Assembly: GCA_003990765.1 (NCBI GenBank)
Contig: RBNJ01000055.1
Location: forward strand, 1-45,980
From: Jimgerdemannia flammicorona
Lineage: Eukaryota
DNA length: 45,980 bases
Direction: 5' to 3'
Shown one piece after another: positions 1-45,980 of the stretch. The notes beneath the pieces are model-generated. The model was not told where the DNA came from. It saw nothing but the letters and a program-made list of their open reading frames with translations, and searched no databases. Both the position numbers and the translations under genes were made by a program. How positions within the stretch are numbered: position 1 is the stretch's first letter; every line of letters starts with the position of its first letter.

Positions 1-72
<72 letters not shown>
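1..72 (+). repeat. Poly-A run at window start, probably a sequencing/assembly artefact
   Basis: 72 consecutive A directly abutting the middle of a protease-coding region. Confidence 0.7.
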
Positions 73-77
<5 letters not shown>

Positions 78-2629
78 AAGGCAATTGACTGCCTAGACTG
101 GGATATTGAAGAGTACACAAGATGGTCTATGTTACAGCAGATAGTACATGAGCTACCCCCTTTGGCAAAATCCAAAAAGTCCCCAATTAAGATAGGAGGA
201 GCTACTATTCTAGTAGATGTGATTGTTACAAGTGCCACTAACTATGATATCCTTATTAACAACTAATGGCTTTACAAGATCAAGGCCATCATTGACCTCA
301 ATACCCAGAAGATGCAGATCAACTATAGAGGAAGAAAGGTATGAGTCTCTATCAATGTCTATAAAGGAGTTCTATCAGACAAAGAGAAAGGAGATAAAGA
401 GGACACAGAAGTCTTCATACACTTAGTGAATAAGAATAAGAATAAGACACCCAAGCTCACAGATGACCAGTGGTACAACAAGATCATTGATGGCTATGCC
501 CTATAAGGAAGATACCCCCATAGTACTAGGATGTACTGCTCTGAACACCTAAATAACTACTGGTCCTATATTAGTGAAGTCAGGAAAATCTGCCAACAGA
601 AGCATGAGCAAGGAGCTGCTGAAGTAAAAAGGAAAGCCAAAGAAGATGACCAGCCCCCAGAGCTTCAAGTTGACAGTGATGATAAGGAGGAATAAGAACC
701 AGACATCACCCTCAAGGTCAAGAAGTTTTACCCCAAAGCCAAGATCTCAGAATATAAGACTGAAGGAGCTATAGGAATAGACCTTGCCAGTATTCAAGAT
801 ACTATCCTTGAACTACAGACCACTACTCTACTTGGCACCAGAATTGGAGTCAAGTTGCTAGAGAATTATCAAGATCAGGAGCAGTCTGGCCAAAAGCAAA
901 ATCTCAGTTGAAGGAGGAGTAATTAACCCTGATTACACTGGCAAGATCTTTCTCATAGTCAGGAATCACAACTCCACCACCCCATTCAAAGTTAAGAAGC
1001 ATGACAGGATTGGTCAGATGCAGATCCATGAAATCAAGAAGCCTAAGATCATCAAAGCCATCAAACTCATCAAGACCAAGAGAGGAGAACAAGGCTTTAA
1101 ATCTACTGGAAAGGAGCCTATGCTGCCACTAAGATTACTGAACTTGAGCATAAGAAAGACAAGGACCAGAACAAACACACATATACTATTGGAGAAACTT
1201 TTCTCTAGAAGAACAACTTCTCAAGATTCTGCACCAGAACGAAGGAGTACTTGCTATAGACTTCAGAGATATCTACAATCAAGAACCCAAGTACTACCAT
1301 AAAGTTGACACTAGTGATACCAAGCCCATCTACTAGAAAGCCAGACCTATACCACCTGTCTACAGAGAATGGCTGCAAGCAGAACTCAAGAAAATGGAAG
1401 AAGCCAGAATTATCAAGCAAGCTATCAGTCTCTGGGCTTTATCTATTGTCCTTGCTCCAAAGAAAGGAAGCAAGTCTGGAGAGTTTGCCCCAAGACTCTA
1501 TATTGACTACAGGAAGCTCAATACAATCACTAAGAAGGATAGGCAGCCCTTACCAAATATTCAAGAAATTCTTACCACTCTTGAAAGTGAAGCCAAATAC
1601 TATCCTACTTCAGATCTGTTCTCAGGCTTCTATCAGATTGGTCTCACTCAAGATACCAGTGAGAAATCAGTCTTCATCACACCCGATGTCACCTATATCT
1701 ATCTGTAAATACCATTTGGAATATACAATGCCCTGGCAAGTTTTTAGCAAATGATGAACAGAGTCTTCAGCAATGAAATTGGAAAATGGCTCTTTGTCTA
1801 TATTAATGATGTGATCATCTTCAGCAACACTGTATAGGAACATGTCAACTATATATAGCTAGCTCTCAAGAAGCTCAAGAAGTATGGCCTCTACATTAAG
1901 CCCAAGAAGTGTAAGTTTACAGCTCAGGAAATCACCTATCTAGGATATCTTATCAATCAGACCAGAATCCACACAGACTCCATAAAGATTGAGGCTATTA
2001 CAGCCTATCCAAGACCCAGAACAACTACAGAAGTCTATGTCTTCCTTGGACTGGCCTCCTACTATAGAAGATTCATCAAAGAATACTTTAACATTGCAGC
2101 ACCTATCTATGAGCTACTGAAGAAAGAGATCAAATTCAAATAGACCAAGGAATGCCAAGAAACCTTCAATGAACTTAAGACCAGATTGACCCAAGCACCC
2201 ATCTTCAGAAGATCAGATTGGAATCTAGAGTTTATTCTGTAGACAGATGCAAGTGCTATAGGACTTGGAGCAGTCCTAGCTCAGAAGAAAAATGGATATG
2301 AATATGTTATCTCCTATATAAGCTGAGGTACCTATAGAGCAGAACAGAATTATGAGTCATACAAGCTTGAATGCTTAGCAGTAGTTTGGACAGTAGACAA
2401 GTTCCACTACTATCTAGCTGGGAAATACTTCACTATTCAAACAGACTATTCTGCTCTAGCCTGGCTATTCTACACTCTGAACTCTAAAGGAATATATACC
2501 AGATAGATCTAAAGGCTGCAAGAGTATGATTGTACTGTCAAGCACTGCCTAGGAAGAACCAATGCCAATACTGATGCACTCTCAAGGACACTTCAAAACA
2601 CTCCCATCAAGTCTATTCAACATGAATAA
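73..2629 (+). pseudogene. pol: Degenerate pol of element A (PR-Cys/His-dUTPase-RT-RNaseH), ending at TAA 2627-2629
   Basis: PIKIGGATILVDVIV, RGEQGFKSTG, YINDVII, TDASAIGLGAVLAQ, TDYSAL, NANTDALSR; many TGG>TAG/TGA and CAA>TAA stops. Confidence 0.9.
712..1110 (+). pseudogene. dut: dUTPase domain of element A (degenerate, with internal frameshift)
   Basis: KVKKFYPKAKISEYKTEGAIGIDLA, RSSLA, EGGVINPDYTGKI, DRIGQM, RGEQGFKSTG. Confidence 0.85.
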
Positions 2630-3818
2630 GGAGTTATTCTATAGATTAATCAGCTATCTTAGACAGTGGAAGATGCTCAACCACCTTGAACTTTGAACAA
2701 TCACCATTATCAACTAGACTTAGAAACAGTTTGAACTAGACAATACTATACTCAGAAAAGAAGGAAAGCTTATAATACCTGAATATAAGAAGTATCAAAT
2801 AATGAAGGAAGTATACAAACAAGGATACCTAGAAGGAACCAATATATATGATAAGGCAAGAAGAATTATATGATGGCCCAAGATGAAAGAAGACCTGTGC
2901 CAATTTGTCAAAGGGTATGATAAGTGCCAAAAACAGAAATAAGATCAGTAAGACCAGGCATCCAGGTCATTAAGAATTGAGCCTATCCCCTTCCACCATA
3001 TTACAATAGATATCATTATGCCACTATCAGTAATACTATTAGGAAACTATTATATTATAGTTATTGTAGACCTCTTTAACAAATAGATAGAAGCAGGAGT
3101 ATTATAAGAAGTCAATGCCCTCTCTATAGCTGACTTCCTGTACCAAGAAATCATCTACCACTACAAGATACCAAAGCAAATCACCACAGACCATGGTACA
3201 GAATTTATCAATAGATTCTATCAGATAATGTATCAGAAATACAGGATTCAGCACATCAAGACCACTGTGTACCACCCTCAAAGAAATGGACAGACAGAGA
3301 GAATCAACAAGACTCTCAAGAACATCCTGGTGAAGATCTCAGATATATATGAGAATTGGGATAACTACCTTCCAACTGTCCTCTCTATCTTATGAGATAT
3401 ATGGTCACAGAGTACACACTTTATCCCAAAAGAACTGCTCTTCAGAGAAGAAGATTCTGATGGAATCTCAGCCACAAATCTAGACCTAACTTGGAGACAG
3501 ATTGACTCAAAAATCTGGAGATTACACCAAATCAGGCAGAAGGCTGAAGATTACATCATTAAGTCACAAGCACTGATGAGAAAGAATATAGAAAAGAATT
3601 ACAAGATCCTAGAACCCATCCAAATTGGAGAAAAGGTCCTACTGTATCGAAATATAGTAGAAGCCTCATGGTTATAAAAACTGGAGCCTAAATAAGAAGA
3701 ACCCTTCTATGTGCAAAATATCAAGAGAACTACCTTCTAGCTTAAAAAACTCACAGGGACTATACTGCCTATTATAGTACACAGGAACAGACTCAAGAAG
3801 TACTATAAACCTATATAA
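2622..3818 (+). pseudogene. Integrase of element A as a separate ORF (399 codons, no net frameshift, several nonsense mutations)
   Basis: ATG at 2622 overlaps pol stop; HHCC-like region, TDHGTEF, HPQRNGQTERINKTLK, GPF/Y-like C-terminus. Confidence 0.85.
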
Positions 3819-4172
3819 GAGAAGCAAAACATGATGACTACCTATGAGGTTCTAGTCTGTGAATCATAACAGCATGTCCTGTGACCAGCAGGCAATCTGT
3901 CTGGACCATTCTCTAAGTGATATAGTACCAGCAACTACTCATCTGTAAGACTTTTGAAGCAAGAGGAGTTCAAACTATCAACTGATTGATCAAGATCAGA
4001 ATTAGGCCCTTGCTCTATATGAAGGGAACAATTCTTCACCATCATACCAAAATACATAGAGAAGACACTAGCCCATAAATACAACTTTTTGATCCCCTGC
4101 CAGAGGTTATGGAATTAGCAAATTTTTCAAGACTAGACCAATGAATAAGGATGTTCAAGAAGATCCTTATTC

Positions 4173-4182
4173 AGGAGGAAGA
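4173..4182 (+). other. Polypurine tract of element A
   Basis: TATTCAGGAGGAAGA|TGTAATGG matches the element B junction TATTCAGGAGGAAGT|TGTGATGG. Confidence 0.8.
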
Positions 4183-4439
4183 TGTAATGGTGATCTCAGA
4201 ATGATGACATTAGTATAAGAGACAGCAATTTCTTGCAAGCCACCAGATCAGAGTATAAGAAGATCATATAGCATGACTCACTCAGGTTATAAGATGAGCA
4301 ATGATGACCAACTATGAGTCATTGGAACCACAATACAGATATCTCAAGGAATATAAAAGAAGGATCAAAGAACTGCAGTAGCAGCAACTCAACAAGACCC
4401 ACTAATCCTGAAATAGCTCAAAGACTTATTATAAACAAA

Positions 4440-5327
4440 ATGTCTGCTGCTCACCAAACCTCAAGATCAAGAAACCACTAAGGCCCCTCAGTCTAGAAAA
4501 GGATGTTCCAAGATATCCAAAGAGCTATAAGGACCTACACTACAAGGACTCCTAGTGTCAACCTGGGTACTAGTGACCCTTATCATTATATCCTCTATTA
4601 CTATGAGATGGAAACAAGAATCACCATTGCTACTGAATGCCCTCAGATGTGGTAAGAATACAAAATAGGAAATCTCCTCTGCTGGGAATTCTCTCAAGCC
4701 AGCCCTCAAGAGCTACAAGATGTCACTTCTATAGATATATGTGAAATAAGGACAGCTAAGAAGATTTATCAGATCTTCAGGCATGCATTATGGTTGATCC
4801 CCAACTTGGAGTATATTAGAGTCTCAGACTTTAGAGATCTGTCAGCCCATCATATCAATGCACTAGAAGTCATAGTAGTAATAGAGGTCCAGTCCACTAT
4901 CACCCTCAATAGTGATGAGATAGAAGAGTTTCTGTATCCCATCCTCCAGGATAATCCAGATCAGTTTCTGCAAGGATTGATCTCAGTATTCCTAGATCTA
5001 AGTATCTAGGTTAGACCTTTCCAAGACCCCACATTTATCCCTTATTTTGTGGAAGAGAATCTTATAGACTGGAGAGCTCCAGATCTCCTCACTCTCCCTG
5101 CTACCACTGAATGTGATGATGTCATCAGTAATGATATCATCCCATGCAACATATGCAAAATGTATGATAAAACATTCATAGACCTCATCTCCTTTAAGGA
5201 CAGCAACAAAGATAAAGCCCCCATGGTTCTGAACTTTCTGCTCTAAGATCTTGATTATACTGAGTTCTTCCAGCATCCTTTTTCCATAAAACAGCTATTA
5301 CTCTACTTTCATTCTGATCTTATGTGA
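4440..5327 (+). pseudogene. ~295-codon degenerate ORF inside putative LTR A (U3); homologous to accessory ORF of element B
   Basis: Single frame from ATG 4440 through ORF-track segments 4794-5009 and 5049-5246 to TGA 5325-5327; stops are transition-type; frame conserved in the inverted copy. Confidence 0.65.
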
Positions 5328-5332
5328 CTCAG

Positions 5333-5414
5333 AATTATTCCAGCACCCTTTTTCTATATCACCAAAATTATTCCAACACCCTTTTCCTATATCACCAAAA
5401 TTATACCAACATCC
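5333..5414 (+). repeat. 33-bp tandem repeat (~2.5 copies) in putative U3 upstream of the TATA box
   Basis: AATTATTCCAGCACCCTTTTTCTATATCACCAA repeated. Confidence 0.8.
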
Positions 5415-5679
5415 TGAATCTATGCAACCATCTGTACTGATACTGGAACTTGGTAGTTTTCTGTGTTCCAGTATTTTATTTGGTTATTGGAATTTATATT
5501 TAGCTTTATATCTTAGCAACCATTGAATTATATTTTGTATAAATATCTCTCTTATTTTCTTTAAAATAAAGTCAGTCAAGTTTACTTACAGACAATTTCT
5601 TGTAAGCAATCTTAAGAGATAATAAGATAGTTTAAAATATAAGAAGTTTGAGCTTTTCTCCACTACCTTACTGGTCACA

Positions 5680-6804
5680 ATGGTTTGGTAGGCAACCTTC
5701 TGAGTCCACTTTCCACAATTATTACCCTCTCTACCTCAGGTTGGTTTGCTATATCTATTACAGGGCAGTGGAAGGGAGATAATAGTGCTTTTATTAGTGT
5801 CAGATTGGTGTCTTCTCCACTTTTTCATAGTTTCTGGTATCTTTGGCTATATCTAGAGTATATCTATTTTAGTGTGGTGCCTTCTTTCTTTTGCTGTCAC
5901 CAATAAGGTACTGTCTTCAGTATATCATGGGTTATATAGGGAGTCAGTCAACCTTAGGTGTCAAGTACTCAGTATAGGTTACCTGCAGGTCCTCAGTATC
6001 TGTGGTGGGGCCCTCTGGCTTTGGTGAGCTTCTCAGTAAGTATGGTTCTGGTATAGGTGACTGCTTTCAGGTGTTGTCAGAATGGGAGGGGAGATGGCCA
6101 TCACAGATAGGAGAAAGGGCAATAATGATGAACTAGTAGGGTGCCAGACTAGAGGTGGTCATCAAGACTGGGGCAAGTGCTGCTTTAGTGGGACCTTTTG
6201 ATTGGTGTAGAGCAGTTAGATAGTAGGTGTCACTCTCAGCTTCTTTTGGCAATTTGGCAGATTGGGCCCCAGTCATTGGGGGGGGTTGAGAGACTCAAGG
6301 CTACTCATTTCAGATGTCTTGGCTATACTCAACTGGAACTAGGAGCTGAAATGGCAATGTGATTGAGGCCTACAGGCTTGAGTAGTGGGGTATTGGAGGT
6401 CTCCTCCCATCTCATATGTAAGTCCTTTACTCATCTTGACTAGGAGAACCAGGCCCTACCCACTGTGATATACTTTGATAAGAGTTTTTCTTTACCTATC
6501 ATTCTCTTTGGGGTAATAGGGACCATTCTATTCAACTTGGGTATGGTTTATATATATATTGGGGTCTCAGGTATGTACTTTTGATCATTAGCATATGGCT
6601 GAGTTCTCCCTGGTGGTAGAGAGAGTATGGTATATAGAATGAGATATAGGCCAATATAGGCCCTACTGCATCTAGTATGGTTGAGCTGCTGGATAATAAC
6701 TAGCCTAGATTAATGGGGGGCAGTGCTTGATGGGTAGTGGGGGAGAGTTTTGGCCTATATAGTCTAGGTTCTCTTCCAATAAAAATCTGCAGGACATTGA
6801 GTCC

Positions 6805-6807
<3 letters not shown>
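5680..6807 (-). mobile_element. Possible degenerate non-LTR (LINE-like) retrotransposon C-terminal fragment
   Basis: Minus-strand translation near 6200-6280 gives PICQIAKRS*E*HLLSNC, resembling the LINE ORF2 CCHC/zf-RVT motif; many stops. Confidence 0.3.

Positions 6808-6836
<29 letters not shown>
6808..6836 (+). repeat. Poly-A run (29 nt) at a junction between two different elements
   Basis: Direct observation; may be a tail or an assembly artefact. Confidence 0.7.
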
Positions 6837-6838
<2 letters not shown>

Positions 6839-7182
6839 AATTTGAGAACTATAAGATCTTGGAAAGGTACTCTAATAAGAACTTACTTATAACAAACTTG
6901 AGTTAGTCTAAGAGATACACCTTGAAGAGAATCTGATATATTTGAAGGACTCAGTAACTACTATATGATAATATATAATATTTAAACTAAAATTTATAAT
7001 ATAATATATTATTATATTTAATAGTTTATAAAAAACTATATCTTTAAAAAATATTATATATTTTTTATTAAGTCAAATTTCATAAAATCTTAATTACTTT
7101 TAATTATATATAATGTGATGAGAAAATATTATAGTATAGTAGGATTATATATAAATATCTAATATAGTTATTCTAAATAAAT

Positions 7183-8122
7183 ATAGGATGACACTATTAC
7201 TGATGATGTCATTACATTCAGTAGTAGCAGGAGCTCTCCAATCTATGATATTCTCTTCTACAAAATAAGGAATAAATATAGAGTCTTGAGGAGGTCTAAC
7301 CTAGATACTGGGGCCTTGGAATACTGAGAACAATTCTTATATGAATTGATCTGGATTGTCCTGGAGGATGAGATACCAGAACTCTTCTATTTTATCACTA
7401 TTGAGAGTAATAGTAGACTGGACTTCTGTGGCCACTATGGCCTCCAGTATATTGATACAGTGGGCTGATAGTTTCTTGAAGTCTGAGATCCTAGTATACT
7501 CTAAGTTAGGAATTAACTACAGTATATGTCTGAAGACCTGATGAATCTTCTTAGCTGTCCTTATTTCATATATATCTATGGAGATGATATCTTGAATCTC
7601 TTGGGGACTGGCCTGAGGGAACTCCCGGCAGAAGAGGTTTCCTATTTTATACTCCTGCTACATCTAGAGATATTCAGTAGCAATGATAATCCTTATTTCT
7701 ATTTTATAATGATAGAGAATATAATGATAAGGGTCACCAGTATTCAGGTTAAGACCAGGAGTCCTTCTTGTGTAGATCCTCATGACTCTTCTGATGTCTT
7801 AGAATATCCTTTTCTAGACTGAGGGGCCTTGGTAGTTCCTGAACCTTAAGGTTTGGTAAGTGGTAGGCATTTGTTTGTGGTAAATCTTTTGAACTATTTC
7901 TGTGAGCTTTTTTTAGATTGCTACTACTGTAGTTTCTTGATCCTTCTTTTATATTTCTCAAGATATTTGTCTTGTGGTCATAATGACTCATAGTTGGTCA
8001 TCATTACTCATCTTGTAGTCTGGATGAGTCATGCCATATGATCTTTTTATACTCTGATCTGATGGCTTGTAAGAAAAGGCTGTTTTCTGTAATAATATCA
8101 TTATTCTGAGATCATCATTATA
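7183..8122 (-). repeat. Inverted, diverged partial copy of LTR A (solo/5' LTR start) including the U3 ORF (7870 to ~7183)
   Basis: Reverse complement aligns with 4183-~5145; begins at the LTR-A first base; carries an 18-bp in-frame deletion. Confidence 0.9.
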
Positions 8123-8299
8123 ATATCTAGATCTATATAAAACTATTTGCTATTTTCAAACTATCCTAGAGCTCTCAAAATTATACCCAGATATACCTCT
8201 AGTTTCTGTATAATCCTATCTAAATAAAATACAAATATTTTATATATGTATATTTTATAATTACAGATATTATAATTATATAAAATAATTATTATCAAG

Positions 8300-9115
8300 A
8301 ATATAGGATGAAGACTATAGAATACAAGATAATAGTAATAATAACTTCACCTATAAGATAATAATAAACTACAAAATAATAATAATAGACTGAAAATAAT
8401 AATAGACTATAAGACAAAGATATTATAAGATAATAGAGTATGAGATAATAAATAGTAAGATAATAGACAGCAAGATAATAGATAGCAAGATGATAGATAG
8501 TGAGATAATAGATACCAAGATAATAGAAGAGCAACTAGATGATATAAAACTAATAAATGTATCTTATTAGATACTAAAATATAAGAGTTATTATAGGAAG
8601 CTAGAATATAGTAGGTTGTTCAAAAATGAGAAATCAGAATATAGTAGATCATTAGAATATAGTAAGTTATCAGAATACAGTGAGTTGTTAAAAGATAGGA
8701 AACTGGAATATAGTAGTTTGTCAGAAGAGAGAAAGTTGAAATATAGTAAGTTATTAAAAGGAGAAGTTAGAATATAGTAGATCATCAGAAGACAAAAAGC
8801 TGGAATATGATAGATTATCAGAATATAGTAGGTCATCAAAATATAGTAAAATGGAAATATAATAAGTCATGAAGTCAGAATATAGTAAGTTATCAGAAGA
8901 CAGAAAGCTGAAATATGATAGATTATTAGAATATAATGAGTTATTAAAATATAGTAAGATGGGAATATAATAAGTCATAAAGTCAGAATATAGTAAGTTA
9001 TCAGAAAACAGAAAGCCTGAATACAGTAGATATAGTAAGTCATCAGAGTATAGTAAGTCTTCAGAATATAGTAGATTTTCAGAATATAGTAGATTGTTGG
9101 AAAATAGTAGATCTT
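8300..9115. repeat. Degenerate AT-rich minisatellites (15-bp TAATAGATAGTAAGA-like, then 18-bp GAATATAGTAAGTTATCA-like units)
   Basis: Visible periodicity; explains the YYL- and LLYS-rich spurious ORFs. Confidence 0.8.
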
Positions 9116-9218
9116 TAGTTAGTGGTATAGAGACCTATTAATATAGAGTATAGTGGTAGTATCAGAGAGAGAGATAGCATCATTTAGTAAGTTATAAAGA
9201 TATTTATCAACTAGATAT

Positions 9219-9702
9219 TGTGACAGTTGATCCAAATTAGTAACATGAAACAGGGAAATTAGACATTTGATCACAGTATCTGAACCCAATTCCCGATATA
9301 GTATAGCCTTATAAATAGCAGTCATATTTCACAAGTGTAGAAACTTTAGCAACTGTAGAAATTCTACAGATGTAAAATATTTTACAATTGTAAAGATCTC
9401 AACAGATATAGAGGATTTACACTTATAGAAATTGACTCACAGGAAATGTAGTTATAATTTAGCCACCTTATAGCTAGCAAAACTGTATAAATAACCCAGT
9501 ATCTTCAAGTAAATAAACCTCAGATCGAAATAGTTCAAAAGCAAAGAGATAGCAAAGGAACTAGTAAGCCTGCAGGCAGATACACTTCGAACTCACCACC
9601 CTCCCCTGCAACTTCAAGAGACTCTGCAAGAGTCAGAACAGTCAAGTTTTTAAGATACAGAAATCTGACATACTTTCAAGAGTAAGTGTCTACTACATTA
9701 CA
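9219..9702 (+). repeat. 5' LTR of element B (484 bp)
   Basis: TGTGACAG...CATTACA; ~93% identical to 15353-15835 by manual comparison. Confidence 0.97.
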
Positions 9703-9705
9703 ACT

Positions 9706-9722
9706 TGGTGCCCATTGGCTGG
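9706..9722 (+). other. Candidate primer-binding site TGGTGCCCATTGGCTGG
   Basis: TGG 3 nt after the LTR end (complement of tRNA CCA); cognate tRNA not identified. Confidence 0.6.
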
Positions 9723-11740
9723 TGATTCAAGACGAATCCCTCTTTATTGATGATTTAGAGCAGTATGCCACTGTAAGGACCCTGACAGCAGCACAGCAAG
9801 TAGCCCTCATGCCCTTCAGCCTACAAGGCCCTGCCAGAGCAGCATTCACAGCCGCAACCCATATAGGAAATGATGCCGATGCTATACTGACAGCATAGAA
9901 GACCTGGCTCCAAAATACATATTACACAGACGAGATCAAGCAAGCCCTAAAGGATCAGCTCAATACAACATGCCAAGGAATGAGCAAGAATCCAAATACA
10001 TTCTATACTAGAATTCGATATCAGATAATCCTTGCAGATTATACTGCTGCAATCCGAGATCAAGTAGCTGAAGCAACCTTCATGAAAGGAGTCCATCCAG
10101 AAATAGCCATGGCCATCTGCTCATTACCAGTAATTCTGGATCTGCCACAGAAGGTCACCTATGCTCAGCGATACTGGATAGCCAGACACCCACAAGACCA
10201 TATGATGGAGAGAGTTACAGGAGTCAGAATTGAGGCACCTAAGCCAACCAGCATTATCTCCACCACAATGATCAATCGAAACACACCTCAGCCCAAAGCT
10301 ACAGAGCAGCAGAAGAACAGCGACCCTATGGAGGAACTTGCAAAAAGGTTTGCTGAAATGACTGCCCACCTGGGAGACATGGTAAAAGAAATTCAAGGAA
10401 GAGACCACCGCTCTGTCCAGAAGTTTGCCGCCACCTCAGACAAGAAGAAAGGTACCTGCTATACTTGTGGAGAAGAAGGCCACTACTCCTATGAATGTAT
10501 GAGCGAAACCAAGCACAAGGCTCAACTAAGCAATGCCACATGAAACAAGGAGCAGACCAATACAATTACCTTCAAGGAGATTGGAGATTCTGAAGAAGAA
10601 GAATGGGAGGCCTATCCTGCCCAGACCACTAAGAAGGATGCTCGCATAGAACCCTACAAGAGACCACCAGGAAGACCCAAGAACCTGGTGGAAAAGCAGA
10701 TGGAAACTGCCACAGAAAGCCAAGCCAAAGAGATGGACCAAGATACAGAGCTGGAGCAAGCAGTTCAAGATATCATCCGAGGAACCACTCCAGCCAGTGA
10801 AGGAGAAAAAGAAAAGAAGCTTCGCAAGACCAAGACCTTCAAGTATGATATCTTCAAGGACCTCAGTCAACAAAAAGTCAATGCAACCTTTGGACAGCTC
10901 GCAGAAATCCCAACATTCAGACAGCAAATGAGATTTGGACTTGCCGAAACAACAAAGGAACAAGGATGGAAGATAACTGAGGCCAATAATGCTCAAGAGG
11001 ACTCAGGAGAAGAAAGTGAGGACAATCACAAAACTTCTGCCTATGCAACATGCCAAATTGAAGATAGAATCTTTGAAGCCATCATTGATACAGGAGCAGG
11101 AGGATGTCTCCTCAGCAAGAAGGCAGCAGACTGCCTAGGTTGGGATGTAGAAGAAGCAACTAAGCTGGTATTCGTCACAGCTGATGGCACAAGAGCCACA
11201 CCCCTGAGAAAGATCCGAGATGTTCCCATCAAGATTGGAGGAGCAACCATCCCAATAGATGTAATTGTAACCAACACCACCAACTATGACATCCTCATTG
11301 GCAATCAATGGCTTCACAAAGCCAAGGCAGTAATTGATCTCAACACCCAGAAGATGCAGATCACCTACCAGGGACAGAAGATACGAATTCCCATCAATGT
11401 CAACAAAGGAGTCCTGCCCGACATAGAGGAAGAAGAGAGTGAGCAAGAGGAAGCTTATATGGTGACTACTCCAAAGAAGAAGAAAGTCGGATAGATGAGT
11501 GAAGAAGAATGGTGCAAGAAGATCGCAGAAGGCTATGCACCACAAGGAGTCTGTCCTCACAGGATCAAGATGTACTGCATGGAGCATGTCAATGACTGCT
11601 ACCAGTGCACCATCAGAATCAGGAAGATCCACCAGGAAAGAAGGCAGAAAGCTCTCGAAAAACAGACCAAAGAAGAAGAGAAGGAGGAAGATGATGAACC
11701 ACCAGCCCTCCTGGAGAATAGTGATGATGAAGAAGAAATC

Positions 11741-12155
11741 AAGATCAAGATTTGAAAGATCCACCCTGATGCAGTCTTGCCAGAATACAAGTCAGAAAAT
11801 GCAGCAGGAATGGACATTGCTACAGTAGAAGAGACCATACTGGAACCCCAGACAACCACCCTACTTGCAACTGGATTGGAGATGACCATCCCAAAGGATC
11901 ATGTTGGGATTCTCAAGACAAGAAGCAGCCTGGCTAGAAGTGAAATTACAATTGAAGGAGGAGTCATCGATTCAGACTACATTGGAGAAATTCTACTCAT
12001 CGCTAGAAACCACAATCTTACAATCCCATTTCCAGTCAAGAAGAAGGACCAATTGGTGCAAATGTTGATCTTTCCGATCCTACAACCAAAGATCATAGAA
12101 GTTAAGAAGCTGGGGGAAATGAGAAGAGGAAAGAAAGGATTTGGATCCACAGGAA
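11741..12155 (+). pseudogene. dut: Trimeric dUTPase domain between protease and RT in element B
   Basis: All five motifs: AGMDIA, RSSLA, GVIDSDYIGEI, DQLVQML, RGKKGFGSTG. Confidence 0.95.
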
Positions 12156-13666
12156 GAAGAGTATTCGCCAATACCAAGATCACCGAACTCGAGCATAAGA
12201 AGGAGGAAAACATGAGCAAGCACAGCTACACTATCAGAAATGAATTTCTACTCAAAAAAGAACTCAAGAAAATACTCCACGAATTCGAGGATGTCCTTAC
12301 CACAGATTTCAAGAATATCAAAGGAAAGACCCCACACTACTATCACGAAGTAGATACTGGAGACACTGAACCAATTTATCAGAAGGCAAGACCCATCCCA
12401 CCAGCCTACCGAGAATGGCTCAGAGAAGAAATCAAGCAGATGGAAGAAGCTGGCATCATCAAAGAAGCCAGCAGCCCCTGGTTCTCATCTGTTGTACTGG
12501 CCCTGAAAAAAGGTAGCAAGCCTGGAGAATTCGCCCCAAGACTCTGTGTCGACTACAGAAAACTCAACATGGTTACTAAGAAGGATCGCCAACCACTGCC
12601 CCTCATCAATGACATCCTCATAATACTGGGAGATGAAGCACAGTACTACAGCACCTTAGACTTATACTCAGGATTTCACCAAATCGGACTCACAGACACA
12701 GCAAGCAAAAAGTCAGCTTTCATCACTCCAGATGGAACCTATGTCTACCTGTGAATGCCATTCGGAATGTGCAATACACCAGCAAGCTTCCAGCGAATAA
12801 TGAACAAAATCTTCTGCTATGATATGGGAAGATGAATGATGGTCTATGTCAACGATGTAATCATCTACAGCAAGACACCCAAGGAACATCTGCAGCACAT
12901 ACAGCAGATAATGGAGAGACTAAGACAATATGGTCTTTACACAAACCCAAGAAGTGCAAGTTTGCAGAAATTGAGATCTCCTACCTTGGCCATATTATCA
13001 ATCGAGATGGAACACACATGGACCCCCTCAAGATACAAGCAGTGGCAGCATACCCAAGACCCACCACTGTTACAGAAGCCCAAGCCTTCATGGGACTCAC
13101 CTCCTATTATCACAGATTTATTAGAGGATTCTCTAATATTGCGGGACCAATCTATGAACTTAACAAGAAGGATACCAAGTTCCAGTGGACTGGCAAACAA
13201 CAAAAAGCATTCGACGAACTCAAGGTCAGACTGACCCAGGCACCCATCCTCAGAAGACCTGACTGGACCCAAGAATTCATCCTACAGACTGATGCAAGCG
13301 CACAAGGACTAGGAGCAGTCCTAGCTCAAAAGAAAGATAAAGTGGAGTATGTCATTGCATACCTCAGCCGCGGAACCCAAGGAGCTGAAAAAGAATATAA
13401 ATCCTATAAGTTAGAATGCCTCGCAGTCATCTGGGCTGTAGAAAAGTTCCACTACTACTTGGCTGGAAGGCACTTCACCATCCAAACAGACCACTCAGCT
13501 CTCACCTGGTTACTGACAACTGGACAACCCAAAGGAATCTATGCCAGATGGATAATGAAGTTGCAAGCTTATGATGTAACCATTGTACATCACTCTGGAA
13601 GAACCAATGCTAATACCGATGCCCTCTCGCAGACACCCCGAAGGACCCCACCCCAACAAAATTACC

Positions 13667-14869
13667 ATGAATAAGGAGCTCTACTATGGAATTATTACAT
13701 ATCTAGGACAGTGAAAGATGCCCCAACATCTGGAACAATGGACACAAATGATTATCAACAGAATATGGAAACAATTCGAAACTGACAGAGAAATACTGAA
13801 GAAAGGAAAACTACTAGTCATACCAGAACACAAGAAGGAGCAAGCAATGAAATCAGTACATGAACTCGGCCACCTAAGAGGAACAAATACATATGATAAA
13901 GCAAAAAGAACAATGTGGTGGCCAGGAATGGAGGAAGACATCAGACAATTTGTCAAAACCTGTGATAAGTATCAGAAACAGAAACAAGACCAATGAAATC
14001 AAGCCCTAAGATTAGCACACATAGAACCAGTACCCTTTGCCCACATAGCAATGGATATAATTGGCCCACTACCCCTGATATTGACTGGCAACTGATATAT
14101 CATTGTCATTGTGGATCTATTCACAAAATGGATAAAGGCAGGACCCCTCAAGGAAGCTAATGCACAGTCAATTGCCGATTTCTTCCACAAAGAAATCATC
14201 TGCCAATTCAAGACCCCAATGCAAGTAACCATGGATAGAGGAACAGAATTTGTGAACCAGTTCTTTGAGATTCTCTACAAAAAATACAAGATCCAACATA
14301 TTCAGACTACCACCTATCACCCTCAAGGAAATAGACAAGCAGAAAGGACAAACAAGACTCTCAAGAATGTTATTGCCAAGATCTGTGATAACTATGAAAA
14401 CTGGGATCACTATCTGCCAATAGCATTATCTGCTCTCCGAGATATCTGATCACAAAGTACCCACTTCACTCCTCGAGAAATGCTGTTCGGAGAAGAATAT
14501 TCTCAGGGAACCCTATCATCCAACGGAGATGCTGTATGGAAATATGTGGACATGGAAATATGGAGACTACACCAAATCAGGAAGAAGGCTGAGGATTACA
14601 TAACTAAGGCGCAGACACTACAATAGAGAAATGCGGAAAAGACCCACAAACCCTTAGAGATTATCAAGATAGGAGACAAAGTCCTGGTATATCAGAATAT
14701 GGTTGAAGCTTCATGGTCACGAAAACTGGAGCCCAAGTGGGAAGGACCTTACCTTGTGCAAGATATAAAAGGAACCACCTTTTGGCTATGAAAACCCTCA
14801 GGCACAATCATCCCCACTACCATCCACCAAAACAGACTCAAGAAATACCATGACCAGCCAACAAAGTAA
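13667..14869 (+). pseudogene. Integrase of element B as a separate ORF (401 codons; no chromodomain)
   Basis: HELGH...TCDKYQ zinc-binding region, AMDIIGPLP, MDRGTEF, AERTNKTLK, WEGPY; ATG 13667 overlaps pol TAA 13672-13674. Confidence 0.92.
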
Positions 14870-15311
14870 TACAGCTGCCCTCAAGATCACTAGTGCTGCC
14901 CAATGAGCCATAGAGAGACAGTGGTATTCCACCAAACCACCAATAATGGAGGAATCCTTTGATAGTATACAGAGTATAGTCCAGACCCACCTGTCACGAA
15001 TTTTGCACTTCAAGGCCTACCGGATACAAACCGAGTTCCAGGAGTACTTCAAGCTAGGATAACTACTGAATTCAAATTCGAGGATAGGAAAAGAAGACTG
15101 GATCAAAGAATGTCAGCTCTCCTACACTCAGATCACGATCGCCAAGAGAGTGCACAAATTATTCAAAGATGATGAACCAGCTTTAGCTCATCTCCGTGAA
15201 GTAATTCCGGGGGATTTCGGACAAATCAGAAGACAACATTGGAAGAACGTAATGGCGCAGATCATACAGTACAAGGAGATACAAATTGTAGAAGCCTGGG
15301 AGTTCGAGTGA
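14850..15311 (+). pseudogene. Accessory 3' ORF of element B (153 codons, two C>T nonsense codons), unknown helical protein
   Basis: MTSQQSNTAALK...QEYFKLG*LLNSNSRIGKEDWIKECQLSYTQITIAKRVHKLFKDDEPALAHLREVIPGDFGQIRRQHW...WEFE*; fills the IN-PPT interval; start overlaps IN end. Confidence 0.75.
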
Positions 15312-15342
15312 ATAGGATACTTCAGAGATGAATCACCTATTC

Positions 15343-15351
15343 AGGAGGAAG
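15343..15351 (+). other. Polypurine tract of element B
   Basis: AGGAGGAAG just before the 3' LTR. Confidence 0.85.
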
Positions 15352-15352
15352 T

Positions 15353-15835
15353 TGTGATGGTTGATCCGAATTAGTAACATGAAACAGGGGAATAGACATT
15401 TGATTGCGGTACCTGAACCCAATTCCCGATATAGTATAGTCTTATAAATAGCAGTCATATTTCACAAGTATAGAAACTTTAGCAATCATAGAAATTCTAC
15501 AGATGTAAAATATTTTATAATTATAAAGATCTCAACAGATGTAGAGGATTTACACTTGTAGAAATTGACTCACAGGAAACATAGTCATAATTTAGCCACC
15601 TTATAGCTAGCAAAACTGTATAAATAACCCAGTATCTTCGAGTGAATAAACCTCAGATCGAAATAGTTCAAAAGCAAAGAGATAGTAAAGGAACTAGTAA
15701 GCCTGCGGGCAGATACACTTCGAACTCACCACCCTCTCCTGCAACTTCAAGAGACTCTGCAAGAGTCAGAACAGTCAAGTTTTCAAGATACAGAAATCTG
15801 ATGTACTTTCAAGAGTAAGCATCCGCTACATTACA
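15353..15835 (+). repeat. 3' LTR of element B (483 bp)
   Basis: TGTGATGG...CATTACA followed by ATAT. Confidence 0.97.
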
Positions 15836-15839
15836 ATAT

Positions 15840-16525
15840 GTAATAAAATAAATAGAATAGTCATAAGACTTCAGTTATAGAGACATTCACTGACCAGATA
15901 ATAAAATATAATAAAATAAATAAAATAGTCACAAGGCTTTAGTTATAGAGATATTCACTGACCAGATAATAAAATAAAATAAAATAAAATAAATACATAA
16001 AATGATCATAAGGCTTCAATCATAGAGATATTCATCAATTAGATAATAAAATAAAATAAAATAAATAGAATAGTTATAAGGCTTCAGTTATAGAGACATT
16101 TACCAACTAGATAATAAAATAAAATAAAATAAATAGAATAGTTATAAGACTTTAATTATAGAGACATTCACTAACTAGATAATAAAATAAAATAAAATAA
16201 ATATGTAGAATAGTCATAAGGCTTCAGTTATAGAGATATTCACTAACCAGATAATAAAATAAAATAAAATAAATAGAATAGTCATAAGGCTTCAATTATA
16301 GAGACATTCACTGATTAGATAATAAAATAAAATAAATAGACTAGTTATAAGGCTTTAGTTATAGAAATATTTGCTAACTAAATAATAAAACAAAATAAAA
16401 TAAATATATTAAATAGTTATAAGACTTTAATTACAGAGATATTCACCAACCAGATAATAAAATAAAATAAATAGAATAGTTATAAGACTTTAGTCAGAGA
16501 GATATTCACCAACTAGATAATAAAT
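15840..16525. repeat. ~60-bp tandem minisatellite (~11 copies) with variable (TAAAA)n
   Basis: AATAAAATAAATAGAATAGTCATAAGGCTTCAGTTATAGAGACATTCACTGACCAGAT units; a partial unit at 9190-9218 shows element B inserted in the array's first unit. Confidence 0.9.
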
Positions 16526-18651
16526 AGAAATATACTTACTTTAGTTTTTGAGTACATCTATCTTCTGTCTAGTTATTATAGATAATATAGTAATGAATAG
16601 ATATGATTTTGAAATATACAATACTTATTTTATAATATAATATAGATATCAATAATTAACTCATCAAGGATTACAAAAGTATAATCAATAATACTAACTG
16701 ACTTACTATAGTCCTCAAATAGCTATCTTTGTATACTTATCCAGAGCATTAGGTCAAAATTCTTATAGATGGAGATAATGTATTATTAAGAAGCTAAATA
16801 CTCTCAAAACTCACATCTTCAACTCTGACAAGTAGTGTATTATTGTTGAGTTTTTTTTTCAATACAGAATATACCATAATTTCAAGACCTATCTGATCTC
16901 TTCTAATTGTAGGGCAGACAATTACTAGCTATCTGTATCATTAATGGAGATCTGCTTTATAATAAGCTATAGATGATCAAAGGTTGGGTTTTACTACTTC
17001 TAAATACTTACTATATCAATAGTATCATATTAAAACTCTATAGTAATAGTGAAGCAACTCTAGGTTCTATCTAAAACATTACACTACTTAGTGATAAACA
17101 ACTTAGCAGATTTTTGGATAGAAAAGAATTTATCTATCTATCTGTTACTCAATCTTTATAAAAAAACCTATACTCTTAGTAAAAAATATAAAAAAGAAAT
17201 ATAGTGTCTTCATGATCAGACTCTTCTACAGGCTCTCTAATAGGGCAAAGAGAGCAGCAATAGTGAGATATACTGCTCTAATCTCTTTGTGATATGTGAG
17301 TTATATTATCTCTAATATCAAAATACTAACTAAAGACAATTATATTAAAAGCTTGGTCAGTAGTATATATGGAGACTTGTTAATATAGATTTGAGGAGAG
17401 GATTTACTTGTGTATATATATAAGATAAGTAGAGAGAGAGAATGGGAGAGAGATAGTGAAATTGAGTATAGTAGATATAAATAAGAGTATAAGAGTAATA
17501 TGATTATAGAAGATATCTGACAACTCCATTTAATTCTATTCACTCAGTTCATTCTCACTTTTCTTTATCTTTTTATTCTATTCTATACTCATACTCTACT
17601 CCTCTTTCTCAAAAAAGAAAAAAAAACTCCACCTACTGACTGCTCAGAATTGTGATAATATTCTTCTTTAAGTATTAGCAGACCTATTAGAAAAACATAG
17701 TTATGTCATTGAGAATTGAGTCTGATGATAATAACTAAGTAAAGAATAGCAATAATATAAGTAGCTTCTAGTTACTATAAAAATATTTCCTGAATGATCT
17801 CTTAAGATATAAAGATACTAAATAAAATTCTAAGAAGTATTTATAGGGTAATTTCAGTAGTTCATTATTACAAAGTTGCTATAAAGTATAGTGATAGTTC
17901 TGGAGAAGGGGGAGAAGATTACTTGAGTTTGTCATTATCTTTCAAGAGCTTAGACAGACTCAGAAATCTCATTTGGAGAGTAATGACTTCACTCAGAACT
18001 ACTATTTGAAAATTATAAATCTGAGTACTATTCTGCTTAATGTTATCTATATTACTATTTAATAAAAATCTACATCTTATTCAATATAAGTAAAATACAA
18101 ATTTGAACCAGAATATATATTTATATTATGAAATTATTATTATACTATATTTTGAAGAGAAAAATCTATATACTGTAATTTATATCCCAAAACCTATATA
18201 TTACAATTTATACTGCAATTTGTATACTTATTGAAAGCAAAGCTATATATTAAATTGAAATCAAAGCTATATAATAATAAAAAAAGAAGTAGTATGCTGA
18301 TATTAAATTAAAGAAGCTATTAATGTTTTGACTGAAAAACACAAAAGTTATATATCTTTTTCACATCTAAGTATTTAGTATATTTTCAACATCACTCACT
18401 GATCTAGAATCAGATCTCTTACTATTTATATCTTTAGTAGTATATATAGTATATACTTTCTTTTGAAGTTAATCTAGTTCTAATTTAATCTAACTATATT
18501 TTTCCAATATTTTAATCTATGTTCTGTAATTTTTTCCATCTATCTTTTCATTTAACTTTAAGTCAATCTGTGATGTAAGATATTTTAACTGATAAAAAAA
18601 AAGATAAAGATCTAATAAGCTTGAATATCTAGAGAGATGTCATTTTATAGA

Positions 18652-18951
18652 ATATAGTTATGAATGCAATTCAAACTTCAGCAAAGTGGCTGAGAGCCAC
18701 TTAACATTATGTGGAACAATTATGCAATTTCCCCTTGGCAGACTTAGTTTAGCTCATTTCATGCAGTTTCTTGTCCCTTTCTATGCCAAAGATAACTTAG
18801 CTAGTGGTGTTTTAAAAATATGCCAACCATTAATGTGAGTTAGTAACAATGTAATCAGTCCAGTGACTGAGTATTCATTGCATCTCAGCTAGTCAGATAT
18901 ATACTATGCCAAGTTGCAATTAGTTGCTAGTATTTACAATCAGTTCACGTA
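18652..18951 (+). repeat. Split direct repeat A1
   Basis: ATATAGTTATGAATGCAATTCAAAC... repeated at 23127. Confidence 0.93.
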
Positions 18952-18962
18952 CCATATTCACA

Positions 18963-20283
18963 ATGCCCCCAATCCACACTCAGTCTCATAGTCCTTTGGA
19001 ACCAGCTATAGCCCCAAGACTGGTTGCCCCCCTAGCCCCCTTACATGAACCTCACCCCTTCCCCATTCCCAATCTATCTGGCCTATGTGCTTGTTGCAAA
19101 GAACAGCTAGTTGCACTGTGTCACGAACATTATCTGCCAGTCGAAGGTCAAAAAGCCACACTAGTTATGCATCTCAACTCGCACCATCCAAGTCCCAACC
19201 CTCTACCTCAGCTGATTATTGGAGAGCAAGCTAAAGATGCTCTTATTGAATGCTTAATCTCCACTTTAGTTGGGTGCCTTGCAACACATCCATCCATCAT
19301 ACTGACGGGCCCCAACTTAATTACTCCACCAGTATCAGGGCTACTGGTGGGCTTGTCACAGGCAATTCCTCTACCAGCCACTACTCCTCCCTCAGCCATA
19401 GCCCCCTTCATGCTGCCACCTCCCATGACAAGGTTGATGTCGCAATCACTGCCAAATTTGCAAAGTAGTGAGTCTTCCTCATCTCTCATTTCAGATGCCG
19501 TACTTCGATGGAATTGGGTACCACCCGACTTGCTGGCATCACTAGATGTGGGCGACTATCAGATTCTATCTGAATTGACTGGCAGCACTCTTATTTCATA
19601 ATCAAGCAGCTGCAAAAAAGTAGATATATACATGCCCGACCACGACCTAGATCTACCACTGTAGCTTGAAGCCATCTTTAATATCCGAGGTGCTCTACTG
19701 GCTCTGGGTACCACCTGATCGACCTCACATACATCCTATGCTCCTCAACTTCTTGCCCATGCAATCTTTATCATTAAAGCGATAAATGATCGTTATGACT
19801 AGGTGGCACTTCAATGCTTTGACTGTCAAGTTCGTATACTCAAGGTCTCTTTCTCTGACTTGGACATTGGCAATCCAGACATAGTTCGCTGTACATTCGA
19901 GACAATCATTGGCCAACCTTCCTCAGCACCCTTAGCATACCAATGTCACTCTACATTCTCCTATGCTAGATCTCATACAGTGGGAAGTTCATCAACTGCC
20001 CACCCGGCTGGCAGCCCAAAACCAGTCTCATCCACCAACCTCTTGTGCTTTCGATGTGGGGTGTGGGGACATACTGTCAGCTCCTGCACCCTAAACCCCA
20101 CTCCAGCATCCTACTTTCCCATTCCAGTCAGACGATCCTATCTACCCAGATGGTGCAGCAAGCTTAGTCTGTCATAACTTTAATGGCTCTAGTTGCTCCT
20201 ATCAAAACTGCAGTCGAGCATACATATGCCTCTTCTGCTATGGACCTCACACAGCCCTGGCTTGCTCTGCTCGCCATGGCTAA
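18963..20283 (+). pseudogene. Ngaro ORF1 (gag-like): N-terminal SAP-like motif, CCHC knuckle, C-terminal CCCH-type zinc fingers
   Basis: LSGLCACCKEQLVALCHEHYLPVEGQKATLVMHL; CFRCGVWGHTVSSC; CHNFNGSSCSYQNCSRAYICLFCYGPHTALAC; stops and a frameshift. Confidence 0.8.
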
Positions 20284-22015
20284 TCTCTCGATTCCCCCCA
20301 CTTCTAGTCACCCAACCACCCTGTACCATATTAAGGAGTGGAAAAGGGTACTGCATTTGCATCCAAACCAATCACTCATTCAGTACCACCTAACAGATCT
20401 CTATCACGGTTATTAGCACGGAAATCACTCTCACCCTGAGCTTCACATCAACCTCATATCCAACAATCTTACCTCTGCTTACCAGTATCAAGAAGTTCTC
20501 TCTACCAATATTCTCACCGAGCTAGCTGTGGGTCGCTATCTTGGCCCATTTTCATCTCTCTCCTCCATACCACCAGAATTCCGCCCCTTTCACAATGCAC
20601 CCCTTGGTACCATTCCTAAGAAGCACTTGTCCAAATTTCGTACTATACAACATCTATCCTTTCCCTACAGGAGTTCAGTCAATGACAGAATCAATCCTAA
20701 GGAGTTCTCAATCTAGTACCAGTTCATTCAAGCCATTATTCTCCTTCTCCTCTCAGTTGGCTCTACTGCGTTCTTCTGGAAGGCATGGGCTGATGCCTTC
20801 TGCACCATCCCAGTACACTGCTCCAATTGGGCTATGCAGAGTATCTGCTGGCTTGGTCTTTTCTTCCTCGACATGTTCCTCTCCTTTGGTCTTTGCTCCG
20901 CTTCCTTTATCTTCACATCTCTCATGGACCTCTTTACCTGGATCTGTATTCAACTGTATGATCTTCCTAACTTGGGCCATTTCGTTGATGACTTTATCTA
21001 CGTCACACCTCTGTCTAGTGCATTCTCCTCCTATAATCAATTTCATGCTACTGTATCTCGATTTGGCCTCCCACTCAAACCCTCCAAAGATATTCCTCCT
21101 ACTCCAACTATAGAGTATGTTGGCTTCATTCTCGATACTCCAACAATGATGATTAGTCTCCCAATAGAGAAACGCACATGCATTCTCACCTTACTAGCAT
21201 CATGGCTTACACTGGCTCAGCAGACTCAATCATACCATCTATGTCTGCATTCACACCATAAAGCTCAATCACTCTCGGGCCATCTTATACACATTGTTCA
21301 AATACTTCCAGATGGGAAGGTGTTTTGTGATGGCATTATTCACTTCGCTTCCTCTTGAAAACTGCCCTATATAGGGCAGCATTTTCCACCTCCTTGACTA
21401 GCCACCGACTTACAGTGGTGGTATGATATTCTACACTCATGGCCAGGTCATCACCTGCTCTGCCATTCTGAGTGGCTCAATTGTGGTCCGTTTATAGATG
21501 CATCTGGGACACTTGGTGCCAGCAGCCTGCTGGGCCAACACTGGTGGAGTACTCATTGGGCTCTCTCCTTCTTAGATCTGAATGGCTATGATATATTCTG
21601 GAAAGTAATATTTGCCATTTGGGTCCCATTGGTGCTCTGGGGCCCCTTGTTTCATTCTCAATGTATTATTCTCTGGTGTGATAGCCAGCCCTGTGTTGAA
21701 TCGTTGACCAGTGGTCAGGCATGCCATCATCCTCTTGTCAATGACTTACTTTGTCGTATCATTCTCTTACATCTCAAAATTGGATTCGAAATTCAAGCTC
21801 GTTACATCTCTTCAGCATCTAACCCTGTGGACCCCTTATCTTGCCATATACTTCCTCCACATCCCCAGGACCCATTGCCTATATTAATTACATCTCTCTT
21901 TGGCTTCGCCATCAATTCGACACCTGCCTCTACCAATGCACCCACACTCGAATGGGTAACTTCCAGTCAGGTACCAATTCTCTACACTGATTTCTCAACT
22001 CCTGCAATATCGTAG
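20276..22015 (+). pseudogene. Ngaro ORF2: reverse transcriptase + RNase H
   Basis: PLGTIPKK..KFRTIQHLSFP..SVND, LSFGLCSA, HFVDDF, IEYVGF, FIDASG, WCDSQPCV, NPVDPLS. Confidence 0.92.
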
Positions 22016-22938
22016 AGGCCACTGCTTTCCCTCTTTAAGATGAATTACTCAGTTATTGGGCTCTTTGGCTTGTCCAAGATAGCAAGCCCTACTCCACCAT
22101 TAAGAACTACTTCTATGATCTCACAGCCTATCAGGTCGCTCACTGGCATGGTCCTCCACTCCAGCACCTTTCTCTACCTCTCTTCAACACCATTATGAAG
22201 TCTATTCAGACTCACCCACTATCTTCCAGTTCACTCAACTAGCTTCCTATTATGTGCCAACATCTCTGGTCTATCTGTCTCTCTCTCCACATAGACACTC
22301 CTTTTAGTGCTACTATTTGGGCAGCAGTGTGCTCTGCTTTTTATGGCTTAATGTGTGTTGGTGAATTTACTACTCGAGATGGCTCTGTATTCAATCCGAA
22401 TTGGCAAATTTGTCATCGCCATCTTCATCGCCAACAGGATGACACCCTTTCTCGACCATTCTGGGCTCTACATCTTCCCTGAACAAAAACAGGCAGAGCA
22501 GGTGACATCTTCCTTGGCTTCTCTGGTGTCTTCGATTGCCCATGCACTACAATTGACAACATGGTCCATATTCTCCCAGCACAACCTCATGACCCTGCCT
22601 TCTGCCTTGGCCCGGGCCAACCACTTTCTCGATCTACATTCATTAAAGCGATTCGATCTCCACTCATGGGCACCTCCCTAGCTATTGGTATTTATGGTCA
22701 CTCCTTTCGAATTGGTGGTACCACACTTCTGGCAGCTGGGGGCTATCCTGATCATGTCATTCAACTTGCTGATCAATGGAAATCTACCATATTTCTCCAC
22801 TACATTCAACACCTCAACCACATTCTCCCCAAAACCATGGCAACACTAGCAGGACTCCCTCTACCCAATCTTCAGCAGGCCATGGGTTTGGCCAGTAATG
22901 GCCGAATTTCACCCATAAGTGGTTTATGGTACCATTAG
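21870..22938 (+). pseudogene. Ngaro ORF3: tyrosine recombinase (start approximate)
   Basis: STIKNY, FYGLM(C/R)VGEF, LP*TKT, GHSFRIGGTT, QWKSTIFLHYI. Confidence 0.93.
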
Positions 22939-22971
22939 GAGCCTAAAACCACTTCTCAGGCCCACAGTTTT

Positions 22972-23623
22972 GGCCCCCTTCACTAATGCAAATGGTGGGC
23001 CTTGGAGGCATATGCTTTCATATAGCCAAACCTACTCCGCTTCATCCCCTATACACATTCTACATTTTATGCTTCATAATCCCCCCTTTTCTACTTCATT
23101 GAATTGGTCACTCAATAGACACTTTGATATAGTTATGAATGCAATTCAAACTTCAGCAAAGTGGCTGAGAGCCGCTTAACATTATGCAGAACAATCATGT
23201 AATTTCCCCTTGGCAGACTTAGTTTAACTCATTTCATGCAGTTTCTTGTCCCTTTCTATGCCAAAGATAACTTAGCTAGTGGTGTTTTAAAAATATGCCA
23301 ACCATTAATGCGAGTTAGTAACAATGTAATCAGTCCAGTGACTGAGTATTTATCACATCTCAGCTAATCAGGCATATACTATGCCAAGTTGCAATTAGTT
23401 ACTAGTATTTATAATCAGTTTGCATAACCCTCTCACCCATCCCCTTTTAGTAGTATATAATAAAAGAAGGCCCTCTTCGCTAATATGAATGGTGGGCCTT
23501 GGAGGCATATACTTCCATATAGCCAAACCTACCTCACTTCATCTCCTATATATATTCTACATTTTACGCTTCATAATCCCCCCTTTTCTACTTCGTTGAA
23601 TTAGTTACTCGATAGACACTTTG
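22972..23623 (+). repeat. Ngaro 3' repeat block B1-A2-(42-bp spacer)-B2
   Basis: B units of 155 bp flank the second A copy. Confidence 0.92.
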
Positions 23624-25109
23624 TTAAAGTTTGAGATATATTTACCAAAGTTAGAACAAATATAAGCTGTAGAATTATTATCTTCTAAATAAATATATTT
23701 TTTTATATAGATTATACTAGAGATACTTGAAAATATTTATAATATATTCAGAGTAGTGTGGATTATAAGGAGGTTGATTTTTTTTTTTTTACCATCTTCA
23801 TTATACTGAATCTCTTTATTATTATCAAGTATATACTCTAGTACTTAATAAATAAATCTTGATAATATGCCCTCTGACAGTAGCTTTAAAAGATCTATTC
23901 AGATCTTCTTTATTTTGGTTTAATCTTTCAAGCATCCTGGCAAGAGGCTTTTGATATCTAGAAAGATAAATAAGAGACAGTTCCAAAGCCTTTCTTTAGA
24001 TTTTTCATTAGTCTGAGAAATTTCTTTATCATACTTTAAAAAAATAAATAAATATAAATATATTTCATATATAGTCTGAATATTTATCTTAGAATGTAAA
24101 TATTGAGTATTATCAAGATATGGTATATTGACTAGAAGTAGTTTAGTAAATTTATACTAATTGAAAATACTTGAGAATATATTTTTGAGAAATATATATA
24201 AAGTTATGAATTTTAATCTTCTTTGACTTTCTAATCTACTTAGTTCTAGAATAAAATATAAAATAAATATATTTTTTTTAAATTATATTTTAATATAGAA
24301 TAAATATTTTTTAATCTTTATATCTGATCAAAGATACTTATTGAGTCTTCATTACATCTATATATATGTATTGGTAAAATTGAGAATTATTCCAATATAT
24401 AATTCTCCTTTTCTTTCTTACTCCAAGTTGTTTGAGAACTCTGAAAATATTTTAATAATAATTTTTAGCTACTAAATATATATTTATTTAATTTTAATTT
24501 ATATTATATATATATATATAACTACTTATATATATTGAATCTGAACTCTCAGACTCATTATCATAATTTCAATTATTTGAATTCTCTCTAGAATAGTACC
24601 CAGTATCTATTTCTTAACTATAATATAGAGTAGTAATAGTGGGAGATACTATTGTAGTATATAGTAAGAGTTATTATAATTAACTTGAGATTTCAGAACC
24701 TATATATAATAAAGAATATTAGTAAAATTGAAAAGAGAAGAGAATTAAAAGTAGATAGATATTATACTTAGGTTGTTAAGTTGATATTATTTATAAATTA
24801 CATCAATATCATCTTCTTCTATAATAATTCTTTTTTGCTTTTTCTGAATATTATACTTAATCTAAAACTTAGAGGCTGGCTCTACAAGTTGCTCAAAACT
24901 CTTATGACTTCATTTGACCTAGTTATTGTTCTAGTTATCAGTCAGAATTATATATTTATTGCTAGAGTATATTTTTGATAACATGGTTAGTTCTAAATTA
25001 TAATATATATAAATGGATAAGTTTTGGAAATAATAAAAATAATAAATATAATTTTGAATAAATACATAGAAGTAACTCAAAAATTTATCTAAAGTTATTA
25101 GATAGTAGA

Positions 25110-25430
25110 TGACAATTGTAACAATGATAAATCTGAATTACTGAATAATATAGATGATAGGTAATAATGAATCTGAGATTCTGAATAATGGATGATAATA
25201 AATCTGAGCCACTGGATAACAGGCAATAAATCTGAGCTACTAGATGATGAATAATAAATCTAAGCTACTGGTAATGATGAATCTGATACGATGGCTAGAC
25301 AATAGACAATAATGAATCTGATGAGATGGCTAAACAATGAACAATGATAAATCTATATTACTAAATAATAGATAATAAATCTGAGCTACTGGATGATAGA
25401 TAATAATGAATATAAGCTACTAGACTACAG
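25110..25430. repeat. ~35-bp degenerate minisatellite
   Basis: AATAAATCTGAGCTACTGGATGATAG-like units. Confidence 0.75.
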
Positions 25431-25439
25431 GTCAATAGT

Positions 25440-26290
25440 CAATTTACTTTGTATGTTGTAAGATTGGTCTAGTGATATTCTTGACTCAATAGTTGATTCA
25501 GTGCTTATTTGCTTTATATAATCTAATGATTTCTTAGCTCAATAGTCAAATTAGTACTTATTTGCTTTATCTAGTCTGATAATATTCTTAGCTCAATAGA
25601 TGATTCAGTACTTCTTCACTTTATAGTAAAATTGGTCTGATGATATTCTTAGCTTAATATTTAATTTAACACTTCTTTGTTTTGTGGTAGGATCAGTCTA
25701 ATAATATTCTTAGCTCAAGCACTCCTTTACTTTATAGCAGGATTGATCTGATGATATTCTTAACTCAATATTCAATTCAGCACTTCTTTGCTTTATGGTA
25801 GAATTGGTCTGGTAAAATTCTTGGCTCAAGTACTCCTTTACCTTATAGTAGAATTGGTCTGATGATGATCTTGGCTTAAGCACTTCTTTGCTTTATAGTA
25901 GAATTGATCCAGTAATGTTCTTGGCTCAAGAACTCCTTTGTTTTATAGCAGGATTGGTCTGATGATATTCTTGGCTCAATATTTAATTTAGTACTTCTTT
26001 GCTTTATGATGGAATTAATCTAGTGACATTCTTGGCTCAAGCACTTCTTTACTTTATAGCAGGATTTGTCCAGTGATATTCTTGGCTCAATATTCAATTC
26101 AGTACTCTTTTACTTTATAACAGAATCAGTTTGATGACATTCTTAGCTCAATAGTTAATTTAGCACTCCTTTATATTATAGCAAGATTGGTTTAGTGATA
26201 TTCTTGGCTCAATATTAGATTTAGCACTTCTTTGCTTTATGGTGGGATCAGTCTGAACTCAATAGTCAATTTGGTACTTGTTTGCTTTGT
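25440..26290. repeat. Minisatellite mixing 61-bp and 50-bp units (~14 copies)
   Basis: TTCTTGGCTCAA[TATTCAATTCA]GCACTTCTTTGCTTTATAGCAGGATTGGTCTGATGATA; 11-bp optional block. Confidence 0.88.
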
Positions 26291-26920
26291 AGAGTTAGAG
26301 AATAAATATCAGATAGTAAAATAATAACAATAGGTAATAGCTCTTTTAATACAGAGTTAAGATGCATTATATAAATTATACTATAGATCTCATCATTCTT
26401 GTGTCACACTATCTATTACTTATATATTTTATAAGTACAAACTTACATATATCTCTCTTAATATCTTATCCACTCTCATCTCTACTAGTGAAGTTTCTCT
26501 TTTCTTAAAGATCTCTCTACCCTCTCTTTCTATATAGATTCCTTCACTTTTAATATTATCCTCCCACTAACTGTCTCTATTCTCTATCTACTATCTACTA
26601 CTCTTTTCTACTCTGTAAATTTCTCTTCTATCTCTCATCGCTCATTGTCCAGAGGCTCAGATTTACCATTGCTCATTATTTAACCTGAATGTGAGTTTTT
26701 TGTGAGATTCAGGGAAGTCAATATTGAAGATAAGTATGTTATAATATTTAGATTTCTGGAAAATTATCTGATGTTTAATCACATTTATATAAGTAGCTCA
26801 ATGTTCCGCGACCACATGTTCAACGGTCTCCTGCGTGCGATCATAACACGATCCAGTTTCTCAAGGTCATTAAGCTCAACAACAGCAATGTACCCTTCCT
26901 CAAACTGCTTTAGAAGTCTC

Positions 26921-27120
26921 GCCAACTCTCGCGCCAACACTCTTGCCAACCCTCTTGCCAACACTCTTGCCAACACTCTTGCCAACACTCTTGCCAACAC
27001 TTCCTGCCAACACTCTTGCCAACATTCTTGCCAACACTCTTGCCAACACTCTTGCCAACACTCTCGCTAATACTCTCGCCAACACCTCGCCAATACTCTC
27101 GCCAATACTCTCGCCAACAC
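26921..27120. repeat. 12-bp tandem repeat GCCAACACTCTT (~17 copies)
   Basis: Direct; produces LANT/CQHS/LARV pseudo-ORFs; two units differ by 1 nt in length. Confidence 0.95.
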
Positions 27121-27499
27121 TGTCGAGTGTCTTATAATCACGGAGGGCAAGTGTATCGGGCATCACTCTTGCCGAAGTCATCGCTGCTTGTCACTCTCTT
27201 CGTTTTTTCGACGTCTCTCACTCCACCTCCCTGGCACCCGTGCCTCAGACAGTAGCTACGAGGTCGCAGCCGAAGAGGGCGACGGATGAGAAAAGCTTTG
27301 GGTTAAGAGACAGTTTGGCGGTTCTGCACAATTCAGCTGGCTTTGTTAAAAATTTTACTCTCAAAGTGTATGGTTCGGCTTATTTGAAAAATTTCAACTG
27401 CCGGTAGCACGCGTGTGAAGAAATTATATGAGGTGTCAAAAATGATTGAGAAACATCAAAAATATATCTTTAGAGTTGGATTCCCGAGAGATATACCAA

Positions 27500-28200
27500 C
27501 AGAAAATGATCGAAGTTTAATAGGAGGTGGAAGAACCGTAACAGACAGTGGAGTGCGGCAGTGCGATATCGTCAAATTCAAATTCCTCAGCATATACATT
27601 GGTTATATAGAATGGGAAACATGTTGCTTTGTTACACTGGTATATTTGGAAACGAAAAAGGCGAAAGAATATAATGGGCGAAGAGAACACGGTGAGTTGG
27701 GGAGGAAATAATGACAATCTTCAAAATTTTATAAACTGCCACGCAATTAAAAAAAAAAAGAAAATAGAAAAAAGAAAAATAAGATAATCTAAACTCTTTT
27801 GGTGGCAAAGTAATCATATAAAAAATATGGAAAAAGGGACGTGGATAACCAGTAGTTGTCGGAAACGTCGTACTGAAATTGTCAGTGGTCAGACCGTCCC
27901 CCAGAATCCATTTTGCCAAAATGGATCTCATTCTTACACTCGGTGTTCTCATGGTTATAGATGGTGCACTGCCCGATTTGCTAATATATATCGCTTTAAC
28001 ATGCTTTGTTGCAAGTGGGAGCTGGTACGTTGCAACAGTTGTTGAATTATTTGCTGAATATACAATGTTATAACTTGGACCTTGACAAACAATTAGCAAC
28101 TCAGGGAAGATCGTGTATTGTTGCCATTATGCCATATTTGTGGAAGTTGTGCTTGAGGTCCTCCAGTCTCTCGGATTTTGAAACTACCATATTGATCCTG
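27500..28200 (-). CDS. Candidate small multi-exon gene or fragment, unknown product
   Basis: Minus strand has an intron GTAAGA...CTGAC...TTCAG (~27934-27873) joining open exons GPSYNIVYSANNSTTVATYQLP...TPS and YDVSDNYW; further acceptor-like sites. Confidence 0.3.
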
Positions 28201-31200
28201 AAGACTTTTGGCAAGCATTCAAAATGATTGTTTTCAAATATATTGACATAATTAAAAGGCTCCTATTTCTTTGCTTAGAAATTATTTAGAACGAGACGAA
28301 ATTATGGGAGGCATTAAAATGCTTGAGAAATTTTTTTACAAATATTGTTTAGAGTTGAATATATGCAATTAAATCTAACATAGAGAATGCTATGTGATAC
28401 ATTATATGATATAGCGACTTATGCAGTCCTCCAAAAATGGAATTATAAAATCTATTTAGACGAGAACAGTAGAACGAAAGAATGACTCCTAAGCCTCTTA
28501 TCACCCGATTTAAAACCGAATATGTGAACACGTATACGTTCAGCAAAGTTTACGAAGCGCCAAAGGCACCTAAATTGCAAGAAATCGAAATAAATGATTT
28601 ACTACTCTATATATTTTAGCAAGAACGAAAACACCTGCACATCGTGGTGCCGAAACCGTAGTAATAATTTTAACCGGTTGTAGTTGCTCACATCGTGATG
28701 TTAAAGGCAGCGGCCGACTGAAAAGAAAAAACAGCAGAAAAGACAAAGAGGAAAACCCATTATTTATATTTTTTAATTTTTAATTTTTTTTTTTTTTTTT
28801 GACTTTTTTATGTGGAAGGTGAAGGAATCTGTTTTCATTTGCTTCAGAGGTAGTGAAATGTACGACTGATATGATTTTCAGTGTTTCAGAGAATAATGAG
28901 TTGTTGGGGTGATATTCTCTTCTGCTCGTGTGTTTATATAAATAAATTCTGAGGTCATCAAAAAGGGAGGGGCTTGCTTGGCATCACTCAATACCAAGCA
29001 GGGGGGTTACTCAAAAAGAGACCGGGATATCGAACTTGTGCCTATCAACGTTAGGGTGACGAGATCCCTCCCAGTGCACGTCAAATTGCAGTACTAATAT
29101 AACTCGCACCTGGCATGTTGCGTGGCGAGTGGGTCGAATTAGAATCAAAAGTTGGCGGGGTTTGACTAACACTGCCTGATATCCATACCTCGGTAGAACA
29201 TCACATGCCTCCCCAGCACCACCAGGCGGTACCGATTCAGCATCAAAATGCTCGTAATCGAACACGTGTTGGTCACGATGGGAAACGCTCGCGGTTTTTT
29301 TATCCGAAATCGGAGCGACAAAGCAGAGGTCGAAGTTCATCGCTGACAATTGAGAGGCCAAGGATGGAGGTTGCGAATCATGCCCCGACGAAATGAAATA
29401 TTTCGAGTTTTTTGTTAGGAGGGTCGCTTGAGACCTATGTCATTTGAAACGGGCTCCAACCATTTGTTCGATTTGGGCATATTATCGTACTATTATACCA
29501 CAGGTCGTTTGTATATTGTACGCCTTGTTGACATCATTTTATATTTATACACTGATTGACACGCCGTTTCTCTAAGGTTGAATGTATCCGGCGGAAGCAC
29601 GCTCAAAAATTCAATGACCGGCAAAGTCAGATCAATGCCGTTGAGACAAACTAAACGAGCATGTTACCGTGATCATCGATAGCCATCACTTCCCAGAGGA
29701 TAAAAGTAATGCAGCAAATTTAGAAAAGCAATACTTACACATCGCGGCGCCGAATCTCACTAGCCTCTGGAAACCCCTCTCCACTACATTTTTCCTTTCT
29801 ACACTTTCCTTCCTTCCTTCTTATTTTTACGCTCACTTCTGCCTTGCATACACAAGCCGAATGCCCTTGCCATACTTGCTCAAATCGTGATGTTGAAGGC
29901 GGCAGAGCAAAAATGGCGGGGGAAATACGGGTGGAAAATAATGATTATGTACCCCTTTTTATTATAATTTGATTTGTTATGTGGAGGTTGTGACGTGCCA
30001 GCCGACATAAATTTCCAGGGTAAGGCCGAACCCCTATTCCACCTCGGCGGAGGTTGCTCTCGACTGACCCAAAATACGTTGGATCCACAACGTTCCCGAT
30101 TACATCTACATTTACGTCTTGGTAGTACCATCTTCTCGCCCTAGCATCTTAATTAAATTTTCAAATGCGGCAAAGCCCTTCCCTTTTCCATCCCACCCCC
30201 CTTCACACCATCCCTTCTCTGTGGTTCTATTCCTTTCCGTGACCACCCAGCTCTTACCTTCCCGCGCACATCCACCCTTGTTCCTCAAAACGGATCCGCG
30301 TCAGTGGCGACTGTGGATATGAATGAATTTGCGACAGTGGCAGGTTTTCCTCTCGTGGTGGTGTTGAGATTGACCAACCTGGACTGGCCCTACTAACCCC
30401 GCACATGCTTTTCCTCCTACCACGCACGTCATTTCTCGTCAACTTCACTCAAGTATGTCGAGCCAACTGTGTAGTAATTCGTCAGGACGTCTTCCATGGA
30501 CAACGGTAGAATAGACATTGATGCTGGACGGGGTGTGCCTGTCGACGATAAGGCGCAATTACGGGCTGTAGTTCTGGTCGTGGTTCTGCAGAGAGCGGCG
30601 TTTTTCGAGATGGCGCCAGTCAACTTTTTCAAAGGTCAACGGTCCTGTGCGTTGGTGAAGAGTGGCGTATTTTAGCGAGTTGTGCTCAATCTCCAATATC
30701 GTCCGACCAGCTCCTTCTTCGACTTTATCGAATTCACACACGCGCTCCCAAAAAATACCTAACGCAACAAGATATCATATCGCATCGCAGCCTCAGCAAG
30801 CGCATGGTGGCGACAGACATGCCGTCTAATCCCTCAGCCGCAATTTCGTGATGCTTAACACATGTTCCGAACCAGACGCAGAGCAGTCAATATTGTTGGA
30901 TGCAAATTGTTGGCGTTTGTGTTAAGGAGTTTGGGGAAGCTGAAAATTGGAGATTCCGTAGAGCGGGAAGCACGGTCTTCAAATAATATTCATTCTACTA
31001 CTTTATAAACTAGTACTACGGCTGTATATTGTTTAATCATATCATTGCTGTATTTAATACTAATACGTTCGGTTAAGAATAGCGCTCCAAACACCTCCCG
31101 TAAAACAAACAAAAAAAAAACCCCCCCCCGTTATAGACAGAATTATCATTACAAAAAATGACAATTATTGGCGGAATAACGATTATAGGCAGAACGGTTA

Positions 31201-32215
31201 TGTTGTTTTTATTTTTATTTTTATTTTTAATTAATTATTTAATCTACTTAATTTATTTTATTTTCACGGTACATCTGAATGCCTATACCGGCATCAGGCT
31301 TGATACGTTGTTGCTCACGAAGTCGGCTTGGTTGTAGTACTCGTCATGGGCCACGTTTACTACGGGATGGCGAAAGGGCAGGTCGGATAGGGAGCGTTTT
31401 TCGAAGACCTTTGTTTATGTAGAGTCGTAGGTATGGAGAGGACAAAGGAAGGTGTCGATATTGTGTGCGAGATGCTCAATATGGGTGGGCAGCTTCATCT
31501 AACTTACGTCTTATAATCCACGCCCATCCCGGGCCAACAACCAATAAATAAAAATGACTACTTACCTACCACTCGTAACCCTCCCTATCCACCTTCAGTA
31601 TTCCTGCTCGCCATTGCTAGCAAGCGCAAAGTTGCGTGGCGAAGCCTGTCAGGAATTCATGGTTACATGAAAGAGAATTCATCGCTCGGAGTTCTCACAC
31701 ACACTCCCCAACCCATTCCTTCCCCTCCCTTCCTGTCCTCTCATTAAATGGAAGAATTTACATCCGTATTTTCGCTTCTTTGGAGCTGCGTTGACCTGCG
31801 TCATGGTCCTGCGTATTGTGTTCACGAGAATGGGGCTGCCAACGTCGGCTCATCCCAAGATCTGACGAGAAACAGGGGTTTCGGGTGACAGGTCTAGTTT
31901 AAGGCTGAGACGTACATAAGACGCAGCCGGAAACATTTGTAGCAATTTCTGGTGTGGCTTCCATATATTAATATGCCTTGGTCTTTCCCCCGTCAACATA
32001 TGGCTTGAGATCATTACCCAGTGATTAATGGATCGATCTTTCCCCACCAAGTGAAATAATTATCGCTCGATATTTCCCACTTTATAAGTAATTATACACC
32101 TGAAATCATTCATTAAATTCCGAGTTATACAAACTTTCTGTGAATTGAACAATCAAAACAAGCAGCCGATCAAAGCAGCTGATCAGCCACCCCGCCAAAC
32201 CCAACATCAACACCC

Positions 32216-32575
32216 ATGTCAAGTAAGTTTCTACAAGCTCAATAAACATAATTTCGTCGCTCATTCTACATTAACTATAGCCGTATCTCATATTACCTAG
32301 ACATGTTTTCCGAAAGTAACACTGTCAACTTCAGTACTGGAACTGCGTTTGCCGACACAACTGGTCACCAATTGAGGACTACCGGCGAGCGAGGAGGCAA
32401 CATCGCGAATTTAGTGAAAGGCATTGAAAACTTCAACACAAAAAGGGGACCGGCGTTCCTCGGATCCGTTTACAACAACAATCCTGGCGGATCAGTATAC
32501 TACGGTACGATATCTGAATGGGGTGGCTTCAACGTGTCCTTTCGCGTGGTGGAGAATTTAATGGAGTGTAGATAG
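32216..32575 (+). CDS. Small ~93-aa Gly/Asn/Thr-rich hypothetical protein, two exons (32216-32222, 32301-32575)
   Basis: CCCATGTCAA|GTAAGT donor; acceptor CCTAG at 32300 puts MSN in frame with ORF MFSESNTVNF...ECR*. Confidence 0.55.
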
Positions 32576-32899
32576 GGTTGGCCTGTCGAAAGCATTGCGT
32601 TAAATATACGACGAGACCGTTTAAAAAGGATGGGTGAGAGGGTTACGCGAAGACTTCTCAAAGTTGCGAAGGAACCCAGATTTTACGCTGGCCCCGAAGC
32701 CGCGACGTTGCCATTTTAGCAACAAGGCGCAGAGCGAGAAAACGTACTTTAAGAAGCCCAAGACGTAGCCCTACGAAATCACCGAACGCCGGGTTTATTT
32801 CCTAAAGTGACGTGATTCCCTTTAGCGGAAAGTCCAGTGTATAGATGTGGTTGCTGGAACGTATAAACTGCGGTGGTCTGGTAGTGTGCTCGCGCCAGC

Positions 32900-35800
32900 T
32901 GAATCACAAGGGTTGTCGGACGACGATGGTTAAGTCCTACGATTGTACTGGGAGATCGAGTTAGTCTTGCTTGTGTTGCAAGGGGCAGGTAGAAGAAGAG
33001 AGCAGGTCATATACGCAACGAGCAAAGAAAATTAAACCAAAAGCACAGAATATTTCAATGTAGTGGTAGGCACCAACGCCAGTTACCGTGATAGATGAAG
33101 ACCCCGCCGGGAGACCGCGCTCGCATATATAGAGATGATGGTTGTCACAATTTGCATCCAAAATGTAAATCAGTCAAAGTCGAAACTTTGCTTCCTGACA
33201 ATGAAGAACATTTATGCCACCTGCCTAACCATGGAAGCTTCATTGGAGTCAGAGTCAGAGGCAGACCGTTTCGTCCTTGCTCAAGGGACTCGTCAGCTGG
33301 CTTTCCTTGAAAAAGCAACCAAAACGGTCAGACCTCTAGAGTCACGTGGCGTGCTGGAGGGACTACGTCCCTCAGCCACGCGACCAAGGCAAAACCGAAA
33401 TATGTGAGTTCATTGCTCAAACTGATAGTCAAAGTCAATTTTTTGCAAGCTGACTATATAAGACATGGTATGCCATGACTACAGAAGGACATAGTATGCC
33501 ACCGTCATGACACTCCTGTTTTCCGGTCCTTGCAAGTGCACACAATTAAACCGAGGTCAATATATGTTGCTATTGCTGTAACTAAATGCCAGGAGGACAT
33601 CGCATGCACCGTCGCACATACTCCCTGCCTCCCTGCAAAGCAAGAGCTCAATACTGAGCCTCAACACTGAGCAGGGGTCTCGATACTGAGCAGAGCAGGT
33701 CTCGATCCTGACAAAAAGTGTACAAATATTGTACTCTTACAACATAGGTTTACATATGCTCGGACACACACAGGATTACATTCTCCCATGCTGGGATCCC
33801 ATTCTTCTATAGTCAGGAGAATGCAAAAAGAAAACTTGCCTTGAATTGGCGATTGCAGGTCCACAGTGAGGTGAGGCTCTAGAGAAGTGGAGGTTGATGA
33901 ATTTTTGTGAGAGGGTGCTGGAATGGCCAAACGACGATGGTAAAAGACGATGGTAAAAGACCGGCGAATGCACGGGAAGGTCGAGATAGTCTTGATTGTT
34001 TTGCACGAGGCAGGTCGAAAAAGGAAGCGGGGCAGGTATATATGCACACGCGCAAAGAAAAATTAGACTAACCTCTCAGAATATTTCAATGTCGTTGATA
34101 CCAGCGCCAGTTCCCGTGCTAAGTGAGACGCCGTCGCCAGAAGGCCGCGCTTGTATATATGGAGATGATGGAAGCTTCATTGGAGTCGGAATCAGAGGCA
34201 GACCGTTTCGTCCTTGCTCAAGAGACTCGTCAGCTGGCTTTCCTTGAAAAAGCAACCAAAACGGTCAGACCTCTAGAGTCACGTGGCATGCTGGAGGGAC
34301 TACGTCCCTCAGCCACGCGACCAAGGCAAAACCGAAATATGTGAGTTCATTGCTCAAACTGATAGTCAAAGTCAATTTTTTGCAAGCTGACTATAAGACA
34401 TGGTATGCCATGACTACAGAAGGACATAGTATGCCACCGTCATGACACTCCTGTTTTCCGGTCCTTGCAAGTGCACACAATTAAACCGATGTCAATATAT
34501 GTTGCTATTGCTGTAACTAAATGCCAGGTGGACATCGCATGCACCGTCGCACATACTCCCTGCCTCCCTGCAAAGCAAGAGCTCAATACTGAGCCTCAAT
34601 ACTGAGCAGGGGTCTCGATACTGAGCAGAGCAGGCCTCGATCCTGACGAAGAGTGTACAAATATTGTACTCTTACAACATAGGTTTACATATGCTCGGAC
34701 ACACAGGATTACATTCTCCCATAGTTGGGATCCCATTCTTCTATAGTCAGGAGAATGCAAAAAGAAAACTTGCCTTGAATTGGCGATTGCAGGTCCACAG
34801 TGAGGTGATGCTCTAGAAAAGTGGAGGTTGATGAATGTTAGTGAGAGGGAACGACAATGGGGAACGTGAAGCCTTTCTTGCGAATATTTTATCCTACCAA
34901 AATGTCGATGAGATTGGCTGGATGATTCGCGGGGCATGCGAGTCGGACAGAGTCTTGGCGGCTGACGGCCGTGTCCGTCTGCGCTGGACGCGGAGCAGGA
35001 CATGCTGGAATTCCAAACGACGACGGTAAACGACCTGCGGCTGCACGGGAAGATCGAGTTAGTCTTGCTTGTGTTGCACTGGGCAGATAGAAGAAGGGAG
35101 CGGGGCAGGTATATACGCACACGCGCGAAGAATAATTAAACTAACCGCTCAGAATATTTCAATGTAGTAGTAGGCACCAGCGCCAGTTGCTGTGATAGGT
35201 GAAGATGCCGCCGCCAGAAAGCTGCGCTCGCATACACGGATATGACGATCTTCACGATTGGCATCGTGACGATCGTCACCGGATGGCAACGGTGGAGAAG
35301 TGGCGAATTGTTAGAAAAATGCTAAATTAGTCGAATCTTTGCACTATGACTATAGAACATTGTATGCCACTCTTGATCCTGAAAAAGCGTGTACGAAATA
35401 TTGTACTCCCTACAGCATAATTTTATATATTCAAGGACATTCGCAGAATCCCATTCTTCTATAGTCAGGAGAACACAGAGAGACTGACCTTCAATTCGCG
35501 GTGGTAGGTCCACAGAGTGCGTTGGCGCTCTCGATCGGTAGAGGTCATTCATAACATGCATTTGTTGTGCCAGTGGTGAGAGGGCAGGAAGGAGTTGTTC
35601 CTATGGAAGGAATGTGAAAGAGTGAGCGGCGAAAGAAAGGAGTTCAAAACGGTCGCAATTCACTTCGAGGAGTGCGAAGCAAGAGCTCACCGATGTTCCA
35701 ACGCCAAAGGAGAGAGAGATGGTGACATGTGATGCCCAGGAATAGGAATAAATGACATCAGCACTATAACCTTGAACCATGGCAGTATGGGGATGGAGGG

Positions 35801-38800
35801 TGAATCCCGTATTATAGGAGGTTACCTGTGATAGCGTACGCGTGCGAAATGTTCGGCATCGACTACCTGCAGTAGGGTATGTATGTCGCCAAAAGTTAAT
35901 TCGGTGAATGGGAGAGATGTCAGTTATCATATGACAAGCTTTGTCGATATAGAACTGGAAAGGCCGAATTCGAAAGCGGATGGCTTGCATGGCTAGCCCG
36001 CCATTGGTAAGAGGGTGGAGAAGGAAGTCGCTCTGGAAGGAATGTGAGAGGAGATAAATTGAGTGAGTAACGACAGAAAAGAGTTTGAAACGTATCGAAA
36101 ATTGTGTAACTTACGGTGGGATAGAGCGGCAATGAGAAACGTGAAGCCCTGCCGGCGAATATTTTTATCCTTCCAGAAAGTCGACAAGATTGGCCTGGAT
36201 GAGAGCGCAGGGCATGCAAGTCCGACAAGGGCTTGTCGACTGACAGGTGTTCAACTGAACACGGAGAAGGACATGCTGGAATGTATAAATGACGATGTGC
36301 TCGCCAGCATTGTCGCACGACGATGATAAAAGACCTGCGGCTGCACGGAGAGGTTGACTTAGCCCTACTTGTGTTGCAGCAGGTGCGCAAGCGGACGACG
36401 AAAAATTAAACTAACCGATCGGAATATTTCAATGTAGTAGGCACCAGCGCTAGTTGCCGTGATAAGTGAGACGCTGCTGCCACCAGAAGGCCGTGCTTGC
36501 ATATATAGAGATGATGAAAGCTTCATCGGAGTCGGGGTCAGAGGCATACCGTTTCGTCCTTGCTTAAGGGACTCGTCAGCTGGCTTTCCTTGAAAAAGCA
36601 ACCAAAACGGTCAGACCTCTAAAGTCACGTGGCGTGCTGGAGGGACTACGTCCCTCAGCCACGCGACCAAGGCATAACCGAAAATATGTGAGTTCATTGC
36701 TCAAACTGATAGTCGAAGTCAAATTTTTGCACGCTGACTATATAAGACATGGTATGCAATGACTACAGAAGGACATAGTATGCCACCGTCATGACACTCC
36801 TGTTTTCCGGTCCTTGCAAGTGCACACAATTAAACCGATGTCAATATATGTTGCTATTGCTGTAACTAAATGCCAGGGGGACATCGCATGCACCGTCGCA
36901 CATACTCCCTGCCTCCCTGCAAAGCAAGAGCTCAATACTGAGCCTCAATACTGAGCAGGGGTCTCGATACTGAGCAGAGCAGGTCTCGATCCTGACGAAG
37001 AGTGTACAAATATTGTACTCTTACAACATAGGTTTACATATGCTCGGACACAAACAGGATTACATTCTCCCATAGTTGGGATCCCATTTTTCTATAGTCA
37101 GGAGAATGCAAAAAGAAAACTTGCCTTGAATTGGCGATTGCAGGTCCACAGTGAGGTGAGGCTCTAGAAAAGTGGAGGTTGATGAATTTTTGTGAGAGGG
37201 TGCTGGAATGGCCAAACGACGATGGTAAAAGACGATGGTAAAAGACCTGCGAATGCACGGGAAGGTCGAGATAGTCTTGATTGTTTTGCACGAGGCAGGT
37301 CGAAGAAAGGAGCGGGGCAGGTATATACACACACGCGCAAAGAAAAATTAGACTAACCTCAGAATATTTCAATGTCGTTGATACCAGCGCCAGTTCCCGT
37401 GATAAGTGAGACGCCGTCGCCAGAAGGCCGCGCTCGTATATATGGAGATGATGGAAGCTTCATTGGAGTCGGAATCAGAGGCAGACCGTTTCGTCCTTGC
37501 TCAAGGGACTCGTCAGCTGGCTTTCCTTGAAAAAGCAACCAAAACGGTCAGACCTCTAGAGTCACGTGGCGTGCTGGAGGGACTACGTCCCTCAGCCACG
37601 CGACCAAGGCAAAACCGAAATATGTGAGTTCATTGCTCAAACTGATAGTCAAAGTCAATTTTTTGCAAGCTGACTATATAAGACATGGTATGCCATGACT
37701 ACAGAAGGACATAGTATGCCACCGTCATGACACTCCTGTTTTCCGGTCCTTGCAAGTGCACACAATTAAACCGATGTCAATATATGTTGCTATTGCTGTA
37801 ACTAAATGCCAGGTGGACATCGCATGCACCGTCGCACATACTCCCTGCCTCCCTGCAAAGCAAGAGCTCAATACTGAGCCTCAATACTGAGCAGGGGTCT
37901 CGATACTGAGCAGAGCAGGCCTCGATCCTGACGAAGAGTGTACAAATATTGTACTCTTACAACATAGGTTTACATATGCTCGGACACCCAGGATTACATT
38001 CTCCCATAGTTGGGATCCCATTCTTCTATAGTCAGGAGAATGCAAAAAGATAACTTGCCTTGAATTGGCGATTGCAGGCCCACAGTGAGGTGATGCTCTA
38101 GAAAAGTGGAGGTTGATGAATTTTGGTGGGAGGGAACGACAATGGGGAACGTGAAGCCCTGCTTGCGAATATTTTACCATACCAAAACGTCGATGAGATT
38201 GGCTGGATGATTCGCGGGGCATGCGAGTCCGACAGAGTCTTGGCGGCTGACGGCCGTGTCCGTCCGCGCTGGACGCGGAGCAGGACATGCTGGAATTCCA
38301 AACGACGACGGTAAAAGACCTGCGGCTGCACGGGAAGGTTGAGTTAGTCTTGCTTGTGTTGCACGGGGCAGATAGAAGAAAGGAGGGGCAGGTACGCACA
38401 CGCGCGAAGAATAATTAAACTAACCGCTCAGAATATTTCAATGTAGTAGTAGGCACCAGCGCCAGTTGCTGTGATAGGTGAAGATGCCGCCGCCAGAAAG
38501 CTGCGCTCGCACACATAGATATAACGATCTTCACGATTGGCATCGTGACGATCGTCACCGGATGGCAACGGTGGAATTGTTAGAAAAATGCTAAGTTAGT
38601 CGAAGTCAAATTAGCTGAAGTCGAATCTTTGCACTAAGAATACAGAACATTGTATGCCACTCTTGATCCTGAAAAAGAGTATATGAATATTGTACTCCCT
38701 ACAACATAAGTTTATATATTCAAGGACATTCGCAGAATCCCATTCTTCTATAGTCAGGAGAATACAGAGAGACTGACCTTCAATTGGCGGTGGTAGGTCC

Positions 38801-40720
38801 ACAGAGTGCGTTGGCGCTCTCGATCGGTAGAGGTCATTCATAATATGCATTTGTTGTGCCAGTGGTGAGAGAGCATGAAAGAGTTGTCTCTATGGAAGGA
38901 ATGTGAAAGAGGGAGTAGCGAAAGAAAGGAGTTCAAAACGGTCGTAATTCACTTCAAGGAGAGCGAAGCAAGAGCAAACCGATGTTCCAATGCCAAAGGA
39001 GAGAGAGATGGTGACATGTGATGCCCAGAAATAGGAATAAATGACATCAGCACTATAACCTTGGACCGTGGCAGTATGAGGATGGAGGGTGAATCCCGTA
39101 TTATAGGAGGTTACCTGTGATAGCATACGTGCGAAATGTTCGCCATCGAAAAGGTACCTACCTGCGATAGGGTATGTATGCCGCCAAAAAGTTAATTCGG
39201 TGAATGGAAGAGATGTCAGTCATCAAATATGGCAAGCTTTATCGATATCAGAACTGGAAAGGCCGAATTCGAAAGCAGATAGCTTACATTTGACGGAATT
39301 GCATGGCTAGCCCGCCATTGGCAAGAAGAGGGTGGAGAAGGGAGTCGCTCTGGAAGGAATGTGAGAGGAGATACATTGAGTAACGACAGAAAAGAGTTTG
39401 AAACGTATCGAAAATTATGTGACTTACAGTGGCAATGGGAAACGTGAAGCCTTGCCAGCGAATATTTTATCCTTCCAGAATGTCGACAAGATTGGCCTGG
39501 ATGAGTGCGCAGGGCATGCAAGTCCGACAAGGGCTTGTCGACTGACAGGTGTGTCCAACTCAACACGGAGAAGGGCATGCTGGAATGCATAAATGACGAT
39601 GTGCTCGCACACCTGAATCACCAGCATTGTCGCACGACGATGGTAAAAGACCTGCGGCTGCACGAAGAGGTCGAGTTAGCCTTGTGTTGCAGCAGGTGCG
39701 CACGCGGACGACGAAAAATTTAACTGACCGATCAGAATATTTCAATGTAGTAGACACCAGCGCTAGTTGCCGTGATAAGTGAGACGCTGCCACAGAGGGC
39801 CATGCTTGCATATATAGAGATGATGAAAGCTTCATCGGAGTCGGAGTCAGAGGCAGACCGTTTCGTCCTTGCTCAAGGGACTCGTCAGCTGGCTTTCTTT
39901 GAAAAAGCAACCAAAACGGTAAGACCTCTACATTCACGTGGCGTGCTGGAGGGACTACGTCCCTCAGCCACGCGACCAAGGCATAACCGAAATATGTGAG
40001 TTCATTACTCAAACTGATGGTCAAAGTCAAATTTATACAAGCTGGCTATATAAGACATGGTATGCCATGACTACAGAAGGACATAGTATGCCACCGTCAT
40101 GACACTCCTGTTTTCCGGTCCTTGCAAGTGCACACAATTAAACCGATGTCAATATATGTTGCTATTGCTGTAACTAAATGCCAGGGGGACATCGCATGCA
40201 CCGTCGCACATACTCCCTGCCTCCCTGCAAAGCAAGAGCTCAATACTGAGCCTCAAGACTGAGCAGGGGTCTCGATACTGAGCAGAGCAGGTCTCGATCC
40301 TGACAAAAAGTGTACCAATATTGTACTCTTACAACATAGGTTTACATATGCTCGGACACACACAGGATTACATTCTCCTATAGTAGGGATCCCATTCTTC
40401 TATAGTCAGGAGACTGCAAAAAGAAAACTTGCCTTGAATTGGCGATTGCAGGTCCACAGTGAGGTGATGCTCTAGAAAGTGAATTTTGGTGAGAGGGTGC
40501 TGGAATATCCAAACGACGATGGTAAGAGACGATGGTAAGAGACGATGGTAAGAGACGATGGTAAAAGACCTGCAGCTGCACGGGAAGGTCCAGTTGGTCT
40601 TGTTTGTATTGCACAGGGCAGGTAGAAGGGAGCAGGGCAGGTACGTACACAGATGAAGGAAAACTAAATTAACTGCTCAGAATATTTAAATGTAGTAGAA
40701 ACCAGCACCAGTTGCCATGT
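32900..40720. repeat. Nested tandem segmental duplication array of gene-fragment modules (~0.93-kb units within ~3.3-kb higher-order units, ~2.3 periods)
   Basis: MEASLESESEAD-type module at ~33230, 34150, 36510, 37450, 39820; paired ORFs offset ~3285 bp (34123/37406, 34596/37881, 35322/38611, 35601/38890). Confidence 0.95.
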
Positions 40721-40775
40721 GGGGTAATGCCGGGTTTGAGGTAGGAAAATGGAAATCACGCGCTCAAGGGCTTAC

Positions 40776-41960
40776 CCACCACTGAAAGGATAGTTGGTGT
40801 CCATGGCCTCCTCGGGCTCCGTGCTATCCGAAATTTTCCTCCGGGATAAAGTCAGTTGGGTTATGCCAGTAGTTGCGATTGAAGCGGACGGAGCGTAGGC
40901 TGGCGGTGAGTAAGTCTGTGAAAGGCGGAAAGAACATATATCAAAAACCGGCCACAGCCTATACCCACAATCAAATCCGCCTCTGTCTCCAACAAATATC
41001 CTTGCTCTGATGCCCACATCTTTGGCACAAAGTACGGGCCTCCTTGCTCGTCTGCCTCCGCAGCCCCGGGGCCACGGGTGGTCTTGCTGATGACGGCAAT
41101 TGAGGTAGGGAAGGGGCTTGAGACGGCAGCGGAACATTCACGGAAACGTCCAGCTCGACATCCAGCTCTGCCAGGAGTCACACAAGCTTGTCCGGTTGCT
41201 GGAGGAGGAATATGATGGCGAAGCCCATCGTATTACTAGTGGCGTCGGAGCCCGAAATGCTGAGAAATGATGGGGGAGGAGGTTGTAAGGTTTGGCTCGT
41301 ACATATGGAACGTTTAAGAGAATGAAGAGATAGGATGCTCACAGAAAAGGCAGGCTCTCCTCTATAACGTCCTCAATGAGCAGGCGGTTGTTACTTTCCT
41401 TGGCGATGAGGATCTGGAGGATGTCGAGGCGGGTGCCGGATCTGATGCGCTCTTCCATGACATCGGTCACGAACTTCGGAAGTTGGAACATGTCAGAAAA
41501 ATTGTGAAGTTAATACAGCAAATAGCTTTGGAGAGCAGGACCCTGAAATACAAGGTCGTTTGCACGCTCATCGACTTACTTGGACAATATATGGATCATC
41601 TTTCATCATTCCAGGCCAGACTTTTAAGTAGTCGGACCGTTCTCGATTTCTTGAAGGTTTTGCCAAAAGCACTCTCTCCAATGATCTCCTGGAACGAAGG
41701 GAAGGAAGCAGATTAGATAGCAAGTCAATGATGGAAGACAGGATTGTCAGGAGTAAAATAGAAAAAGGTGTGTAGGAATATACGAGGTTCATACCAACGA
41801 CTATCTCTGCATAGCGACCAAATATCGATGACGGCACGATCACCGGCGCTCGCGATCTCTTCCCTGATCTTTTTAATCAGGCTTTCTGCTGACTTAAACA
41901 TGTACGGCCTGACGGAGTTGATGTATTTGATGGAGAAGCTACGCGGTGCTAGTGGATTAT
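40776..41960 (-). pseudogene. Cytochrome P450 pseudogene (intron-containing; lacks N-terminus and heme-Cys exon)
   Basis: FSIKYINSVRPYM...VIDIW, EIIGESAFGKTF, DILQILI, I-helix ISGSDATSNTMGFAIIFLL, LPYLN-AVISKT (degenerate ExxR), DFIPE, YPFSG then GTAAG donor; stops and frameshifts. Confidence 0.85.
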
Positions 41961-42017
41961 AGATGGAGAAAGCATTTTAAGTGGTGGAAACAAAATTCGG
42001 TTCGCACTCACACGTTG

Positions 42018-42205
42018 CTCAGGTCTCTATATTGATGCAAAGAGTGTACAAAATATTGCACTCCCTACGGCATAGGTTTACATAAGCAAGGACGTTCACA
42101 GGATCCCATTCTTTTATAGTCAGGAGAATACAGAGAAACTCACCTTTAATTGGCGGTTGCGGGTCCACAGAGTACGTCGACGCTCTGCTTGTGTTGCACG
42201 GGGCA
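42018..42205 (-). repeat. Isolated copy of the array's EEWD-V-YV module
   Basis: VDPQPPIKG..IKEWDPVNVLAYVNLCRRECNI, matching 35322-35561 and 38611-38850. Confidence 0.8.
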
Positions 42206-42224
42206 GGTAGAGGGAGCAGGGCCG

Positions 42225-42835
42225 AATGAGGCGAAGGCTGAATGAGGGTTGAGATAAATAGTGTGAGTTTGCGAATGGGTGGAGTTGGCGGGAGATTTGG
42301 AAGGAGAGAATGCCACCACACTGAAAGCGCTCCTTATTGTTGTGCGGACACACACCTTCTGGCGGCGAATGAGGCGAAGGCCGAATGAGGTGAGGGGTCG
42401 GGAAAAATAGTTTGCGTTTGCGAACAGTTGGTGGGAGATTTCGAAGGAGAGAACGCTGCCGTACTAAAAGTGCTCCTTATAGTTGCGCGGACACATACCT
42501 TCTGGTGGCGAATGAGGTGAAGGCCGGCCGAAAGAGGTGAAGGCCGGCCGAAAGAGGTGAAGGCGGAATGAGGGTCAGAAAAAAAGTGTGAGTTGCAAAT
42601 GGGTGGAGTTGGCGGGAGATTTCGGAGAAAACGCCACCAGACTAAAAGTGCTCCTTTTAGTTGCGCGGACATATAAATAGTGTTTTTGCGAATGGTTGGA
42701 GTTGGCGGGAGATTTCGCCACCATATTTAAAGTGCTCCTTATAGTTGCGTGGTCACATACCTTCTTGTGGCGAATGAGGAAAAGGCGGGAAATAGTGTGA
42801 GTTTGCGAATGTGTGAGGTGATTTCGAGGAGGGGG
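42225..42835. repeat. Degenerate ~100-145-bp tandem repeat (~5 copies)
   Basis: GAATGAGGCGAAGG...AAATAGTGTGAGTTTGCGAATGGGTGGAGTTGGCGGGAGATTT...AAAGTGCTCCTTATAGTTGCGCGGACAC. Confidence 0.85.
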
Positions 42836-43999
42836 AAGAGTTGGAAGTTCGAGTTAGAAACGTTTGTGTATTTTCATGGCGTCTGTGAGCAGTCACAAAC
42901 TCATACCCCAAGCCCAAGTTCCCAGTCCTAATGCCAGAGACCGATATATGTCGTCACTCATATAGATAGAAAAAGTCCAATCCACTTGTAACCCTCCGAT
43001 TCACCACTGGGGCATTTTTTGAACAAGTTTGAACTAATAACGATTCGTTAAATACACTTGAAAAAATAACCACGATGAAAATCATACCGTGTGCAGCATG
43101 TTAAGCGTGCTTTAGCAAGGTCACCAATAACGCTTGTCGGATGTTCCGTGCTTTTGCCATCACTCCATCGATTAAAACCATTGGCGTTGCCGGATACCGG
43201 AGCGAGTACCACGTCTGCGGAGCCAAGAGAGACCTTCCGCTCGCGAACGAGACCATCACATTTTGTGTCATCTGCAGTACCCGATCAATACGGTTGACCG
43301 AGTGGAACATTGCACGTACCTGGTTCTGTACACTATCTCCAGGCCTGCTCACGAGAATGGGGTGCATCCGGAGATAGCCAGCACAATCGGGGAATTATTG
43401 GAGAAATGGTTTGCCGAGGATCGGAGGTGGTTCGGATGTGTGTTCCAGGATATCTCGAGCTGCTGAATGGTGAGCAAATGAACGTCGGCGAGTATTGAGC
43501 ATGTGAACGAAGGCGAGCAGGTAAAAGTCATTCGTTAATATTCATTCTGTTCGGTGGTTAATTTTATGTCATCGATCAGGGCATTCCATTCTGCTCTGAG
43601 CTGTCATGTCCTGTCCCGTCCCATTTCATCTGATTCTAACAGGACCGGACGTGATCACACTGAGTGCCAGCGGACCTGGTTCTGGTGGATGATGATGAGG
43701 CAAGGGTGTGGTGAGCCGCCGGACTACATGATGGAAAGAAAGGTTCAGACGCGATAATTATATATAGAAACAGGCATTTACAAAATTAAAAAAATTGTAC
43801 CTTAGTGAAACACCACGGAATATTCACTCCGCTGATGATCACAGGGTTTCGGCAGCCGTCCTTCTAGTTAATCACCGAATGCATACAGTCTGTTCGGGTC
43901 TTGTTGCAGTACAGCGTTACCTTTGTCATGGCTGCTGCCGGCACGGTGTACGTGCAGGTTCTCTGGAGCGTGGTCGTTGGAAAAAATAATCTGTACTGG

Positions 44000-44500
44000 A
44001 TGTCAACGAAGAAGTAACGTCTGACGACGATGCAGAGGAAGCGGTCGAGGTCGAATTCGAGGTCGCAGTTGAGGTCGCCGTAATGTCGCAGTGATGTTGG
44101 AGGTTGAGGTCGAAGTCGAAGTCACGGTGGCTCTAAGGAAAACGTGTGCAAATGTTAGGGTTACAACTGTCTGTATTTGTGGAAACAAGCAAAAAGGCAA
44201 ATTCGTATAGCTTACCAGAAGTTGAAGACGAGGGAGCAGCGCAGTTTATGTATATAGTTTCCGGAATCAAGCTACAGTAATGAAGGACACGTCGGAGATG
44301 AGACTACGGGGGTGGAGATCGAGGTGCTGGAGGTTGGGGAATTGAACCGCGTTCGAGGATGGTTGCGCCCATGAGGGGGTCGCAGTTGCCTGCGTGCTCG
44401 GAAATGGCGAGGAGTGGCTCGGCTCGTTGATCGTCATCTCCTTGGCAATTCGCAGGAAGGGTGCGATTACCATAGCCACGACACATTTCGTACATTAACG
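44000..44500 (-). pseudogene. Possible leucine-rich-repeat (F-box/LRR-like) gene fragment
   Basis: AVQFPNLQHLDLHPRSLISDVSFITVA*; followed by a GTAAGC...CTAAC...CTTAG intron. Confidence 0.4.
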
Positions 44501-45519
44501 CAGGCGAGCCTCGATGCAGGTGGATCTCATGGGTATTATTTGGTCGGCAGCCTGAGCTCTAGTGTAAACTTTTTATCTTATATAATAGAAATAATAATAA
44601 CCACCAATATATCCTTATATAAAAATTCTTCGTACTACTGTGATTGTGAACGAGTTCATAACATTGATAAGAGCTTCCTCTATAATTTTTTTCTCATCGT
44701 ACACAACCGAATGGGAGGACGGACGACGGGTAATATAAATTGTGCGAAATTGGTTTAAAATACTTTCTAACATTATTCACTTTTATTCATTGCAAATTCG
44801 AAAATTTTTACACAAACCATTTCCATGTCAATAGAAAATATACGAGGTTGGCCGATGTGCAGGGCCTGCAATTCAGACAGATGTGTGATGGGCGTAAGGC
44901 CGGCCGCACCACGACTTCCGACGGTTCACTAAAAAGCCTGCTTCTTTGCCATAGCTGGTATGGCAAGTGAAGAAGTAGGCTGTTGGTGTTTATTTTTGGC
45001 ACGGAGTGAATAGAGAAAAATGTCGGAGTGAGCAATCTCTTCTAAATGATCCCGTTGTAGATGATAAAAAAAAAAAAAACTCACACGTCATTCTTCCTCA
45101 TCCACTTCCTCATCTCCTCATCTGCGCTCGCCGCCATCCCCAGCACAATCGCCAACGAAGGAACCACAACCACATCTTCGCGGTACCCTGTAACGACGAG
45201 ACAGGTTGCACGTCGATGTCATCCGTATCGTCAGTAAGGCTGAGGCGTAGGATAACGACGAAGGGCGAATACTCGTCTGGTTATATGCCGGCGGTGAACT
45301 ACAGCTCAAGATAGAGAGACAAGGTAGTAAATTAAAGCGGGGATCGCGTGCGAAATAGTGGTGGGGGAGGTGGGGGAGATGACACCCATCCTAATATCAA
45401 TCCTGGTTCTTTTCCCTCTATATATAACTCACATTTCCTACCATAAAAATCACCGACTGACCGACCCTCCATCCTTTCCCATGTCCATGTATATATACGC
45501 AATTTCCGTCTCCTGAAGC

Positions 45520-45925
45520 TGAGCGACAACTTGCCGCTGGCCGACGATTTATTGTTGAGCGTCGACCTGCCGCTGGACGACGATTTACCACGTGAGGATG
45601 ATTTGTAGGTGAGCAACAACTTGCCACTGGAGGACGAATGATGAGGGATAATGAATAATGAAGGTTGAAAACCTGGGAATTAACTCTGTCGTCGAAGCCT
45701 TACCGACGGTGACAATCAGCTTCGCTGGGAATGGCGGAGAGCGACGATTTACCGCAATAATTTTCCTACTGTCCTATGGCGAGTTGCAGTTGAGCGACGA
45801 CTTGCCAATGTAAGTGACGACCTCTTTGGTTGCCGATAGTCGCCAGGGGGTATTTAACTGTAGGGGGACGAACGTCGGCTGAGAGATGACTAAGAGCGAC
45901 GCTCTGCCACTGTGCGACGACTGGC
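45520..45925. repeat. Dispersed degenerate GAGCGACGACTTGCC-like short repeats
   Basis: ~6-7 imperfect copies (45521, 45557, 45611, 45739, 45792, 45894). Confidence 0.55.
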
Positions 45926-45980
45926 TATTGGGCGAATATTTGCAGGCGGATGGTAACGTGGCAGTGTGGACGATGGATTG

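Follow-up and report, generated by a model that had tools for sequence, protein, structure and literature searches.

The LTR of a retroelement normally carries control signals only. In complex retroviruses there are genes that lie in or overlap U3, namely, sag of MMTV, nef of HIV, and tas/bet of foamy viruses. Extra genes in LTR retrotransposons are already known. In the portions of two papers that were covered, the bdelloid-rotifer Ty3/Gypsy families Juno, Vesta, and TelKA are described with an additional ORF3 beyond gag-pol, a dUTPase between PR and RT, and a GPY/F integrase end that has no chromodomain (PMC5408684), and fungal Ty3/Gypsy elements are drawn with an 'add. ORF' of unknown function, PosPlaTy3-5 of Postia placenta having its dUTPase between PR and RT (PMC2864245). 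The dUTPase-bearing arrangement is reported there in basidiomycete and bdelloid-rotifer elements (PMC2864245, PMC5408684). The rotifer ORFs are described as an ORF3 between pol and the LTR, unlike the A-type ORF treated below, which is probably in the LTR, and a count of the phrases 'within the LTR' and 'into the LTR' in the portion of that text covered gave 0 (PMC5408684). A phrase search of open-access text for a complete conserved gene lying wholly in a Ty3/Gypsy LTR found none and returned only papers on retroviruses or on unrelated subjects.

We describe here an ORF at positions 4440-5246 of a contig of the fungus Jimgerdemannia flammicorona. On balance, it is probably a dead copy of an accessory gene of a dUTPase-bearing Ty3/Gypsy element, placed wholly in U3 and remotely homologous to ORF3 of a neighbouring element. 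Like the genes for Sag, Nef, Tas, and Bet, it would be coding sequence past the PPT in U3, duplicated in both LTRs and in need of a subgenomic message. Unlike the complex retroviruses, the A-type element is a Ty3/Gypsy element without env, and it is known here from sequence alone.

Two related elements and the probable limits of the A-type LTR

The window, that is, the whole stretch of 45,980 nucleotides that was analysed, carries two related retroelements, A and B, within its first 16 kb. Their main features are as follows.

72-5762, + strand: element A, its 5' end cut by the window edge
72-3823, + strand: Ty3/Gypsy internal region of element A, 5'-truncated and riddled with stops
2502-3826, + strand: integrase of element A (Pfam Integrase_H2C2, E 1.6e-07; rve, E 5.7e-10)
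3825-4172, + strand: spacer of element A, from the pol stop to the PPT
4173-4182, + strand: PPT of element A, AGGAGGAAGA
4183-5762, + strand: 3' LTR of element A, 1580 nt, with a well supported start and a putative end
9219-15836, + strand: element B, a structurally complete relative with ATAT on both flanks
9219-9702 and 15353-15836, + strand: LTRs of element B, 484 nt, 94% identical across a 300-nt reference stretch
~9706, + strand: PBS of element B, TGGTGCCC
14850-15311, + strand: ORF3 of element B, 153 codons with premature stops at codons 19 and 71
15343-15351, + strand: PPT of element B

Element B has the direct TG...CA LTRs, the PBS, the PPT, and the ATAT target-site duplication of an LTR element, and the domain order PR-RT-RNase H-integrase together with a gag zinc knuckle places it in Ty3/Gypsy. 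Its Pfam domains are zf-CCHC (the gag zinc knuckle), dUTPase, RVT_1, RT_RNaseH, Integrase_H2C2, and rve, and the dUTPase is between the protease and RT. Element A shows a PPT and one LTR within the window, its 5' part being beyond the window edge, and positions 72-3806 of A align with 11114-14851 of B over ~3.7 kb at 67.7% nucleotide identity. Because of this alignment and the domain content we assign both elements to the dUTPase-bearing kind of Ty3/Gypsy. The closest relatives of the pol proteins are metagenome proteins with at most 47% identity, and in the RT/RNase H region the Atlas taxa are mixed (Oomycota, Ascomycota, Streptophyta, and Chordata). Among 36 other ORFs there was a single weak Pfam match, a search of Rfam found nothing, and the six frames of 5763-7181 gave no Pfam match.

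The start of A's LTR was placed by comparison with B. A 15-base block, CTATTCAGGAGGAAG, which is the PPT with its lead-in, is identical in A (up to 4181) and before the 3' LTR of B, and it is missing before the 5' LTR of B and before an inverted second copy of the A-type LTR. In both elements the LTR start follows this block, TGTAATGGTGATC in A and TGTGATGGTTGATC in B, and therefore A's LTR starts at 4183. The LTR ends with ...CTATTACA in A (at 5762) and with ...CTACATTACA in B, the termini of A form a 6-bp terminal inverted repeat (TGTAAT/ATTACA), and the distance from AATAAA to the LTR end is ~190 nt in A and B alike. We infer the end at 5762 from the similarity to the end of B and the equal length of U5, the two ends being left unaligned to each other by MAFFT. 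The features in and near this LTR are given below.

4349-4359, + strand: TATA-like word GAATATAAAAG, a candidate internal promoter, ~88 nt upstream of the ATG of the ORF
4440-5246, + strand: putative LTR (U3)-borne accessory ORF, 268 codons and a natural stop, with 4 premature stops
5328-5420, + strand: tandem repeat in U3, ~2.5 copies of a ~35-nt unit as read from the sequence, between the ORF and the TATA box
5536-5570, + strand: core promoter and poly(A) block of the LTR, with TGTATAAATA at 5536-5545 and AATAAA at 5565-5570
7183-8122, - strand: second A-type LTR copy, inverted and 3'-truncated, starting at 8122 with the decayed TG start TATAATGATGATC
7870 (ATG) down to ~7183, - strand: ORF of the inverted copy, with 7 stops

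The promoter block, TTAGC..CTTAGCAA..TGTATAAATA..AATAAA..CTCAG, is found in both LTRs of B, in A (5490-5575), and in L001, a related locus on a metagenome contig, and it lies downstream of the ORF by ~290 nt in A and by 177 nt in L001. A's U3 thus opens with ~45 nt that are homologous to the beginning of B's U3, continues with ~1.25 kb in which the ORF lies, and then reaches the shared promoter block; the tandem ~35-nt units ahead of that block may be enhancer-like. The order PPT (4173-4182), TG (4183), ORF (4440-5246), TATA (5536-5545), AATAAA (5565-5570) is that of a gene resident in U3. From this one LTR of A and the truncated inverted copy we consider it likely, with good confidence, that the ORF lies in U3 of A's LTR. 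The earlier note had put the frame past the PPT and before the TATA box of the LTR, and the placement held, in that the unit begins at the TG at which B's LTR begins and the independent inverted copy starts at the same base.

A conserved protein gene in a decayed copy

The earlier note had described one near-open frame of ~295 codons from 4440 to 5327. Translation of this stretch reproduces the string that it gave, and the near-open frame is there, but its length had to be corrected. Stop codon 269 (5244-5246) matches the C-terminus of the intact relatives (...LNFLL), and therefore the gene has 268 codons, and 5247-5327, past the natural stop, is outside it. The premature stops are at codons 14 (4479-4481), 19 (4494-4496), 72 (4653-4655), and 190 (5007-5009). 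Against these 4 stops in the ORF frame, the other five frames of 4440-5249 hold 11, 17, 20, 23, and 29.

Intact relatives of 174-342 aa were found, with identities that go from 65-70% over the whole ORF down to ~27%, so that the reading of this frame as an accessory gene was borne out. A word-indexed protein search with a cut-off of E<=0.01 accepted 5 of its 342 candidates (E 1e-105 to 9e-37). The best, P0001, is uninterrupted over 271 aa and shares 65% of its residues with the query across 91% of the query's length (E 1.1e-105); P0001 and P0002 are 65-70% identical to the ORF of A, and P0008 and P0010 (323 aa) form a second lineage that is ~55% identical. The relatives begin at the MPA... of the window frame and finish at its LNF.L. 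When 1.84 billion representatives were searched exhaustively with a profile, 5 sequences reached E<=0.001, 4 of them new; in this search P0026 is 47%, P0028 40%, and P0029 27% identical to P0001. When 11 sequences were aligned, conserved blocks and 10 invariant columns were seen, the order being a helical N-terminal half, a second conserved block (WNP.L.DNPDQ...F.GP.IR...PYFVEEN.IDWR), and a variable acidic tail that ends in LNF; the intact protein has a length of 271-342 aa in the relatives. These findings show that the ORF is a genuine, conserved protein gene in a decayed copy.

All the relatives are environmental proteins of ENA or JGI without a name, on contigs of 0.5-2.4 kb. Among related loci, 1 relative (L001) came from 223 pattern matches in metagenome contigs, and none came from 12 in genome contigs or from 65 in viral contigs. 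The only sequencing run listed for the locus is a DNA run of a soil metagenome with a 0.09 share of words, no RNA run being among those listed. From this run, 2434 short contigs span all of 3000-6700 at >=80% likeness, and the repeat family is therefore abundant in that soil sample; the contigs, at ~150-200 nt, are too short for fixing the LTR ends.

The CpG observed/expected ratio drops from 0.95 in non-repeat sequence of the window to 0.28 in B and 0.01 in A, and the decay of element A is dominated by transitions with total loss of CpG. Classical ascomycete RIP was not adopted as the mode of decay, the TpA ratio of A being only 0.92 at a CpG ratio of 0.01. At the variant places with the best support, the soil reads differ mostly by A>G and T>C, having G or C at sites that are A or T in the window. 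Since CpG is lost and the soil reads differ in this direction, the window copies are old and transition-decayed and the family has intact members elsewhere.

The arms of the inverted repeat, 4185-5145 and 8120-7183, are 78% identical, and of the differences over 952 aligned columns 166 are transitions and 34 are transversions, with no more than 4 indels. The earlier note had claimed that this copy keeps the frame through an in-frame deletion, reads sense codons at two of A's stops, and encodes KKIHQVF, and each of these points was found again: the frame is kept from the ATG at 7870 with an 18-bp in-frame gap at A position 5079, sense codons stand at A's stops 14 and 72, and KKIHQVF is read. 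Stops 19 and 190 are common to both copies and the inverted copy has five further stops of its own, which makes 7 in total. A profile built without the rows of the window matched 4503-5243 at E 4.5e-112 and the inverted copy at 7181-7807 at E 5.9e-97. Because the divergence is dominated by transitions with only 4 indels, retention of the frame between the copies is by itself weak evidence. The differences between the copies by codon position 1/2/3 are 41/33/65 (139 in total; chi-square 12.0, df 2, p ~0.0025), and therefore part of their divergence arose under coding constraint, although the sequence context of mutation could contribute to this excess. Beyond 7183 a transition-tolerant local alignment scored 340, which is not significant (shuffles, mean 302, maximum 351).

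Relationship to ORF3 and the competing explanations

In element B the end of pol is overlapped by ORF3, which is in the +1 frame and terminates 31 nt short of B's PPT. Intact relatives were found for ORF3 as well, 10 among 14 candidates, and P0016 (153 aa, 69% identity, E 2.8e-63) ranked first. The earlier note had aligned the ORF of A with ORF3 by eye. By themselves the two window sequences show little similarity (BLASTP E 0.063; 22% identical residues in a stretch of 82), and a profile set against a single window sequence reached a probability of 16%. At the level of profiles on both sides it becomes significant: a narrower A-type profile against the ORF3 profile gave 66.7%, and hhalign of the broadened A-type profile (A3) against the ORF3 profile (A2) gave 90.2% with E 1.5e-6 over 114 columns, these profiles being shallow (Neff 1.8-2.0). 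The score of the real pair was 47.4, compared with a maximum of 20.8 in 60 column-shuffled controls, none of which came near, and 21.9 for the reversed profile. The matched span covers residues ~14-150 of the A-type protein and 28-141 of ORF3. In a six-frame search of the window the profile of each family has the ORF of the other as its best non-self match, and MAFFT independently aligns the motifs QEY, AK+IH.hF, and ...DF between the families. The distant members P0029 and P0028, with AIAHLQGV and IIAHINYV, come close to the ALAHLRGV of ORF3 and are the most ORF3-like there. Nothing in ORF3 corresponds to the C-terminal 120-190 residues of the A-type protein, and the match is confined to the N-terminal half of that protein. 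From these comparisons the N-terminal domain of the A-type protein is very probably a remote homologue of ORF3.

The two families are alike in being on the sense strand 3' of pol in dUTPase-bearing Ty3/Gypsy elements, in sharing a helical domain at the profile level, and in having no Pfam family. They differ in that ORF3 has 153 aa, overlaps pol, and ends before the PPT, whereas the A-type gene has 268-342 codons with an extra conserved block and an acidic tail and lies wholly past the PPT, in U3. In contrast to the position of ORF3 between pol and the PPT, the A-type ORF begins 257 nt past the LTR start. The place in A that corresponds to that of ORF3, the spacer at 3825-4172, has no similarity to B's ORF3 (best local nucleotide score 21; shuffles, mean 19.2, maximum 28), and its best hmmsearch E is 0.047 with Z=1. 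Given the homology with ORF3, one gene family therefore flanks both sides of the PPT/LTR boundary in two lineages. This was what the earlier note had proposed, a single protein family before the PPT in one lineage and within the LTR in the other, and the homology of the profiles together with the shared PPT, TG, and TATA agrees with it. Thus both of its central inferences, an accessory gene in the LTR and its homology with ORF3, gained independent support.

Three other explanations were weighed against this one. If the gene is real but 4183-5300 is internal sequence, namely, a long accessory or 3' untranslated region, a short true LTR would begin past the ORF, the tract at 4173-4182 would be a leftover PPT or a second one, and the inverted copy would be a fragment truncated by chance. 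B's LTR is indeed only 484 nt, the A type is known in the window from one LTR and not from an element with two, and besides the ~45 nt at its start and the promoter block A's U3 does not align with that of B. Between the stop of the ORF at 5246 and the TATA box at 5536, however, there is no purine-rich tract followed by TG, and the stretch of ~45 nt that follows the PPT has its homologue in the opening ~45 nt of B's LTR. Moreover, the inverted copy starts at exactly the TG of A's LTR, beside a flank past 8122 that is unrelated and has neither PPT nor pol, as is expected of a 5' or solo LTR; for a random fragment this would be a coincidence. We therefore regard an internal position of the gene as fairly improbable.

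It is improbable as well that the ORF is a host or foreign gene captured in U3 whose similarity to ORF3 reflects composition or a helical pattern. The weak pairwise signal, the restriction of the match to the N-terminal half, and the insertion-like position of the ORF stretch between U3 parts that are homologous to B's U3 are what such a capture would leave. The hhalign result with its shuffled controls, the reciprocal best non-self matches, and the ORF3-like motif of P0029 and P0028 argue the other way; in addition, the two elements, with 67.7% identity in pol, both carry the gene in sense orientation 3' of pol, and no cellular homologue was found in the 1.84 billion representatives. That there is no gene at all, only a chance near-open frame kept because the decay proceeded by transitions without indels, is hardly conceivable. 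The small number of indels between the two copies would fit it, but premature stops number 4 in this frame, compared with 11-29 stops in the others, and uninterrupted relatives of 174-342 aa exist in several clusters, conserved block by block even at ~27% identity, and in our judgement these intact relatives refute it.

Properties, possible expression and significance of the probable U3 gene

The pI of the N-terminal 50 residues of the protein is 12.0 in P0001 and 11.7 in P0008, and it is 6.8 in P0028, in which the basic N-terminus is absent. The core of the A-type protein is acidic, the tails are strongly acidic (net charge -14 to -26), and the protein looks soluble. No transmembrane-like segment was found in 9 members of the family (maximum 19-residue Kyte-Doolittle mean 0.19-1.05, the usual value being 1.6), and therefore the protein is not env-like. 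An env-like ORF3 of the errantivirus type was rejected, as the hydropathy shows neither a signal peptide nor a transmembrane anchor.

Pfam had no family for these ORFs of the window and none at E<=5 for P0001, P0026, P0028, P0029, and P0016; for P0008 there was a single match below threshold (PF23304 GAE_BBS1, E 0.23, 12.2 bits where the cutoff is 27). A search of PDB sequences with profile A3 gave 0 matches at E<=5, and in the ESM Atlas the best feature score was 0.83 with TM-scores of at most 0.33, which is within the range of chance. The AlphaFold2 model of P0001 (pLDDT 46.9) was too poor for a fold search. The model of P0016 (pLDDT 67.2, pTM 0.61) is a small helical bundle, for which Foldseek found no match in the PDB at E<=0.001 (best 1.3) and a best E of 0.28 in BFVD, and for which the wide search with VIA-align gave a best Z of 6.1, a generic helical score. 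No similarity of sequence, family, or fold to Sag, Nef, or Tas/Bet was found in these searches, the model of the long form being unusable. The acidic tail and the basic N-terminus loosely recall transactivators, and by analogy with the accessory genes at the 3' end of retroviruses we would tentatively guess at a trans-acting regulator of the element's own expression, perhaps a transactivator or an adaptor for RNA; alternatively, the protein may antagonise silencing or be associated with the particle.

As for mechanism, the gene in A would start 257 nt past the first base of the LTR and end ~290 nt before its TATA box, and this copy would have been inactivated by transition mutations. The genomic RNA contains U3 at its 3' end only, and the ORF would therefore have to be expressed from a subgenomic message. 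Between A and L001 the word GAATATAAAAG upstream of the ATG is unchanged, and the inverted copy keeps 10 of its 11 bases, with diverging neighbouring columns; as L001 begins at GAATATAAAAG, conservation relative to upstream sequence cannot be judged in that locus. This conservation suggests a promoter of the gene's own inside U3, and AATAAA of the LTR would serve as the terminator of its message. With GAATATAAAAG and AATAAA together, every LTR, including 5' and solo LTRs, could therefore be a self-contained transcription unit of ~1.2 kb. The further step, that the LTR is a complete cassette (TATA at 4349-4359, the 268-codon ORF, and poly(A)) and that all LTRs express a trans-acting factor, is rather doubtful. 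If it were true, solo LTRs left by recombination would keep supplying the factor, for example, one that activates LTR transcription or blocks host silencing, to the whole family, as a 'public good' encoded in the part of the retrotransposon that outlives the element. The family would also have crossed the PPT boundary, which would offer a route by which simple retrotransposons acquire 3' regulatory genes like those of retroviruses.

The gene family and its two positions are well supported, and they are new to annotation. A position in the LTR would double the dosage of the gene per element, would leave the gene in solo LTRs, and would require a subgenomic message; solo LTRs may also spread the gene, as the earlier note had proposed, the evidence for this being one truncated copy. 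A family of ~20 environmental protein clusters can now be annotated as an uncharacterised retroelement protein, and its occurrence before the PPT in one sister lineage and after it in the other would amount to a natural experiment on how accessory genes enter LTRs.

Element B and its neighbourhood

Element B, the Ty3/Gypsy sister of element A, is structurally complete, with LTRs of 484 nt, a PBS reading TGGTGCCC and ATAT on both flanks. Its domains run in the order protease, dUTPase (PF00692, E 4.6e-25) and RT; no chromodomain match was found in it, and stops are present in every one of its genes. The 8-mer CTAGATAT directly precedes both the inverted A-type LTR (8123-8130) and the 5' LTR of element B (9211-9218), each in its own orientation. 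A target word shared by the two LTRs may explain this 8-mer, or else it may have arisen by chance within the AT-rich satellite that separates them.

Further elements and AT-rich repeats
8585-9129, AT-rich satellite of ~18-nt AGAATATAGTAG-like units, between the inverted A-type LTR and the 5' LTR of element B
9219-15836, element B, Ty3/Gypsy
15752-16532, AT-rich minisatellite, repeat ~68-77 nt, directly flanking or near retroelements
18652-23420, additional element with 294-nt direct repeats at its ends, 95% identical to each other
25546-26323, AT-rich minisatellite, repeat ~61/111 nt, directly flanking or near retroelements

The element at 18652-23420, which has a weak tyrosine-recombinase match at 22483-22935 (PF00589, E 0.0048), may be a DIRS/Ngaro-like retroelement.

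Flanks of element A and the tandem array

Stretch 5763-6700, which adjoins the LTR end of element A, is highly repeated in the soil-metagenome sequencing run, where its summed depth reaches 1836. No match to it was found among protein families, and it may be the tail of a non-LTR retroposon.

Poly(A) runs and tandem array
1-71, + strand, poly(A) run at the window start
6808-6840, + strand, poly(A) run
33138-42000, tandem array of units ~3.3 kb long

Within the units of the array lie sub-repeats of ~0.93 kb whose copies are 98-100% identical. The ORFs of the array had no match in Pfam, and its DNA is otherwise CpG-normal.

CpG decay across the window

The CpG observed/expected ratio is 0.01 in element A (72-5762), 0.28 in element B and 0.32 in the 19000-23000 element, whereas it is 0.95 in the non-repeat part (29000-45980 compared). 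This contrast indicates that C-to-T decay was aimed at repeats and that the decay of element A is older than that of element B.

Follow-up and report, generated by a model that had tools for sequence, protein, structure and literature searches.

A decayed third reading frame in a dUTPase-bearing Ty3/gypsy element of Jimgerdemannia flammicorona and its protein family

The locus and its host element

The window, that is the whole stretch of DNA analysed here, comprises 45,980 nucleotides of contig RBNJ01000055.1 of Jimgerdemannia flammicorona. It contains an LTR retrotransposon, element B, with a third open reading frame (ORF3) located between the integrase (IN) and the polypurine tract (PPT). 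The features of element B are as follows.

9215-9218 and 15836-15839: ATAT, candidate target-site duplication flanking both LTRs
9219..9702, + strand: 5′ LTR (TG...CA), from alignment boundaries and repeat detection
9686..14868, + strand: gag-PR-dUTPase-RT-RH-IN frame, degenerate, with 20 internal stops in 1727 codons
9705-9718: PBS-like TTGGTGCCCATTGG after the 5′ LTR
11774..12154, + strand: dUTPase domain, placed after the protease and before RT (Pfam PF00692 at residues 697-823 of the frame translated from 9686, E 2.3e-24)
13820..14868, + strand: integrase with H2C2 zinc-binding domain, rve core and C-terminal region (PF17921, E 4.2e-15; PF00665, E 9.6e-12)
14850..14868, + strand: 19-nt overlap of the ORF3 start (+1 frame) with the last integrase codons; IN stop TAA at 14866-14868
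14850..15311, + strand: ORF3 pseudogene, belonging to subfamily I of a new family of small proteins (from sequence, translation, homologues and an omega of about 0.07)
14904..14906, + strand: in-frame stop TGA, ORF3 codon 19 (R in 10 of the 10 homologues covering the column; codon AGA in L001)
15060..15062, + strand: in-frame stop TAA, ORF3 codon 71 (Q in 8 of 11 homologues, E in 3; codon CAA in L001)
15343..15351, + strand: polypurine tract AGGAGGAAG just 5′ of the 3′ LTR, with counterparts conserved in both L001 and element A
15353..15835, + strand: 3′ LTR, starting TGTGATGG at 15353, from the LTR alignment

The paired LTRs, the PBS, the PPT and the domain order identify element B as a Ty3/gypsy (Metaviridae) LTR retrotransposon, and the dUTPase between PR and RT makes it a dUTPase-bearing Gypsy. 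The dUTPase of PosPlaTy3-5 is described in the same position (PMC2864245). Pfam detects, in order, a zinc knuckle, aspartyl protease, dUTPase, RVT_1, Integrase_H2C2 and rve; the RNase H domain is detected in the better-preserved copy on the metagenome contig L001. The integrases of element B and L001 gave no Pfam match to a chromodomain. The pol of element B has an out-of-frame stretch in RT/RH, the gag start is lost, and about 117 nt are deleted at 9742/9743 relative to L001. Between the two LTRs there are 32 transitions, no transversions and 2 gap columns over 485 columns; 21 of the 32 transitions are in CpA context. Tandem repeats are found in U3, as an 18-nt unit repeated 4.5 times in L001 and as degenerate copies in the window LTRs. 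The sequence GTAAGT at the 5′ LTR end was considered as a splice donor and dropped, being absent from the 3′ LTR and from L001. An Rfam scan of the window gave no match. The sequencing runs matching the element were two of DNA or unknown type, each sharing a small part of its words (0.10 and 0.07); none of the runs listed was of RNA. Aligning their contigs to the element placed its family in both runs at 80% likeness; the summed depth of these contigs drops across bins 14964-15405, and no splice-like joints on the element were seen in them, the runs not being RNA.

Direct translation gives ORF3 as an ATG, 152 codons and a TGA, interrupted by exactly two internal stops in this degenerate copy. 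No frameshift has occurred, since the alignment of the window and L001 ORF3 contains zero gaps across all 462 nt. Because the gag-pol/IN frame ends at the TAA listed above, the ORF3 ATG lies in the +1 frame, and the first 19 nt of ORF3 are shared with IN. These points agree with the initial annotation, which had described a third frame with two stops, without a frameshift, starting over the last IN codons. Its statement that ORF3 exactly fills the gap between IN and PPT holds nearly: the frame overlaps IN at one end, and 31 nt separate its stop from the purine run at the other. The frame had also been called invisible in the ORF track; the stop-to-stop list contains it as three pieces (14769-14906, 14907-15062 and 15063-15311). 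Both stops had been proposed to be one C>T step from sense. For codon 71 the comparison with L001 bears this out, as the homologous codon there is CAA; for codon 19 L001 has AGA, and an origin by C>T from CGA is plausible only. Upstream of the ATG the frame is open for 27 codons in the window (from 14769) and for 13 in L001. The start context is ACCATG in both, with A at −3, and the ATG sits a few codons 3′ of the conserved integrase C-terminal HxNRLKxY motif.

Homologues of ORF3 and selection on the frame

Ten proteins homologous to ORF3 were found among 14 candidates (E 2.8e-63 to 1.3e-27). Five are full-length forms of 153 residues (P0004, P0014, P0017, P0021 and P0022), and identity to intact 153-residue homologues is 64-77%. 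The 12-row alignment has no internal gaps, the short rows being cut at their ends only. L001 has the same order as the window, with IN followed by an overlapping ATG, ORF3, PPT and LTR; its IN/ORF3 overlap measures 44 nt (5795-5838) as against 19 nt. The L001 pol also carries a dUTPase (PF00692, E 2.7e-28). In both cases known from DNA, the frame is thus linked to a dUTPase-bearing Gypsy, a linkage the initial annotation had put forward for checking.

The window and L001 differ in ORF3 at 27, 17 and 71 first, second and third codon positions, respectively. The Nei-Gojobori method gives pN 0.139 and pS 0.711, an omega of about 0.07; the other two frames give 1.04 and 1.96. Amino acid identity between the two copies of ORF3 is 73.9%, which lies between that of the gag-to-RT part (66.1%) and of IN (79.4%). 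No antisense ORF of at least 80 residues crosses the ORF3 stretch in L001. This pattern of substitution is strong evidence that the frame has been under strong purifying selection within subfamily I. The third ORF of the initial annotation is thereby borne out as genuine, its frame being kept in related elements.

Profile searches, proposed with that annotation, found a family without named relatives. An exhaustive search of 1.84 billion representatives returned 6 proteins at E ≤ 0.001, and a word-indexed search returned 23 at E ≤ 0.1 among 966 candidates. P0025, a 455-residue repeat protein (E 1e-06 in the exhaustive search), was rejected as a repeat artefact, its match running through six repeated short stretches. 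The family consists of proteins of about 150-170 residues in three subfamilies (I-III). Members clustered with P0032, P0037, P0046, P0054 and P0069 are encoded on contigs 5.9-8.2 kb long. Identity between subfamilies is 18-25%, yet hhalign aligns I with II at 97.4% probability (E 1.6e-11, 108 columns), and the initiator Met is aligned in all three. A conserved core motif lies around IA.R.Y.LF ... AL.H; the window ORF3 matches the family profile across most of its length and scores 159.9 bits. The ORF3 protein family is new, while the class to which it belongs, the extra ORFs of LTR retrotransposons, is known.

No cellular homologue was found at E ≤ 0.001 among the 1.84 billion representatives, and the alignments of subfamilies I and II had no relatives among viral contigs. 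Longer or fused forms numbered 0 of 8000 candidates at E ≤ 0.1, a count that is weak evidence, since P0067 is itself such a fusion, with an rve integrase core and C-terminus preceding an ORF3 of subfamily II. Pfam searches with ORF3, P0026, P0027 and P0004 gave nothing beyond one weak TBK1_ULD match (E 0.018). With 34 family members at E ≤ 10 there were only scattered sub-threshold matches to seven families, most commonly TBK1_ULD (7 of 34, best E 0.016); HTH_Tnp_Mu_2 appeared in 3 of 34 (best E 0.031). Neither DUF3102 nor DUF1016-N, to which the initial annotation had loosely likened the sequence, was matched by any of the 34. A sequence profile search of the PDB (best E 0.073) was discarded as noise. 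In the ESM Atlas, P0004 retrieved unrelated hypothetical clusters only (0.94-0.95, shared features <172) and P0046 had no usable match.

A further member of the family is present in a second, related element in the same window, element A.

72..3818, + strand: pol of element A, decayed, 67.7% nucleotide identity to 11114-14851
4173..4182, + strand: polypurine tract of element A, AGGAGGAAGA; the LTR begins with TGTAATGG at 4183
4440..5009, + strand: degenerate ORF3-family member with three internal stops, after the PPT and inside the element A LTR, which runs from 4183 to 5145 or beyond
7301..7870, − strand: second degenerate copy of the LTR-borne ORF (profile A7 i-E 3.1e-04 at 7651-7442)

The pol similarity of the two elements ends at the IN end. 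Between the IN stop and PPT of element A (3819-4165) no ORF3 remnant can be claimed: identity to element B is 44% (145/327), inside the 37-49% range of 20 shuffles, and alignment is limited to the ~45 nt that adjoin the PPT on its 5′ side. The member inside the LTR is matched by the family profile A7 (i-E 1e-07, 20.7 bits, with 4500-4880 aligned to profile positions 8-134); it is significant with this family-wide profile only, the subfamily I profile giving i-E 0.013 and hhalign P 0.003. The second copy lies in an inverted LTR (8120-7183) that is 78% identical to 4185-5145 and has no PPT before it. In bins 4425-5024 the two LTR-borne copies differ at 39/32/61 codon positions, compared with 19/19/23 in the flanking LTR bins. 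The family members of elements A and B share about 18-20% protein identity and occupy different places.

Predicted fold and properties of the ORF3 protein

A model built by AlphaFold from 34 sequences, a shallow alignment, has eight helices (pLDDT 74.8, pTM 0.68), with blocks in residues 61-110 reaching pLDDT 85-90; an earlier model from 12 close sequences had reached 49.6 only. The ORF3 protein is thereby predicted to be soluble and all-helical, with an acidic, aromatic C-terminal tail, and the model fits the helical domain suggested earlier. In three members the Kyte-Doolittle mean over 19 residues peaks at 0.39-0.82, with a GRAVY of about −0.55. By the hydropathy of these three the protein has no transmembrane segment, and the view that it is not env stands. 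Nor is it a chromodomain, as had been said; Pfam gave no Chromo match for P0001 and P0004 at E ≤ 1, or for the 34 members at E ≤ 10.

Of the 13 members computed, 12 have a pI of 4.7-6.8 and one of 8.76; the net charge of the core is near zero. We note that an acidic-to-neutral pI with a near-neutral core is unusual for a DNA-binding protein. The last 25 residues contain W, F or L; their net charge is −10 to −11 in the five subfamily II members computed and −2 to −4 in I and III; the tail of subfamily I is mildly acidic only.

Neither the PDB nor the viral proteins of BFVD yielded a Foldseek match at E ≤ 0.001, and a second comparison with the top 783 chains from Foldseek gave a best Z of 3.6. 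In a fold search by other means (48,161 chains), DNA-binding domains of the ParB superfamily occupy 8 of the top 22 rows: KorB, Spo0J, SopB twice, ParB, VirB, KorB again and P1 ParB. These rows have Z 3.5-4.6, where values below 8, or below about 13 for helical proteins, may mean a common arrangement only; rmsd is 3.0-5.2 Å over 79-93 residues at 9-15% identity, and all fold matches have Z <5. Residues ~36-149 of the model share a helical arrangement with the HTH domains of ParB, KorB and SopB and superpose on them more often than on other folds. No Pfam or PDB sequence support was found for such a relationship, however; the pI of ORF3 is acidic and it lacks the ParB N-terminal CTPase domain. 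The likeness is one of resemblance, not of membership. The nucleic-acid binding suggested by the initial annotation is kept as a lead only: the ParB/KorB rows, weak as they are, speak for it, and the mostly acidic pI speaks against it.

Taking the sequence comparisons and the model together, the window ORF3 is almost certainly a pseudogenised but real accessory gene of a dUTPase-bearing, chromodomain-less Ty3/gypsy clade. The gene encodes a protein of about 153 residues, predicted to be soluble and all-helical, from a small, fast-diverging family of at least three subfamilies and an LTR-borne variant, without named relatives, and this copy died with its element through transitions.

Possible roles of ORF3

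We tentatively propose, with rather limited confidence, that ORF3 encodes a separately translated, trans-acting regulator or adaptor whose core binds nucleic acid and whose tail recruits a host factor. The initial annotation had named a transactivator, a targeting factor and an anti-silencing protein as candidate roles. The protein would be translated from its own conserved ATG, with A at −3, in the +1 frame, either coupled to pol termination (termination-reinitiation) or from a subgenomic RNA. Coupled termination and reinitiation is documented in a fungal virus (PMC2699510). Against coupling, the length of the IN overlap differs between window and L001, and no reinitiation signal common to their overlaps was seen. 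The protein would then act in trans as the element's regulator or adaptor. Its conserved helical core (residues ~40-115), weakly ParB/KorB HTH-like, might bind nucleic acid, for example the repeated motifs of U3, and its variable acidic, aromatic C-terminal tail might recruit a host factor in the style of an acidic activation domain.

Chromoviruses carry a targeting chromodomain after the integrase C-terminus. ORF3 occupies that very slot, directly after the IN C-terminal region, and the integrases of the window and L001 have no chromodomain match, so ORF3 could instead be a cofactor or targeting factor that replaces the chromodomain, binding IN or the pre-integration complex together with chromatin or a host protein. 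The overlap of its start with the IN end, present in the window and L001 and implied for subfamily II by P0067, suits such a role, and an acidic tail on a core of near-zero charge would be in keeping with an adaptor between proteins. Among the weak fold rows is the domain of LEDGF that binds HIV integrase (Z 3.3, rmsd 8.2 Å), but it is one among hundreds at that Z. ORF3 also differs from a chromodomain in being a separate, all-helical frame with its own ATG. Linkage to IN is moreover not obligatory, because in element A the family member is placed within the LTR and well away from IN; we consider this reading unlikely. The same overlap in the +1 frame, the open codons upstream of the ATG (27 and 13) and the fused protein P0067 could also be read as signs that ORF3 is a C-terminal integrase extension made by programmed +1 frameshifting. 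However, the initiator Met stays aligned in all three subfamilies despite 18-25% identity, and no slippery or pause motif common to the window and L001 overlaps was seen. P0067 carries residues that read as the shifted frame where IN would usually end, which, judged from the protein, suggests an indel in that copy. The element A member cannot be fused to IN because it lies after the PPT, and programmed frameshifting appears quite improbable.

The rapid divergence of the family could point to a counter-defence protein of the Vif, Vpx or Nef type, directed against silencing or restriction by the host (RNAi, methylation or RIP-type defence). ORF3 diverges far faster than pol between lineages (elements A and B share 67.7% of pol nucleotides and ~18-20% of this protein), the subfamilies are only 18-25% identical with no cellular homologue at the threshold given above, and the CpA bias of the LTR transitions (21 of 32) indicates a host that mutates elements. 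Selection within subfamily I is nevertheless strongly purifying rather than diversifying (omega ~0.07), and the difference between the A and B modules could stem from recombination and not from an arms race. This explanation, too, we hold to be of low probability. The broken state of the window copy might even suggest a chance open frame or a non-coding cis-acting RNA or DNA region. Against this, the codon-position excess (27/17/71) and the low omega are confined to one frame, intact 153-residue frames persist at 64-80% identity, and homology is detectable across subfamilies at 18-25%. On the codon-position data and the hhalign comparison this reading is, for practical purposes, refuted, and its probability is close to nil.

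Retroviruses have accessory and regulatory genes 3′ of pol and at the PPT/U3, such as HIV nef, MMTV sag in U3 and spumavirus tas/bel1. ORF3 resembles them in being small, non-structural and 3′-terminal in its element, located before the PPT in element B and L001 or inside the LTR after the PPT in element A. Its acidic tail would be compatible with an activation domain. The family differs from them in having no match among the viral proteins of BFVD (E ≤ 0.001) and in its fungus-like rather than animal host. Extending our proposal of a trans-acting regulator, a fungal-type Ty3/gypsy clade may have evolved an accessory gene that, in the manner of retroviruses, acts in trans and whose product has a fold absent from the PDB. 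This product would be a regulator directed at DNA or chromatin, with an acidic tail as effector. The gene would be expressed through coupling to pol termination, and in one lineage it would have moved across the PPT into U3, as with nef and sag. This wider scenario is speculative and we regard it as doubtful; if true, there would be 'complex' retrotransposons outside animals.

To our knowledge, LTR retrotransposons seldom carry extra genes other than env, and few of these genes have an assigned role. ORF3 is of interest as a gene under strong purifying selection, in a family without a named relative or recognisable fold, that occupies the slot of the chromoviral targeting domain or, in the sister element, the U3 slot of retroviral accessory genes. 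Should it regulate transcription, integration or silencing, it would offer a tractable example of a simple retroelement gaining retrovirus-like complexity. The family profile would let annotators spot the gene in fungal genomes and soil metagenomes. With the known extra ORFs of LTR retrotransposons it shares a position downstream of pol, a dUTPase in pol and a modular gene content. Among the ORF3 types described in rotifers are env-like glycoproteins, a GDSL esterase/lipase and a DEDDy exonuclease; the present family has none of those Pfam domains and no transmembrane segment. Elements A and B, related and within one window, carry different 3′ modules.

Structure and decay of element B

Element B, the dUTPase-bearing Ty3/gypsy LTR retrotransposon that carries ORF3, is dead; its gag-pol frame has 20 internal stops in 1727 codons and its RT/RH region is partly out of frame. 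The Pfam order is zinc knuckle, aspartyl protease, dUTPase (E 2.3e-24), RT, integrase (IN) zinc domain and rve core. A PBS-like TTGGTGCCCATTGG follows the 5′ LTR and both flanks carry ATAT. AT-rich arrays are found on both flanks; the insertion site of the element seems to have been satellite-like DNA.

Features of element B and its flanks
8400-9130: AT-rich tandem arrays before the 5′ LTR, 15-nt and ~108-nt periods
9219-9702 (+): 5′ LTR, TG...CA ends
14850-15311 (+): ORF3, ATG plus 152 further codons plus TGA
14904-14906 (+): in-frame stop TGA, ORF3 codon 19
15060-15062 (+): in-frame stop TAA, ORF3 codon 71
15343-15351 (+): purine run (polypurine tract, PPT) AGGAGGAAG, adjoining the 3′ LTR
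15353 (+): 3′ LTR start TGTGATGG, directly after the purine run
15353-15835 (+): 3′ LTR, TG...CA ends
15837-16532: AT-rich tandem array directly after the 3′ LTR, 68-nt unit ~10 times

The TAA at 14866-14868 closes the gag-pol frame, whose end ...HQNRLKKYHDQPTK is usual for Ty3/gypsy integrases. The ORF3 ATG therefore lies in the +1 frame and overlaps the integrase, as the initial annotation had it; the overlap is 19 nt. The initial annotation's reading of two in-frame stops and no frameshift also stands, since ORF3 aligns to an intact homologue without gaps over all 462 nt. It had further proposed that 154 codons exactly fill the space between IN and PPT; the frame does span from the IN end, but 31 nt remain between its stop and the purine run.

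Over 485 alignment columns the LTR pair shows 32 transitions, 0 transversions and 2 gap columns; 21 of the 32 transitions have CpA context. This is a RIP-like pattern. PMC12210899 describes RIP as so far known only from ascomycetes and rust fungi as being without RIP-like signatures. On that basis the host would be a fungus, probably an ascomycete. ORF3 has decayed at the same rate (2 stops in 153 codons) as the remaining element. We note that 1-kb windows near element B have 20-28% GC, which would fit a RIP-like process.

ORF3 is a gene under selection

A search of 5.8 billion proteins gave 10 ORF3 matches among 14 candidates (E 2.8e-63 to 1.3e-27, 64-77% identity), and five full-length 153-aa forms occur in the homologue clusters. 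No internal gap interrupts the 12-row alignment, in which short rows are truncated at their ends only. The codon-19 stop position is R in all 10 rows covering the column; the codon-71 position is Q in 8 of 11 rows and E in the other 3.

The sole confirmed ORF3 locus among 333 pattern matches is L001, a 6479-nt metagenome contig with nearly intact gag-PR-dUTPase-RT-RH-IN. There ORF3 occupies 5795-6256; its start precedes the IN stop by 44 nt, and downstream of it come the same PPT and LTR start as in element B. Differences between the two ORF3 copies fall 27/17/71 by codon position, giving pN 0.139, pS 0.711 and omega ~0.07 in this frame and omega of 1.04 and 1.96 in the other two. Protein identity for ORF3 (73.9%) lies between gag-to-RT (66.1%) and IN (79.4%). 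No antisense ORF of at least 80 aa covers the ORF3 stretch of L001. The third ORF proposed in the initial annotation is thus genuine, with homologues, a conserved frame and, in L001, linkage to a dUTPase-bearing pol.

Relative to L001, element B is without ~117 nt including the gag start (breakpoint 9742/9743 in the window, 574-689 in L001, where the gag start codon is at 634). Contigs from two public runs contain the absent stretch, which forms loose ends at 9742.

The ORF3 family and a member within an LTR

When 1.84 billion representatives were searched exhaustively with the ORF3 profile, 6 proteins scored E <= 0.001. One of these, a 455-aa repeat protein (P0025), was discounted as it matches via six short stretches. 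Two of the others, P0026 (165 aa) and P0027 (154 aa), were the seeds of a second search, in which 23 of 966 candidates scored E <= 0.1. The family comprises three subfamilies, and hhalign relates I to II with 97.4% probability (E 1.6e-11, 108 columns).

Subfamilies of the ORF3 family
I: 153 aa, window type, end ...EAWEFE
II: 164-169 aa, EGEYPPFIDFG, end ...ELDEWDL
III: 154-168 aa

In P0067, a 455-aa cluster member, an rve integrase core and C-terminal region are joined to a subfamily II ORF3, so this subfamily also follows a Ty3/gypsy integrase. As the junction reads like a shifted IN frame, we take P0067 to be probably an indel-bearing copy.

The window also contains a second, related element, element A.

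Features of element A
72-3818 (+): element A, 67.7% nucleotide identity to B across pol; similarity stops at the IN end
4173-4182 (+): PPT, the same as that of B
4183 (+): LTR start TGTAATGG
4183-5145 (+): LTR, reaching at least 5145, with a degenerate ORF3-family frame after the PPT
4440-5009 (+): that frame, family-wide profile i-E 1e-07, 20.7 bits, profile positions 8-134
8120-7183 (-): inverted copy of the LTR repeat, 78% identical

In the 347 nt between the IN stop and PPT, ORF3 similarity does not exceed that of shuffled controls. The profile match inside the LTR therefore places a family member after the PPT, in U3, in the element A lineage. The inverted copy also matches the family-wide profile (i-E 3.1e-04); it starts at exactly the LTR start base with no PPT before it, as an LTR boundary predicts. 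The two LTR copies differ 39/32/61 by codon position in bins 4425-5024 versus 19/19/23 in flanking LTR bins.

Additional ORFs form a recognised class in LTR retrotransposons. In bdelloid rotifer dUTPase elements the ORF3s are env-like, GDSL-lipase or DEDDy-exonuclease, according to PMC5408684. A fungal Gypsy survey (PMC2864245) places the PosPlaTy3-5 dUTPase between PR and RT and draws an 'add. ORF' of 'unknown function'. No description of the ORF3 protein was found in the full-text literature searched; the supplement of PMC2864245 might list such an ORF. We regard the ORF3 proteins as a new family that occupies the slot of an accessory gene, with an unusual relocation of a family member into U3 in the sister lineage.

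Predicted fold, expression and possible function

No Pfam domain was detected in the ORF3 family members scanned, no PDB sequence matched (best E 0.073) and no TM segment was found in the members computed. The Pfam scan of element B likewise lacks a chromodomain. The initial annotation was right to set aside env and a chromodomain. AlphaFold gave pLDDT 49.6 with 12 close sequences and 74.8 (pTM 0.68) with 34 from all subfamilies; the latter model has eight helices and core pLDDT 85-90, consistent with the small helical domain suggested earlier. Foldseek with this model found nothing at E <= 0.001 in PDB or BFVD. In a Foldseek-independent fold search the best Z, 4.8 for Rubisco factor Raf1, is below the tool's meaningful level. 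DNA-binding domains of the ParB/KorB/SopB/Spo0J/VirB superfamily fill 8 of the top 22 rows (Z 3.5-4.6, also below that level; rmsd 3.0-5.2 Å, 79-93 aligned residues). This enrichment of the modelled fold may serve as a lead, against which counts the acidic to neutral pI (4.7-6.8) of 12 of the 13 members computed. The C-terminal 25 residues are acidic and include aromatic ones; subfamily II has a net charge of -10 to -11 there, subfamilies I and III of -2 to -4.

Here we infer what function, of any kind, ORF3 may have. The initiator Met is aligned in three subfamilies and the start context is ACCATG in both window and L001. We therefore favour a separate protein, which would be made from its own ATG, over an IN fusion; an IN extension reached by frameshifting seems very improbable. 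As the start lies 16-41 nt before the pol stop, coupling of translation to pol termination would be one plausible route, and a subgenomic RNA another. A fungal hypovirus is a documented case of such coupling (PMC2699510). The predicted helical, helix-turn-helix-like core and acidic aromatic tail would fit a regulator or adaptor, a role we put forward tentatively. An IN cofactor or targeting factor is rather unlikely, and a counter-defence protein equally so.

An 18-nt unit with AGATCT is repeated 4.5 times in L001 (6399-6479), up to the contig end, and degenerate copies of the ACAGATGTAGAG motif occur in both element B LTRs (9331-9414 and 15499-15564). These U3 tandem repeats are candidate enhancers or protein-binding sites, and might be targets of the ORF3 protein.

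Caliciviruses use an rRNA-complementary motif for reinitiation. In both window (14737-14745) and L001 (~5682-5690), a UGGGA-containing stretch ~105 nt before the ORF3 ATG resembles it; however, the stretch encodes W-E of the conserved integrase PKWEGPY motif, and protein conservation also explains it.

Other features of the window
18652-23420: repeat-bounded element, 294-nt direct repeats (18652-18945 and 23127-23420) 94.9% identical
33231-40719: large tandem duplication, period ~3.3 kb, 92% identity; internal ~940-nt repeats 94-97%

The tandem duplication lacks any long clean ORF and matches nothing in Rfam. The repeat-bounded element is possibly DIRS/Ngaro/Crypton-like; its frame at 22483-22935 has a weak tyrosine-recombinase match (Pfam Phage_integrase, E 0.0048, below the curated cut-off).
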